DNA of 64,000 bases from NCBI GenBank assembly GCA_963714275.1, contig CAVQNT010000002.1, forward strand, positions 704,001 to 768,000. The letters run 5' to 3'. Below are positions 1 through 64,000 of this stretch, piece after piece; the stretch's first letter is position 1; each line of letters starts with the position of its first letter. Both the position numbers and the translations under genes were made by a program. The notes under the pieces were generated by a model that worked only from the letters and a program-made list of their open reading frames with translations, searched no databases and was not told the DNA's origin. The DNA comes from Candidatus Bathyarchaeota archaeon. Lineage in GTDB: Archaea; Thermoproteota; Bathyarchaeia; Bathyarchaeales; DTEX01.

Positions 1-786
1 GATTCCTGCTTCGATCATGGCAGGGACTATTTTTCGTACTGAGCCATCGCTGTGGTGGAAGGCGTAGGCTCCGTGGCTGTGCGCGAGATCAATCATCCGC
101 TTCATTCGTGGAACGAAGTATTCGCGTACATGTTCAGGCTTGAATAATAGTCCTGTTTGTCCGCCGAAGTCTTCTGCGACGTAGCTGAGCATGACTTGTT
201 TGGGTATCTGTTCGTAGATTCGTTTTGTGTTTTCGTAGCAGAAGCCAAACAGCTGGTCTAAGCAGTAGTGCACGATGTCTGGGTGAAGGTAAAGGTCGAG
301 GAAAGCCTGTTTCATGCCCCGTCACTCTTTGTAGGTAAGGAAGGGTTCTGAGCCACCTCCTCGTATGAGGTAGTCCTCGTAGCCTTTGACTTGGTCAGGA
401 ATCACGGAGTAATTGTACATGTCGACCGTGGGCCAAGTGTAGTTTTTCTTGATTTCGCTGACGGACTTGTATTCAGCCAGTGGGCTGTAGATGATTTCGC
501 TGTAGGTTCCTGTTTTGTGTTTTATGTCTCTGAAGCGGCAGCCATAGATGTTGGAGCCTTCAGGCGGAGTTGGACCCACATAGTTTGACCACACCGATAC
601 AACCGCGTCTATGCGCAGTTTTTCGTACATTTCCTTGGGCGTCCTGCATTTAAGGTGTCGCATGAGCCGTTCTGTGACTTCGGGCGTTGCCCAGTAGTCC
701 ATGGGGACGCGGTCGGGTTTCCTGCGTTCAAGCACAGCTAGCCACCGTTCCCTAGGAGTCATCTCGTCTTCTTTCATTTTGGGCAT
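1..786 (-). CDS. Uroporphyrinogen decarboxylase/cobamide methyltransferase (UroD/MtaA) family protein, 3' end off-window, frameshift near 325
   Basis: N-terminus MTPRERWLAVLERRKPDRVPMD is typical of the family. The shifted frame continues ...YVAEDFGGQTGLLFKPEHVREYFVPRMKRMIDLAHSHGAYAFHHSDGSVRKIVPAMIEAGI. Confidence 0.8.
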
Positions 787-1101
787 ATTCCTTTAGTATA
801 TTTATCAAAAATTATGACGTATTGTATTTACGGTTATAGGTTTAGAGCCTTTCTCTGTGCGGAAAAAACATCATTATTTATTGTCTTTCGACGTTCATCG
901 GTTCATTGCGTTTTTCGACTGGTCTGATTTGTGTAACATCCGACTTTCAATTTACAGCTAGCACTGTCATGTTCTTCAAATCTCGTTTGTCTGGTTAGAT
1001 ATAGAATTTGATCATTATAATACATGTTAATATTTAGGAAACGGTGTTCGGACTTTGGGTTCACAAGCGTATAATGAGTGTTTGTTGTTTGTTTGTGTTT
1101 T

Positions 1102-1248
1102 ATGGGTCAACGCGCAGAGCTAATGAGTATTAGGCAGTGCCGCCACCGTTGGCTTGAGTTAGGTTTGTCAGCCAAAAACGGTAAAAGGTACAGGCGGTGC
1201 GAAAATTGTGGCACAATCAGAGAAGACCGTCTATCCTACATTGCCTAG
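1102..1248 (+). CDS. Small zinc-ribbon-like protein (48 aa, or 41 aa from ATG 1123)
   Basis: Manual translation: MGQRAELMSIRQCRHRWLELGLSAKNGKRYRRCENCGTIREDRLSYIA, with C-x-H-x-W and C-x2-CG motifs. Below the ORF-track length cutoff. Confidence 0.55.
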   Translation: MGQRAELMSIRQCRHRWLELGLSAKNGKRYRRCENCGTIREDRLSYIA

Positions 1249-1374
1249 AGGCTCTGTTTTGTGTGACAATAAAGTTTTCCGTTTGTATGACAATGAAGAT
1301 TGAACATTTTTCTATTCTGCGTTGAATTAATATTACATCATGGGATGCAACTATCATAGACAAGTTTGATGTGC

Positions 1375-3775
1375 CTATTCTTCCGTTTTCTTTTCTACGA
1401 CGAATGTTGGGAACTCTTTGAGCCGTTCAGCCATTTCTCTGAGGCGTTTGTCGACTTTGTGGCTGATTGTGTTTTCCTCGAATGTTCCATCAGGTTTTTT
1501 CTTGCCAGCTTTAGTGCCAGTTAAGACTTCGATGCCTTCGTCTATGGTTTTCACCGAGTAGAGGTGGAACCTCCCATCTTTGACTGCCTCAACTATCTCC
1601 TCTTTCAGCATCAGGTTCTGAACGTTGCTTTCTGGCACCATCGCTCCTTGGTCGCCCGTGAACCCCCCTGCCTTGCACACTTCGTAGAATCCTTCGATTT
1701 TCTCGTTCACTCCGCCGATGGCTTGAACCTCGCCTTTCTGGTTAACTGAGCCTGTGACAGCAATGTTTTGTTTGATTGGGACTTCTGACAAGGCTGAAAT
1801 AAGGGCGTACAACTCTGTGCTTGAGGCGCTGTCCCCTTCGACTCCGCCGTAGCTCTGCTCAAAAACGAGGCGTGCGGAAAGGCTTAGAGGCTTGTCCCGA
1901 GCGTACTCATCCGAAAGGTAGCCGCTGAGAATCAACACTCCCTTCGTGTGGATGGGTCCGCCGAGCTTCGCTTCCCTTTCGATGTCCACGACTCCTTCGC
2001 GACCGATGCCTATGCTTGCCGTAACACGGGACGGCGTGCCGAAGCTGAAGTCTCCCATGCCCGAAACTGATAAACCGTTAACCTGCCCGACTGCTGAGCC
2101 CTCCGTGTCTATGAGGAGGACTCCGCGTTTAATCATCTCCTGAATTTTTTCCTGAATCATGTTTGACCTATAGATTTTTTCTTCAATCGCCCTTTTGACG
2201 TGGTCTGCCATGATGTAGTCGGAGTTGTCTTGAACCGCGTAAAAGTTGGCTTCCCGAATAATGTCCGCCACATCAGCGAACCTTGTGGAAAGCTTTTCTT
2301 GGTCCTCCGCAAGCCTCGACCCATACGCGATTATCTTAACAACCGCTGAAGCATCAAGATGTTTGAGGTTCCCTTTCTGGCAGAAGGCGCAGATGAAAGC
2401 TGCGTACTTGTGCATATTTTCTTCCGTGCGAACCATTGTGGTGTCGAAGTCCGCTTTAACCTTGAACAGCTCCTTGAACTGCGCGTCGTACATGTAAAGC
2501 ATCTCGTAAAGAAGCGGACTCCCGATGAGAACAACCTTAACATTCAACGGAATAGGCTCAGGCTTCAGTCCCTTCGTGGTAATGAACCCTAAGCTTTCGC
2601 CTGCCTCCTCAATCGTGACTTCCCTGTTAGTCAAAGCCCTCTTCAGGCTGTCCCACGAAAGCACATTGACAAGCGTTTCCTCGGCTGGAAGCACCAAATA
2701 GCCGCCATTAGCCCTGTGCAACGAACCGCCGTGAACCATCGTGAAGTCGGTAGTTAAGACCCCAAACCTTGCTTCCTTCTCGATTCTACCAATAAGGTTA
2801 TGGTAGGTGGGATTCCGTTCAACCACGACTGGCGCGCCCTTAAGTTCGGAGTTGTCAATGATGACCTTCACTTCGTACTTCCTGAATGGAAGCTCCTCCA
2901 TCCACGGAAATGGTTGCTGAGCCTTAGGTTCTCCGATAAACTGGTCAAGATTTTCGAGAACATCGTTCTGGACAGCGTTTAAATACTCGATGATTTCTTT
3001 AAAGTCCTTGTATTTTTCTTTAAGTTCGTTAACCGCAAACTCGATTGTGTAAAGGGCAACATCACGGTCCATCTTCTTAATTTCTTCGTCAGTCTTCTTC
3101 GCCAACCCTCTGAGCTGCCTCATTGCGTTCCTCAAGTCAGCGTTCAAAGTGTCCCTTCTCTTCTGAATTTCAGCCCTCAATTCAGGACTCAACGAAAGAA
3201 AATCTTTCTCGTTTAAAGGACGACCTTTCACGACAGGAATAGTCAACAATCCAACAGGGCTGCTTTGGAGGACGAAGCCTTCAGACTTGGGCTTTCTTGT
3301 TAAGTTCCGCGAAGAGCTGCTCCCTTTCGGTTTCTATGGCTCCAATCGTGGCTTCCCTTTTCGCAGTGTAATCCTCGCTTTCGAACGCCTTTGGAAGTCC
3401 CTTTCGCACCTCATCGATGAGGTTTGCCAAGTCCTTCTGAAAAACTTTTGCTTTCCCCGGAGGAAGACTTATCGCGTTAGGCTCGTAGGAATTCTGAAAA
3501 TTGTACACGTAACACCAATCGTTTGGAACAGGCTTTGTTTTCGCTACTTCCTCCAAAAAGTTTTTAACGGTAGTGGTTCTGCCTGTGCCAGAAACGCCTG
3601 CCGCATAAATGTTGAACCCACGTTCCTTTATGTCTATTCCGAACCTTAACGCCCGAATAGCCCTTTCCTGACCGATGATCTCTTCAAGTGGCGACAACTC
3701 CTCGGTCGTGTCACATTTCATTAAGTTAGGATCACATTCTTTCCGAAGATCCTCAGGAGCCAATTCCCTGACCAA
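1375..3775 (-). CDS. Lon-like protease, LonC/AAA_32 + S16 type, frameshift near 3281
   Basis: IIGQERA, degenerate Walker A GVSGTGRTT, LHRANGGYL, catalytic EGDSAS and GGVNEKIEG. ORFs 3281-3775 and 1375-3249 join into one protein. Confidence 0.9.
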
Positions 3776-3879
3776 ACAAACTCACCCCAAAACAATAAAC
3801 ATCCGTACATTGTATTATGTTTTATTTGTTCTTAAAAATATGCATGGAAGCTGAATGCCCTTTAGGTTAACATGTCGCA

Positions 3880-5237
3880 TCATGCTTCGAAGGAACGAAT
3901 CAGTGAGGCTGCAAACTTTATGGAGTTCATGTAATCCTTGATTTTTATGTTTTCGTTGGGCGCGTGAGCCTTGGAATCTGGGTATCCGACGCCGCCTGCA
4001 GAAGCAACGGGGATTCCCATCCAATTCTTAACCACGTAAATTGGGCTTGTCCCCGCAACCGTCGGCCAAACAACAGGTTTAGAGCCATAAATCCTTTCAG
4101 CTGTTTCGATCACCCGCTTCACAAACGGGTCGCCGAGAGGAGTCTTCGCAGGCTCGTAGCCGCTGTGGTTTATGACCGTTATGTCGCCGAATCTTTGGCT
4201 TATCAAGTACTTTTTTAACCGTTGGAGCTGAACATCGGGTTTCTGAGCCTCAACCAGCCTGAAGTCAACCTTAGCCATAGCTTCGGAAGGCAGAACAGTC
4301 TTTGAGCCTGGTCCCGTGTATCCACTTCAAACCCAGCGATGTTGCATGTCGGCGAAAAACGCAGAATTTTCTGGCTCTCAATGCCCGTTACTCCGTGAAG
4401 GTATTCTTTGAGTCCCAGTTCTTCCTTGATTGTCTCTTCGTCGAAGGGCGCTTCTTTAAGCAACTGAACCTCCTTTTCGGTCGGCGGAACCACCTCGTCG
4501 TACCAGCCTGGAATCTTGATTTTCTCGTCTGGTCCTTTTAATGATGAAAGCAGCCAAACCAGCCTCCACGCTGGGTTTGGAACAACAGGAGCCATGGACG
4601 AATGCACATCCCTTTTTGGTCCCTTGGCTCTGAACTCCACGTAAAGTATGCCTTTGACGCCGAGGCTGACGTTCGGTCGGTTGTGCTGGTCCACGCCGTC
4701 GCCTTCCCACACGTAGCCATCGGCTTTCAGAAGGTCCATGTTTCCTTTTACAAAGGACCCGAGGTGTGGACTTCCAATTTCCTCCTCGCCTTCCACGAAG
4801 AACTTCAGGTTCATGGGGATTCGTCCGTAAACCGCCTTCAAAGCCTTAACAGCCTCCAAACGGGCTACGAGGCTTCCCTTGTTGTCTTCGACACCTCGAG
4901 CAAAGATTTTTCCGTCCACGACTTTGGCTTCGAAGGGAGGAGAATCCCACAGCTCCAAGGGTTCAGGAGGCTGCACATCGTAGTGGTTGTAGAATCCCAG
5001 AGTCTGCTTAGCACCTTGCAACTTGAGTTCGCCAAAAACGACGGGGTTTCCATCCCTAACCGGAATAACCTTGACATCGATTCCAGCCTCAGTCATCATT
5101 TCTGTCAAGAGATGAACGCATTCGTGTATGCCTTTGTTTTGTGCGGAAATGCTTGGCTGTTTGCAGATTTTTCGTAGGTCTTCAACGTAGCCATCAACGT
5201 GCGAGTCGATGTAACTAAACAATTTCTGCGTGGACAT
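3880..5237 (-). CDS. M20/M25/M40 family metallopeptidase (dipeptidase), frameshift near 4310
   Basis: YNHYDVQP, ARGVEDNKG, EGEEEIGS and C-terminal HAPNENI motifs across two overlapping ORFs. Confidence 0.9.
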
Positions 5238-5327
5238 TTACCCTTAATCCTCCAAACTAAATGAGTTATTGTGAACCGCATGGACTATAAGCTTTAAGCC
5301 AAAAACGACGCAGCTGGATTACACATT

Positions 5328-5828
5328 TTACCACGGCAATTTCCCGTGCTTCTTAACGTAACTCACAAGCCCGCCCTCGGAAAGAATAACCCTCAGCTGA
5401 GGCGGAAAAGGCTTAACAGCGTAGGATTCGCCTTTCGAAATGTTCCTGACAACCCCCTTCGCCAAATCGACCTCAAGGAGGTCTCCTTCACTAATTCTGT
5501 CAGCCTGTTCGCATTCAACCGCGGGCAACCCAATGTTCAAGGCGTTCCGGTAAAAGATTCGTGCAAAAGACTTCGCGATGACGGCAGACACACCCAGATG
5601 CATGAGGACAAGAGGCGCCTGTTCACGGCTTGAGCCGCAACCAAAGTTTTTTCCTGCAACCACATAGTCGTCTTTCTGAACCTTTTCAGCAAAATCAGGC
5701 ATGGCAGCTTCCATCGCGTGCTTCGAAAGCTGGTCAAGGTCAGTTATGCTGAGCTTGTATTTTCCCGAGATTATGATGTCGGTGTTGACGTCGTCCCCGA
5801 ACTTCCAAGACTTGCCACTTTTTACCAA
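5328..5828 (-). CDS. leuD: 3-isopropylmalate dehydratase/homoaconitase small subunit (second copy)
   Basis: [38 protein letters not shown]. Confidence 0.85.
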
Positions 5829-5833
5829 TCAGC

Positions 5834-7096
5834 CTAAGCCTCCTTCAACAATCTTCTAGGGTCAGTTAACTTACCCTCAACCGCCGTGGCAGCTGCAGTC
5901 GCAGGCGAAACCAAGAAAATCTGGGACTCCACGCTTCCCATCCTCGCCTTAAAGTTGCGGTTAGACGTGGAAACACACACTTCGCCAGACGCCAAGATGC
6001 CTTGATGCCCACCAGCGCACGGTCCACAACCCGGATTGCAGACTGCACACCCAGCGTTAACAAAAACCTCGATTAAACCTTCCTTCAAAGCCTGCATGTA
6101 AACCGTCCGCGACGCAGGGGTAACAATCACACGTACTCCTTTCTTCGCTTTCTTTCCTTTCATGATTTCCGCCACTATTCGAAGGTCATACATTCGCCCG
6201 TTTGTGCACGAGCCAATGAACACCTGATTGACCTCTTTTCCCTCAACCTCCGAGACGGATTTAACGTTGTCAACTAAGTCTGGGCACGCAACTTGAGGTT
6301 CAAGGTTTGACGCATCAAAACGAAGCTCCCCACAATACTCGGCGTCCTCATCACTCTTGAATCCCGCGTGAGGCTTGTGCCCCAGCGATTTCAGGTAAGC
6401 AGCGGTCTTCGCATCAGGTTCAACCAAGCCCGTTTTAGCGCCCATCTCAATAGCCATGTTCGAAAGAGTTAGCCTCCCTTCAACATCCATCGCCTTAATG
6501 GTTGACCCCTGATATTCTATGGCTTTATAGCTGGCTCCGTCAGCCTTCACGGTTCCAACAATCTTCAAAATCACGTCTTTAGGGAAAACCATAGGCGGTA
6601 GCTCACTGTCTACGGTAACCTTCAATGTTTCAGGAACCTTGAACCACAGCTTCCCCGATAAGAAAACAGCAGCCATCTCCGTTGAGCCTATACCCGTGGC
6701 GAAGGAGCCAATTGCCCCGTAAGTGCACGTGTGAGAGTCAGAGCCGACGACGAGACCGCCCGGAAACGCCAAACCAGATTCGACCATGAGCTGGTGGCAC
6801 ACGCCTGAGCCCACCTCGTAAAAGTTGGTTCCGTGTTGAAGGGCAAACTCCCGCAGGTTTTTCTGAACCGCTGAAATGGCTTCGTTGGCGCTTGGCGCAA
6901 CATGGTCGATGACAGCCGCGACCTTGGAGGGGTCCCAAAGCCGTTTTCCACCCATCTCCCTGAAGGCGTCTATCACGAGCTTCGCCATCGAATCGTGCAT
7001 CATGGCAGCATCAATGTTCGCGATGACGATGTCTCCCCTGTAGGCTTCCTTTCCCGAAGCGTGGCTAAGAATTTTTTCGGATATGGTCTTGCCCAT
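5834..7096 (-). CDS. leuC: 3-isopropylmalate dehydratase/homoaconitase large subunit (second copy)
   Basis: [39 protein letters not shown]. Confidence 0.85.
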   Translation of the reverse strand: MGKTISEKILSHASGKEAYRGDIVIANIDAAMMHDSMAKLVIDAFREMGGKRLWDPSKVAAVIDHVAPSANEAISAVQKNLREFALQHGTNFYEVGSGVCHQLMVESGLAFPGGLVVGSDSHTCTYGAIGSFATGIGSTEMAAVFLSGKLWFKVPETLKVTVDSELPPMVFPKDVILKIVGTVKADGASYKAIEYQGSTIKAMDVEGRLTLSNMAIEMGAKTGLVEPDAKTAAYLKSLGHKPHAGFKSDEDAEYCGELRFDASNLEPQVACPDLVDNVKSVSEVEGKEVNQVFIGSCTNGRMYDLRIVAEIMKGKKAKKGVRVIVTPASRTVYMQALKEGLIEVFVNAGCAVCNPGCGPCAGGHQGILASGEVCVSTSNRNFKARMGSVESQIFLVSPATAAATAVEGKLTDPRRLLKEA

Positions 7097-7177
7097 TTTC
7101 CAAACCTCAACAAACTGAATATACCATTCTAAAAAAGGTTGTCCTCCAAAAAGAAGGTTACGCCACTCGTTTGATGC

Positions 7178-8705
7178 CTAATCTTGTGGTTTGTCTTGAC
7201 GTCTCTGTCTCGCCAGCAGCTTGTTTATGCCATTAATCATGGCTTCGACGCTTGCCATCACGATGTCTTCGCGGGCGCCCCTTGCGGAAATGACGTTTCC
7301 GTCTTTGCCCTCGACCTTTATTATGACCTCTGCAACAGCGTTCGACCCGCCTGTCAACGCCTCGAGACGGTACTCCGTTAACCGCACATTTGCGAGATTA
7401 TTCGTTATTTTCTGAATAGCCTTAATGGCAGCGTCCACTGGACCGACGCCTGTTTCAGCAGCAATGTAATCTTTGCCGTCAAGCGTCAGCTTCACCGACG
7501 CTGTGGGGATAACGTGGATGCCGGTTGTTACCGCGAAATCGGTCAGATTAATGATCCGTTCTTCAGCAGCCTCGCCGATGACGGTTCTGGAAATGGCAAA
7601 CAGGTCGTCGTCCGTCACGGTTTTGCCTTTGTCGCCCAAGTCTTTCACGCGGTTCACAATCTCCAGAAGCTGAGCTTCGTTCGGATGAAGCCCTGACTCT
7701 TCAAGTTCAGCCTTTATCCCGTGTTTCCCGGCGAGCTTGCCAGCTATCAGCCTTCTCCGTCTGCCTACGACCTCTGGGCTGAACGGTTCAAAAGTCAAAG
7801 GCTCCACGGTCACGCCTCGCGTGTGGACGCCTGACTCGTGCGAGAAAGCGTTTTCGCCGACGATAGCCTTGTTCGGCTGAATCATGATGCCCGTTAATCG
7901 GGAAACAAGCCTTGAGGTGCCGTAAAGGAGCTGCGTGTTTATCCTTGTCTTCTTTTTGTAGATGAGCTGAAGCCCCATCACGACCTCTTCCAGCGACGCG
8001 TTCCCCGCTCTTTCTCCTAAACCGTTCACGGCTACATGGACTTGGGATGCACCCCCGACCACTCCAGCTAAAGAGTTCGCAACAGCTAAGCCGAAATCGT
8101 TGTGGCAGTGAACGCTTAAGGGAGTCTTCAAAACGGCTTTAAGGTCCCGAATCGAGCTTTTCCATAGAATTGGGTTTCATGATGCCCACGGTGTCCGGAA
8201 TGTTGATTCGGTCTGCTCCCGCTTCTTCTGCTACTTTGCAGATTTTCTTCAGAAAAGCTATCTTAGTTCGCGTCGCATCCATCGGAGAAAACTCGCAGAC
8301 GACTCCGTGGTCCTTAATGTACTGGACTGAGTCCAGCGCAGCTTTCAAAACCTGTTCAGGAGTCATGCCTAAAGCGTACTTCATCTGGACTTCTGAGGTT
8401 GAGATAAAAGTATGAATTGAATTTGGGTTGCACGCCAAGGCAATGTCCAAATCGTTCTTCTTTGTTCGGGTTAAACAGCAGACCTCAGCCTTCAAACCTG
8501 CGGACACGATGTTTTTGATGGCTCTTTGTTCACCCTCGGACGACGATGGAAACCCAGCCTCAATCGTGTCGACGCCTAGATTGTCGAGCTGCACAGCAAT
8601 CTCCAACTTCTGTTCAGGCGTAAGAGACACGCCAGGCGTCTGCTCTCCATCCCTCATGGTTGTATCGAAAATTCTGATTTTTTCCATGTCTTTCTTATCC
8701 TCCAA
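7178..8705 (-). CDS. leuA: 2-isopropylmalate synthase, frameshift near 8140
   Basis: [38 protein letters not shown] and a C-terminal regulatory domain (GVGPVDA). Lies between leuB and leuC. Confidence 0.85.
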
Positions 8706-8715
8706 AAACCGTTAC

Positions 8716-9747
8716 CTAAAGATTCAATTCCGCAATCTCGGCAGCTATGGCTTCACCCATCTGAACCGTTGTGAGCTTGCCTCCGAAATCTGGAACCGTT
8801 AATCCCTTGCTTAGGGCTTTAACCATGCCTTCTTCGACTGCGTCAGCTGCCTTTTTACACGTAGGATCGTTGTGTTTTTCGCTTAGCCATTCAAGCATCA
8901 TCTTCGAAGCCAAAACCATCGAACACGGGTTAGCTGTGTGCTTGCCAACTCTCGTAGGCGCAGCCCCGTGGACGGGTTCAAAAAGGGCAAAGTTGTCGCC
9001 AATATTCGCGCCCGGAGCCATACCGAGTCCGCCAACCAGCTGGGCTGCCTCATCCGAGAGGATGTCGCCGAAAAGGTTCGTCGTAACAATCACGTCGTAC
9101 TCTTGGGGTTCCTTGATCAGCCTCATCGAAGCCGCGTCAACGTACTGTTCGTTGAAGATTACGTTCGGATACTTCTTTGCGACTTCCCTGCAAACCTCGG
9201 CAAAGAGCCCGCACGTCTTCCTCAAAACGTTGGCTTTGTGGACAGCTGTAACTTTTCTTTTGCCGTTTCTTTGCACCACTATTTCGAAGGCTTTTTTGGC
9301 TATGCGTTCGCTTCCTTTTCGGGTGATGACTCTTAATGCGATGGCAGCATCGTCAATCATGAACTCGAAGCCCTTGTAGAGTCCCTCCGTGTTTTCCCTC
9401 ACAATAACGAGGTCGATGTCACCTCTATGGCACGGCACCCTAGGATACGCCTTTATTGGACGAATGTTGGCGTAAAGGTCAAACATCATCCTCAACTTAA
9501 CAACAACGTCAGCAGCAGTTTCGCCCACTGGTCCCTTAAGGCATACATGAGAGTCACGAATCGCCTCAACAGTTTCTTCGGGAAGCGCAACTCCCCTTTT
9601 TTCCAGACAAGCGTCACCTGCCTCCAATTTAGTGAAGCCAAGCTTAAGACCAAACTTTTCCTGAACCGCATCCATGACGCAAAGCGTGGTTTCAGTTAAT
9701 TCTGGACCGATTCCGTCTCCCGGAATTAGGGCGACTTTGTATTTCAC
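8716..9747 (-). CDS. leuB: 3-isopropylmalate dehydrogenase (isocitrate/isopropylmalate family)
   Basis: IPGDGIGPE, RENTEGLY, HKANV, NLFGDILSD, FEPVHGAAP. Confidence 0.9.
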   Translation of the reverse strand: MKYKVALIPGDGIGPELTETTLCVMDAVQEKFGLKLGFTKLEAGDACLEKRGVALPEETVEAIRDSHVCLKGPVGETAADVVVKLRMMFDLYANIRPIKAYPRVPCHRGDIDLVIVRENTEGLYKGFEFMIDDAAIALRVITRKGSERIAKKAFEIVVQRNGKRKVTAVHKANVLRKTCGLFAEVCREVAKKYPNVIFNEQYVDAASMRLIKEPQEYDVIVTTNLFGDILSDEAAQLVGGLGMAPGANIGDNFALFEPVHGAAPTRVGKHTANPCSMVLASKMMLEWLSEKHNDPTCKKAADAVEEGMVKALSKGLTVPDFGGKLTTVQMGEAIAAEIAELNL

Positions 9748-10244
9748 GGGTTTTTTCCTCCTTTCTTTTTCAGATGAGCGATTAAACCTCCGTCCTGCAG
9801 AATCTTGAGTATGAATTCGGGAAGCTTCGTTGCCTTGATGGTGCGGTTCCGTGTTTCGTTCACGATTCGTCCTTCTTCAAGGCTGACTGCGAGCACATCG
9901 CCTTCCTCGACCTCTTTCGAGACGTTTGGGCTTTCAAGAACAGGCAACCCGATGTTGATTGCGTTCCTGAAAAATATTCGGGCAAAGGACTCGGCAAGTA
10001 TGCACTTTACGCCAGCATACTTTAGAGCCAACGGAGCCTGCTCACGGCTTGAGCCACACCCGAAGTTTTTTCTAGCAACAATGATGACTCCGTTTTTGGC
10101 TTTTTCCGAAAAGTTCGGGTTCAACCCTTCCATCGCGTGCTTCGCCATCTCCGTTGGGTCCAGCAAAGTCAAGTATTTTCCGGGAATAATGGCGTCGGTG
10201 TTTACGTCGTCTCCGAAAACCGTGGCTTTACCTGAAACCTTCAA
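9744..10244 (-). CDS. leuD: 3-isopropylmalate dehydratase small subunit
   Basis: TTG start at 10244 after GGAGG; [27 protein letters not shown]. Confidence 0.9.
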   Translation of the reverse strand: MKVSGKATVFGDDVNTDAIIPGKYLTLLDPTEMAKHAMEGLNPNFSEKAKNGVIIVARKNFGCGSSREQAPLALKYAGVKCILAESFARIFFRNAINIGLPVLESPNVSKEVEEGDVLAVSLEEGRIVNETRNRTIKATKLPEFILKILQDGGLIAHLKKKGGKNP

Positions 10245-10248
10245 ATTG

Positions 10249-11512
10249 CTAAGCCTCCTGAAAATATGCTGGGTCAACAATCTTGCCAGCAACAGCTGAA
10301 GCAGCAACGGTAGCTGGAGAAGCCAAGTATATTTGGGCTTCAGGGCTGCCCATTCTTCCTACAAAGTTTCTGTTAGAGGTGCTAACGCAGACTTCGCCAG
10401 CAGTAAGTAATCCCATGTGACCGCCGAAACAGGCTCCACACGTAGGATTGCACACGAAACCCCCAGCCTTCACAAAAACCTCGAACAAACCACGCTGCAA
10501 AGCCTGCATGTAAACCTCCTGCGAAGCTGGAGTAACGATCAGCCTCACGTCTCTAGCGACCTTTCTTCCATCAAGGAACCTTGCTGCTAGTTCAAGGTCT
10601 TCCAGCCGACCGTTTGTGCATGAGCCTATGAAAGTCTTGGTCAATTTTGGTTCCTTCGACGTCTTTGACTGGCTTCACGTTGTCAACCGAGTGCGGGCAT
10701 GCAACCTGAGATGTAAGCTTGTCCAAGTTCACCTCAACCGTTTTTTCGTATGTCGCATCTAGGTCGCTTGTTAAAACCTTGAATGGCTTATCGGTGACGG
10801 TTTTAACGTATTCCAGAGTAACCTTGTCTGGGTTGATTAAGCCCGTTTTGGCGCCCATCTCAACCGTCATGTTGCAGATAGTCATTCGTCCGCTCATACC
10901 GATTCCGCTAATGGCTGAGCCCGTAAACTCTACAGCCCTGTAGTTTGCGCCGTCAGCTCCGACCTCGCCAATTACGTGTAATATGAGGTCTTTGGGAGCC
11001 ACGGACTTCTGGAATTTTCCGTCCACCACGATTCTGATGGACGATGGAACCCTAAGCCAGATCGTTCCAGTGGCGAAGACTCCAGCCATCTCGGTTGAGC
11101 CTATACCCGTAGCGAAGGAGCCTACGCAACCATAGGTGCACGTGTGAGAGTCTGCGCCTACTACGAGTTCGCCTGGGAGAACGTGACCTTTCTCAACCAT
11201 GACTTGGTGGCAAACGCCTCCGTGACCTACGTCATAAAACAACGGAATGCTCTGTTCTTTGGCGAAGGTTCTCATGATTTTGTGAAGCTCAGCTGACTTC
11301 ACGGAGTCAGCGGGAACATGATGGTCCAGAATCATGACTACGCGTTTCTTGTCCCAAACTTTCGGAGTTCCGATTTCCTTGAACGCTTGGATGGCGAGTG
11401 GACCAGTGATTTCGTTAATCATTGCCTCGTCGACTTTGGCGTCTACGATGTCGCCTAGTTTAACCTCATCCTTTCCCGAAGCCGACGCGAGAATTTTCTC
11501 CGCAATGTTCAT
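10249..11512 (-). CDS. leuC: 3-isopropylmalate dehydratase large subunit, frameshift near 10635
   Basis: [13 protein letters not shown], then FIGSCTNGR and [11 protein letters not shown] in the shifted frame. Confidence 0.9.
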
Positions 11513-11541
11513 TATCTTCGTTTTTCCATGATGTCTTAATG

Positions 11542-12532
11542 TTACTTTTCGATGCCTGAGGTCTTCCTAATGGTCTTGCCAACCTGTTCAAGCGGATGCT
11601 TCTCAATCTCGTCCATGAGGGCTTTGAGCTTCTTTTCTCCAGACTTGTGATCCTCAACCCATTCTTTGGCGAAACTGCCGTCTTGGACAGCTTTTGCGGC
11701 TTTTTTCATGTTTTCTTTAACGTGGCTGTCAACAACTTTAGGACCTACTATCAGTCCGCCGTATTTTGCTGTGTCTGACACCGCTCGAAGCATGCCGATG
11801 ATTCCTTTCTGGTATATGAGGTCCATTATGAGTTTGGCTTCGTTGCAGGCTTCGAAGTAGGCTAGCTCAGCTGGATAGCCGTTTTCAACGAGCACCTCGA
11901 ACCCGTTCTTTATGAGTCTCAATTAAGCCGCCAACCAGAACCGTCTGTTCCCCAATGAGGTCGCTTTCAGTCTCATCCTTGAAAGTGGTCTCGATAACTC
12001 CAGCCCTTGTGCTGCCAAGCGCCTTCGCAGCAGCCAAAGCGGTCTCCATGGCTTTGCCTGAAGGATTCTGGTAAACAGCAACCAATGCAGGCACCCCGAA
12101 GCCGTTTTGATATGTTTCCCTTAGCCTGATGCCTGGACTTTTTGGAGCAACCATTATCACGTCCACATTTTTTGGTGGGACAATCTGTTTGAAGCGGATG
12201 TTGAAGCCGTGGGCGAAGTCCAAGGTCTTGCCTTCAGACAGGTAGGGAGTGATTGATTGCTTGTAAATGTCGGGTTGAACCATGTCGGGCACCAAAACGA
12301 AGATAACGTCAGCCTTTTTCGCTGCTTCTGAGATTTGGTAGACTTTGAATCCGTCTTTTTTGGCTCTTTCCCAAGATTCTCCTCCTGACCTGAGGCCTAC
12401 GATGACATTTAAGCCTGAGTCTCTCATGTTCTGAGCTTGCGCGTGTCCTTGGCTGCCGTATCCGATTACGGCTATTGTTTTGTCTTTCAACGGATTTAGA
12501 GATGCGTCTTTTTCGAAATATACCTTAACCAT
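11542..12532 (-). CDS. ilvC: Ketol-acid reductoisomerase, frameshift near 11920
   Basis: [53 protein letters not shown]. Confidence 0.95.
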
Positions 12533-12551
12533 TTTCCGAATTCACCTTTCC

Positions 12552-13073
12552 TTACTCCATTCTTGTTGATCTCATTCCTCTTGATAATGCAGTAACGCCT
12601 GTTCTCGCAATTTCCTTCAAGCCGAAGGGTCTCATCAACTCGATGAAGGCGTTTATTTTGTCCGAGTCGCCCGTGATTTCGACGACTAACGAATCGTGCG
12701 CAACGTCAACGACGTGTCCCTTAAAGATTTCAGTGTAGTTGATGACGTCCGACCTGACCTTCGTGTCAACCGTGTTCACTTTGACAAGCGCCAGCTCCCT
12801 GGAAACAGTGTTTTCAGGCTCCAGAATGCTGACTTTAACGACGTCTATGAGTTTCTGGAGCTGCTTAACGCTTTGTTCAACCATTCTTTCGTCTCCCTTG
12901 ATCGTCACCGTCAACCGGGCAAGGTCCTTCTGTTCTGCTGCTCCAACAGTTATGGTTTCAATGTTGAAGCCTCTCCTTCGGAACATGTTGGAGACGCTGT
13001 AGAGCACACCGGGCTTGTGTTCAACGATTGCTGATACTATATACATTTTTTCTTCTTTCGGCATACAAATCAC
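12552..13073 (-). CDS. ilvH: Acetolactate synthase small (regulatory) subunit
   Basis: EHKPGVL, FRRRGFNIETI, RELALVKV, EIARTG. Confidence 0.95.
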   Translation of the reverse strand: MICMPKEEKMYIVSAIVEHKPGVLYSVSNMFRRRGFNIETITVGAAEQKDLARLTVTIKGDERMVEQSVKQLQKLIDVVKVSILEPENTVSRELALVKVNTVDTKVRSDVINYTEIFKGHVVDVAHDSLVVEITGDSDKINAFIELMRPFGLKEIARTGVTALSRGMRSTRME

Positions 13074-14746
13074 CCAATCATTATCTTGTCAATTCCAGCT
13101 CCCGGAGGAACCATTGGGAACACGTTCTGCTCAGGCGAAATCGGCACGTCAACGACCGTTGTGACGTCGCTCTTGATTGCTGCTTTCACGGCTTTCACGA
13201 ACTCCTCTGGTGAGCCAACACGAACACCTTGAGCCCCATAAGCCTCCGCTAACTTGACGAAGTCAGGATTCTTTCCAAGGTCGATGCCAGAGTAACGTCT
13301 ATCATAGAACATCCTCTGCCACTGTGCCACCATGCCTAAAACCGAATTGTTCAGCACTATGACCGTGACTGGAATTTTCCAAGCGACCGAGGAAGCCAAG
13401 TCCTGTTCAGTCATGACGAAACTTCCGTCGCCAGCAATGTCCACAACAGGAACGTTGGGGCACGCGACTTTTGCTCCGAGAGACGCGGGAAAACCGAAGC
13501 CCATTGTGCCAAGACCGCCTGAACTGATGAACGTTCTAGGCTCGTAAGATTTCAGATATAAAGCTGCCCACATCTGGTTCTGGCCAACTTCAGTGGTTAT
13601 TATCGCGTTTTCAGGCAGTATCTTCCGCAGTTCGACTAACAGGTGTATAGGAGTCATCCCGTCCTTGTTCTCCATCTCAGCCTGCTGCTTCTTCTGTTCC
13701 TGGATCCTACTCATCCACGTTGACCGTTCCTTCTTACGGAAACTTTTTACGAGACGGTCTTGGATGGCTTTCAGGGCAATCTTCGCGTCGGCAACGATCG
13801 GAACGTGCGGTCTGATGTTTTTTCCAATCTCAGCAGGATCAATGTCTATGTGAATTATTTTTGCGTCTCGACAGAACGTTTCAGCTTTTCCTGTGCTTCT
13901 GTCCGTGAACCGCATTCCAACCGCAAGCAACACGTCTGCTTCGGGAACAATTTTGTTCGCGGTTATGGTTCCATGCATTCCCAGCATCCCAAGCGATAAT
14001 GGATGGTTTTCGGGGATGCAGCCTTTCCCCATAAGCGTTGTCGAAATGGGTGCAACGAGAAGCTCAGCTAAGGCTAAAAGCTCCTGCGACGCCCCTGAAG
14101 TGATCACTCCGCCGCCAGCAACAATAACAGGTCTTTCAGCTTGAATCAACAGTTTCACTGCTTTCTCTATCTGCAGTGGGTGAGGCTCAACGTTTGGTTT
14201 GTAACCTCGTAGACTTATACCATTGTCGAATTCCATGTTGTCCACTTCTGTCTGGGTGTCCTTGGGCAAGTCAACAAGCACAGGTCCAGGTCGACCTGTT
14301 GAGGCGACATAAAAAGCTGTTTTCACTATCTTGTGAATCTCTTTGGCACTCGTGATTTGAAAGTTGCATTTGGTTATCGGTGTCGTTACGCCTACTATGT
14401 CGGTTTCCTGAAAAGCGTCTTTCCCTATGAAGGCTCTTGGAACGTTGCCTGTGAAAGCAATGATCGGCGAAGAATCCATGTATGCGTTGGCTATGCCTGT
14501 GACGAGGTTTGTTGCCCCAGGTCCAGAGGTTGACATGCAAACGCCGACTCGTCCACTTGCGCGGGCGTATCCGTCAGCCGCGTGAGCTGCACATTGTTCA
14601 TGCCTCATTAGGATGTGTTTTATGTCTGAGTCGTAAAGCACGTCGTAGATGGGTAACACGTATCCTCCAGGTATGCCGAAGATGACTTCGACTTTCTGTT
14701 TCTTCAAGGATTCGATTAGAGCTTTGGCGCCTGACATTTTCACCAT
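13070..14746 (-). CDS. ilvB: Acetolactate synthase large subunit
   Basis: RHEQCAAHAADGYAR, TSGPGATN, GGLGTMGFG, and the TPP motif GDGSF...NNSVLGMV. Confidence 0.95.
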   Translation of the reverse strand: MVKMSGAKALIESLKKQKVEVIFGIPGGYVLPIYDVLYDSDIKHILMRHEQCAAHAADGYARASGRVGVCMSTSGPGATNLVTGIANAYMDSSPIIAFTGNVPRAFIGKDAFQETDIVGVTTPITKCNFQITSAKEIHKIVKTAFYVASTGRPGPVLVDLPKDTQTEVDNMEFDNGISLRGYKPNVEPHPLQIEKAVKLLIQAERPVIVAGGGVITSGASQELLALAELLVAPISTTLMGKGCIPENHPLSLGMLGMHGTITANKIVPEADVLLAVGMRFTDRSTGKAETFCRDAKIIHIDIDPAEIGKNIRPHVPIVADAKIALKAIQDRLVKSFRKKERSTWMSRIQEQKKQQAEMENKDGMTPIHLLVELRKILPENAIITTEVGQNQMWAALYLKSYEPRTFISSGGLGTMGFGFPASLGAKVACPNVPVVDIAGDGSFVMTEQDLASSVAWKIPVTVIVLNNSVLGMVAQWQRMFYDRRYSGIDLGKNPDFVKLAEAYGAQGVRVGSPEEFVKAVKAAIKSDVTTVVDVPISPEQNVFPMVPPGAGIDKIMIG

Positions 14747-14821
14747 TTTAGATCCTTCCTAGTTATCTTTGGTTCAAAGGATCTTTCGGTTTGCATGTCC
14801 TCATCGAGAACTGCACAATAG

Positions 14822-14880
14822 ACATTGGGAATGTTTAAAAATCTTTTTGGGCTATGTGCTGGAGAAAACATTGGGAATCT
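14822..14880. promoter_or_regulatory. Two palindromic operator-like sites (ACATTgggAATGT 14822-14834; ACATTgggAATCT 14868-14880) flanking a minus-strand BRE/TATA (AAAAAGATTTTTAAA, ~14834-14848) upstream of ilvB
   Basis: 11-bp direct repeat ACATTGGGAAT, itself a 5-3-5 inverted repeat. A similar site lies at 16665-16677. Confidence 0.55.
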
Positions 14881-14884
14881 CGTT

Positions 14885-14929
14885 TTAGAAGCGGAGGAAA
14901 AGGTCCCTCCGTACCCGAATATCCCTCAC
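14885..14929 (-). other. Putative leader ORF (GTG start, MRDIRVRRDLFLRF) upstream of the ilvB operon
   Basis: GGAGG 8 nt upstream of the GTG, BRE/TATA (AAAAAGCTTATAAG) at 14979-14992, and an internal 8-bp hairpin. Confidence 0.35.
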
Positions 14930-15036
14930 TTTTTTGTCCTCCAGAGGAAACGAAACCGAGACTACTATCAACAGGATACTTATAAGCTTTTTGAACTCGT
15001 TGTTCTGTGTAAGCATTTTCAATGTTATGCTAAATA

Positions 15037-16579
15037 TTATTTGCCTGATGTAGTGTTGTTTTCTGTTTTGTTGTGGTTGCTCATGAGGACGTTCATGCCG
15101 TTCAGCATGGCTTCGACGCTTGCCATAACGATGTCTCCGTGGGCTCCCATCGCCGTGGCTATTCTGTCGCCTTTCCTCAGCCTAACAATGACTTCGACCA
15201 AGGCGTTTGTGCCCCCCGTTATGGCGTTAACGTGATATTCATCAAGCCTGATAGGTTCAACGGCGGAAACAGCCTTCCTTATGGCGCTCATCGCAGCGTC
15301 AACTGGGCCAATGCCCGTAGCAGCCTCAGTTAAAAGCTTACCGTTAAGGTTCAGCCTAACCGAAGCCGTGGGTGTAACGCGGTCTCCGGTCACGACTGTT
15401 AGTTCCTCGAGCTTTATCGCCCGTGTACTCGGTAACTCCATGATGGACTCAGCGACCGCCTGAAGGTCAGCGTCAGTGATCCGTTTGCCCTTGTCGCCCA
15501 ACGTTTTTACGCGTTGAAAAATCTCGTTCAGCTGCACATCGGTTGGATTGAGACCCATTTCTTTCAGAACCGCTCCGATGCCCCGTGACCCAGCGAGTTT
15601 TCCGACTGCCAGCCTTCTTGTGCGTCCAACAATCTCCGGCGGAATCGGCTCGTATGTCAAGGGATCAGCAAGTATGGCGTGGGTGTGGATGCCAGCTTCG
15701 TGAACGAAGGCGTTTTCGCCGACGATTGCCTTGTTCGGTTGAACCGGGATTCCGGTGAGGCGCGAAAATAGCAGTGAAGTGTCATACAGCCGTTCAGTCT
15801 TCATGGACATTTCGACGTTGTAGAGCAGCTTCAATGAAACAACGACTTCTTCTAAAGCCGCGTTTCCAGCTCTTTCACCCAGCCCGTTTACTGTGACGTG
15901 AACCTCTTCTGCTCCTGCTTTTAGGGCAGCTATCGAGTTTGCGACGGCCATGCCGAAGTCGTCGTGGCAGTGCACACCTAGGTGAGCTTCTGGGAAAGCC
16001 TGCTTAAGTTCTGAATAGAAATCGTTCGTCTTTTCCGGCGTCAATACGCCTACAGTGTCGCACGGAGTCACCCTGTCTATGCCTGCTGATGTGCCTGCTT
16101 CTATCATGTTTTTGAGGAAAGCTGTGTCTGCTCGGGTTGCGTCTTCAAGTCCTAGCTCGACAAGCAGTCCACGCGTTTTGGCGTATTTGACTGTTTCTCG
16201 GGTGAGCTTAAGCACGTCTTCCCTTGTCTTTTTGAGTTTATGTTGGATGTGCAGGTCTGAGGCTGGGATGACGAGGAAAACTGAGTTCGAGCCGCTTTCA
16301 ACGACTGCGTCTACGTCTTTTTTGACTCCTCTGGCGAAGCTGCATATTTCAGCTTTGAGTCCTTCTTTGACTATGCTTTTGATGGCTTCCATTTCGCCTT
16401 CGGATGCAGCAGCGAATCCCGCCTCGATGACATCGACTCCTAAATGGTCAAGCTGCTTGGCTAAGGCTGTTTTCTTTTCAGAAGTTAAAGAAGCTCCGGG
16501 GGTTTGTTCGCCGTCTCTCAGGGTTGTGTCGAAAATTCGGATTTTACTTGGGAAGCGGTTGGATAAAGCAATACCCCAT
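15037..16579 (-). CDS. cimA: (R)-citramalate synthase / isopropylmalate synthase paralog; start ATG out of frame by one G in a G-run
   Basis: The frame extends upstream of 16392 with [16 protein letters not shown]; HCHDDFGMA, HEAGIH. As a second LeuA-family gene beside the ilv genes it fits CimA. Confidence 0.7.
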
Positions 16580-16664
16580 TTTCAGTAACACCGAAACAAC
16601 AACGCATATGCAAGGTGTATAAAAGCCTTTTGGTGCCCAAGTCCAGACAGCGAAACTCCGAAAC

Positions 16665-16687
16665 ACATTGTAAATGATTTTAAAGTA
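16665..16687 (+). promoter_or_regulatory. Operator-like ACATTgtaAATGA abutting a TATA-like TTTTAAAGTA upstream of ilvD (divergent cimA/ilvD region)
   Basis: 9 of 10 palindrome positions match the ilvB site. Confidence 0.45.
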
Positions 16688-16713
16688 TAGGGAAAAGGTT
16701 TAAGAGCGTACGG

Positions 16714-18396
16714 TTGAACAAGTTTTTGGTTTTAGGTTTGAGAAGCGATACTGTTAAGCGTGGATTGGAGAGGGCTCCTCACCGGGCAATTTGGAAGTGC
16801 CTAGGGCTAACCGAAGACGATTTCAGTAAACCCTTCATTGCAGTAGCTAACAGCTTCACCGAAACGGTTCCGGGACACATGCACCTAAACAGGCTTGTTG
16901 AATCTGTTAAGGCTGGAGTTCAAGCTGCTGGAGGAGTGCCTTTCGAGTTCAATACGATTGCCATATGCGATGGCTTAGCCATGGGCCACGAAGGAATGAA
17001 CTATTCTCTTCCCTCAAGGGAACTGATAGCTGACTCCGTGGAGGTCATGGTTCAGGCACACAGGTTCGACGGGCTTGTATTGTTAACCAACTGTGACAAG
17101 ATCACGCCTGGAATGATGATGGCTGCAGCGCGTTTAGATATTCCATCAATCGTTGTGACGGGAGGCCCAATGCTTTCAGGCTTCTATAAGGGTAGAAAAG
17201 TCGATGTTACTGCGATTTTTGAAGCTGTGGGAGAAGCCTCAGCAGGAAAAATAACAGAAGAAGACCTCAAAGAAATCGAAGACAGGGCATTCCCCGGATG
17301 CGGCTCCTGCAATGGCATGTACACAGCGAATACCATGGCATGCGTAGCTGAATCCATCGGAATGTCTCTGCCAGGTTGCGCCACAGCCTTGGCTGTCTCA
17401 TCCGAGAAGGCAAGAATAGCTAAAAAAAGTGGAGAAAGGGTCGTCGGATTAGTTAAAGAGGAGACAAAACCTTCCGCCATCCTGACGCGGAAAGCGTTTG
17501 AGAATGCCATAACGGTGGACATGGCGCTTGGAGGTTCAACCAATACTGTTCTACACTTGAAAGCCATAGCCAACGAAGCTGGTATAGGCTTGCCATTGGA
17601 AGTCTTCGACGAGAAAGCGAGAAGGACGCCTCACCTGTGTGACATGAGGCCAGGAGGACCACATGACCTCGCAGAACTCGACGCGGCAGGAGGAATCCTA
17701 GCTGTCATGAGGCTACTCAGCGACAGGCTTCATTTGAACGCCATCACCGTGACTGGTGCTACGGTCAAAGAAAACATCAAGGACGCGCCCTTATACGACA
17801 CTGACGTAATTCGACCTTTGGAAAATCCTATTCATAAAGAGGGCGGGATAGGTGTACTAAGTGGAAACTTGGCTCCTAATGGCGCTGTTGTGAAGGTTAC
17901 CGCCGTGCCTTCTAAAATGCTTGTTTACAAGGGTCCAGCAAGAGTTTTTGACTCCGAAGAGGAGACGATGAAGGCGATACTTAAGAAACAAATCAAAGCT
18001 GGAGACGTTGTCGTCATACGTTACGAAGGACCAAAAGGCGGACCAGGAATGAGAGAGATGCTTTCCCCAACAGCAGCAATAGCTGGCATGGGTTTAATCG
18101 AGTCCGTGGCTTTTGTAACTGATGGCAGATACTCAGGCGCAACGAGAGGACTCTGCATAGGTCACGTTTCTCCTGAAGCAGCTGCAAGCGGTCCCATAGC
18201 AGCTTTGCAGAATGGCGACATAGTCCAAATCGATGTTCCGAAAAGGACCTTAAATGTCGTGTTAAATGACGAAGAGTTGAAGAACCGTTTGGCTAAGTGT
18301 AAGCCTAAGCCACCAAAGATTCAGAAGGGCTATCTCAGAAGGTACTGGGCTCTTGTGCAGTCAGCAAACGACGGCGCAACGTTCAGGACTCCATGA
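16714..18396 (+). CDS. ilvD: Dihydroxy-acid dehydratase
   Basis: [54 protein letters not shown]. Confidence 0.97.
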
Positions 18397-18451
18397 CTTA
18401 AGCTTTTAAGCCCTAAACATGAAGATAACGAGAAGTTGAGGCGAAGCATCC

Positions 18452-18923
18452 TTGAAATACGATGTTACTCTGGCTTTGGCTGATAAGCCTGGCCATCTGC
18501 TGAAGGCTTTGGAGCCAATTGCTAAAAACGGCGGAAACATAATCTCGATAATACACGAACGGGAGAAGCCAGCTGAAGGCTTCGTTCCAGTCAGCCTTGT
18601 TCTGGATTTTCCGTCAAAATGGAACTTGAGAAAGACAATCGACGACCTGAAAGCCCTAGACGTGGCAATAATCAAGTCTGAGGAAATCATCGAAACAACC
18701 AGCGTAACGTTGATCCTCATAGGTAAAATGGACCTAAAGAAGCTCATCGAAACCAAGTTTGAAAACACGAGAATCACGGGATTTGAGGTTTCTGCTCCAA
18801 GCTCCAAAGAAGCCTGCGTAAAAATGGACTTGGAAGTTCCCACAAACCTCGTAGAAACGGTTCTCGGTGAACTGAAAAAGAATCTCAAAGGAAGAAAACG
18901 CGATTCTAATATCCTCAGTCTAG
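18452..18923 (+). CDS. ACT-domain protein (allosteric partner of homoserine dehydrogenase), probable frameshift near 18878
   Basis: LADKPGHLLKALEPIAKNGGNIISIIH ACT signature, directly upstream of hom. The shifted frame ends ...KEENAILISSV* at 18923. Confidence 0.8.
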
Positions 18924-18941
18924 GAAAGGTGCACAATAAAA

Positions 18942-19943
18942 ATGAAAGCAATTATTGTCGGGTTCGGCTTTATGGGAAGAGACCTCTTAAGGGTCCTTCA
19001 CGAAAAATCGGATGTTGTTGCGAAGTTTGACGGAGAGTTTAAGGTTGTCGGCGTTTCGAACAGCAAGGGATACATTTATGAGAAGAAAGGCTTGGACCTT
19101 GAGAAGCTGCTGAAAACCGAAGCCCTCTTAGACTACGGCAAAAGCTTCAGTGCCGGAGGCTCTTCGCTTGAGCTCATCGAAAAAAGTGGCGCAGACTTAA
19201 TGGTTGAGGCTACCTTGACTCGCATAAAGGACGGGGAACCCGGCGTAACCTTCATCAAAGAAGCTTTGGGTAAGGGAATCCATGTAGTCACCCCAAACAA
19301 AGGGCCATTAGTTGTTGCCTTTAAGGAGCTTACATCTCTGGCTGAGAAGAGCGGCTGCGAGTTCCTCTACGAGGCTACGGTTGCTGGAGCAGTTCCCGTG
19401 TTCTCTCTTGTTCGCGAGTGTTTGCAGGGCGACAGAGTGCAGCGGATTTCGGGCATACTTAATGGAACAACGAACTACATTCTCTCGAAGATGTATTTTG
19501 AGGAAACCAGCTTCGAACTTGCACTGAAAGAGGCGCAAGAAAGAAGAATTTGCGAGCGAGACTCATCCTATGACGTGGACGGTATCGACGCCACCTGTAA
19601 GGTGGTAATATTGGCTAACGCGTTGATGAAAAGAAACGTCATGTTCGGAGACGTTGAACGGCTAGGTATACGTGACATCACCCAAGAGGCTGTTAGCTTG
19701 GCGAAGAAGGCGAACTACGCTATTAAACTGGTTGGCACAATTGATGGAAACCTTCAAGTTGCGCCGAAACTGGTTCCGATTAACCACCCGCTTTGTGTCC
19801 ATGGCACTCTTAACGCTGTTCATTTAGAAACGGATTTGGCTAAGGAGATAACATTGATAGGTTACGGAGCGGGAAAAGAATCGATCTCAGCAGTCTTTAA
19901 TGATGTGCTTACGATTCTGAAAAAGGCAAAATCAGCCACTTAA
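18942..19943 (+). CDS. hom: Homoserine dehydrogenase
   Basis: VGFGFMG, HVVTPNKGP, YEATVAGAVP, GILNGTTNYIL, DVDGID. Confidence 0.95.
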   Translation: MKAIIVGFGFMGRDLLRVLHEKSDVVAKFDGEFKVVGVSNSKGYIYEKKGLDLEKLLKTEALLDYGKSFSAGGSSLELIEKSGADLMVEATLTRIKDGEPGVTFIKEALGKGIHVVTPNKGPLVVAFKELTSLAEKSGCEFLYEATVAGAVPVFSLVRECLQGDRVQRISGILNGTTNYILSKMYFEETSFELALKEAQERRICERDSSYDVDGIDATCKVVILANALMKRNVMFGDVERLGIRDITQEAVSLAKKANYAIKLVGTIDGNLQVAPKLVPINHPLCVHGTLNAVHLETDLAKEITLIGYGAGKESISAVFNDVLTILKKAKSAT

Positions 19944-19949
19944 TACAGA

Positions 19950-21223
19950 CTAACAAATAACCATAATACTAGGCTTTTGATTTTCAGTCGCTTCTGAAAC
20001 CATTAACTGTTCAACAGCTTCAAGTGTGGCTTCAACCTCGACTGGCACAGGAAACTTTTTGAGCACAATCTCTGGGTCTTTAAGCCCGTGACCCGTAAGG
20101 ACGCAGACAACTTTTTCGTCTTCGTCTATGAGACTCTTTTTTGCGAGCTTGATGAGCCCTGCGACTGAAGCAGCGCTTGCAGGTTCAACGAACAATCCTT
20201 CAAGCTGAGCCAGCAGCCTTTGAGCATCGAGGATTTCGCTGTCGGAAACGGTTTCAACAAGCCCATTAGACTCCTTGATGGCGTTGACGGCTTTTTTCCA
20301 GTTCACCGGCGACCCTATTCTAATGGCCGTCGCAATAGTTTCAGGCTTCTTGACAAACTTGACCTCCATCAAGCCCTGTTTTACGGAGTGTGCTATAGGT
20401 GCAGCTCCTTCAGCCTGTATACCGACCATCTGTGGAAGCTTTTCGGTTAAACCAAGTTCATAGAGTCTCTTTAAAACCCTTCCAATAAGCGCTGATGTTC
20501 CCGGCGTTTCCAATTGGTACAATTAACTTGTCTGGGACTTGACGATCTAGTTGGTCTCGTATCTCGAAGGCTGCCGTTTTTTGGCCTTCTAAACGGAACG
20601 GATTCAAAGAATTCAGCATATAGACTGGTCGTTTGAGGCAAAGCTCCTGCACAATTTTCAACGCTTGGTCGAAGTTTCCCCTAATCTGGACGACCTTGGC
20701 TCCGTGAACTATGGCTTGGGTTAATTTGCCAAAAGCTACCTTTCCTGAAGGAATAAGCACCATACATTCAAGCCCAGCTTTCAGCTGCGTAGGCAGCCAG
20801 AGACGCTGAGGTGTTACCCGTCGAGGCACACATGACCTTTTTCATCTTTAACTCCAAAGCCTTGGAAACACCGACAGTCATCCCTCGGTCCTTGAATGAG
20901 CCAGTTGGATTTTCGCCCTCGTTTTTGGCGTAAAGGTTTTTTATGCCGATTTTTTCCGAAAGTTTATGGCACTGGTTCAGGCTTGTACCGCCTTCTCCCA
21001 GCGTAACTATTTTCTTTTCGTCTTCAACTGGCAACAGTTCAGCGTATTTCCAAACTGATAAACCGCGGTTCTCCCATTCTGCGTCAAGGTTAGAAGGCAG
21101 TTTGGAAAAGTCATACTTTACTGCTAGCAAACCACCGCATTTGTAGCAGGTGTAGATAACCATGTGTGGGTTGTATTCAGCTCCGCAGTCGATGCATTCA
21201 AGGTAGTAAGAATCCGCGTCCAT
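19950..21223 (-). CDS. thrC: Threonine synthase (canonical), frameshifts near 20780 and 20465
   Basis: N-terminal CxxC/Cxx[11 protein letters not shown] with PLP Lys, [33 protein letters not shown] across three ORFs. Confidence 0.9.
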
Positions 21224-21365
21224 GAAGGCTTAGCTCCGTAAACAAATCTCGCCTAAACGGTTCGTAAATATCGCCAGTTCCCTTAAAACATTATTGCCCC
21301 AACTAAGGGGTTCTGAAAGATTTCCGACAACAAATATTATAGTCACTTCGCCGTATCTGCAAAGT

Positions 21366-21875
21366 ATGCCTTTGACGCCGTTCCATCTCGGTCCGGGACT
21401 CTTCATTCCGCTGCTGTTATTGAACATCGTGGATTTGCCTACGTTTCTGATTGCCAGCGTTATATTGGACATCGAACCAATTCTAATTTTGTCTCTGTCC
21501 CTTCAATACCCAGTTCACGGCTTCCTCCATTCCTTCATGGGAGGCTCAATTGTTGCCTTAGTTCTCACCGTCATCATGTTTAGATTCAGAAAACTCTTTT
21601 CACCAGTGACGTCGTTCTTCAAACTTGAACAGAAATGGTCTATTACTAGCATCTCAGTTGCTTCTTTTTTAGGCATCTACCACCACCTGTTCTTGGACGC
21701 ACAGATACATCAGGACATGCAGCCATTTTTCCCGTTAACAATAAATCCGTTTTTGAACCAAAGTTCACTCGCTGGGCTAATACCAGTAATCTTTTGCGTG
21801 TGGTGCTTCTTCGGGGCAATGATGATGTATTCTATCAGGCTTGCCACTTTCGCAAGAAGGTCCAAAAAACTGTAA
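21366..21875 (+). CDS. Membrane protein, metal-dependent hydrolase-like (DUF4184/YdjM-like)
   Basis: MPLTPFH, ILDIEP, HGFLHS, HHLFLD, PFFPL motifs; hydrophobic. Confidence 0.7.
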   Translation: MPLTPFHLGPGLFIPLLLLNIVDLPTFLIASVILDIEPILILSLSLQYPVHGFLHSFMGGSIVALVLTVIMFRFRKLFSPVTSFFKLEQKWSITSISVASFLGIYHHLFLDAQIHQDMQPFFPLTINPFLNQSSLAGLIPVIFCVWCFFGAMMMYSIRLATFARRSKKL

Positions 21876-22009
21876 AATAATTTAGTCCAACATCATCTTA
21901 AATGAAGATAACAATTTAAGGCTGTTAACTGTTCATGCGTGCAAGTTAAAAAACTTAGGCATTTATGCATGAAAAGGCGAAATTGATAGACTGATGCGGG
22001 GTACAACGG

Positions 22010-23404
22010 TTGAGCGTCCTCCAATGTGTCAAATGTGGAAACCTTGCTGAGCCTTATCCGCCTAAAAACAGGTGCCCAAAGTGTGGTGAACTATACGAGT
22101 ACAAAGTTGACCTCAGCAAGCTCAAAACCGCGGATTCCACAGAGAGCTTCACCTTCTGGCGCTATCGGAACTTTCTTCCTGAAGTAAAAAACCAAGCAAC
22201 GATGCATGAAGGCGGAACCCCCCTTTACAGAGCTGAACGCTTAGCTCGACAGATGGGCTTGACCCAACTTTACTTGAAGGACGAGACCCGCAACCCAACC
22301 AACTCTTTTCGGGACAGGGGCGCAGCGCTCATGGTTTCAAACATTCTCGATCTCAACCGCACGGTGGCTGCCTGTGCAAGCAACGGAAACATGGGCGCCT
22401 CTTTGGCTGCTTACTGCGCAAAATATGGTGTAACCTGTCACCTCGTGATTCCGAAGCTCGTTGACATGGGAAAACTGGCTCAAATGCTGGTGTACGACGC
22501 AGTGATTGAGGAGCATGGCGAAACCGTAGATGAGTCCATTAAACGAGCAGAAAAACTGGCTCAAGAAACAGGCTGGTACCAAGTTACGCCGGAGCTGAAC
22601 CCCCTCGTCATAGAGGCACAAAAGACAATAGCGTTCGAGGTAGCTGAACAATATGGAGTTCCCGACTGGTTCATCGTTTCCATGGGAAGCGGCGGAACCC
22701 TCTATTCTGTGTGGAAAGGATTCACGGAGCTTTACGAACTTGGTAAGGTTGACAGGATTCCTCGAATCGTAGGCGTCCAAGCAGAAGGGTGCTCACCCAT
22801 AGTCGACACGTTCTACGAAATAAAGAAAGAAAGCCTGAAACCGACTACGCACGCAATCGGAATCCTCTTCGCTGAACCCGTTCACAAAGACCTTGCAGTA
22901 AAATCTATAAGAGAATCAAAGGGTCTAGCTGTTTCAATATCGGACCAAGAAATTTTTTTAGCTGAACAACAAATAGTGAGGCTGGAAGGTCTGTTCGCTG
23001 AACCAGCGAGTTCAGGTACAATTGCAGCGTTAAACAAGCTCAGAGCTGAAGAAGCCATAGGTAAGGACGAGTCTGTCGTCTGCTTGATTACTGGAAGCGG
23101 ACTGAAAGCTACGGATGTTCTACAGGCGCTTTCAAAGAAGCGGAAGTCCGCGATAGTCGGCGCTGAGTTCAGCACAAAAGAGAAACTGTTGCGTACTTTA
23201 GACAAGCAGGATAGGTACGGCTACGAGTTGTGGAAGGAACTTGGTAAAACGATGACTCGGTCTGCTATATATCAACATTTGAACGAGATGCGTAACCGGG
23301 GTCTCCTTTCCTCTCATGTGAGAAGGGGGAAAAGGTACTTCGCAATTACCGAAAGAGGAAAAAGGATACTGAAAGCCATTGACGACGTAAAAACCTTACT
23401 TTGA
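22010..23404 (+). CDS. Threonine-synthase-like protein lacking the PLP lysine, fused to a C-terminal PadR-like wHTH
   Basis: ThrC fold motifs throughout but NPTNSFRDRG (R101, codon CGG at 22310). C-terminus LDKQDRYGYELWKEL...IYQHLNEMRNRGLL...RYFAITERGK. Confidence 0.85.
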   Translation: MSVLQCVKCGNLAEPYPPKNRCPKCGELYEYKVDLSKLKTADSTESFTFWRYRNFLPEVKNQATMHEGGTPLYRAERLARQMGLTQLYLKDETRNPTNSFRDRGAALMVSNILDLNRTVAACASNGNMGASLAAYCAKYGVTCHLVIPKLVDMGKLAQMLVYDAVIEEHGETVDESIKRAEKLAQETGWYQVTPELNPLVIEAQKTIAFEVAEQYGVPDWFIVSMGSGGTLYSVWKGFTELYELGKVDRIPRIVGVQAEGCSPIVDTFYEIKKESLKPTTHAIGILFAEPVHKDLAVKSIRESKGLAVSISDQEIFLAEQQIVRLEGLFAEPASSGTIAALNKLRAEEAIGKDESVVCLITGSGLKATDVLQALSKKRKSAIVGAEFSTKEKLLRTLDKQDRYGYELWKELGKTMTRSAIYQHLNEMRNRGLLSSHVRRGKRYFAITERGKRILKAIDDVKTLL

Positions 23405-23434
23405 TAATCAGAACGGATTCTAACAATTCTATTT

Positions 23435-24707
23435 TTATTTTAAGTTGTAAAGGCTTCGAGGGTTACGGTTCAACAGGTCAACAGCTGAATTCTTTGGCGA
23501 ACTCCATGGTAATGTACCCATCATACACCATTTCAGAGAGAACTGTTGCCACCTGCAGCCTCACCATTCTGGACTTAGCGTAGCTCCATTCAACAACGTA
23601 GGCGTCGCTGAAGAAACCGTTCGACTTGTTTCTAGGCAACATTTGAAGCCTTTCTTGTAGGAATTGTTTGATGAACGTCGGATAGAAGGTGTACCACCAG
23701 TATCCCGAAACATGGACATTCGGGTAATTTTTTGCAACCACAGCCAGTTGATGCGAAAGCAGCGGAGTCGTCGTGAAAACATCAAACTTCAACCCACTAA
23801 ACTCGCTGAACAACGGACAAAGAGACGAAACCGTGAAGCTTTCAAACCCCGTAATAGCGTAATCAGAAGGAGCAGCCCCTACAACAGGTCTTTTAGCTCC
23901 GAGCATGACCTGAAAAACGAAACCCGACTTCTCTGCAAGGCTGAGAGCCAACCGAAGAGCAAATGAAGAAAGTGTCTGTTTTTCTTTTGGAGTTAACTTG
24001 CTGTCTCCTAGAAGGTTCTTGAAAGCCTTTTCAGACTCAAGTCTAGTTGGGTTTACAAAAGAGTCTTCAGGTTGAAAACTTACGGTTGCAGTGACGCAAC
24101 TTGCAAACATTTTAAAAATACGATTAAGAGAGTCCGAGAAATCGTCAAGAGACTTTATGGAATTGCTGGTTGCCTTTTCTAAACTTTCCATGCTGGTTTT
24201 GTTCAGATTGCTGATTAACGGATCAAGCCTAAGAGCACCCGCGAAAAATTCAGGGTCAAACTGTGGCTCCGCTTCATCGTATCTAAGGGTTAAAAAGGTT
24301 TTCTCGATCTTAGCTTTCTCGCCTAAGACCCATTTGTACCTTTCAGCCTGTTTTGATCCTTCATAAATTGCATCTAGGAGCCCATTTAAGTTTTTTGTGT
24401 TGATTTCGTCATGTTCGAAGCTGTAAGCTCCTTCAGCATTCTAATGAAGTACCAGTATGTTGAAGTGTTTTTAATCAGTTGCAGAAACGGCACAGCGTTC
24501 TTTATGGCGTCTTCAACAGGCAGCTTGGGAGAAATGAGCTCAAGCGGCATACCCGCTGATCTGAGCTCCGTGGCAATGTAATGGTAGAAGAGAATGTCCC
24601 GAGAGGTTCGGGCGTGAGGGTGGGAAGCATCTATATGGGAGTGAATGTCAATCATCGGAATGGTGTCAACAAACTTGCTCAGTTCTGAGAAAAGCCTTTT
24701 TTTGCAT
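23435..24707 (-). CDS. uxaC: Uronate (glucuronate) isomerase family, amidohydrolase fold, several frameshifts
   Basis: MIDIHSHI, ILFYHYIATEL, YPNVHVSGYWWY, FFSDAYVVEWSYAK spread over fragments 24386-24655 and 23478-24191. Confidence 0.7.
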
Positions 24708-24870
24708 GACTGTGATCTCCTTGCTCTTTATACAACATTCTCTTTCCTTATAGAGTGATAAATCTGTATGCCTCTGGTTTTATGAATACCGATTTCGACT
24801 TGTTGAGCTTCCGTAAATCTTTTATTTTGAAATAGAAAAATAGTAAAGTTATAACTAAACTATTTGAGGT

Positions 24871-25629
24871 ATGGTCATGCTTCAGAAAAAAACTCTGTCA
24901 CCGCTCACTTTAGCAGTCACAGCCATATTCACAACTTTCGTGTGCGTGGCAACCATGGTTTTTTCGATTTATGTTCCATCAACCGAGGGCTTTTTCAACA
25001 TAGGCGAATCAATGGTCTTTCTCTCAGCCCTCCTGTTCGGTCCATATGTTGGAGCTTTCGCAGGAGGCGTAGGATCAATGCTGGCAGACATACTGTTAGG
25101 CTATTCGTACTATGCGCCTGCAACCCTCATCATTAAGGCTTGTGAAGGATACGTTGTTGGCCTCATAAAGAGAAATAATCCCCGATTTCTATCAATGGCT
25201 CACTGGAAACTGCTCACGTTGTTTCTCGGATTAATCGCAGGCGGGGTGCTCTCGACTGTTGGCATCATCTATTACAGTGGAACAATAGAGTTAACTTTAG
25301 GAGCAACAATTTATTCACTTTTTATACCACAGGAACTCTGGATAGTCCTCGGAGCCCTAGTAACCCTATTTATAGCCGTGATTGGGTTTGCTGCAGAACC
25401 GGAGTTCGGCTGGACCGTTTTCTCCGTTGTAAGCGGCGGACTTGTCATGGTGCTGGGATATTTCCTCTACCAGATGTTCTTTATCGGCTGGCTTTTCAAT
25501 ATTCCAGTGGTCGCAATAGCAGAGGTTCCCTTCAACATTGGGCAAATGATCATAGGGGCTATGGTGGCTCTTCCTTCCGCAAGGGTCGTCTGGCGTGCAT
25601 TTCCTTCTTTGAAACAAACATCAGCATAA
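24871..25629 (+). CDS. ECF transporter S component
   Basis: YVPSTEGFFNIGE, GGVGSMLADILLGYSYYAPATLIIK, PFNIGQ. Confidence 0.85.
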   Translation: MVMLQKKTLSPLTLAVTAIFTTFVCVATMVFSIYVPSTEGFFNIGESMVFLSALLFGPYVGAFAGGVGSMLADILLGYSYYAPATLIIKACEGYVVGLIKRNNPRFLSMAHWKLLTLFLGLIAGGVLSTVGIIYYSGTIELTLGATIYSLFIPQELWIVLGALVTLFIAVIGFAAEPEFGWTVFSVVSGGLVMVLGYFLYQMFFIGWLFNIPVVAIAEVPFNIGQMIIGAMVALPSARVVWRAFPSLKQTSA

Positions 25630-25736
25630 GCAGTTCATTCAATAATTACGGTGAGACTGCATCCGAAGTCTGACAAGACTTTTATTGACATTTTTCTGTT
25701 AAAATGCTTTTTATTATTGTTCTTCTTTTGTAATAT

Positions 25737-27185
25737 ATGGATAAAATGCATGAGCATTGTGGAGTAATTGGGGTATTCTCGCTCGGTGAACACAACGTAG
25801 TTTCTATGCTTCTTTCGGGCTTAGAGGCTCTTCAACACCGAGGGCAAGAAACTTGGGGCATAGCCGTTCCGAACCTACATTCTTTCAAAAGAGCCGGAGT
25901 GGTTTCTCAATTAATGGGAAAAAAGCCGAAGGCTCTCACCGGACTCGTGGGGAATGTTGGGATAGGTCATGTAAGATATTCAACCACTGCCAAATCGATA
26001 CTGCGAAATGCGCATCCGCTGCAAATAGGCGAAAAAGGAGACAAAAACAGTTTCCGAATAGCGCACAACGGAACTCTGGAAAGGGAACTTCTCATTGACG
26101 GCTTAAAGGAAACTGGAGTCCAAGCTCCTAGCGAGTTGACTGACACAGAGCTTATGGGAATGGGGCTTTACCAAAACCTGAGGAAAGGGAAAACTTGGAC
26201 CGAAGCATTCGAATCTTTGAATCCCTATCTGAATGGTTCATTTTCAACAATAATCTTAACTGAAAAGGGAGAACTTGTTGCTGCGAGGGATGAAAAAGGG
26301 TTCAGACCGCTCTGTCTCGGTTGGCATTGGGAAACAAGCTCTCACGTAATAGCTTCAGAAGTCTGCGCCTTAGATACTCTTAATGCTCGTCTCATTAGGG
26401 ACATTCAACCCGGTGAAATCCTAAGGATAAACAGGGAAGGTGTGGCAAGCGACCGATTTTCTGACCAAAAGGAACATGCCCATTGCCCGTTCGAGTATAC
26501 CTATTTTGCTCATCCAACCTCACGAATAGAGGGAATAAACGTTTATACGGCTAGAAAAACCATTGGTCGAATTTTGGCTGAAAAATATTCTTTTGATGCG
26601 GACATTGTTGTACCTGTACCGGATTCAGCCAGACCTGCTGCTTTGGGTTATTCTGAAAGATCAGGCATTTCCTTTGAAGAGGGATTGATGAAGGATCGAT
26701 ACAGAAGAAAAGGGAGCTGGCGAAGCTTCATCGAGCCAAAGAAGCGGGAAGAAGTTGTCTCTAATATTATATCAATCGATGAAGTTGTGAATGGCAAAAG
26801 GCTTGTTCTCGTAGATGACAGCATCGTCAGAGGTACAAGCTCCAGAATAATCGTTGGCAAGAAGCTTCGAAGCGCAAAGGAAGTTTCTTTACTTCTCACT
26901 TTTCCGCCAATAATCTACCCATGCTACATGGGAATAGACTTTCCAACTCAAAAAGAACTTCTCGCCTACAGGATTTCGGGGACTACTAAGAACCTGGAAG
27001 AGATTAACAGCGCAGTCGCAAAACATATTGGTGTACATTTCATAGGCTACAATGATGCGAATGGTCTAAGTAAGGGCATAGGAATGCCAAAAAGTGAATT
27101 GTGCCTGTCCTGTACAAATGGAAACTACGACTGCCTTAGACGCATGCCCGAATTCAAAACTAGGAACGAAATGAAATGCCAGTGA
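25737..27185 (+). CDS. purF: Amidophosphoribosyltransferase
   Basis: Propeptide then CGVIG; LQHRGQE, GHVRYST, AHNG, VPVPDS, VDDSIVRGT. Confidence 0.95.
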   Translation: MDKMHEHCGVIGVFSLGEHNVVSMLLSGLEALQHRGQETWGIAVPNLHSFKRAGVVSQLMGKKPKALTGLVGNVGIGHVRYSTTAKSILRNAHPLQIGEKGDKNSFRIAHNGTLERELLIDGLKETGVQAPSELTDTELMGMGLYQNLRKGKTWTEAFESLNPYLNGSFSTIILTEKGELVAARDEKGFRPLCLGWHWETSSHVIASEVCALDTLNARLIRDIQPGEILRINREGVASDRFSDQKEHAHCPFEYTYFAHPTSRIEGINVYTARKTIGRILAEKYSFDADIVVPVPDSARPAALGYSERSGISFEEGLMKDRYRRKGSWRSFIEPKKREEVVSNIISIDEVVNGKRLVLVDDSIVRGTSSRIIVGKKLRSAKEVSLLLTFPPIIYPCYMGIDFPTQKELLAYRISGTTKNLEEINSAVAKHIGVHFIGYNDANGLSKGIGMPKSELCLSCTNGNYDCLRRMPEFKTRNEMKCQ

Positions 27186-28732
27186 AAGAAGGGCTTGACG
27201 CAATATTAGTATTAGACTTTGGGGGACAATATTGTCATCTCATAACCCGTAGAATTAGGGAGTTCAATGTATATTCTGAGATAGTTCCATTCGACATCAC
27301 CCTCGAAGAGTTAGAAACGATCAGAAAAAGGGTCAGTGCCAAAGGACTCATTTTATCAGGCGGTCCCTCAAGTGTTTACGAACAAGACGCCCCAACCATC
27401 GATCCTCTCGTCCTTAACATGGGCATTCCAGTTTTGGGTCTATGTTACGGTCATCAACTGATAGCCTATTTGACCAGCGGAAAAGTTAAACAAGGACCAA
27501 AACAGGAATATGGCATAACATACGTAACCATAACCAAACCGGTAGGTGTTCTCGAAGACCTAGACCGTAAGGAAAAGGTTTGGATGAGCCACGGTGACAC
27601 TGTACAAAAATTGGCTGACAACTATGAGATTTTGGCTTACACAGAGAACTGCCCTGTTGCCGCATTCAGGCATAAACAAAAGCCCATCTACGGTTTGCAG
27701 TGGCACCCTGAGGTTGTACATACTGAACACGGCAACATGATGTTGAGGAACTTTGTCTTCAAAGTTTGCGGGTGCCAACCGAATTGGAAGCCTTCTTCTA
27801 TTGTGGATGAACAAGTAAACGAGTTGAAAAGAACCGTAGGCAGTGGCAAAGCCATCGTTGCTTTAAGCGGAGGCATAGACTCCAGCACAGCTGCCATCAT
27901 CGCCTCAAGGGCTTTAGGACAGAACTTAATCGCTGTGTTTGTCGATCACGGATTTATGAGGGAAGGGGAACCTGAGTTTGTCGAGGAGACCTTTGGGAAA
28001 CTCGGCGTCAAAGTTATAGTAGCAAATGCAAGCGACAGATTCTTTCGGAAGCTGAAAGGCGTGGTTGAGCCTGAGGAGAAACGGCGAATCATCGGAAATG
28101 AGTTCATAAGAGTCTTCGAGGAAGAAGCGAGAAGAACAGGCGCAGAATTTCTTATTCAAGGCACCATTTACCCTGACAGAATAGAGTCTGGAATCAGAAA
28201 GCACTCGGACAAAATCAAAAGCCACCATAATGTTGCTGGTCTGCCAACAGACATAAGGTTCAAAGCCATCATTGAACCGCTGAAAGACCTCTATAAAGAC
28301 GAAGTGAGAAAGCTGGCGAAGACTCTTGGATTACCTGACAGCATAACTCATAGGCAGCCGTTTCCTGGACCTGGACTTGCGGTTCGTGTCATCGGCGAAG
28401 TTACTCCTGAAAAAGTTGAGCTTGTTAGGAAAGCGGAGAAAATCGTGTCAGAAGAGGTTGAGAAATCTGGACTCCAAGACGGGTTGTGGCAGTATTTTGC
28501 AGTTCTCACAGACACGAAGAGCACAGGCGTCAAAGGTGACTCCAGAGCATACGGTTATGTGGTGGCTGTGAGGATGGTTGAAAGCCGTGAAGCCATGACT
28601 GCGAGCTTCGCAAAGATTTCGTTCGATGTGCTAGAGCGAATTTCGACGAGGATAACGAACGAGCTGCCCTTGGTGACAAGAGTCGTCTATGACGTAACTC
28701 ACAAGCCACCAGCAACAATCGAGTGGGAGTAA
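27176..28732 (+). CDS. guaA: GMP synthase (glutamine-hydrolysing), fused two-domain form
   Basis: LDFGGQY, LGLCYGHQ, QWHPEV, ALSGGIDSS, KSHHNV, KPPATIEWE. Confidence 0.97.
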   Translation: MPVKEGLDAILVLDFGGQYCHLITRRIREFNVYSEIVPFDITLEELETIRKRVSAKGLILSGGPSSVYEQDAPTIDPLVLNMGIPVLGLCYGHQLIAYLTSGKVKQGPKQEYGITYVTITKPVGVLEDLDRKEKVWMSHGDTVQKLADNYEILAYTENCPVAAFRHKQKPIYGLQWHPEVVHTEHGNMMLRNFVFKVCGCQPNWKPSSIVDEQVNELKRTVGSGKAIVALSGGIDSSTAAIIASRALGQNLIAVFVDHGFMREGEPEFVEETFGKLGVKVIVANASDRFFRKLKGVVEPEEKRRIIGNEFIRVFEEEARRTGAEFLIQGTIYPDRIESGIRKHSDKIKSHHNVAGLPTDIRFKAIIEPLKDLYKDEVRKLAKTLGLPDSITHRQPFPGPGLAVRVIGEVTPEKVELVRKAEKIVSEEVEKSGLQDGLWQYFAVLTDTKSTGVKGDSRAYGYVVAVRMVESREAMTASFAKISFDVLERISTRITNELPLVTRVVYDVTHKPPATIEWE

Positions 28733-28817
28733 CCTGCTCATACTAGGTAATACAGAGGATTCAATGACTGTAATTGATAATAGCGGAAAATTTTAAATCT
28801 AAAAGGAACGAGACTTC

Positions 28818-30015
28818 ATGGAAGCCCAGAAAGAAGAACCAAAAACCGATGGGATGAAAAATATCTTCACTTTGGGTGTCGTAAGACTTCTTCACGGATG
28901 TCTCAAGTGAAATGGTCTTCAGCCTTCTGCCATTATTCGTGGTTGGACTTCCTGGGTCTGGAGCTGAGATTTTAGGCATAATTGAAGGTCTCGCTGAAGC
29001 TTTAAGCAACGGCATGAGGGCTGTCTCAGGCTTCTTCTCAGACAAGTTTAGAAAAAGAAAGACGATAGTGCTCATTGGTTATGCATTTTCAAATGCTGTT
29101 AAACCCTTATTCGCTGTTGCACAAACTGCGGTGGATGTTCTAGTTATACGTGTTGCTGACAGAATTGGGAAGGGAATCAGAACTTCGCCGCGAGACGCTC
29201 TTCTAAGCGAATCAATACCGGAAAACCGTAGAGGAACAGCTTTTGGTTTGCACAGAACCCTTGACCAGTCAGGCGCCATCATTGGACCGTTATTTGCCTC
29301 TTTTGCGTTGTACGTATTAGGTTTCAATATGCGGGATATTTTCTGGATTTCTTTCATTCCAGGTTTTATTGCTCTTGTCGTTTTGATAGTTTTTGTTCAG
29401 GAAAAAGTTAGGAAGCCATCAGGCGAATTCAAATTTCTAGCTGGAATGCACGATGTTTTTAAAGGGAGTTTTCCATTTCTGCTTTTTATTGTCGGCGTCT
29501 TTTCCTTGGGCGCTTTCAATTATTCGTTTATACTTCTTAACGCAAGTGAGGCTGGGATTGACTACCGCATAGTTCCAATCTTTTATACGTTGATAAACGT
29601 AACCCACACGCTCATAGCGATTCCATCTGGAATTCTGTCGGACAAGATAGGAAAAGAAAAAGTTCTCATGATAGGTTACGGAGCCTTTCTCATAACCGCT
29701 GTTTTTCTGTATCTCTTTCCTGCCCATTACCTTTTTGCATTTTTAATGGCGCTCATCTTCGGCATCTACGACGGAATCAACAACACTGTCGCCAGAGCCT
29801 TAGTTCCAAAATATGCAGCAAACGAATTTAGAGGAACCGTATATGGACTTTACTATCTTGTGGTTGGCTTATGTTTCTTAGTGGCAAACGTTATAGTGGG
29901 TGTATTATGGCAAACCATTGGTCCAGCAGCCTCAGCCACATACAGCATAATATTGTCAACTGCAGCAATAATCGGCATGATCTTATTCACAATCCGACAA
30001 AAAAATCAAACCTAA
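28818..30015 (+). CDS. MFS transporter, frameshift near 28884
   Basis: N-terminus ...NIFTLGVV/FFTDVSSEMVFSLLP; GFFSDKFRKRK, DRIGKGIRTSPRDAL, GILSDKIG. Confidence 0.9.
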
Positions 30016-30049
30016 GACACAGCGCAACCATCATATAAAGGCAATGTCT

Positions 30050-32029
30050 TCATTTTATTGAAACTTCATTGATTCCGTTTACTACTGCCCATTTTGATAT
30101 GAATCTTGAGTGAGTCGCATACCTTCGGTCCATAAGGTAGAAGTGGCACCAGTCGTCTCTGTGGCGGATTCCCCTTCCCATCGCCTGGTTCGCAGCTCTG
30201 AACGCATCCATCAGGTACCAGAGTTCTCCGAGGCGGGGCTTCTTTTTGTTAAAGTATTCAATCTGAACCTTCACCAGAGGGTCATGGTAGTCAGCGTAGG
30301 GAACCCCAACGTTGAAGATTCCCCGAGCCTCCTCGTAAGGGAAGTTTGAGCCCTCAGCGTTGCGTCCCCTGAACACGGCGAAAAGCACCGCGCCCTTTTC
30401 TGTCCTAGCAGTCTTCTTGTAGTTATCCACAATATGCGAATTCTGCGATGCGCGGGTTCCTTCAACAAAAACCTTCTTGCTTCCCATAAACAGGTTATTA
30501 CCGTGTCTTTTTATGAAACCCGTTTTTCGCCACAATTGAGCAGCTTCGTTCATGAGTCTTCTCTGAGGAAAGAAGATTAAAGCGCCGTTTGGCACTTTTT
30601 TCATGATTTTTGAGATTCGATCTCCGTACAATTCTAGCATCCCGGCGCTTCTTTCCTCGAACCTTGTCGTAACGGAAACGTCAACGTAGGTTCGGATGTT
30701 CTCAGGTTTCGCAATAGCAGAATACGTATGCGTTTTAGCATCGGAAAGTCCTAAAGTTTCCGTGAACAGGTCCAAAGGTGAAAGCGTACCTGACATAATC
30801 AACGAAGCGTAAGCCTCTTCTAAAACTGGTTTGAGAGCGAGAGTCGGATCCAAACAGCGGTATTCAGCCATGTTTCCTACATACGGTGATTTACGGAAAA
30901 TAACTGCGTAACTGTCTTGGTCGCTGGACTCCACCAAGGACAGGAAGCGCAGAAGCCCACTCAGGTAGCAGACAGGCGCTTCGCCTTGGGAAAGCTTGTG
31001 TTCCCTAACCTCGTTGACTGTCGGCGAAAATGTCTCAACATAAAACGAAAGTTCATCGCCTAACAGCTGCTTTAGGTCCAAGTGAAACTGGGAGCCTCGT
31101 ATTGGAGTATGTTCAATTAACGTGGTTTCCTCTAAATATGCGATTAACTGGTCAATAAATTTGTTAGGTAAACCTATTTGCTCGAGCTCCTTTTTCGCGT
31201 TTTTCAGTCCCTTTTCGGACAATGTGTCACTGAGCACTTCTTGACTGATCTTGTCCGCGTTATGTGCTTCGTCAAAAATAAGGACTTTGTCACTGATATC
31301 AAGTTTTACGGTTGCTCTTATCCTTTCGTTAAAGATATACTGGTACGGAGCCACAACCACCAAGCAGTCTTCAGCTGCCCGTCTGGAAAGAAAGTATGGG
31401 CAAAAATTTTTTGTTTTTCCGATCTTCAGCAGCTTCTTTATAGAGAGAACCATGGGAAGGGAGGATGGTAAGCTGTTAAACCTCGATTTGTAGAGACATT
31501 TCTTTGAGTCCCTCAGCAATCTGCAAGCTTCCACAGCGTCGTTTGAAGGCAATTTTCTGCAAACCTCGTTTAAACAAAGGTTTTGTCTGCTTGCTAATGC
31601 GACGGCTGAAAATTTCGTGTCAGATTTCTTGTTTATTTGTTCGACTTCACGGAGGACCTGCTTCACCTGTTCGTGGGTTCTCGTGGCATATATGACCTTT
31701 CGACCCAGTGGCAAACAACTTGACAATACACAAACAGTTTTTCCGAATCCGTTGCAGGCTTCAGCTACAAAAACTCCTCCTTGACTAAGAATCTTTGTGG
31801 CGTCCTGCATGAATGTCAGCTGCTGAGGGTAGGGAACGTAAGGAAACAACTGCATGAAATCTTCTTCCGAACCCATAGAACCATGTTCAGTCATGCTGTT
31901 TTTTTCAGTATTTATTGTCTTTACGTTTTGATGCACTAAAATCTGGCCGCATTGGCGACAGAAACGGTTCTCTTCGTACTCTTCTTTTGAATGTGACCGA
32001 CCACACTTGGAGCACACGTATGCCACCAA
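30050..32029 (-). CDS. xpd: XPD/Rad3-family Fe-S DNA helicase with an N-terminal zinc ribbon
   Basis: Q motif YPQQ, EACNGFGKT, Fe-S cysteines, DEAHN, MSGTL, NQAMGRGIRHRDD. Confidence 0.88.
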   Translation of the reverse strand: MVAYVCSKCGRSHSKEEYEENRFCRQCGQILVHQNVKTINTEKNSMTEHGSMGSEEDFMQLFPYVPYPQQLTFMQDATKILSQGGVFVAEACNGFGKTVCVLSSCLPLGRKVIYATRTHEQVKQVLREVEQINKKSDTKFSAVALASRQNLCLNEVCRKLPSNDAVEACRLLRDSKKCLYKSRFNSLPSSLPMVLSIKKLLKIGKTKNFCPYFLSRRAAEDCLVVVAPYQYIFNERIRATVKLDISDKVLIFDEAHNADKISQEVLSDTLSEKGLKNAKKELEQIGLPNKFIDQLIAYLEETTLIEHTPIRGSQFHLDLKQLLGDELSFYVETFSPTVNEVREHKLSQGEAPVCYLSGLLRFLSLVESSDQDSYAVIFRKSPYVGNMAEYRCLDPTLALKPVLEEAYASLIMSGTLSPLDLFTETLGLSDAKTHTYSAIAKPENIRTYVDVSVTTRFEERSAGMLELYGDRISKIMKKVPNGALIFFPQRRLMNEAAQLWRKTGFIKRHGNNLFMGSKKVFVEGTRASQNSHIVDNYKKTARTEKGAVLFAVFRGRNAEGSNFPYEEARGIFNVGVPYADYHDPLVKVQIEYFNKKKPRLGELWYLMDAFRAANQAMGRGIRHRDDWCHFYLMDRRYATHSRFISKWAVVNGINEVSIK

Positions 32030-32168
32030 AAACGGTTCCTCTCTTTACCATCAGTAAATTAAGGAAGGTAAATTATCTTTCTATTCGATTCTTTACGCTG
32101 GCGGTAAAACCCGAGGAATTAAGTTTTATTTATGCTGTGTTTTTTGTTTTTTGTTTTAGGTTCCCAAT

Positions 32169-33149
32169 CTATAAATCATCATGTTTGAAAACCATGCTTA
32201 AGGCTCCGTGGGCAACAATGTACTCACCTAAGGGCGTGAGTAATATTTCTGGAAGCCTGTTTCGGGCATGGTCACACACGTACCGTTTTATGGGAGCAAT
32301 CACGAGGTCAGCATTGTTTAAAGCGACAGCTCCTCCAACCGTTATGAGCGAAGGATCGTACGCATCAATCACGCAAGCGAATCCGATTGCGTTAAGACGC
32401 CCTATATCTTCCACCAGCCCGACGGAAAGTGTGTCGCCAATCTTCGCGGTATCATAGAGAATTTTTGCTGTTAATTTGCTCAGATCTTTGTTGACTGCTT
32501 TTAACAGTAGGCTGTTCGCCAGTTCATTCGGCTTCTTTTGTTCAAGAAGCAGTCTAACAAAATTCGGTATACTGCTTCCTGCGCAGTAGGCTTCCCAGTG
32601 ACCTTTCTTTCCGCAACCACATTGTAAATATCCCATATTGTCAATGGTGAAGTGACCGATTTCGTGGGCGTTTCCGTCTTTCCCGATCAGCAGGTGATCG
32701 TCAACGTAGACGCCGCCGCCTATGCCTGTGCTTATTGTTATGTAAGCCATGTTCTTTTGTGCTTTACCTGCGCCAAAATACTTCTCGCCTATTACGGCTA
32801 CTGCGCAGTCGTTAAGAAGGTAAGTCGGCAGCTTAAAGGCATCCTCCAAGGGTTCAACCAATGGAACAAAGTCATAAGGCATGTTCGTCGGTTTCATCAA
32901 TCCGCCTTTCTTCAGGTCCAAAGGTCCAGCTGAACCGATGCCTATGCCCACGATTGTTTTTGCTTCTAAATGTCCTTTCTGGAGAGACTGAATCATTTTT
33001 ACTAATTGGTTGCTTATGCTTTCTGGATCTTTGTTTTTTTCTGTTTTTTCAGAGAATTTATCCAAAATTTGCCCTTTTTCATCTCCCAGCGTGATTTTAA
33101 TGTTCGTAGCCCCAACGTCAATGCCAATAGCCAAACGCTTACTCATCAT
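32169..33149 (-). CDS. ROK family sugar kinase
   Basis: GIDVGAT, LLND, ISTGIGGG, EIGH, CGCGKKGHWEAY. Confidence 0.92.
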   Translation of the reverse strand: MMSKRLAIGIDVGATNIKITLGDEKGQILDKFSEKTEKNKDPESISNQLVKMIQSLQKGHLEAKTIVGIGIGSAGPLDLKKGGLMKPTNMPYDFVPLVEPLEDAFKLPTYLLNDCAVAVIGEKYFGAGKAQKNMAYITISTGIGGGVYVDDHLLIGKDGNAHEIGHFTIDNMGYLQCGCGKKGHWEAYCAGSSIPNFVRLLLEQKKPNELANSLLLKAVNKDLSKLTAKILYDTAKIGDTLSVGLVEDIGRLNAIGFACVIDAYDPSLITVGGAVALNNADLVIAPIKRYVCDHARNRLPEILLTPLGEYIVAHGALSMVFKHDDL

Positions 33150-33393
33150 TGACCAACCTTTAGCGACAATGTTCCTGTTGACTTCGTTGATTCGGTTTTT
33201 TTGCTATAATTTTTAACGATTAGGGTATTAGATTTCCTCACTGAAGGATATAAACTATACCGAAAACTCTTTTGTTCTAAAACGTAGACATATTAGGTTT
33301 CGTAGGTTCAGTAATATTCAAGAATAGAAACTCCTAAAATATTTCGTGGATTGAAATAACTCAGTTTGATAATAGATTCGTGAGAGGAAAAAA

Positions 33394-33744
33394 ATGAAGA
33401 TTGCATTTTACGTTGCTGTTGCTGTTGCCTTAGGTTTATTTGCGATGCTTGCTCCTCTCATGGCGTTCACCACCTATGGTTATCATTCAGTGATTTCACA
33501 AAGCGAGGTTGGACAAAAGTTTATCAGTGAAAGAGTTTGGAACGGGACAGATGCCACATCGTATGGAGGAAATAATAGTAATTCAGTTCAGTCATTATCC
33601 TTCAATGAGGCTGCCCAGCTTTACGGATGGATGGATGTCAGGACAGAACCGTTCCCGACAAGCTTGGTTCCCGCAATTCTTCTAGTAGTCACAGGCTTTG
33701 TTACAGCATTAGGAGCTGTACTTTTCCTCAAAAATCGAGTATAA
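33394..33744 (+). CDS. Hypothetical membrane protein (N- and C-terminal TM helices)
   Basis: ORF with GAGG RBS-like element and two hydrophobic segments. Confidence 0.55.
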   Translation: MKIAFYVAVAVALGLFAMLAPLMAFTTYGYHSVISQSEVGQKFISERVWNGTDATSYGGNNSNSVQSLSFNEAAQLYGWMDVRTEPFPTSLVPAILLVVTGFVTALGAVLFLKNRV

Positions 33745-33844
33745 TGGAACTCAAAAAACCTCAAGCCATAATGGTTTTTTTGTTTATAACTAGAAATTAG
33801 TTAATAGTAATAGAGCACATAATTCTTTTAAGAGGGCAATCAAA

Positions 33845-34331
33845 ATGTCGCTTCTTAACGTCATCTTTAACCGTGCAAGTGTAAGACGCTACACGTCTGA
33901 ACCAGTTTCTGAAGAGACTTTAAGAAACGTTTTGGAGGCAGGAAGAAGGGCGCCTTCAGCCATGAACGCTCAGCCTTGGCACTTCATTGTAGTGACGGAA
34001 CAAAAGTTGAAAGACCAACTTTCGGAACGTAGATGGACGGGTTTCGTTAAAGACGCCGCATTCGTCATGGTTGGGTGTGGAGAAAAAAAGAGTCGCTGGT
34101 CAACTGTTGATGTAGCCATCGCTTTACAGAATATGGTCATAGCAGTCTGAAGCGCAAGGTTTAGGCTCGTGTTGGATAGGCGACTTCGACCAGACTGAAT
34201 TGAAGGAGATGCTCGGAATCCCTGACAACCTTCGTGTCATCGCCTTGGTTTCGTTTGGGTATCCCGCGGAGAAGCCAGCTCCACGCAATAAAAAAAACTT
34301 AGAAGAGACTGTTCATTATAACAAATTCTAA
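33845..34331 (+). CDS. Nitroreductase family protein, frameshift near 34147
   Basis: RASVRRY, APSAMNAQPWHF; shifted frame continues EAQGLGSCWIGDF...FGYPAEKP. Confidence 0.9.
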
Positions 34332-34565
34332 GGCAGCCTATTCCCGCCATTTTTCTTTTAAGGCATGGTTAATATCTCTCGAACTTCATGTTTCTTAGAC
34401 AAATTTCTGTTGAACGCATTCATCGTTATGTTTACTGATTCACTTTTTTTAGCCATTAAAAACATTCATACTCCAAATTGTTGTTGTGTCCCTAAAAAAA
34501 TTAGATTGTAGCAACAAGTTATTCAAGGAACGCTGGAAAAATACCTGAAAAATTGGTGAAACTTA

Positions 34566-37400
34566 CTATTTCCATTTCCATATTTTCCGACGCATAAAGA
34601 CCTCTGGCAAGATAAACAGTCCCCAACTTGCCACTCCTATCACGTACGCTAAATCTGTCAGGCTTAATGGCGATAGACCGAACATTTTGGCTGTCACAGG
34701 AATATACGTTATGCCTAAAGTAGCTGCTATTGAGATTACCTCTGCGATGACGAAGAATTTGTTTTTGAAACTGTCTCGTCCCATTCTCCACACGCTTCGG
34801 GTTTCTGAACGGCAATTCCAAACCACGAACAATTCGAACATGGCTGCTTGAACAAAGGCTGTTGTTCGAGCCTCCATAAGGGTTTCTTTCGTCATGAACC
34901 CATGAGCTGGCCAAACGTAGTATTCGAGGCAGAACACTAGTATTGTGCCTGTTGCCTGAAGAATAAAGGACGCCAGAATGAAAGCGCCCATGCCGTGTAA
35001 GATGCCTTCGTCTGGTTTCCGTGGCTTCCTTTCCATGACGTCTTCGTCCGGTGGGTCTGTAGCCAGCGACACTGCAGGCGCGCCGTCTGTGACAAGGTTG
35101 ATCCACAGTATCATGGCTGGAAGTAACGGTAGAGGAAACTGTTCAGGGCTGAATATTCCTCCCAGAATTGCGAAGGAGCCTATAACTAGTAGTTCGTCGA
35201 AGTTGCACGAAATTAGGAAACGGGCATACTTTCTAATATTATCGTAGATGACTCTTCCTTGCTCAACCGCCTTCACGATTGTTGCAAAGTTGTCATCCGT
35301 CAAAACAAGGTCAGAGGCTTCGCGGGTTACGTCGGTTCCTGTTATCCCCATCGAAACGCCGATGTCTGCAGCTTTAACCGCAGGCGCATCGTTAACGCCG
35401 TCTCCCGTCATTGCCACAATGTGACCCCTTGCCTTCAAGGCTTTTATTATTCTTAGCTTGTGCTCTGGCGACACTCTCGCGTAAACCGCTACACTTTCCA
35501 CGATTTTCTCGAATTCCTCGTCACTCTTGCCATCGAGTTCAACGCCTGTCAAGACGAGGCTGTCTTCCTTCATCATTCCGATTTCTTTCGCGACTGCAAC
35601 GGCTGTGAGTTTGTGGTCTCCCGTTATCATGACCGTCCTTATTCCAGCCCTAACGCATTGCTTGTTAGCTTCAATCGCTTCCTCTCTGGGCGGGTCAATC
35701 ATCCCTTCCAGTCCCACGAATACCAAGTCGTCCTCAACTGCTTCCTTGTTGACTTCGTTAAACTCGCTTGGAAGATGCTTGTAAGCCATAGCCAGAACAC
35801 GCAACGCTGAGTTAGCCATCTGCTCGTTGACTTCCAATATTTTTTTACGGACAGCTGCCATCAGCTTCTTTTCCTTGCCTTCCACAAGAATACGGGTGCT
35901 TCTTTCCAGCACAACTTCCGGTGCACCCTTCATGAAAGCTACTTTACCTTTCTCAGGCGTCACGTGAATGGTCGACATACGCTTCCTTTCAGAAGTAAAG
36001 GGCGCCTCTCCAGTGCGGGGGTACTGTTCAGCTAAAAGTTGCTGGGTGAACCCCGCCTTTGCAGCAGAGACCACGAGTGCTCCCTCAGTGGGATCGCCCA
36101 TGATGACCCATGATCCTTTCTCGTCCTGTTCAAGCTGAGCGTTGCTGCATAAGGAGCCAATTTTCAGCAGCATCGAAACATCAGGATCAGATGCTGGATT
36201 GATTTTTTTACTGCTTTGAAATTCGCCTTTAGGTTCGTAGCCGACTCCGGAAACTTCGATTAACTGGTTTCTCACATGTAGTCTGCGGACCGTCATTTCT
36301 CCTTTTGTTAAGGTTCCAGTTTTGTCTGAGCAAATGACCGTGACTGCCCCTAAGCCTTCGGCGGCTGAAAGCTTTCGTATTATGGCGTTCCTTTTGGCGA
36401 ATTCTCGCGCTCCCAATGCAAGGCTTATGGTTACTATCGCGGGTAAGCCTTCTGGGACAGCTGAGACAGCCAGCGAAATTGAGGACATGAAAGCTTGAAT
36501 GAACCCTTCAACGTCTATCACTCCTTGTCCATGCCAAAGCACTGAAGCTACTTCGAAAGCTTCTAGCCCAAAAATCACTATACAAACTAAAACAACAATT
36601 TTACCGATTTTTTTGGCAAAGGCGTCAAGCTTCTTCTGTAACGGAGTTTCCTCTTCTTCAGCCTCTTGAACGAGCTCAGCAATCTTCCCAAATTCTGTTT
36701 GCATGCCAGTTGTCGTAACTACGGCTTTACCGCGACCATAAGTGGTATGAGTTGCTGTGAAGACCATGTTTTGCCTGTCTGAGACAGGTGTGTTTTCTGA
36801 AAGAAATGCTGAAGCGTCTTTTCCTACAGCAGTAGATTCTCCAGTTAAAATTGCCTCGTCCGTCTTTAACTCGATGCTTTCTATCAACCGCGCGTCTGCT
36901 GCCACATGATCCCCAGATTCGAGAACAAGTATGTCGCCGGGAACAATCTCGCGTGCTGGAACAATTGTTTCTTTCCCTCCCCTTATCACCCGAGCTTTAG
37001 GGGCTGCCAGTTTTTTCAAGGCTTCAAGGGCTTTTTCAGCGCGGTATTCCTGAATGAAACCAGCTACTGCAACGAGAATCACGATTATGCCTATAACGAT
37101 GGTGTCAGCGTATGTTTCCAAAGCGTCTTTAGGAGGTTCACCTGGCAGCAGAGGCTGTTGAAGCTCATAATAACCGATCACTACCGAAAAAATGGCAGCT
37201 GCGATAAGGAGTAGAATGAAAATATCCCGGAACTCATCAAGGAACATTTTGATGGGCGTTCTTCGTTTCCGCTCTTTCAACTCGTTGAACCCATACTGTC
37301 CTAAACGTGTCTTGGCTTCCTGTTCGCTTAGACCATCTTTGGAACTTCCAAGGTTCTTTAGGGTTTCGTCGGTTGCCTTGCTGTGCCAGTTTTCAGCCAA
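34566..37400 (-). CDS. Cation-transporting P-type ATPase (P2A, Ca2+-type)
   Basis: [49 protein letters not shown]. Confidence 0.95.
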
Positions 37401-37629
37401 TGTGGTCCCACTTTAAAGTAAATTCTATCTCTAACACTCATTTTAACCTATAAGGCTTTTGTGAATACATAATACAACAAAACCTTCGTATGACAGAGAA
37501 AGTTCCGTTTATGGAATTTCGTCAAGTTACTGTCAAGATATATATGCGTTAAAATTCTTGAACACACTGTATGATACGTAAATTATAAGAAACCAGATTT
37601 TTTGAAAGGCTTTATTATGTAGCCATTGG

Positions 37630-38316
37630 ATGTGGTTGCGAGGAATAATGGTGGTCATAAAGGCGGTTCTTTTCGACCTCGGAGGAACACTGATCAAAAC
37701 CGCTCCTGTTCCGATTATTTTCGAGAGAATTTTATTGAGTCACGGAATTCAGGCGCAAGGAAATATTGACGAAGCTTTTCTTGACGAAGTTGCCAAAGAA
37801 ATGGTTCATGATTACGGGTTACCTTACCGAAAGTTTTGGCGCATTTACAATGGAAAAATTTTGAGGAAAATGGGACTCAGCGAGGACCTTGAAAAGCTGG
37901 CTGACATAATTTCCGATGAATGGTGGGACAACGCGGACCTTGAATTATATCCTGAAGTGAAGGGCACGCTACTGATGCTTCGAAGGCAAGGGTTGAAACT
38001 GGGAATTGTAACAAATGGCTTCCGAAAGGACGTTGACGACATATTTTCAAGGGTTGGTTTGACTGACCAGTTTGATGCAGCAGTAGGCGTGGACGACGTG
38101 GGAAAGCCGAAGCCTGAGAAAAAGATATTCTTGTACGCCTTAGAGAAGTTGTCAATCAATCCCCTAGAAGCACTATTCGTAGGAGACAACTTAGAGCTTG
38201 ACTATAAAGGGGCAGAAAGGTCTGGGTTGAAGCCTTTATTGATTGATCGGAACAACAAGGCTCGCGACGATGTAAGAAAAATTTATAATCTGAAAGAAGT
38301 GACGCAATTCCTCTAG
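37630..38316 (+). CDS. HAD superfamily hydrolase
   Basis: FDLGGTL, IVTN, KPEKKIF, VGDNLELD. Confidence 0.9.
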   Translation: MWLRGIMVVIKAVLFDLGGTLIKTAPVPIIFERILLSHGIQAQGNIDEAFLDEVAKEMVHDYGLPYRKFWRIYNGKILRKMGLSEDLEKLADIISDEWWDNADLELYPEVKGTLLMLRRQGLKLGIVTNGFRKDVDDIFSRVGLTDQFDAAVGVDDVGKPKPEKKIFLYALEKLSINPLEALFVGDNLELDYKGAERSGLKPLLIDRNNKARDDVRKIYNLKEVTQFL

Positions 38317-38336
38317 AATTCGTTGTAAATGTGTCC

Positions 38337-38981
38337 TTATGGTTTTTCTATCAGGTTTTTCTTTTCTTGTTCGGTTAGTTCCGAGTAGCCTTGGTCTTCC
38401 GTGATTGTTGCTATGTCGAAGCTGTCACCCGTGTAAATGTCCCGTTTCATTGCTGACCGAATTGCGTTTGCAGCAAGAACCAGTCCTTCTTTAAGGTTCA
38501 TCTGTTTGTTGTAGCCGCTTTCAAGAACTCCATAGGCAACAGGAGAGCCTGAGCCCGTCGATATCATTTCGTCTTCGATTACGCTTCCGAAAGGATCTAA
38601 AGAATACAGGTGGAATCCTTCTGAGTCGTAGCCTCCGACAATGATCTGGACAGCGTAGGGGTAATACCTCTGAGAAAACAGGACTGAAGATGCGAGGTTT
38701 GCGATTGTCTTAACGGGTGCTTCACGTTTTCTCTGAAGACCGTAAATCGAAGCGTTCGCCTTCAGAATGTCAAGCAAGTTCAGGGCTTCAGCGGGGACGC
38801 CTGCTATGGTCATGCCTATGTTCCGTGTTACCTGGTAAACCTTCTTTACCTTTTTGTGCGCCACGAAGCCCGGAAGCATCGTCGCCCGCGTGTCCGTAGC
38901 CATTATAACGCCATCGACACACTTAATCGCCAAGGTGGTGGTTCCCTTCAATTTCATGTTATCGGCTTTAACTGGATACAT
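38337..38981 (-). CDS. psmB: Proteasome subunit beta
   Basis: Propeptide followed by G|TTT, ATDTRAT, STGSGSPVAYGVLE, AMKRD. Confidence 0.95.
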   Translation of the reverse strand: MYPVKADNMKLKGTTTLAIKCVDGVIMATDTRATMLPGFVAHKKVKKVYQVTRNIGMTIAGVPAEALNLLDILKANASIYGLQRKREAPVKTIANLASSVLFSQRYYPYAVQIIVGGYDSEGFHLYSLDPFGSVIEDEMISTGSGSPVAYGVLESGYNKQMNLKEGLVLAANAIRSAMKRDIYTGDSFDIATITEDQGYSELTEQEKKNLIEKP

Positions 38982-39188
38982 TCACGTAACCTCTAGACAT
39001 GCAAAAAAGAAGAAACAACATATAAACATTTAGACTTAAGAACTTTGATCGAATAGACATCGAACCAAAATAATTCAGTATTGCTCTTCAATAAAACAGC
39101 TAAACCATTAATCATGATGGTTTAAGCTAACAAATCGCCAATGTTCATGTAAACTTTATTATAAGGAATCCCACAAAAATACTCTTGC

Positions 39189-39263
39189 GGGCTGGTGGCT
39201 CAGCTTGGCTAGAGCGTTCGGCTGATAACCGAAAGGTCGAGAGTTCAAATCTCTCCCGGCCCA
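39189..39263 (+). tRNA. tRNA-Ile(GAU), intronless, CCA not encoded
   Basis: Acceptor GGGCTGG/CCGGCCC-A, anticodon arm TTCGG-CTGATAA-CCGAA, T arm GAGAG-TTCAAAT-CTCTC. TATA-like TTTATTATAA about 25 nt upstream. Confidence 0.97.
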
Positions 39264-39470
39264 CTTTTAACTATGTTCCTACTAATGAAGGAATTCGTGT
39301 TACATTTGAGCTCAAATTGTTTCAGCGAGTAAGGAAATAAGTTCTTCCTGTTCCGATAACCCCTAGTTTCAGAACAAATTTACTCTGAATTTCTTCTTGT
39401 AGACTTAAGCCATATCAATTTATTCCGTCAGATCACCAATTGGGCAACCCATAACTTCCTCTCTTTTTTG

Positions 39471-39570
39471 TTACTTCAGGTTCTCCTCATTCTCAAAAAT
39501 GAACAGTTCGTCTATTGTTGTTTTCAGAACCTTGGATATGTCGTGTGCAAGTTTCAACGAGGGATTATAG
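39471..39570 (-). pseudogene. C-terminal remnant of an XRE-family HTH regulator
   Basis: Translates as [32 protein letters not shown]; no N-terminal half upstream. Confidence 0.6.
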
Positions 39571-39600
39571 CTCACTGCTCACTAGATGATGTTCATAACT

Positions 39601-40002
39601 TTAAAAGTTGCGGCGGGTTTGCAAATGTGCAATAGTTGAGAGTGATTCATGTTTCTTAATGTGGCTCGCATACACGCGAAAGTATAGTGTTTTTGAGTTT
39701 CGAAGTTTAGTTAGCCAGCCCATTCGGGTCAGTTGGTTAAGGTAGCTACTTTCGATTGCACGCGAACGTCCTGTTAGATTGGACACTTCTGTTGCACTGC
39801 ATTCACCTTTGGATGCCACGGCCAAGTAGGTCTTTCGAAGATTATCTGGCAAGGAGAAGAGTTCTGACTCGGATAAATTTAGAGGCTGAGGCTGCCAATT
39901 TGAAAACGTGTTTTCTATGTCGTCGAGGCGGAAACGTATGTTCTGCAGTTCTTGGAAAATTCGATCTAATCTCACCATTTTTAATGCTCCTAAGCAATGC
40001 AA
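39601..40002 (-). CDS. Winged-helix transcriptional regulator
   Basis: LPDNLRKTYLAV...CSATEVSNLTGRSRAIESSYLNQLTRMGWL. Confidence 0.7.
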   Translation of the reverse strand: MHCLGALKMVRLDRIFQELQNIRFRLDDIENTFSNWQPQPLNLSESELFSLPDNLRKTYLAVASKGECSATEVSNLTGRSRAIESSYLNQLTRMGWLTKLRNSKTLYFRVYASHIKKHESLSTIAHLQTRRNF

Positions 40003-40151
40003 TTCTATTACTTTTAGTTTTAAAAGACAAATTTAACGTTTTTTGATAAGTGCTCTTAAGCATTTTGTCAATTCTCATTTGAAAGACCATCTCTCATATG
40101 AATTTGGCTTTGCAAAACCGTAAATTTGACTAATGACGCCGAGTGTGGAGG

Positions 40152-40853
40152 TTATAGTCTTAAGTCTATTACGGTTGTGCCAGCAAACTTGTCAAAATAT
40201 CTGATATATCTCTCGTCCTTAAGTTTATACCCAATGATCAGGTCGAAGGGCAATAAAAAAACTTTGCCAAAATTTCTCACAGCAGTATGATCGTAGAAAA
40301 GCTTTTTTCCGTCAATCCGCACAACTGAAAGCCCAATAATCCGTTTTCCTAAACTTTGTCCAGCAAATCCTTCAAGAAGTGTAAAGTATATCCACAAAAG
40401 AACGAGAGTAAAGAGAATGCTATTGACATCTAAAATCGATTCTGGACCCTTTATGAGCCAGGAAAAAGTATTTGGCAAAGCCATGAAAACTGCAAAGATT
40501 ATTACGATGTCTATAAGAAATGCATATGTTCGTTTCATAAAGGTGGCAAGAGGGAGCACGGAAGTTTTCTTTGCAAGGTCAATTTCGACAGCCCATGCTT
40601 CGATGTCTCTAATTAGTCTTATTGCGTTTTCGCCCACCTTAGTTAATTGATACTTGCCGGTTGGTGTTTGCTCAATAAAAGCAGTTAGGCTTCGAATGTG
40701 AAAACTCAGTTTACCAGTATCTATATTGAGAGCGTTCATCAGGTCGGTAAAGGAACATACTCCTTTTTCACTAAGGTTAAAGAGAATCTCTCTTCTCAGC
40801 GGATGAGATAGTACTGAAAGAATTCTTGATACGTTATCTTGATCAACTGCCAT
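40152..40853 (-). CDS. ArsR-like wHTH fused to an RDD membrane domain
   Basis: LSHPLRREIL...GKLSFHIRSL...YQLTKVG, then KRTYAFLID, YFTLLEGFAGQSLGKRIIGLSVV, VRN, DKFAGTTVI. Confidence 0.85.
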   Translation of the reverse strand: MAVDQDNVSRILSVLSHPLRREILFNLSEKGVCSFTDLMNALNIDTGKLSFHIRSLTAFIEQTPTGKYQLTKVGENAIRLIRDIEAWAVEIDLAKKTSVLPLATFMKRTYAFLIDIVIIFAVFMALPNTFSWLIKGPESILDVNSILFTLVLLWIYFTLLEGFAGQSLGKRIIGLSVVRIDGKKLFYDHTAVRNFGKVFLLPFDLIIGYKLKDERYIRYFDKFAGTTVIDLRL

Positions 40854-41464
40854 CTTTCAAACCTGAACCTTGTTCTGCAGTATGACTCTGAATCAGATAA
40901 AGCTAATGTGGAATTTTTAATTCGCACTAAGACCATACGTATTCCCTTGTCAAATATTATGTGATTTAGTTGGCTAGGTCTCGTCGGTCGTCACTTCAGC
41001 TTCAAACTAATCGACAGTTTACCTATTCAAATGGATGGGGGTTGGTGCAAGTTAAAACTCAGCCTGTTGGATTCGAAATAAGAGGGCTTCGATTATGACT
41101 CTTTCTTTGTCTACTTTAACTGAACTTTGGGTTATAATGAAACGTTTTGCTCTTCTATCGTTCTTATTCAGGAAATTTAGCGCGCGCATCTGATTTGTTT
41201 GTGCAAACTGTGATTATTATTTTGTTATTTTGCTTCGAGAATATGTTGTGTGCATGTGAAAAACACCTCTACACTTATCTTCAAATAAAACCGAGTGATA
41301 TCTTTTCACGCGGGAGAAAAGAAAAAAAGAAGGGGGTTGTGGGAGCTGCTTTGGCAAGAAGAATACAACTAAGACCGAACACGAGAGTTCTGAAGAATAC
41401 TTGTCATAGTTTAGTTGAGATTGTCTATCGTAGGCTTCTTGGTGTGCTAACTCAGCTAATTCAG

Positions 41465-41681
41465 CTTCGTGAAAAACAGCATCTGTGTCTTTCATTATTT
41501 CTTTAACTAGGTTGAAGTCTCGGATGTCACCTTTTACGAAGTGGAAGTCTTCTCGGTCTTGACACTGAGCTATATTCTCTGATCGTCCAGTGCCTAGGTT
41601 ATCAATGACCGTTACTTCGAAACCTTCGCTGAGAAGTCTGTCCACGAGGTGGCTGCCGATAAACCCTGCGCCACCAGTCAC
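41465..41681 (-). pseudogene. Truncated NAD-dependent epimerase/dehydratase (N-terminal Rossmann fragment only)
   Basis: VTGGAGFIGSHLVDRL...DAVFHEA, after which similarity stops abruptly. Confidence 0.75.
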
Positions 41682-41793
41682 GATCTCCCTAAGTCACTAG
41701 CTTTTTACTGTTTCACGTGTGTCATTCAAAAAATCTAATCATGAAACGATTTCCCTTGCAGTCACATGCCATTTATTTAGTGACTGCGTTAAA

Positions 41794-43359
41794 TCACTGG
41801 AATAGGTTAATTGGGTTACGAATATCGCAAAGAAAATTTATAGACTGAAAATGTTCTAGGCTGGGTTTGCCACCGCGTCTTCTCATTACTAAAAGCCCGA
41901 CGATGACAGCGACCGCGGCAACGCCACCCCCTATTATTATGTACATCATTGGGAAGCCTTCTCCGATGGGAGTCAACGTCACATTCGGGTTTGTGCTCAC
42001 TGTCTCAACACTGGGAATTATGGCTCCAGTAAACTGGATTCCTTGGTAATCGGGCACTCCGTTCCAGTGGTTTATTTCGACTATTATGTCTTTGTCAGAA
42101 CTGATCATGTGGTTTCCTGGTATAGTGTATACAAAGTAATTGTTAGCGCCTATTGTATGGGTCGCGTCGTCGATTGTTACATGAGTTTCCTGGTTTGCAA
42201 AGAAGTAGACCTCAACTTGTGAGGCTACGGGAAGGTAAGTCTCGGTTCCTTCGTTGGCTCGGACGCCAATGAACGAGACGGCTTCGCCATAGCCCGAGTA
42301 GGGTCCTCCTGCAGCGCTCTCAAGAGGACGTGTCTGCTCAATACTGCCATTGTGAACCAAGGATAACGTGATTGGTTTGTCGCTTTGAACAGATAATGCA
42401 TTTGCCCCTGGTGGTTGTATGCCAATCCCAGTTCCTCCTACAACAGTGTATTCTTTTATTACTTGTTTGGTTTCAAGGTCATATACCGTCACTTTAGCGT
42501 CCTCAGTAGCTGAAATTCGGTATCCATAATCTCTTCTTGGATCATAAGATGTGATTGATTTTGTGACGAAGAATTTTCCTACGAAGCCACCTTCAGCGCA
42601 TGGAACAGCGAAACAATTTACGTCTCCCCCCCATAGTGGTACTATTCCAGCCTGTAACATGATATTGCCTGTGGACTCGATTTTGTAGACTCTGAAGGCT
42701 GTGAACGGGTAATTCTTGTATGCGTTGGCTTCCAAGGAAACGGTGTTTACAGTGTTATCTTCCTTGGTTATTGTGACCGTGGATTTTTCTAATGCTAGTA
42801 TCGTATATTCTGCTGCTGCTCCTCCTCCTCCTCCTTCAGAAGCCATGAACACAAATTTTTTGCCAACGTACAAACCATCAACAGATGTATAAAACGTGGA
42901 CGGTACTGGTCCTGTTACGTTACTTAAAGGTACTGACCCATAATTTAGGAGTAAAACAGAAACTATCTTGTCTGACACCACTTTAAAGAATGTTCCATTT
43001 GGTAAAAGCGTGTATTGATTTTCCATGTTGTTTAAGTGGCCTTCTGAAATCTGTTCACCAGTCGTCAAATTATAAACCACAAAGTTGGTGCCATCTTCTG
43101 AAGCAACAACTGAGAGCAGAGACATGTTGTTGTTGATGTTGATGTCTCTGACATTTTTCTGTAGCTGCCAAGCTGAGTTGGAGTCGAAGGGATCAGTGAG
43201 ATTGTATCTGTAGGTCTTAAACGGGACAACACCATAATAAGTATAATCTGGATTACTAACGGAAAGGTGAATGGACGAAAACAACGGGAAATTAAGGCAA
43301 ACAATGAGTATGACAATAACAAGACAGGGCAAATTAATCAAGTTTTTCTGAGGCTGCAA
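41794..43359 (-). CDS. Secreted, C-terminally membrane-anchored surface protein with IgGFc-binding-like repeats
   Basis: Signal-like N-terminus, repeated units (VVASEDGT/ILALEKST/ISATEDAK; VVSDKIV/VQSDKPI/ISSDKDI; VGKKF/VGKFF), C-terminal TM followed by RRR. Confidence 0.65.
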   Translation of the reverse strand: MQPQKNLINLPCLVIVILIVCLNFPLFSSIHLSVSNPDYTYYGVVPFKTYRYNLTDPFDSNSAWQLQKNVRDININNNMSLLSVVASEDGTNFVVYNLTTGEQISEGHLNNMENQYTLLPNGTFFKVVSDKIVSVLLLNYGSVPLSNVTGPVPSTFYTSVDGLYVGKKFVFMASEGGGGGAAAEYTILALEKSTVTITKEDNTVNTVSLEANAYKNYPFTAFRVYKIESTGNIMLQAGIVPLWGGDVNCFAVPCAEGGFVGKFFVTKSITSYDPRRDYGYRISATEDAKVTVYDLETKQVIKEYTVVGGTGIGIQPPGANALSVQSDKPITLSLVHNGSIEQTRPLESAAGGPYSGYGEAVSFIGVRANEGTETYLPVASQVEVYFFANQETHVTIDDATHTIGANNYFVYTIPGNHMISSDKDIIVEINHWNGVPDYQGIQFTGAIIPSVETVSTNPNVTLTPIGEGFPMMYIIIGGGVAAVAVIVGLLVMRRRGGKPSLEHFQSINFLCDIRNPINLFQ

Positions 43360-43587
43360 GATTATACACCTCTAATTATTCTCACCTTATATTATACTGG
43401 TTATATTTAAAACATTTCAGAAACAATAATTTCAGAATTCACTGTGTTTTTCTAAAAATGTTTGATGATATCTCCTTTCAGGGAAAGACGTAATAATTTA
43501 GTTCTCTCTATAGACAATCATTTTAATTAGTTAGCCATTTTATTTAAGCAGAATCTCCTAAAAAAACTGAATCGTGGAGGAATCTGA

Positions 43588-44566
43588 ATGTCTCTGGAAA
43601 TAGCGAGCTTAGGCGAAATATTGGTCGAAATCATGCGTAAAGACCTTGATGTTCCACATGATATTCCCGGAACATACGTCGGGACCTTACCCCAGCGGGG
43701 CACCTGCGATTTTCATTGACGCAGCTGCAAGTCTCGGTCTGAGATCAGGCTTCATCGGTGTCGTGGGAGACGACGGGTTCGGCGACCTTTTACTTAACCG
43801 ATTAAGAAAAAGTGAAGTTGATACCGAACATGTTCGTGTTGCGAAAGGGTTCACGACAGGCATTGCTTTCGTCATGTACTATTCTTCTGGAGAAAGGAAG
43901 TTCATTTTTCACCTGCGTTATTCAGCTGCTGGGCAACTCGCTTCAGATGACATATGCCGCGACTACATTTCGAAAGCTAAAGTCTTGCACGTAATGGGTT
44001 CATCGTTATCAATTAACGAGAATGTTCAAAAAGCATGTTACAAAGCCGTTGAAATTGCGCAGGACACAGGTGTCACGGTGACCTTCGATCCGAACCTTAG
44101 ACCAGAACTATTGGATGTTGAAACAATAAGAAAAATCTGCAAGCCAGTACTCAGCGTAAGTCAAATCATGTTTCCAAGCAGAGACGAGGCAGCAGCATTG
44201 ACTGGAATAAAAGATCCAATCGAGGCTGCACATAGACTTCAGGCGATGGGTCCCCAAACCGTAGTAATAAAGATGGGTGCCGTAGGCGCCTTAGCGGTCA
44301 TGAAGAAGGACATAATTTTTGAGCCTGCCTTCCAAGTCAAAGAGGTCGATCCTACGGGGGCAGGAGATGTTTATGACGCAGCATTCCTTTACGGAACTCT
44401 TAGGAATTTACCTCTTGAAAAGACTTTGGAGTTCGCTGGTGCTGCGGGAGCAATTAAGGTCACGAGGTTTGGACCCATGGGAGGTCCTTCGTCGCTCCGA
44501 GAAGTTGAAGACTTTATACAGAAAACGCCTAAGAAAACAGCACCTAAGGAGATGCTAAACCTATAA
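43588..44566 (+). CDS. PfkB-family sugar kinase, frameshift near 43682
   Basis: Start MSLEIASLGEILVEIMR after GGAGG; GPYPSGAPAIF, FDPNLRPEL, DPTGAGD. Confidence 0.9.
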
Positions 44567-44625
44567 AAGTTTTTTTAATAGCCTGAATATTTTGTCATAG
44601 CTGGCTTTATTTTCTTTGAAGATTT

Positions 44626-45786
44626 ATGAGGAAAATCAGAAACATCAACATAGGAAGAACGGAAATGCAGAACAGCAGAGAACGGCTTATGAAGGTTCAT
44701 CGAGGTGAGAAACCTGACAGAGTTCCAATTTCTCTTTACGAGTTCGACGGATTCTACGACAGCTGGATACATGATTATCCAGAATATGTTGATATTTTAA
44801 AATACGCAGAGGGAAAGACCGATAAAATGTTTTTCTGGGCACCTTCAGACAATAAACCTGTAGTTTTTTATGGCGTGATTGATGAACAAGCCATCAAACG
44901 GGAAACATGGCGGGAAAAAAGTTCAACATTCTCAAAAACCACGATTGAGACGCCCAAAGGCACAATTTCAACAGTCAGCAGACAAGATGAAGGACTACAC
45001 ACTTCATGGACAATCAAGTCCTTATGTGCAAACGAGGAAGATGCGAAGAAAGCATTGTCTATTCCTTATGAGCCATGGCGTCCAAACGTAGACTCATTTT
45101 TTTCGCTTGACAAAAAACTGGGCGATTCTGGAATCGTAATGGTAGACATTCCGGACGCCCTTTGTTTGACGGTTGAACTTTTTGGCTTGTCAAGGTTTCT
45201 AAGTGTCTATGTTAGGAACAAACCGCTTGTGTTTGAATTAATGGATTTCTTTCATGAACGAATGTGCAATTACCTTGAACACCTCCTCAGGAAAGGCGCG
45301 GTTTCAATTTACCGTATCTGTGGTCCTGAGTATGCTACTCCGCCTTATCTGCATCCTAGAGAATTTGTTAAGCTTGTGAAATCATACGATGTTGACCTAG
45401 TAAACCTCCTTCATCGTTACGGTGGTTATGCTAGGCTTCATTCTCACGGGAAAGTGAAAAAGGTGCTGCCGGCAATCAGGGAAATGGGGGTTGACGCTAT
45501 TGATCCGTTGGAGCCTCCGCCAGACGGGGATGTGGAACTCCGTGAAGCCAGAGGAATCCTTGGAGCTGAGACTGTGCTAATTGGCAACATTGAGGAAAGA
45601 TTGTTTGAAATCGGAAGCAAAATGGACATTGAGAAACAGGTCAAGAAGGCAGTTAAACAAGTAGCTGACACCGGCGGGTTTATTCTTTGTCCGACAGTTA
45701 TGCCAATTTCGACTCCGTTAAAGAGGAAGATTCAGCAGAACATCATTTACTATATTAACTGTGGCCTGAAATATGGGCAGGCTTAA
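44626..45786 (+). CDS. UroD/MtaA (uroporphyrinogen decarboxylase-like) family protein
   Basis: NSRERL...GEKPDRVP, IETPKG, LHSHG, IDPLEPPPDGD, LIGNIE, GGFILCP. Confidence 0.8.
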   Translation: MRKIRNINIGRTEMQNSRERLMKVHRGEKPDRVPISLYEFDGFYDSWIHDYPEYVDILKYAEGKTDKMFFWAPSDNKPVVFYGVIDEQAIKRETWREKSSTFSKTTIETPKGTISTVSRQDEGLHTSWTIKSLCANEEDAKKALSIPYEPWRPNVDSFFSLDKKLGDSGIVMVDIPDALCLTVELFGLSRFLSVYVRNKPLVFELMDFFHERMCNYLEHLLRKGAVSIYRICGPEYATPPYLHPREFVKLVKSYDVDLVNLLHRYGGYARLHSHGKVKKVLPAIREMGVDAIDPLEPPPDGDVELREARGILGAETVLIGNIEERLFEIGSKMDIEKQVKKAVKQVADTGGFILCPTVMPISTPLKRKIQQNIIYYINCGLKYGQA

Positions 45787-45827
45787 AAATTAGTGTATCT
45801 ATTTTATAATAATCAGAGGTTTTATTT

Positions 45828-46097
45828 TCAGCTAAGGAGGTTGTTGAGCTTTTCGTATTCCTCTAAAAATTTCATTCCTTTTTCTGTTGTTAAGTAGAAT
45901 GTTTTTCCATCGTTTTTAGAGTTAGACAAAAGGTTGCGGGAAATTACGTATTCAAGGTATTTTTGTAGCTCACTAAAGCTAAGGTTGCATTTATAGAGTA
46001 TACTAGTCTTTTTAGCAGGCTTTCGAGAGATTGTGAGTATCTCTCGGATGATTTCGAGGCGTCCTCTTTTTACGAAAGATTGCTCCATTTCTATCAT
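45828..46097 (-). CDS. Small winged-helix regulator (HTH_45/DUF4364-like)
   Basis: KRGRLEIIREIL...KKTSILYKCNLSF...YLTTEKGMKFLEEY. Confidence 0.85.
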   Translation of the reverse strand: MIEMEQSFVKRGRLEIIREILTISRKPAKKTSILYKCNLSFSELQKYLEYVISRNLLSNSKNDGKTFYLTTEKGMKFLEEYEKLNNLLS

Positions 46098-46403
46098 GAC
46101 CTTTCTATGTCTTTCTTCTCGACGATTATGCTAGAAGATTTGTTCTATTCTTTATAAGGCGTGTTAAGTACCAATTAATAATCTAGTTTTGATAGTCTTG
46201 TCGATAACGTAGTTTAGAAGTTTTATTAGTAATTGTTGTTATGAATCTTTTTTACTTTTATTCACAACTGATTTTGAATCCTTTGATGAATGGATGATGA
46301 TATTAATAGAAAATATTAATTAAGATATGATCTTAATTGAAGTTCTTTAACAAGCCATGGATTTTTCTGAAAGAGGACATCCTAAACCATTTATATCCAA
46401 TAT

Positions 46404-46625
46404 TTGTATGGTATTCAGGTTGGTCTGCCTATGATCGATGATGTTATTAGGCTTCTTGAGGATGGAACTTGGCATAGTTTTTTTGAAATAAAGGAAAAGT
46501 CGAATCTTACAGAGAATCATTTTGGGAAAGTTGTACAATTCTTGAAAGAGTTTGATTTAGCAGATATTGATGATGATCAAAAAAGAGCAAAGATTAGCCC
46601 TTTCTTCTTGGAACTTCAAGTATGA
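46404..46625 (+). CDS. Small wHTH-like hypothetical protein
   Basis: IRLLEDGTWHSFFEIKEKSNL...VVQFLKEFDL pattern. Confidence 0.55.
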   Translation: MYGIQVGLPMIDDVIRLLEDGTWHSFFEIKEKSNLTENHFGKVVQFLKEFDLADIDDDQKRAKISPFFLELQV

Positions 46626-46739
46626 ATTCGTTGTATAATCTCAAAAAGTATGGGAACAGAACACATATCTATAAACAGTATTTTTGAAAAATGTTGACGC
46701 TTCCTAATACTTTTATTGATTTGTTACAACCCAGATAAC

Positions 46740-47216
46740 ATGAGCTTTCAAGATAGAAGTTTAACAGCTAGAAAGCTTTTAGAGATTATGGGTGTAGCCA
46801 TAGCAGTTACTCTTCTTTTGAACAATACAAACTCGATCTATGGTTTATTATCAACAACATCTACTATTGGAACAACAGGTGTTGTTTCTTCAGCTAGTCT
46901 AGGAATTTACTCTAATAGTCAATGCACTACCGCTCTTTCTTCAATTGACTGGGGGAGCCTTAGTCCTGGAGGAAACAAAAACGTCACCATCTATGTGAAA
47001 AATACCGGAAGCGTGGCTTTGACTTTGACCCTTTCAACAAGCAACTGGACACCAACAAATGCTCCTACATACTTAACCTTAACATGGAATTACGCTGGCG
47101 CTACAATCAATTCAAACGCGGTGGCAACGATCATTTTAACCTTAAGGGCCTCGTCTGGTATTTCGGGTATAAGCAGCTATCAGTTCCAAATAACCATTAC
47201 GGGAACACAGGTTTAG
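46740..47216 (+). CDS. Secreted Ser/Thr-rich beta-sandwich protein, putative fibre/pilin-like subunit
   Basis: Signal-like N-terminus, then IDWGSLSPGGNKNVTIYVKNTGSVALTLTL and a terminal strand FQITITG. Followed by a T-tract terminator. Confidence 0.7.
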   Translation: MSFQDRSLTARKLLEIMGVAIAVTLLLNNTNSIYGLLSTTSTIGTTGVVSSASLGIYSNSQCTTALSSIDWGSLSPGGNKNVTIYVKNTGSVALTLTLSTSNWTPTNAPTYLTLTWNYAGATINSNAVATIILTLRASSGISGISSYQFQITITGTQV

Positions 47217-47220
47217 ACCT

Positions 47221-47232
47221 CTTTTTTTATTT
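47221..47232 (+). terminator. Archaeal oligo-T terminator
   Basis: CTTTTTTTATTT immediately after the stop codon at 47216. Confidence 0.5.
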
Positions 47233-47346
47233 AAAAGTTTTATTGAAAAGTTTTTAGGATATATGAGTTTTATGTTATAGAAGATTCATACCCAGGGTCT
47301 ATAAAGAAAATTCTCAAATCATATAAATTATTACTGCCAATAAAAG

Positions 47347-47577
47347 ATGAAGAAAATGTTGGATGACGTCTTTATAAAAATACTTTCAGAAACTAAAGCA
47401 AGCAAGTGGATGAGCATGCCAAAGTTACGCGGGATTCTTCATGATTATCTTCAGGAAAAAGCTAAAGCTGAGCTAGTTATGGATTTTTTGGAAAAGTACT
47501 TTATTGATGTTAACAACGATAAAAGTCTAGTCAGGCTAAATGATTTGGCTAATAAATTGTTTGAAAAACCTTTATAA
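47347..47577 (+). CDS. Small hypothetical protein, possibly wHTH-like
   Basis: 76-aa ORF loosely resembling 46404-46625 (LDDVFIKILSE...W...MDFLEKYF). Confidence 0.5.
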   Translation: MKKMLDDVFIKILSETKASKWMSMPKLRGILHDYLQEKAKAELVMDFLEKYFIDVNNDKSLVRLNDLANKLFEKPL

Positions 47578-47581
47578 TAGT

Positions 47582-47869
47582 CTATAGACGCATATTTTCT
47601 AGAACTTCTTTTATTTTATCGTAATCTTTAAGGAAGGTTTTCCCCTTTTCAGTTGTTTCGTATATTTCTTTCCCGTTCTTTTCGTATTTTCTGAGAAGAC
47701 CTCCCTGCATTAAACATTCAGCATAAAAATTAAATTGCGAAAGGCTTAAGTTGCAACGATAAATAAGCCGCGTTTTTCTTGAGCTCGAATTTGAAAATTC
47801 GAGTATACAAGCTATGATGTCCACTCTGCTTCTTTGTGTAAACCTAGCTTTACTTTTCACATCCGACAA
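47582..47869 (-). CDS. Small winged-helix regulator (HTH_45/DUF4364-like)
   Basis: QRSRVDIIACIL...RKTRLIYRCNLSL...YETTEKGKTFLKDY. Confidence 0.85.
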   Translation of the reverse strand: MSDVKSKARFTQRSRVDIIACILEFSNSSSRKTRLIYRCNLSLSQFNFYAECLMQGGLLRKYEKNGKEIYETTEKGKTFLKDYDKIKEVLENMRL

Positions 47870-48223
47870 AAGAAAAACCTACATAATTTGTCTGAATATA
47901 TCTCTATATATTATTTTTTTCTAATAACCTATACTCGTTAGTTCAAAAAATTAAGCAATGGTTCAATTATATTTCCATTAATTAAATAGTTGTAATTATC
48001 GTTATTATTTTAAAAATCATCCTTTTTTTTAACGTTTTTTTATATTATAAGGTTATACAACATAAATACAGAAAAGAGTTCTGAAAAACTATTTCACAAA
48101 ACATAATATTAGTTTCTATACAATGTCGTTCTGAAAACTAAAAGATTAAGTAAGACCATAAGGCATGATGTGACTTAGGTTTAAAGTATTCGTGTCTGCT
48201 TCCTTCAGGGAGGGACTTGATCA

Positions 48224-48643
48224 GTGGAAACATCAAACAAGGATAAAAAAGAGTTATTGGAAAATCTTCGGCAAGAATGGAAGACGATGTGGAGATCCAG
48301 AATAGACGATGAAGTTAGAGCAGAAGGCATTGCCGATAAAACCTATGAACGGCTTTTTATTGATCGAGGCCTCATTTTATTTGCTACTAGAAACTTTAAA
48401 CCGCCAGAGTTTCAGGAGATTCTACATAAATATTTAACATTTGAGGAAGCTGAAAGATTAAACCCTAATCCTGTGAAAGGCGGGATTAGGAAGTTTATCC
48501 GAGAATATATTATTTCTAATAATAAGCCCTGCAGGTCTCAGAGAGAAGAATGGGTTCATGAATTAGACGCGATGAAAGAGAAGCAACAGTTAAGCCATGG
48601 CGGGAGAGGTTGGTTACATTTTTCATTGCTTAAGGTTCGTTAA
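48224..48643 (+). CDS. Hypothetical protein
   Basis: 139-aa ORF preceded by GGAGG; no recognised motif. Confidence 0.6.
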   Translation: METSNKDKKELLENLRQEWKTMWRSRIDDEVRAEGIADKTYERLFIDRGLILFATRNFKPPEFQEILHKYLTFEEAERLNPNPVKGGIRKFIREYIISNNKPCRSQREEWVHELDAMKEKQQLSHGGRGWLHFSLLKVR

Positions 48644-48954
48644 AAGTCAAGTCAGATCTTAGATTAATGAATATTAAGTTGTGTGTTTAGTTTTATTTAT
48701 TGACTAATTTATCCTAGTGAATATAGAGTCCATCCGATTAACCATAATATGCACAATGTTGGTAGAAAGAAAAGTATTATGATTTTCTTCATTAATGTCT
48801 CTTAATTTAGTGGTATGGAACTTTCATATAGAACTTTCTATTCAATGTTATATAAAAATATCTCATCATAATATGTTTTAGTGTCGAAAATACGGCTTCA
48901 GCATTATTTAGATGCATTTTTTATCGTTAACTGAACTTTAGAAGTGAATAAAGA

Positions 48955-49315
48955 TTGATTTTTTCAGAGAACTCCAACATAGGATACCGCAATAGACTGG
49001 AAATAGTAAGGGATATCCTATCAATATTAGAAGTTGCTGGAGCACGAGGTTCAAAAAAGACTCATATTATGTATGGGGCTAATTTAAGTCTATAAACTAT
49101 TGAAGAGGTATCTGGATGAAGTTTTGGACGCAGGTCTCATCTACAAATATAAATCGTTTTATGTTATTACGAAGAAGGGGAAATTGTTTCTTCAGACTTA
49201 TGGGGATTATGATAAGGAAAACAGAGAGATCGAGAAACACGCTGTTAGACTGAACAATGGGAAGACCGAGTTGACAAAAATGTTATTGTTATCATACAAA
49301 CAGGAGCAAAAATAG
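48955..49315 (+). CDS. Small winged-helix regulator (HTH_45-like), frameshift near 49090
   Basis: YRNRLEIVRDILSIL...KKTHIMYGANLS / KLLKRYLDEVLDAGLI...YVITKKGKLFLQTY. Confidence 0.8.
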
Positions 49316-49358
49316 TTCCCGTTAAGTTTTTGCATGTTCTTCATGAAGGGTTTGCTCA

Positions 49359-49979
49359 TTGACAAGTTTTAAAGATAAGGGTTTCCTTATTATCTGTGTC
49401 CTCGTCGCAGTTTTGATACTCGTTGTTTACGTTTTTACCCTTTTCTGGCCTAGATATGAGGAGTATTTCTTCGAGTTAGGCTTACTTGGACGGAACCAGA
49501 AGGCTGAGGACTATTTTCTCGGTAATACTTCAACTGTTGGGGTGGGGTCGAATGTTACTTGGTTCATCTACCTTCACAATCATATGGGGTCTCCTCAGAA
49601 TGTTTCTGTCCGTGTTAAGGTTTTGAATGATTCTATGTTGGCTCCGGATGATCGTACTTATGAACCCAGTCCTTATCTGGTTTCTTTTGAGGTTCCTGTC
49701 TCCCTTGCCACTGATGAGACGGTGCTTGTACCTTTCTCCTGGAGCATCTCCGAGGCTAAGGTTCAGAATGGTACCATCGCTATCAAGCATTTGATTATTA
49801 ATGGCCAGTCTGTGGATGTTGAAGTCTCAGGTTTGAGTGAGACTCGTTTCCGGCTTGTATTTGAACTTTGGGTTTATAATGAGAACTCTGGGGAATACCA
49901 ATTCTTCTGGACTTCTAAAGGAGAGTTGCATTCGGCTTCTATTTACATGTGGTTCGATGTAGTCATGCCTACAGGCTGA
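49359..49979 (+). CDS. DUF1616-like membrane-anchored protein
   Basis: N-terminal TM, EYFFELGLLGRNQKAEDY, NHMG, RLVFELW. Confidence 0.65.
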   Translation: MTSFKDKGFLIICVLVAVLILVVYVFTLFWPRYEEYFFELGLLGRNQKAEDYFLGNTSTVGVGSNVTWFIYLHNHMGSPQNVSVRVKVLNDSMLAPDDRTYEPSPYLVSFEVPVSLATDETVLVPFSWSISEAKVQNGTIAIKHLIINGQSVDVEVSGLSETRFRLVFELWVYNENSGEYQFFWTSKGELHSASIYMWFDVVMPTG

Positions 49980-50170
49980 TGATCCTACAATTTTTGAACC
50001 GATCTTTAACTTGTCTTTTCTTGGCACATTTCATGAAACGTCGATTAATTTTGATTGTTGTTCCAGCACCATGTCAAGAGTAAATATGGTTGCTGATAGG
50101 TGCTAATGAATAGCCAAAGATTTGGGTTACTATTCTGTGCCCTTGTCCATTCTGCTAGAGGATTTGAAGA

Positions 50171-50862
50171 TTGAAGAGAAAAATTAACTCTAACGTTGCT
50201 GTGATCATCCCCACTCTTAATGAAGAAAAGGGTGTTGGTTCAACCCTACGAAAGCTTATAGACGTTTTGGGCAGTCCAGTGCTTATCCTGATTGACGGAA
50301 ATAGTGTGGATGGGACTGTTAAGATAGTAAGGATTGTGGTGCAGAAGTTATATTCCAGAATGGTAGAGGCAAGGGTGCTGCTTTACGTCAAGCATTAAAT
50401 TATGAGGGGCTTGATGGTGATATAATCATAATTATAGATGCTGATGGATCTATGGATCCCAAAGAGGTGCCGATGTTCATTGAGGCTATGGAGTTGGGTG
50501 CAGATGTTGTTAAGGGTTCTCGATTTCTACCAAATGGCTATTCTGAGGATATGGACCTTATCCGTAAGGTTGGAAATAAAATTATGCTTTTACTTGTCAA
50601 TTTTATTTGGTCGACAAATTACACCGATTTGTGTTATGGCTTCATGGCTTTTAGGAGAGAATCTTTGAAGAAGTTGTCTTCGCGTCTGAATTCCACGAAT
50701 TTTGAGATTGAGGCCGAAATTTGTATCAAGGCGCAGAAGCTTGGGCTTAAGGTTGTGGAAGTTCCTAGCGTCGAGCTTAGAAGAGGCTATGGAAGATCAC
50801 ATTTAAATACTTTTAGAGACGGGTTCCTTATTTTATTAAGAGTTCTAAGAGAGGTTTTTTGA
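50171..50862 (+). CDS. GT2 glycosyltransferase (Dol-P-Man synthase-like), frameshift near 50330
   Basis: IIPTLNEE, IDGNSVDGT, DADGS, VKGSRF, TDLCYGF, FEIEAE. Confidence 0.88.
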
Positions 50863-50928
50863 ACAGTAAAAATCTGAGATGGAATTCAATCATCACGAAC
50901 TCTCTAAGAAAGAGGTAGAGGACATAAA

Positions 50929-51978
50929 ATGACAAATGTGGGAATTATTGGTTTGGGTCATATGGGACTGCTACATTTGCGCAATACTAGGTTTGTAGAG
51001 GGCGTTCGTGTCGTTGCTGCTGCGGATAAATCTAAAAAGGGATTGTCCGAAGCTAAAGCTTATGGAGTCAGCAATTTATACGAGGATTATGAGGAGCTAC
51101 TTAAATGCAAGGATCTCGACGCCGTTATAATATCTCTGCCTAACTTCCTTCATGAGAAGAGTGTTGTTCTCGCTGCCGAGAGGGGGTTACATGTTTTTGT
51201 GGAAAAGCCACTGGCCCGTAAGGTTTTAGAATGTGAAAGCATCAAGCGGGCTGTTGAAAGAAACGACATCAAACTTGCTATAGGACACAACTACCGTTAT
51301 TTCGACCATGTTCGGAAACTGAGAAACGAATATAATAAAGGAACCCTTGGGGATGTTGAGATAGCGAATTTTGAACATTTCGTAAATGGGCCCTTCGCTC
51401 ATCCTCTGGACCCTGTCCCAGTGCATGATTGGTGGCTAGACGCTCAATTGGTCGGCGGAGGAGCTTTGCTTGATCAAGGTTATCATCTCATAGACCTCTT
51501 CAGATGGTTCTTTCCAGATCCAGAGGTTCTTTATGTGAATCTTGGTTATCGCTACAATTTAGGCATTGAAGATAGCGCAACTATAGTGCTGCGGTCTAGG
51601 CGTACTTTAACTAGGGGCATCATAAGTGTCGGTTGGTTCCAGAAGATGGTTTTCCCAGATTTTAACTTTAGGATAAATCTTCACGGAACTGTAAGGTTTC
51701 TGTCAACGGATCATTTTGCTCCCAAGAATCTTTACTTGCACGCAGCCAAAGAGTCCATGAAAAATGGCCTGCGTAAGGTTCTAGGAAAGAGAATAAATCC
51801 CCTATCGTATACCTATTACTACGCTTCCTACTTTAAGGAAATGGAAAACTTTTTCAGGAGTATCGACGGTGATCCTGACGGTGCTCTTCTAGCCACCGTA
51901 GACGATGGCCTTGAAACGATCAAAATCATTGAAAAATCGTATAATTTTGTGAATAACATAAGCAAAGAAGGCAAATAA
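50929..51978 (+). CDS. Gfo/Idh/MocA oxidoreductase
   Basis: IIGLGHMG, LPNFLH, VEKPLA, GGGALLDQGYHLID. Confidence 0.92.
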   Translation: MTNVGIIGLGHMGLLHLRNTRFVEGVRVVAAADKSKKGLSEAKAYGVSNLYEDYEELLKCKDLDAVIISLPNFLHEKSVVLAAERGLHVFVEKPLARKVLECESIKRAVERNDIKLAIGHNYRYFDHVRKLRNEYNKGTLGDVEIANFEHFVNGPFAHPLDPVPVHDWWLDAQLVGGGALLDQGYHLIDLFRWFFPDPEVLYVNLGYRYNLGIEDSATIVLRSRRTLTRGIISVGWFQKMVFPDFNFRINLHGTVRFLSTDHFAPKNLYLHAAKESMKNGLRKVLGKRINPLSYTYYYASYFKEMENFFRSIDGDPDGALLATVDDGLETIKIIEKSYNFVNNISKEGK

Positions 51979-51982
51979 TGGT

Positions 51983-52930
51983 TTGATGCACGTATCCGAA
52001 ACAGGACCGACCGTAAGTGTTGTCCATACCCAAGATCAGACAGAGGATAGCATAAAGAGAGCCACTTTCGAGGCGATAGATAATAGTGGATTTGATGTTC
52101 CGGAGAAAGTTGACTCGGTGTTTTTGAAGGTTAATCTGCGTTACTATTGGGATGCTTCAACTGGCGAAACGACAGATCCTAGAGTTGTATCAGCGATAAT
52201 TGACTATCTTCGGGAACATGGTGGCCGTCATGTCGACATAACAATAGCCGAAGCCGATGCTTCAGCCATGAGGACCAAGTACGCCTTCAAGATGCTAGGA
52301 TATGAGAAGCTGGCTGAGGGAAAAAATGTTAGATTAGTTAATCTTTCCCAATGTGAAAGAGTCGAGAAGGAGGTTATTGTCAACAACAAAAAAATTGTTT
52401 TGCCTATTGCACAGCCGATGCTTGACGCCGATTTATTGATAAATGTTCCTAAACTAAGAACTCAACGCCTTGCGACTATATCATGCGGTTTAAAAAACTT
52501 GTTTGGAGCCATCGCGGAGCCGAGAAAGGTTACTTATCACCCTCACCTCGATGAGGTTATAGTTGGAGTAAACAAAATTCTTAGACCAGCTTTGACTGTA
52601 ATTGACGGTTTCATTGCGTTGGGTAAATGGCCCATAAAGATGGGGCTCGTTCTAGCGAGCGTTGACCAATTGGCAGCGGACTACATCGCCGCGAGGGTAA
52701 TGGGATACGATCCGCATCGGATAACCCACTTGGAGCTTGCTAGAAAAGAAGGCGTTGGAAAGTCAGCAGAAATCACAATTAACGGTGTGAAAGACCTAAC
52801 TAGGTTTTCTAAGATATTTCCAAGAGAGAACTATTTTCTTTTCAATCAACTGTGGAACTTAAAACTAACAGCTCTTAATGCGTATCTAAAGCTAACAAAT
52901 GATACGAGACCACCTGTCTTGGATAAGTGA
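51983..52930 (+). CDS. DUF362 domain protein
   Basis: FLKVNL, TTDPRVV, INVPKLRT, CGLKNLFG, VIDG, DQLAAD. Confidence 0.85.
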   Translation: MMHVSETGPTVSVVHTQDQTEDSIKRATFEAIDNSGFDVPEKVDSVFLKVNLRYYWDASTGETTDPRVVSAIIDYLREHGGRHVDITIAEADASAMRTKYAFKMLGYEKLAEGKNVRLVNLSQCERVEKEVIVNNKKIVLPIAQPMLDADLLINVPKLRTQRLATISCGLKNLFGAIAEPRKVTYHPHLDEVIVGVNKILRPALTVIDGFIALGKWPIKMGLVLASVDQLAADYIAARVMGYDPHRITHLELARKEGVGKSAEITINGVKDLTRFSKIFPRENYFLFNQLWNLKLTALNAYLKLTNDTRPPVLDK

Positions 52931-52988
52931 TTACCCGTATTAAGAGACCTAATCTCGAACCAAGGGCAATCTAAGGAAAAAGGAAAAC

Positions 52989-54155
52989 TTGCTGGAAATA
53001 GGCCAAATACTGCAATTTTTTGTACTTCTTTCATTTGGAATTCCATTTTTCATCTTTGGGCTGTATGGCACTATTCTTCTTTACTATAATAGACGAAATA
53101 ACAAGCAAGATAGCGAGAGCGGATATAATAGAAACGTAGAACCTGAACCTATCGTTTCTGTTGTGATTCCAACTCATAACGAAGAGACAATCATTTCTAA
53201 AAAAATCGAGAATCTTTTGGCTTCAGACTATCCTATGGATAGACTTGAAGGGGTTTTTGTAGACGACTCAGATGATTCTACTGCCAGCATTATAGAAGAG
53301 TTCTCCAAAAAGTTTTCTAACGTACATCTGATTAAATTTCGTGAACGCATGGGTTATAGCCCCTGTATGATTGCTGGATGTAATTTGGCCAAAGGAGAGA
53401 TAATGGTTCTTAGTGATGCTGGGGCGTTTCTTGATCCTCAGGCGATCCCGAATCTTGTTAGGCACTTTCGAAATCCGGAAGTTGGCGCGGTAACTGGCAG
53501 GGATGTGATCTTGAATGTGGACGAAGAAACTGGAAGAGCAGAAGATATGTATCAGAAGATTTACAATTTCTTAAGAACCTCTGAAACCAAGATGGATTCA
53601 ACTTTCTACTTTAAAGGAGAAGCCTCTGCTGTAAGGAAGGATCTGATCTCGGATTTAGAGAAATGTAGTGCAACCTTCGATACGGCGGCAGCGTTATGGG
53701 TCAGACAGAAGGGATATAAAACAATATACGATCCACAAGTCAAATTCTATGAATATGCGCCAAACACAAACTCTGAAAGGATCAAACAGAAGACGACTAG
53801 AGGGGCGAACTTGATCAAGATCCTATTCCAGTTTAGAAACATGATTTTTAGAGCAAAATATGGTAAGTTTGGGCTCATAATATTGCCTATGAACCTCGCG
53901 ATGTTGGTAGTCACGCCAATTGCGATATTTGCAGGAATTGTTTTTCTGGCTGCTCTAAGCTTTTTTGATTTTGCTTTCGCCAGCATTGTTTGGAGCATCT
54001 TGGGTGTGCTTTTCCTATTCTCATTGTTATTCTCGAAGCGACTTGTATTCACTTTTCTGGAATTTAACCTTAGTTTGCTCAGAGCGTTATATGAGATAAT
54101 CTTCATAAAGAGAAGACATGACCTGATAGAGAAGATCGCTTCGACAAGAAGGTAG
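52989..54155 (+). CDS. Membrane GT2 glycosyltransferase (CESA-like)
   Basis: N-terminal TM, VVIPTHNEE, VDDSDD, LSDAG, C-terminal TMs. Confidence 0.88.
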   Translation: MLEIGQILQFFVLLSFGIPFFIFGLYGTILLYYNRRNNKQDSESGYNRNVEPEPIVSVVIPTHNEETIISKKIENLLASDYPMDRLEGVFVDDSDDSTASIIEEFSKKFSNVHLIKFRERMGYSPCMIAGCNLAKGEIMVLSDAGAFLDPQAIPNLVRHFRNPEVGAVTGRDVILNVDEETGRAEDMYQKIYNFLRTSETKMDSTFYFKGEASAVRKDLISDLEKCSATFDTAAALWVRQKGYKTIYDPQVKFYEYAPNTNSERIKQKTTRGANLIKILFQFRNMIFRAKYGKFGLIILPMNLAMLVVTPIAIFAGIVFLAALSFFDFAFASIVWSILGVLFLFSLLFSKRLVFTFLEFNLSLLRALYEIIFIKRRHDLIEKIASTRR

Positions 54156-54196
54156 AATCACCGAAAGTCATAAGTAAAACTTAAGGAGGCGGAAGG

Positions 54197-55177
54197 TTGG
54201 AAAGAATACTGGTTGCCGGTGGTGGCGGATTCATAGGAAGTCACCTGGCCAGATACCTGTTGCAGATGGGGAACTTTGTTAGAATTGTCGACATAAATTT
54301 CCCTAACTACATGAAGGAAGAATACTATAGTGAAAAGATGAAACTGGACTTAAGGAATCGAGAGAACTGTCTGACCGCAACGGAAGGAATGGACAAGGTC
54401 TACAATCTTGCAGCTAACATGGGAGGTATTGGCTTCATCACAGCGGTAGGCGCGGAAGTGATGTATGATAATGTGTTGATAAACAGCAACATGTTGGAAG
54501 CCTCGAGGCAAAACAAGGTCCAGCGGTATCTGTTCAGTTCGTCTGCTTGTGTATACCCCACATTCAGGCAAACAGACCCAGAAATAAAAGGCTTGAAAGA
54601 GGAAGATGCCTACCCAGCTGACCCAGACAACTTCTATGGTTGGGAAAAACTATACACGGAAAAGATGTGCGAAGCCTACCAACGAGACTACGGCATGAAT
54701 ATACGGATAGTCAGGTACCACAACATATACGGACCGGAAGGAACATATAAAGGCGGAAGAGAAAAGGCTCCTGCAGCCTTATGCAGAAAAGTAGTAGAAG
54801 CCACAGATCTAGGAACCATAATCATTTGGGGAGACGGGAAACAGACGAGATCATTCTGCTACATCGATGATGCTGTAAGGGGAACAGTGATGCTCATGGA
54901 ATCAGACTACGACAGACCAATGAACATAGGTTCGGAAAGACTTGTCACCATAGATGAACTCGCAGATATTGTCATCAAAATCTCAGGGAAAAAAATAACA
55001 AAGAAATACGACTCCTCTGCGCCTCAAGGAGTAAGAGGCCGCAATGCCGACATAACTCTTGCGAGAAAAGTGGTGAGTTGGGAACCGAAGGTCAGCTTGG
55101 AAGAAGGATTACGCAAAACCTACAAATGGATAGAGAAGCAATGCAAAGGAACTCCTAGACTTCTGGGAGAGTCATAA
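54197..55177 (+). CDS. NAD-dependent epimerase, GDP-mannose 3,5-epimerase-like
   Basis: GGGGFIG, LAANMGGIGFI, SSACVYP, YGWEK, GGREKAPAALCRK, PQGVRGRN. Confidence 0.88.
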   Translation: MERILVAGGGGFIGSHLARYLLQMGNFVRIVDINFPNYMKEEYYSEKMKLDLRNRENCLTATEGMDKVYNLAANMGGIGFITAVGAEVMYDNVLINSNMLEASRQNKVQRYLFSSSACVYPTFRQTDPEIKGLKEEDAYPADPDNFYGWEKLYTEKMCEAYQRDYGMNIRIVRYHNIYGPEGTYKGGREKAPAALCRKVVEATDLGTIIIWGDGKQTRSFCYIDDAVRGTVMLMESDYDRPMNIGSERLVTIDELADIVIKISGKKITKKYDSSAPQGVRGRNADITLARKVVSWEPKVSLEEGLRKTYKWIEKQCKGTPRLLGES

Positions 55178-55392
55178 CCTTCATGCATGCACTTCTATTG
55201 AGGAAGGGATAAAATAATCAAGTAAGATGAGGCTTAAGCGCGCTAGTAATATTCAGAAAACCCATATCACCGGAGGTATACTATATTCCTCACTGCCAAT
55301 AACATAAGGGAGATTATTCCATAAAGTTGGGTGATTAATGTAATCGTGATAGCTACCTTTTTTGGGTCCACAGTTGGTTAATGTAACGATAA

Positions 55393-56608
55393 ATGGCTTC
55401 CAAAATGAAGAAAAAACTGCTTGTTGTCACTACCGATTATTTCCATCCTCTCAGATTTAGATTACACCATATGCTTCCTTTTCTTCTCAGAAATTTCGAT
55501 ATAAAGATAATCGCGATAGCGCCAGCACTTTATGATGTGCCATCAAACATGCATGTACACGCGCGCGCGGTTGTAGGGATGAAGAGAATTCTTCGTCGTA
55601 AGGTAATCCAGGAACGAGATGGCGTAGTCATAATACGTAATCCATTGTTGGAAGTAGGCGCAGACCTGATCCGAACTGTTTTGGAAATAATGGGAAAGGC
55701 CATTTTTGCAGCGTGGATAATCAAGCTAAAAAAAGTGTATAACGGATTTGATGTCTGTCTAGCATCTTCGCATTTTGGAGCGTTTAGTGCACTACTTGCT
55801 AAGATGCCTATACCCATTATATATGAAGATGCCGATCGATTTGAATTTTTTGTAGAAGATACTTTCACGAGAAAAAATTGTAGGATTCATTGAGAGATAC
55901 TGCATTAGGAATTCAGCAGGGGTTATTTCGACTGGTTACAGTCTAGCAAAATCTGCAGAGGCAATAAGGGGAAACCGTATATACTGTATACCAAACGGTA
56001 TAGATCTGAGATTTTTTGAGAACATCCACAATGACGAGAACGAAGAAGATGTCTTTTCCATTGTTTATCTAGGCTCAATTGCTCCATGGTGTGGTCTTGA
56101 GTTAGCTATAAAATCTCTCCCTCTCATAATTTCCAAGTTTCCTAAAACAAAGCTTAATGTTGTAGGATCAGGGCGTGGAGAAGATATCAGCAAATTGAAG
56201 ACCATTGCTGAGAAATTAGGTATGAGGGATAAAGTGATTTTTTTAGGACCCAAGAAATACGATGAATTGCCACCTATAATTTCAAAGTGTGGAATCGGTC
56301 TAGCAACATTTCCAAAGACTGAATTAATGCGGTATGCATTTACGTATAAAGTAATAGAGTACATGGCTGCCGGTCTTCCGGTGATAGCTACAGATGTCGG
56401 CGATACTGGAAAGATCATAAAGAAATACAAATGTGGAGTGATCGTGGAAAACACACCAGAATCGGTGGCTGAGGGAGTAAGGAGATTGTTTGGAAATAGA
56501 GAATATATGCTAATGCTAGGTAAGAATGGACGACAAGGTTCCAAAGATTTTGATCTGAAGGTTCTGGCTGAAAGAGAAATCAAGGTTCTCTCGCAGTCTT
56601 TCAAATGA
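55393..56608 (+). CDS. GT4 glycosyltransferase, frameshift near 55875
   Basis: YEDAD; shifted frame gives IPNGID, YLGSIAPW, KVIEYMAAGLPVIATDVGD. Confidence 0.85.
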
Positions 56609-56667
56609 GAGACATAGTAAATTAAGTGAACCACAACGCAACTTTTTCAAATAGTTAATGGGGACAT

Positions 56668-56856
56668 AATCTTGCGGATATTGTCGTCAAAATCTCTGGA
56701 AAGAGTATAACACAGAAATACGACTCCTCTGCGCCTCAAGGAGTAAGAGGCCGCAATGCCGACATAACTCTAGTAAGAAAGATGTTAGGTTGGGAACCAA
56801 GGGTTAGCTTGGAAGAGGGATTACGTAGAACCTACAAATGGATAGAGAAGCAATGT
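56668..56856 (+). repeat. Diverged second copy of the 3' end of the epimerase gene (original ~54956-55144); 58-bp identical core 56714-56771 = 55002-55059
   Basis: Direct visual alignment. The copy encodes LADIVVKISGKSITQKYDSSAPQGVRGRNADITLVRKMLGWEPRVSLEEGLRRTYKWIEKQC without the upstream part of the gene. Confidence 0.92.
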
Positions 56857-56987
56857 ATCAGTCAGGATATATGTGAAGCTAGTTAATCTGAACATAGGAG
56901 AAACCATTGATAAAAAGATTACATAAGTCTTCATGATAATCACATTCTAAGAACATATGTTAAAATAAAGTCATCGGGAAATGTAGA

Positions 56988-57896
56988 ATGGTTGTGAAAG
57001 TTACAATAGGAATTTGTGTTAGAAACGAAGAAAAAACGATTAAAAAGGCAGTTGAAAGTGTTCTTCATCAAGATTATCCACATAATCTTATGGAAGTAAT
57101 CTTTGTTGATGATGGCAGTAGTGACTCCACTTTATCAATCATTAATGATTATGTCACTAATAAAATGGATGTTATTACCAAGGTATTTAGCGGAAAATGG
57201 CAAGGTTTAGGGAGAGCCAGAAATATAGTGGTCAAAAATGCCAAGGGGGACTACATAATATGGGTTGATGGCGATATGGTATTGAGGGACGACTATGTGA
57301 GAAAACAAGTTAAGTTTATGGAAGAAAATCAAAGAGTAGGTTTAGCTGGAGGGAAATTCGGAATTTTCCATGGAAAAAATCTAATTGTGGCTTTAGATAA
57401 TGCTGAATTTTTGGCAAAGGATTATCTTTTTGGAAAAAAAACAAGATCAAAGCCAATACTCTATCACCTTGGATTTGCTGGATCGATTTTAAGAGTAAAG
57501 TCAATTGAACAAGTTGGTAGTTTCAACCCCAATATTAAGGGAGCAGGAGAAGATGTTGAGATCATCCACAAAATCACAAAGGCTGGTTGGCTAATTCATA
57601 CAGCTAATGAGGCTATTTTTTATCACAGAAGAGAAGATACACTGAGAAAAGTCTGGAAGCAAAACAAGCAATACGGATACGACTATTATTTCCTGAAACT
57701 CATTGATGTATGGAATATCGAACCAAAGGTTCTATTCTATGGCATTTTGTACCCTCATATAGCCTATAAATTGTTACACGAAAAAAGAGTCTTTTTATTA
57801 ATTTTCTATTATTACTACAAGAAACTCGGTTGGATGCTCGGTTTCCTTAAAGCCCATATAGATAGCAAAATCCTCCCCAGAAACATGCCCAGATAA
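56988..57896 (+). CDS. GT2 glycosyltransferase
   Basis: IGICVRNEE, VDDGSSD, ARN, WVDGD, GEDVE. Confidence 0.9.
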   Translation: MVVKVTIGICVRNEEKTIKKAVESVLHQDYPHNLMEVIFVDDGSSDSTLSIINDYVTNKMDVITKVFSGKWQGLGRARNIVVKNAKGDYIIWVDGDMVLRDDYVRKQVKFMEENQRVGLAGGKFGIFHGKNLIVALDNAEFLAKDYLFGKKTRSKPILYHLGFAGSILRVKSIEQVGSFNPNIKGAGEDVEIIHKITKAGWLIHTANEAIFYHRREDTLRKVWKQNKQYGYDYYFLKLIDVWNIEPKVLFYGILYPHIAYKLLHEKRVFLLIFYYYYKKLGWMLGFLKAHIDSKILPRNMPR

Positions 57897-58095
57897 ACTG
57901 GTCTACAAGCTGAGCTGACTTATTAACATTTTTTGGGGATTCTCATGACTGAAACCTCTAGACTGATGGCAGAAAGATGCTTTTACGGTGAAGGATAGCG
58001 AATTGAAATACCATTTAAAAGCACTTGACATATATGATGTCTTTTGATTCTAGGTGTGAATGGCGCGCGCAATTAGGCTTTGGAGAGAGAGAAAA

Positions 58096-59473
58096 CTACG
58101 CAGAACCAGCTTTAATGGCGTCGACAAGTATCTGTCCATACTTGTTAACTGTACCTCCTGTTACTCCTTCTTCTGCTACATATTCTTGTATTTCTGCCAT
58201 CGAACTATCTGGCCCCCTCCAATCCCAACTCATATAATGAATACCCCACTCGTTAAAGATCTGCAAGGTGTTAGCAAACCATGTGTCTTCTCCAGACGTA
58301 TATATGTCCGCTCCTATTCCTCTTATAGAAATGGGATAACTCTGGCTGTAATACAAAACTTTCTCTTCTGTGCAAATGTTTTTGATTGTTGTGTAATCTG
58401 TTGGTCTACTGCTTATTGGTTCCTGAACACCTACACTGCCATAATATCTGAAGCAACTAGCAGTATAAGCAAGATTATTTGCAGAATCTGAGAGTGGTGC
58501 TGAGTCAATCCAATTTAAATTCATCCATGGATCATTAAGGTTACCCCAGTAACCTAATGTAGTGGCATATCCAACGATGATTAAATGATGAATATAACCC
58601 TTGGTATCCTCTTTTGCACGTATACCATTAATAATGTTCTGCCATACTGTTTGCCACTCATTCAGTTTGGTTTGAGTGTTCCAACTTGACCTGCACCAAG
58701 GCTCGTCCCAAAATTCAAGGATTAAATTATTATGGGAACCTAAAGCATCAACTTGTTCAACAACATAATTTACAAATGCATTAGCATTTGGTATAAGGGC
58801 AGTTGGATAAGCCATATCCTCAAGCCCAGCGTATGTTACTGAGAAAGTAACTAAATCGAGATATATGCCATGATTTGCACATCTAGTAAGCAAGTCATCA
58901 AGTATCTGCCTAAATGTCATGGTTCCCTGTTCAGTTGCGCTGGTTGGGTTGTTAATCCACCATTCAGCAGTAAATATATATCGTAGACAGTTAATGCCGT
59001 AGGATTGCATCTTGTTAAGAATCAAGTCAACTTTACTCTGGTAGTAAACGCCCCATCCTCCCCAACAACCAGATGGATCATCATAAGCGAAGTCTCTATT
59101 CACGCCTCTCAGGTAAACTATCTGTCCAAGGTCGTTTTTAATTTTGTTTTCTTCCACATGTAAAGGTCGAGTGGCTGGTGAATCGTTAATAGTCGTTGTT
59201 CCCGAAGTGGCAGTTGTTGTCGAAGTTATTGTTGTAGTGTAAGATGTTGATGTGGTACTCGACGTTATTGTTGATGTTCCAGTTGTTGTTAAAGTTGTGG
59301 CAGTGCTTGCGGTGGTTGTCGAAATATATGAGATATGACCAGAACTTCCTATAGTGGATTCTACCGTCAACAGGGAAGATGCCCCCATAACCTGAATAGC
59401 AGTAATTATAATAGAAACTAAGCATAAGACAAATCCTCTTTTTAAGGGACTGTTGTTCAGTTTTAGTCTCCAC
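58096..59473 (-). CDS. Secreted GH5-like (cellulase family) protein with a Thr-rich linker; signal region frameshifted near 59413; catalytic motifs degenerate
   Basis: LHVEENKIKNDLGQIVYLRGVN, GINCLRY, GIYLDL, EFWDEP, WGIHYMSWDW; T/S-rich linker near the N-terminus. Confidence 0.75.
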
Positions 59474-59573
59474 CCATTTATTAATTCTTTTAGAATCTAA
59501 AAATGCGATATAAAAAACATGGGAATTCTAAACATAGTTTGCAGAACTGTATTTATTATAACGATAGGATAAA

Positions 59574-61789
59574 GTGATGAAAAAAATGACTAACTCCAAG
59601 TCAGTTGAAAAAAGCGGGGTAATTCTGCCAAGATTCCTATTATATGTGCTGGCGGCACAAGTCATGGCGTGCATTACACTGGTCCTAGATATCCCAATTG
59701 CTCGGCAAGTCGCAGGTTTTCTCTATCTCACCTTTATTCCAGGCATCATCCTTTTGAAGGTATTCAGGTTAGAGAAGTCTGATTTGACAGAGATGATTTT
59801 ATTCTCTGTGGGATTAAGTGTCACCTTCCTAATGTCCATAGGGCTTCTAATAAACGAGTTAGGTCCTTTAGTTCTCATATCGAAGCCTTTATCAGTAGAA
59901 CCTCTAGCTTTGATTATCAATATTGTTGTTCTCTTAATGTGTATTTTGGAATGCGTCAAAAATAGAAAAGACTTTATTGCTAAGGTATCAGTAGGCTTTG
60001 GAAGCTCGCGCTTGGCAATGCTTTATTTTCTTCTTCTCGTTCTTCTTCCTTTTTTAAGTGTCCTTGGAGCGATGTTGGTAAATGCTTTACAAGATAGCTT
60101 TTTTCTTCTTTCAATAATAATGTTAATTTCGATTCTATTTTTTTTAGGTGCGATATCACCCAGATTCTCTCTTTATTATCCCTTAGCAATATTTTTAATT
60201 GCATTAGCCCTGTTGTTTCAAACTTCTCTCATATCTAACTATATACACGGGTCTGACATTAATATTGAATTGCACATTTTTGAGGTGACAAAGGACCTTT
60301 CATACTGGAATCCGAATCTTTTTAGAGCAGTGGCTGATTATCAAAGGTGGTCAGATTTGGCGAACCTTGGCTCTATGCTGAGTATCAGCGTGCTTCCTAC
60401 AATATATTCAAACATATTAAATATTGAGGAAACCTGGGTATTAAAAATTGTATACCCTTTGATTTTTTCATTTTTGCCTTTGGGTTTATATCAGCTCTAC
60501 CGAACACAATGGGGAAAAAAAGCTGCTTTCATATCGTCCTTCTTCTTTGTCTCTAACTTCGTGTTTCTGGAATGACATCACTCACTAGGCAGATGATTGC
60601 TGAATTATTTTATATTCTATTATTTTTAGTGCTTTTCAGGAAAAACATGGACCCCAAGATTAAGTGGATATTCCTTATATGTTTCGGCTTTGGTCTTGTT
60701 GTTTCCCATTATGCAATATCTTATATTTTTCTATTCCTAGTTTCTCTTACATGGCTTTTTGGAAAATTTTTTATGAAAAATGAAAATTTGAAAATAAGTT
60801 TGGCAATAGTTTGTTTCTTCTTTGTCCTCACATTTTCGTGGTACACGTTTGTAAGCCCAATACCATCTGAAAGATTAGCGCTTGAATTTGATAAGTGGTT
60901 CCGCGCCATTTTTTCAGAGTTTTTTGCTTCTCAATCAAGAGGTGCAGAGGTACTGAGTGGTTTAGGCTTATCGGAGGCACCAAGTTTTTACCATTACATA
61001 GGAAGAATGTTTCAGTATGTCGCAGAATTGTTTATTCTGATTGGTTTTGTTTCATTAATACGTAAACGAAAGAAAGAAACATTTGACTCTGAATACTTAC
61101 TAGTCACATCCTTAAATATGATTATTCTATTGATGTGCATAATCATTCCGAACTTTGCTAGTTCGTTAGGAATGGATAGACTTTACCATGTTTCACTTTT
61201 GTTTCTATCACCTCTTTTCTTTCTAGGCTGCAAAACCTTTTTTGCGAATGCAATAAACTTGAAAAAAGAAGAGAAGAGAGAAAGTTACAGTTCAATCTTG
61301 ATCTTGATTCTGTTGGTGACATTCTTCCTTTTTCAAGTGGGATTTGTCTACGAAATCACACGAGATCCTGTTCCCTCTTCGATTTCTTTAAGCAAGTATA
61401 GGATGGGCGATCTCCCCTATGATTCCGATTCCATAGGCTTGATTCATGAGAATGATGTCTTTGGCGCTATGTGGTTATCAAGGTATGCTGATGTCGAAAA
61501 TACACAAACATATTCTGATACAATTTCTAAATATCATGTTTTAACTAGTTACAGCATGATACCAAACAGAGATAATATAGAGGTATTATCCAATACTACA
61601 TTTTCAGTAGCAAGTGGATCATATATTTATCTCAGACGAAACAACGTTATAAATGAACTTATTTCCTACTGGCCAAGCAAAAACATTCAGTACAATATCA
61701 GTGAAATTCCCATTTTTAACAACACACTGTTCCTTAACAGCAAAGTATATTCAAACAGTGCCTGCGAGATATATCATTTTGTCCCCTGA
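59574..61789 (+). CDS. DUF2206-like polytopic membrane protein, frameshift near 60570
   Basis: RQVAGFLYLTFIPG, GSDINIE, SMLSISVLPTIYS, RQMIAELF, VVSHY, RLYH, KVYSN; many TMs. Confidence 0.78.
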
Positions 61790-61921
61790 GTAGGGCATGG
61801 AATTTGGTGGTGGAAATGTTGTCTAAGCCTAATGTTATTCTGTTAGTCATGGATTTCTTAGTGCAGATCGCGCTTGCTAGTTTAGAAGAAATCTAGGCAG
61901 AAATAATTTCAGTTCCTAGAA

Positions 61922-63025
61922 ATGAGTGAAATGATGATGATAATTGGTGTTTTCTCTCCGGTGATAAATTGGTGTGGTGGGGCAGAATGGGTTGCGATAA
62001 ATATTATCAATACTCTGAAAGAGCATGGGCATCAAGTAATAATTTTAACAGACAAATCTTTGAATCAAGATAAGTTCGCTAGCGTTTTTAATAAGAAAGT
62101 ATCTGTAGATAGGCAGATAGTCTTCCCTCTCGCGTTCTTCGCCCCCACAGATTATCACAACCTTTATACAGATGCGGTACGGTCTCTGCTGTTAAAATCC
62201 AAGTGTGAAGTTCTAATAGATACGTATTCTAATTCTATACTTCCCGGAACTGATGTTTGTTATATTCACTATCCCTTACTAGAACTGTTACCATTGAACC
62301 TAAGGAATAAGATCTATTTTTATCCGTATCGAAGATTTCTGGATTTCTCAAAAAGAGACATTAATCATAAGTTAATTTTTGCTAATAGCAAGTTTACTGC
62401 CGAAGCCGTTAAAGTTGAATTTGGCGTGAATCCTCATGTTTTATATCCGCCAGTTTCAAGTGACGTCTTGGATCACGATGAAACTGATTTGTATCAACAA
62501 AGAGACAATGTTGTCCTAACAGTCGCCCGTATCTCTAAAGAGAAAAATCTCAACGAAATCCCATATATAGCTCAAATTAACTAGCAAAGAAATATCCTTC
62601 ACTATTGTGGGGCTTCTAGATTCTAAAGAAGTATTAGAATTCCCTCCTGACATTAATAAAGAAACTTAAACGTGTCTGAAAAGGTAAAGATATTAACAAA
62701 TGTTAGAAGAGATCGCCTGAGAGGAATCTTATTGAATTCTAAGGTTTATCTACATCCAATGATCAATGAGCACTTCGGTGTTTCAATAGTTGAAGCTATG
62801 TCTTCCGGTTGCATTCCAGTTGTACATGATTCAGGGGGTCCAAGGGAGTTCGTTCCACAAGATCTTCGATATAAGAGTATAGAAGAGGCTGCTGAAAAAG
62901 TGGAAAAAGCCATAGATAAATGGTCTCCAAAGGAAGCAAGCAGAGTCTCAAAGATTGCAGATAGATTCAGCGAGAAGAACTTCTCCAAACGATTCATAGA
63001 TGTTTTCAATTCGTACTTTAAGTAA
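61922..63025 (+). CDS. GT4 glycosyltransferase (ALG11-like), frameshifts near 62582 and 62642
   Basis: CGGAEWV, YIHYP, ANSKFT, VLYPPV, EHFGVSIVEAMSSGCIPVVHDSGGPRE. Confidence 0.88.
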
Positions 63026-63204
63026 TTGGTTATTACTTCAATACATGAAATCTCTAGATCCAATTATAAATGCGGTAAATATTATTAATATTCTGAAAAA
63101 AATGGGCATTAAATTGTAATTCTTACATACAAACCTTCGTTTCATAATATTTATGCCTATGAAAATAAACTAGCTATCTTGGTGTATTTTTGGAGAATTG
63201 AACT

Positions 63205-64000
63205 ATGCATCTCGGGGCAAGACAAGAGAATGAAGTGCCTTTTGTATCTGTTGTTGTTCCGACTCTAAATAGAAAGAAGCTTCTTGAAAATTGTCTCAAT
63301 TCTTTTTATAATCTAGATTATCCCAGATCAAAGTTTGAAGTTATTGTTGTTGATAATGGATCTACACGATGGCACAAAAGAAATGGTTTATAGAAAGTTC
63401 CCTGAAGTCAAACTTATCTTTGAGAAAAGAAAGAACTCAAGTTTTGCCAGAAATGCTGGCTGGAAAAATGCAAAGGGTCAAATTATAGCCTTTACTGACG
63501 ATGATTGTGTAGTTGATCCATACTGGTTAAAAATTTTAGTGTCTGGATTTACTTCAGCAGAGATTGGTGGTGTAGGAGGTCCATTATTATTATTATATCC
63601 TGAATCGATTGTTAAGAAGTTTTATAATACACCAGTAGGAAACTTCTATAAAGGAGACAAAATAATCCCAGTAAAAGAATTAATCACAGCTAACCTAACT
63701 GTAAGATATGAAGTGTTTAAGAAAAATAGATTTGATGTATCACTGGCATATACCAATCTCGAGGATATTGACTTCTGCAGAAGCCTAACAGAAGTAGGTT
63801 ACAAGCTTTTATATGTTCCAAATGCAAAAGTATATCATAATATCGATCCTAAAAGACTTACTATGCCTTCTCTTTTGAAAAGAGCCTTTTTTTCAGGAAT
63901 TCAGCTTTTACATTTTTGAGAGGAAAAAAAGTGGAAAGATAGTTTTAATTCCCATGCTTCTAAGAAAAACTCTAGGAGGATTACTTATTTTCTTTCTAAG
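63205..64000 (+). CDS. GT2 glycosyltransferase, frameshifted, probably runs off the window
   Basis: VVVPTLNR, VVDNGS, ARNAG, FTDDDC, EDIDFC. Confidence 0.85.

What the first reader, a model, noticed from the sequence alone, without database searches (positions are those of the whole stretch)
22010..23404. Catalytically dead threonine synthase fused to a PadR-like wHTH: candidate pseudo-enzyme sensor-regulator of Thr/BCAA genes
Seen: the protein follows the ThrC fold end to end (zinc ribbon, EGGTPL, ASNGN, EAQKT, EPASS, ITGSGLK). The PLP Schiff-base Lys of the neighbouring true thrC ([10 protein letters not shown]) is Arg here (NPTNSFRDRG). The codon is CGG (22310-22312), two changes away from AAG, so it is unlikely to be a single sequencing error, and the ORF has no frameshift. 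The PLP-phosphate loop also differs (SMGSGGTL vs PIGNAGNI). About 75 C-terminal residues form a PadR-like wHTH (YGYELWKEL, IYQHL, RYFAITERG). Established: fold-type II PLP enzymes need this Lys for catalysis, and MocR/GabR regulators show that a PLP-enzyme domain can be recruited as a ligand sensor, although from fold type I. Inference: this is a one-component regulator that uses a ThrC scaffold to sense Thr, O-phosphohomoserine or a PLP adduct and controls the adjacent thrC/ACT-hom/ilv-leu genes. Automated pipelines would probably annotate it as thrC.
Basis: partly seen in the sequence, partly recalled or inferred. Interest (0 to 1): 0.85.

Follow-up and report, generated by a model that had tools for sequence, protein, structure and literature searches.

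The report
Candidate archaeal vitamin B6 sensor-regulator
A gene annotated as threonine synthase is most likely a transcription regulator: an inactivated threonine-synthase-like body fused to a DNA-binding domain that appears to sense vitamin B6 and control a neighbouring B6 uptake gene, not threonine genes.

Summary
ORF 22010-23404 (+) is an intact 464-aa protein: zinc ribbon, full ThrC-type PALP domain, disordered linker and C-terminal PadR-like wHTH. Arg (CGG, 22310-22312) replaces the PLP Schiff-base Lys.

This is a family trait, not an error. All 120 closest homologues carry Arg. Among 50%-identity representatives, Lys is present in 63 of 63 unfused ThrC-like proteins but in only 2 of 77 fused ones.

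A dead-enzyme one-component regulator is well supported. A Thr/BCAA regulon is not: thrC linkage occurs in one GTDB family only, and no operator lies in the thr/ilv/leu intergenic regions.

The evidence points to vitamin B6:
- The conserved partner is an ECF S-component (PF07155; here 24871-25629). Its only solved relative is the pyridoxamine transporter HmpT/PdxU2.
- In other lineages the fused gene sits beside pdxS-pdxT, and the same palindrome is shared with S-component loci.
- A perfect 22-bp palindrome (24841-24862) lies 8 bp before the S-component start. It is the only perfect copy in the genome.
- The genome has no PdxS, PdxT or PdxJ.

Best reading: an archaeal functional analogue of bacterial PdxR, mis-annotated as threonine synthase. 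Ligand and DNA binding are inferred, not shown.

The parts
22010..23404 (+). Gene for the ThrC-like/PadR-wHTH fusion protein (464 aa), the candidate B6-responsive regulator
   Evidence: AF2 model mean pLDDT 92; Foldseek top hits are threonine synthases 2D1F, 6NMX, 2ZSJ, 1V7C
22025..22084 (+). N-terminal four-Cys zinc ribbon (C6, C9, C22, C25), also present in the neighbouring canonical thrC
   Evidence: translations
22199..23095 (+). PALP (fold-type II PLP enzyme) domain, residues 64-362; proposed ligand-sensing and dimerising body
   Evidence: Pfam; homodimer model interface lies in this domain
22310..22312 (+). CGG codon for Arg101 at the PLP Schiff-base Lys position
   Evidence: Arg in 120 of 120 close homologues
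23117..23164 (+). Flexible linker, residues 370-385 (pLDDT below 50)
23186..23374 (+). PadR-like winged helix-turn-helix, residues 393-455, followed by a C-terminal helix to residue 463
   Evidence: Pfam PF03551 36.1 bits vs cut-off 27; weak PDB sequence hits to PadR-family proteins; secondary structure
24841..24862 (.). Candidate operator: perfect 22-bp palindrome TAGTAAAGTTATAACTAAACTA, ending 8 bp before the S-component start codon and probably overlapping its TATA region
   Evidence: Only hit in the window at up to 3 mismatches. Only perfect copy in the genome. Homologous sites upstream of the S-component gene in 11 of 11 related loci that have one
24871..25629 (+). ECF S-component-like membrane protein (PF07155), PdxU2/HmpT-like; predicted regulated target and B6-vitamer uptake protein
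   Evidence: adjacent to the fused gene in 25 of 41 first-set loci, 13 of 19 GTDB families
23478..24338 (-). Broken UxaC-like (amidohydrolase-fold) gene between regulator and S-component, divergent from the S-component gene; membership in the system uncertain
   Evidence: Pfam UxaC E 2.7e-7; 27% identical over 281 aa to a 435-aa protein divergent from the fused gene in L040
19950..21223 (-). Canonical thrC with Lys ([10 protein letters not shown]), split into three frames in this assembly; context only, not shown to belong to the regulon

Best explanation
The gene encodes a one-component transcription regulator, not a threonine synthase.

A ThrC-type (fold-type II) PLP-binding body has lost the catalytic Schiff-base lysine but keeps the rest of the pocket. 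It forms the dimeric sensor. A flexible linker joins it to a PadR-like wHTH that binds a palindromic operator over the promoter of the neighbouring ECF S-component gene (24871-25629).

The most likely signal is vitamin B6: PLP or another phosphorylated vitamer, bound reversibly because no internal aldimine can form. The most likely logic is repression of B6 uptake when the cofactor is plentiful. In other lineages the target would be pdxST biosynthesis instead.

Shown by computation: the domain architecture, family-wide loss of Lys, conserved gene neighbourhoods, the operators and their positions, and absence of PLP synthase genes. Inferred: DNA binding, the identity of the ligand, the sign of regulation and the transporter's substrate.
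For: 1. Architecture and Lys loss.
- PALP plus PadR; Arg101 is encoded by CGG.
- Arg occurs in 120 of 120 close homologues.
- Among the 150 listed representatives plus the query, Lys is present in 63 of 63 unfused and 2 of 77 fused proteins. The fused ones carry L20, R17, I15, V6, T5, M4, F3 and others. Eleven rows fitted neither class.
- Every other column conserved at 85% or more in the unfused set stays the majority residue in the fused set (40-100% identical), and no new conserved residue appears.
- On a tree of the PALP part only, the unfused Lys proteins form one group (68 rows, support 97). The fused proteins form two groups (25 rows, 99; 52 rows, 94).

2. Conserved partner.
- A PF07155 S-component lies next to the fused gene in 25 of 41 loci chosen for diversity, in 13 of 19 GTDB families. 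It is either downstream on the same strand or divergent.
- In one family it is followed by a double ABC ATPase.
- A profile of 25 such S-components matches one solved protein significantly: 4HZU chain S (E 2.3e-24). The next hit has E 0.53.
- 4HZU_S is HmpT/PdxU2, for which pyridoxamine was identified as substrate (PMC4860826, passages read). Four of the six pocket residues named there (E41, Y120, N140, Q143) are kept.
- PdxU and PdxU2 are PF07155 members (PMC9997740, passages).

3. pdxST link.
- In 7 genomes from 3 GTDB families the fused gene is adjacent to pdxS: divergent from pdxS-pdxT in 6 and upstream on the same strand in 1.

4. Operators.
- This clade: TAGTnnAGTTATAACTnnACTA at up to 3 mismatches gives 14 hits in 783 kb of loci. 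Thirteen of them lie 14-136 bp upstream of the S-component start, in 11 of 11 loci of families f1, f2, f3 and f5 that have one.
- In the window it occurs once, perfect, at 24841-24862. It is the only perfect copy in the genome.
- Other clades: exact CCTATATATAGG gives 9 hits in 783 kb, all 13-94 bp upstream of the fused gene. Five sit between it and pdxST and three between it and the S-component.
- That 12-mer occurs exactly once in each of 4 of 5 whole genomes searched.

5. B6 biosynthesis.
- The window's own genome (91% complete) has no PdxS, PdxT or PdxJ match.
- Across 396 unambiguous genomes of the phylum, 103 of 125 with the fused gene lack PdxS, against 112 of 271 without it.

6. Dimer.
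- The homodimer model scores 0.70 against a best control of 0.00. In the tool's calibration, 20 of 30 proteins solved as pairs of one chain and 1 of 23 solved as single chains reached the mark.
- The runs agree in at least 81% of contacts and pLDDT is at least 80. Solved ThrC dimers exist, so the pass may reflect that likeness.

7. Precedent.
- RbkR is an archaeal enzyme-domain plus wHTH regulator of vitamin biosynthesis and uptake genes with lineage-variable operators (PMC5397151, abstract).
- Bacterial PdxR regulons comprise pdxST, pdxK and pdxU, and MocR factors are stated to be absent from Archaea (PMC5320631, passages).
Against: - No binding or expression data exist. The ligand, DNA binding and the sign of regulation are inferences.
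- Columns expected to bind the ThrC substrate also stay conserved. A ThrC-substrate-like ligand or a PLP-amino-acid adduct is therefore not excluded.
- Two sublineages keep Lys stably: a Bathyarchaeota cluster (15 of 15 members read) and a Lokiarchaeota cluster (4 of 4).
- 20 of 54 loci have neither an S-component nor pdxS beside the fused gene; L065 has only a broken S-component seen by tblastn.
- 22 genomes have both the fused gene and PdxS, and 112 have neither. Related genomes are not independent, so the association is descriptive only.
- Seven of the 54 loci were fetched because PdxS was seen beside the gene, so the 54-locus counts are biased. The 41-locus counts are not.
- The wHTH helix 'AVYQHL' is nearly invariant although the candidate operators differ between clades.
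- No copy of the clade operator lies upstream of the regulator's own gene in this window.
- PF07155 also contains riboflavin transporters, and two of six HmpT pocket residues differ (H84 to K, Q87 to E).
Confidence: 0.62

Rival explanations
1. One reading: the dead ThrC domain senses threonine, O-phosphohomoserine or a related intermediate and regulates the adjacent thrC, ACT-hom and ilv/leu genes.
For: - The gene sits beside thrC, hom and an ilv/leu cluster in this window.
- A canonical thrC lies within about 8 kb in all 5 loci of the window's own GTDB family, 2 of them in near-divergent arrangement.
- ThrC-type pocket columns are conserved.
Against: - thrC linkage occurs in 5 of 41 first-set loci and 1 of 19 families. 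The S-component is linked in 25 of 41 loci and 13 of 19 families.
- The clade's operator is absent from all thr/ilv/leu intergenic regions at up to 3 mismatches, and its 12-bp core is absent at up to 2.
- Other lineages place the gene beside pdxST.
Confidence: 0.07
2. It is a regulator of the S-component gene, but the signal and the transported substrate are not vitamin B6. They could be another cofactor precursor, a pyrimidine or pyridine compound, or an amino acid. The pdxST adjacency would then be secondary.
For: - PF07155 includes riboflavin and other S-components.
- HmpT was first thought to carry hydroxymethylpyrimidine (PMC4860826).
- Two of six HmpT pocket residues differ.
- An AIR-synthase/ThiL-like gene recurs beside the S-component.
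Against: - The same exact palindrome serves pdxST loci and S-component loci.
- The sensor is a PLP-binding fold.
- The fused gene is found mostly in genomes without PdxS.
- The S-component profile hits HmpT/PdxU2 only. No riboflavin, folate, thiamine or biotin S-component appears at E up to 10.
Confidence: 0.17
3. It is still an enzyme, a threonine synthase or another PLP enzyme using a non-lysine mechanism, and the wHTH is an accessory or moonlighting module.
For: - It scores above the TIGR00260 thrC cut-off (191 vs 167 bits) and just below that of NF004170 (402 vs 421).
- The pocket is conserved.
- Two sublineages carry Lys.
- RbkR shows that an archaeal regulator can stay catalytic (PMC5397151, abstract).
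Against: - Fold-type II PLP enzymes use this Lys for the internal aldimine and for catalysis (established knowledge).
- The position is occupied by chemically unrelated residues across the fused clade: L, R, I, V, T, M, F, S, Y, A, N, H. That does not fit any catalytic role.
- A canonical Lys-bearing thrC exists in the same genome.
Confidence: 0.04
4. The protein acts without binding DNA. It could be a PLP storage or chaperone protein, or a partner of the transporter, with the wHTH serving protein contacts.
For: - DNA binding is untested.
- PadR scores are below the Pfam cut-off in some clades (19-26 bits in 5 of 10 proteins scanned).
Against: - Unique, clade-conserved palindromes sit exactly at the promoters next to the gene.
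- The wHTH is the most conserved part of the C-terminal region.
Confidence: 0.05

Closest known systems
PdxR and other MocR-type regulators (bacterial GntR-wHTH plus fold-type I aminotransferase-like domain)
   Same: Both are one-component regulators whose sensor is a PLP-enzyme fold. PdxR regulons comprise pdxST, pdxK and the transporter pdxU (PMC5320631, passages), the same kinds of target inferred here. Divergent arrangement with pdxST is also shared.
   Different: Neither domain is homologous. Here the wHTH is C-terminal and PadR-like, and the sensor is fold-type II (ThrC). The Schiff-base Lys is lost in most members, whereas MocR proteins keep it (recalled). The family is archaeal, and MocR factors are stated to be absent from Archaea.
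Threonine synthase ThrC (TIGR00260; NCBIfam NF004170/PRK05638)
   Same: It shares the fold end to end, including the zinc ribbon. It is 35-37% identical to solved ThrCs, a ThrC-like dimer interface is predicted, and all conserved columns but one are kept.
   Different: The Schiff-base Lys is replaced (Arg101), and a C-terminal wHTH is added. The genomic partners are B6 genes, not threonine genes. NF004170 itself spans the wHTH (profile positions 2-441 of 442), so that model's name propagates the mis-annotation.
RbkR, archaeal riboflavin kinase/wHTH regulator
   Same: It is an archaeal vitamin regulator built from an enzyme domain of the same pathway plus a wHTH. It controls biosynthesis and uptake-transporter genes, and its operators vary between lineages (PMC5397151, abstract).
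   Different: RbkR remains an active kinase and belongs to a different fold and vitamin. Here the enzyme domain comes from an unrelated pathway (threonine synthesis), recruited for its cofactor pocket and apparently inactivated.
PadR-family regulators
   Same: It has a wHTH with a Pfam PadR match above cut-off, a following C-terminal helix and palindromic candidate operators.
   Different: Classical PadR proteins are small (about 110-180 aa) with an N-terminal wHTH (recalled). Here the wHTH is a C-terminal appendage of a 370-aa sensor that supplies the dimer interface.
PdxU2/HmpT ECF S-component (PDB 4HZU chain S), for the neighbouring gene
   Same: It is the only significant solved match (E 2.3e-24 with a 25-sequence profile). 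It belongs to PF07155, and E41, Y120, N140 and Q143 equivalents are kept.
   Different: The archaeal proteins carry an insert of about 70 residues between the two matched halves. H84 and Q87 equivalents are K and E. No ECF A/T genes are adjacent in this window.

Membership tests
Threonine synthase (functional ThrC) | Sequence and fold homology to ThrC | tested here: met
   TIGR00260 191 bits (cut-off 167.1); NF004170 402.3 bits (cut-off 421, not reached). Foldseek top hits are ThrC structures, TM(target) 0.83-0.89.
Threonine synthase (functional ThrC) | PLP Schiff-base lysine in the N-P-T-x-S-F-K-D-R motif | tested here: not met
   Arg101 (CGG) aligns with the Lys of 2ZSJ and 2D1F. Lys is present in 63 of 63 unfused and 2 of 77 fused representatives.
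Threonine synthase (functional ThrC) | Conversion of O-phosphohomoserine to threonine | not testable with these tools
   Needs an enzyme assay or thrC complementation.
PadR-like wHTH regulators | Match to the PadR wHTH model above the curated cut-off | tested here: met
   PF03551 36.1 bits vs 27, residues 393-455. In 9 further family members scanned the scores are 19-62 bits, 4 of them above cut-off; a tenth protein (P0250) lacks the domain.
PadR-like wHTH regulators | Sequence-specific binding of a dimer to an inverted repeat | tested here: inconclusive
   Clade-conserved palindromes lie at neighbouring promoters and the homodimer model passes. No binding experiment has been done.
MocR/PdxR PLP-dependent transcription factors | N-terminal GntR-type wHTH | tested here: not met
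   No GntR match; the wHTH is C-terminal and PadR-like.
MocR/PdxR PLP-dependent transcription factors | Fold-type I aminotransferase-like effector domain | tested here: not met
   The effector domain is PALP (fold-type II, ThrC).
MocR/PdxR PLP-dependent transcription factors | Regulon of B6 genes (pdxST, pdxU-type transporter); this concerns how it works, not membership | tested here: met
   pdxS(T) is adjacent in 7 genomes. A PF07155 S-component is adjacent in 25 of 41 loci. The operator is shared.
ECF S-component PdxU/PdxU2 (neighbouring gene 24871-25629) | PF07155 membership and specific similarity to a B6-vitamer S-component | tested here: met
   PF07155 106 bits. The only significant PDB match is 4HZU_S. 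NCBIfam riboflavin and folate S-component models score far below their cut-offs.
ECF S-component PdxU/PdxU2 (neighbouring gene 24871-25629) | Transport of pyridoxine, pyridoxal or pyridoxamine | not testable with these tools
   Needs uptake or growth-rescue assays.

The most novel reading that the evidence does not exclude
This family is the archaeal counterpart of PdxR and the first vitamin-B6-responsive transcription factor family proposed for Archaea. It arose independently, by inactivating a fold-type II enzyme (ThrC) and fusing it to a PadR wHTH. Loss of the Schiff-base Lys would turn a covalent cofactor site into a reversible PLP gauge.

The family occurs in Thermoproteota (Bathyarchaeia and others), Asgard archaea and at least one Thermococcus. 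It marks the previously unassigned archaeal B6 uptake protein, a PdxU2-like S-component. It may also point to a missing salvage kinase, the AIR-synthase-like neighbour.
Probability: 0.5. Interest if true: 0.85.

Novelty: new variant of a known kind. Interest (0 to 1): 0.78.

Why it matters
- How Archaea regulate vitamin B6 supply is open. The bacterial PdxR/MocR family is reported absent from Archaea (PMC5320631). B6 transporters are described as poorly known, with only three characterised in prokaryotes (PMC9997740).
- This family offers a candidate regulator, candidate operators and a candidate transporter in one testable package. One homologue is in a named, cultured organism: Thermococcus chitonophagus, WP_068578498.1.
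- It would be a second, independent recruitment of a PLP-enzyme fold as a transcription-factor sensor.
- There is a practical consequence. Many proteins named 'threonine synthase', and NCBIfam NF004170 itself, are probably not enzymes. Examples are the 120 top hits and 125 of 396 genomes of this phylum. This can distort metabolic reconstructions of Bathyarchaeia and their relatives, both for threonine synthesis and for B6 auxotrophy.

Tried and rejected
- Thr/BCAA regulon: rejected as the main reading. See the first rival explanation.
- Phosphate-loop difference as a family signature: rejected.
- K-to-R as a sequencing error: rejected, although the assembly does carry many indels.
- Genome-wide regulon for the 22-bp operator. 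There are 5 sites at up to 3 mismatches against 3 for the reversed control. The four secondary sites lie beside integrase genes, between convergent genes or in ORF-poor DNA, and gave no B6 gene.
- Autoregulatory copy of the operator upstream of 22010: none found.
- The short motif AAAGTnnnnACTTT with 1 mismatch is not specific: 44 hits, 10 near. Only its 5 exact hits are all at S-component promoters.
- AIR-synthase-like neighbour: below every NCBIfam cut-off (HypE, ThiL, SelD), so its function is left open.
- Literature: searches found no paper describing a ThrC/PALP-PadR regulator or an archaeal B6 regulator. One search did not retrieve the ThiR paper I recalled, so ThiR is not cited. These searches cover only the held library.
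Organism names were taken from the listing of cluster members instead.
- The first MAFFT run timed out and was repeated with faster settings.
- Supplementary tables of PMC5320631 and PMC9997740 could not be seen. They cover regulon lists and predicted B6 auxotrophs and might bear on novelty and on archaeal auxotrophy.
Full report
**1. What is there**

ORF 22010-23404 (+) starts with TTG and encodes 464 aa with no internal stop.
- Pfam finds a full PALP domain at residues 64-362 (E 3.8e-74) and a PadR-like wHTH at residues 393-455 (36.1 bits, cut-off 27).
- NCBIfam NF004170 (PRK05638, 'threonine synthase', 442 positions) aligns from residue 4 to 457 at 402 bits, just under its cut-off of 421. 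TIGR00260 thrC scores 191 bits against 167. A curated model named threonine synthase therefore already spans the wHTH.
- Residue 101 is Arg in NPTNSFRDRG, codon CGG at 22310-22312. It aligns with the Lys of [10 protein letters not shown] in the solved threonine synthases 2ZSJ and 2D1F.
- An AlphaFold2 model built on 94 family sequences has mean pLDDT 92. It shows a ThrC body, a disordered linker (370-385) and a wHTH plus terminal helix (389-463).
- The model's best structural matches are threonine synthases.

**2. The Lys loss is a property of the fused family**

- All 120 best database hits (61-94% identity) have PALP plus PadR and carry Arg at this position. The names given by sources are Bathyarchaeota/Bathyarchaeia.
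- I analysed the best 150 representatives of 50%-identity clusters plus the query. 77 are fused (400-560 aa, wHTH aligned) and 63 are unfused ThrC-like proteins (340-450 aa).
- Eleven rows fitted neither class. They were fragments, four 610-619-aa Lys-bearing proteins with a different extension, P0250 and P0264.
- Lys is present in 63 of 63 unfused proteins and 2 of 77 fused ones. The fused proteins carry L20, R17, I15, V6, T5, M4, F3 and single S, Y, A, N, H.
- Every other column conserved at 85% or more in the unfused set remains the commonest residue in the fused set. No residue is conserved only in the fused set.
- On a FastTree of the PALP part alone (146 rows), the unfused proteins form one group (68 rows, support 97). 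The fused ones form an Arg-rich group holding the query (25 rows, 99) and a hydrophobic-residue group (52 rows, 94). The two Lys-bearing fused representatives nest inside the Arg-rich group.
- Those two stand for stable sublineages: a Bathyarchaeota cluster of 62 members (15 of 15 read have Lys) and a Lokiarchaeota cluster (4 of 4).
- Named members also include Asgardarchaeia, Promethearchaeota and Thermococcus chitonophagus (WP_068578498.1). All are annotated as threonine synthase or PLP-dependent enzyme.

**3. Genomic partners**

I fetched 41 loci with the fused gene, picked for diversity from 19 GTDB families of the phylum, and clustered their neighbours.
- The one widely recurrent neighbour is a membrane protein of about 250 aa. 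It is present in 25 of 41 loci and 13 of 19 families. It lies either immediately downstream on the same strand or divergent upstream.
- It is an ECF S-component of Pfam PF07155. In one family a double ABC ATPase and a further membrane gene follow it.
- In the window it is 24871-25629 (+).
- A canonical thrC lies within about 8 kb in only 5 of the 41 loci, all from the window's own family.
- Two families instead show gatD-gatE upstream, which I take as local synteny.

**4. The vitamin B6 link**

(a) The S-component.
- The window's S-component, and a profile of 25 such proteins, match only one solved protein significantly: 4HZU chain S (E 5e-10 and 2.3e-24). The next hit has E 0.53.
- 4HZU_S is HmpT/PdxU2 of Lactobacillus brevis. 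Mass spectrometry and simulation identified pyridoxamine as its substrate (PMC4860826, passages).
- Of the six conserved pocket residues named there, the equivalents of E41, Y120, N140 and Q143 are kept. H84 and Q87 are K and E.
- PMC9997740 lists PdxU and PdxU2/HmpT as PF07155 proteins, among only three characterised prokaryotic B6 transporters (passages).

(b) Missing biosynthesis.
- The window's genome (10 contigs, 91% complete) has no PdxS, PdxT or PdxJ match. It has only weak (24 bits or less) matches to the PdxK/ThiD kinase family.

(c) Complementary distribution with PdxS.
- I searched 401 genomes of the phylum with a profile of the C-terminal 130 residues, which is specific for the fusion, and with PdxS. 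Five genomes were ambiguous.
- 103 of 125 genomes with the fused gene lack PdxS. 112 of 271 without it lack PdxS.
- Related genomes are not independent, so this is descriptive only.

(d) Adjacency to pdxS.
- In 7 of the 22 genomes that have both, pdxS is adjacent to the fused gene. It is a divergent pdxS-pdxT pair in six (two families) and lies downstream on the same strand in one (a third family). Pfam confirms the assignments.

**5. Operators**

Upstream regions of the S-component genes in families f1, f2, f3 and f5 share a 22-bp palindrome, TAGTnnAGTTATAACTnnACTA.
- At up to 3 mismatches it occurs 14 times in 783 kb of fetched loci. Thirteen of these lie 14-136 bp upstream of the S-component start, in 11 of 11 loci of those families that have one.
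- In the window it occurs once, without mismatch, at 24841-24862, ending 8 bp before the ATG at 24871. The chance expectation is 0.05.
- Its 12-bp core is not found in 14750-22009 at up to 2 mismatches.
- Genome-wide there are 5 sites at up to 3 mismatches (reversed control 3). Only this one is perfect. The others lie beside integrases or in uninformative places.
- A sixth family has AAAGTnnnnACTTT 16-43 bp upstream of the S-component in 5 of 6 loci (4 exact, 1 with one mismatch). All 5 exact hits of that pattern in the data set are at S-component promoters: four in this family and one in L018 of family f3.

In the hydrophobic-residue clades the exact palindrome CCTATATATAGG occurs 9 times in 783 kb, always 13-94 bp upstream of the fused gene.
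- Five copies lie between the fused gene and pdxST, three between it and the S-component, and one has neither partner.
- It occurs exactly once in each of 4 of 5 whole genomes searched.
- One operator type thus serves either pdxST or the S-component. This places the S-component in a B6 regulon by the usual comparative-genomics logic.

The palindromes overlap AT-rich TATA-like sequence close to the start codons. Promoter occlusion, meaning repression, is therefore the simplest mechanism. This is inference.

**6. Quaternary structure**

- A homodimer prediction scored 0.70 against a best control of 0.00. In the tool's calibration, 20 of 30 proteins solved as pairs of one chain and 1 of 23 solved as single chains reached the mark.
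- The runs agree in at least 81% of contacts and pLDDT is at least 80.
- The symmetric interface lies in the PALP body (residues 46-47, 65-77, 91-98, 134-140, 157-163, 323-329, 363-370).
- Threonine synthase dimers are solved, so the pass may reflect that likeness.
- It fits a dimer presenting two tethered wHTH domains to a palindrome.

**7. Mechanism proposed**

- Shown by computation: the architecture, family-wide Lys loss with retention of the pocket, the conserved partners, unique promoter-proximal palindromes, and the absence of PLP synthase genes.
- Inferred: the ThrC-like dimer binds PLP, or another phosphorylated vitamer, non-covalently. Occupancy changes how the wHTH pair engages the operator, setting expression of B6 uptake (here) or synthesis (elsewhere).
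- The sign of regulation and the exact ligand are open.
- Points that do not fit neatly:
  - The presumed ThrC substrate-binding columns are retained.
  - The 'AVYQHL' helix is nearly invariant although the operators differ between clades.
  - Lys-bearing sublineages exist.
  - 20 of 54 loci have no B6 gene adjacent. Seven of those 54 loci were fetched because of the pdxS adjacency, so the 41-locus figures are the unbiased ones.

**8. Comparison with known systems**

- The nearest functional analogue is bacterial PdxR (MocR family). It also has a PLP-fold sensor plus wHTH, and its regulon comprises pdxST, pdxK and pdxU. MocR proteins use a fold-type I domain and a GntR wHTH and are reported absent from Archaea (PMC5320631, passages). 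This protein is therefore not a member.
- The nearest archaeal precedent in design is RbkR: an enzyme domain plus wHTH controlling vitamin synthesis and uptake genes, with lineage-variable operators (PMC5397151, abstract).
- By sequence the protein is a ThrC homologue that fails ThrC's defining catalytic residue.
- My literature searches found no description of this family as a regulator. One database record names a member 'transcriptional regulator' (P0067).
- Supplements were closed and the library is incomplete.

**9. Verdict**

The pseudo-enzyme regulator idea is supported. The Thr/BCAA regulon is not supported and is replaced by a vitamin B6 uptake/synthesis regulon. This is a new variant of a known kind of system, and it is testable with ordinary biochemistry.

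Noticed in passing
window 19950-21223 (-), 10249-11512 (-), 11885-12532 (-), 15037-16392 (-), 23478-24338 (-); genome C2:447638-448638, C5:74555-75578, C10 (L068:3194-4332): Many genes are split by single-base frameshifts in this 10-contig assembly: thrC in three frames, leuC, ilvC, leuA, a UxaC-like gene, an AIR-synthase-like gene, a second PALP gene and an integrase. The two thrC breaks lie at short homopolymer runs, which looks like assembly indel error rather than decay.
   Followed up: partly
L024:11155-12180, L025:10977-12044, L026:11001-12080, L029:6830-7855, L042:4169-5194, L039:7446-8495 and 9604-10605; own genome C2:447638-448638: An AIR-synthase-related (PurM-superfamily) protein scores below the HypE, ThiL and SelD cut-offs. 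It recurs beside the S-component or divergent from the fused gene in four GTDB families. In the window's genome it lies about 1.4 kb from another PF07155 gene (C2:450009). Because the genome lacks a clear PdxK, it may be a missing B6 salvage kinase; this is speculation.
   Followed up: partly
window 23478-24338 (-); L040:847-2154 (-): A UxaC-like amidohydrolase-fold gene sits between the regulator and the S-component gene and is divergent from the latter, so it shares the operator region. A 27%-identical homologue is divergent from the fused gene in another family. Its function is unknown.
   Followed up: partly
genome C10:21153-21174 and C2:559490-559511: Two operator-like palindromes (1 and 3 mismatches) lie next to phage-type integrase genes. 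They could be chance, or sites for a related wHTH protein of integrated elements.
   Followed up: partly
whole genome G000: The 91%-complete genome has no PdxS, PdxT or PdxJ and only weak PdxK/ThiD-family matches. PdxS was found in only 3 of 45 other sampled genomes from five families of its order (f1-f5). Vitamin B6 auxotrophy may be widespread in this Bathyarchaeia order.
   Followed up: partly
proteins P0122 and P0272-P0285; P0127 and P0286-P0288: Two sublineages of the fused family (Bathyarchaeota, Lokiarchaeota) carry Lys at the Schiff-base position. They nest within the Arg-bearing clade, so they may be reversions, or regulators with covalently bound PLP as in MocR proteins.
   Followed up: partly
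L059:4810-6129 (-) and 3664-4716 (-): A more divergent PALP-PadR protein (439 aa, Ile at the Lys position) lies directly upstream of pdxS on the same strand, in a third GTDB family.
   Followed up: partly
window 18452-19030 (+) and 18942-19943 (+): An ACT-domain ORF overlaps the start of homoserine dehydrogenase by about 90 bp. It may be one ACT-hom gene broken by an assembly indel.
   Followed up: no
NCBIfam NF004170 (PRK05638): The curated 'threonine synthase' equivalog model spans the wHTH. Its best-scoring genomic matches (about 700 bits) are fused, Arg-bearing proteins next to an ECF operon (L013, L050). The model name is probably wrong for its own seed proteins.
   Followed up: partly
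window 21294-21875 (+): A YdjM-like membrane protein (193 aa) lies between thrC and the regulator gene. It was not recurrent in other loci.
   Followed up: no
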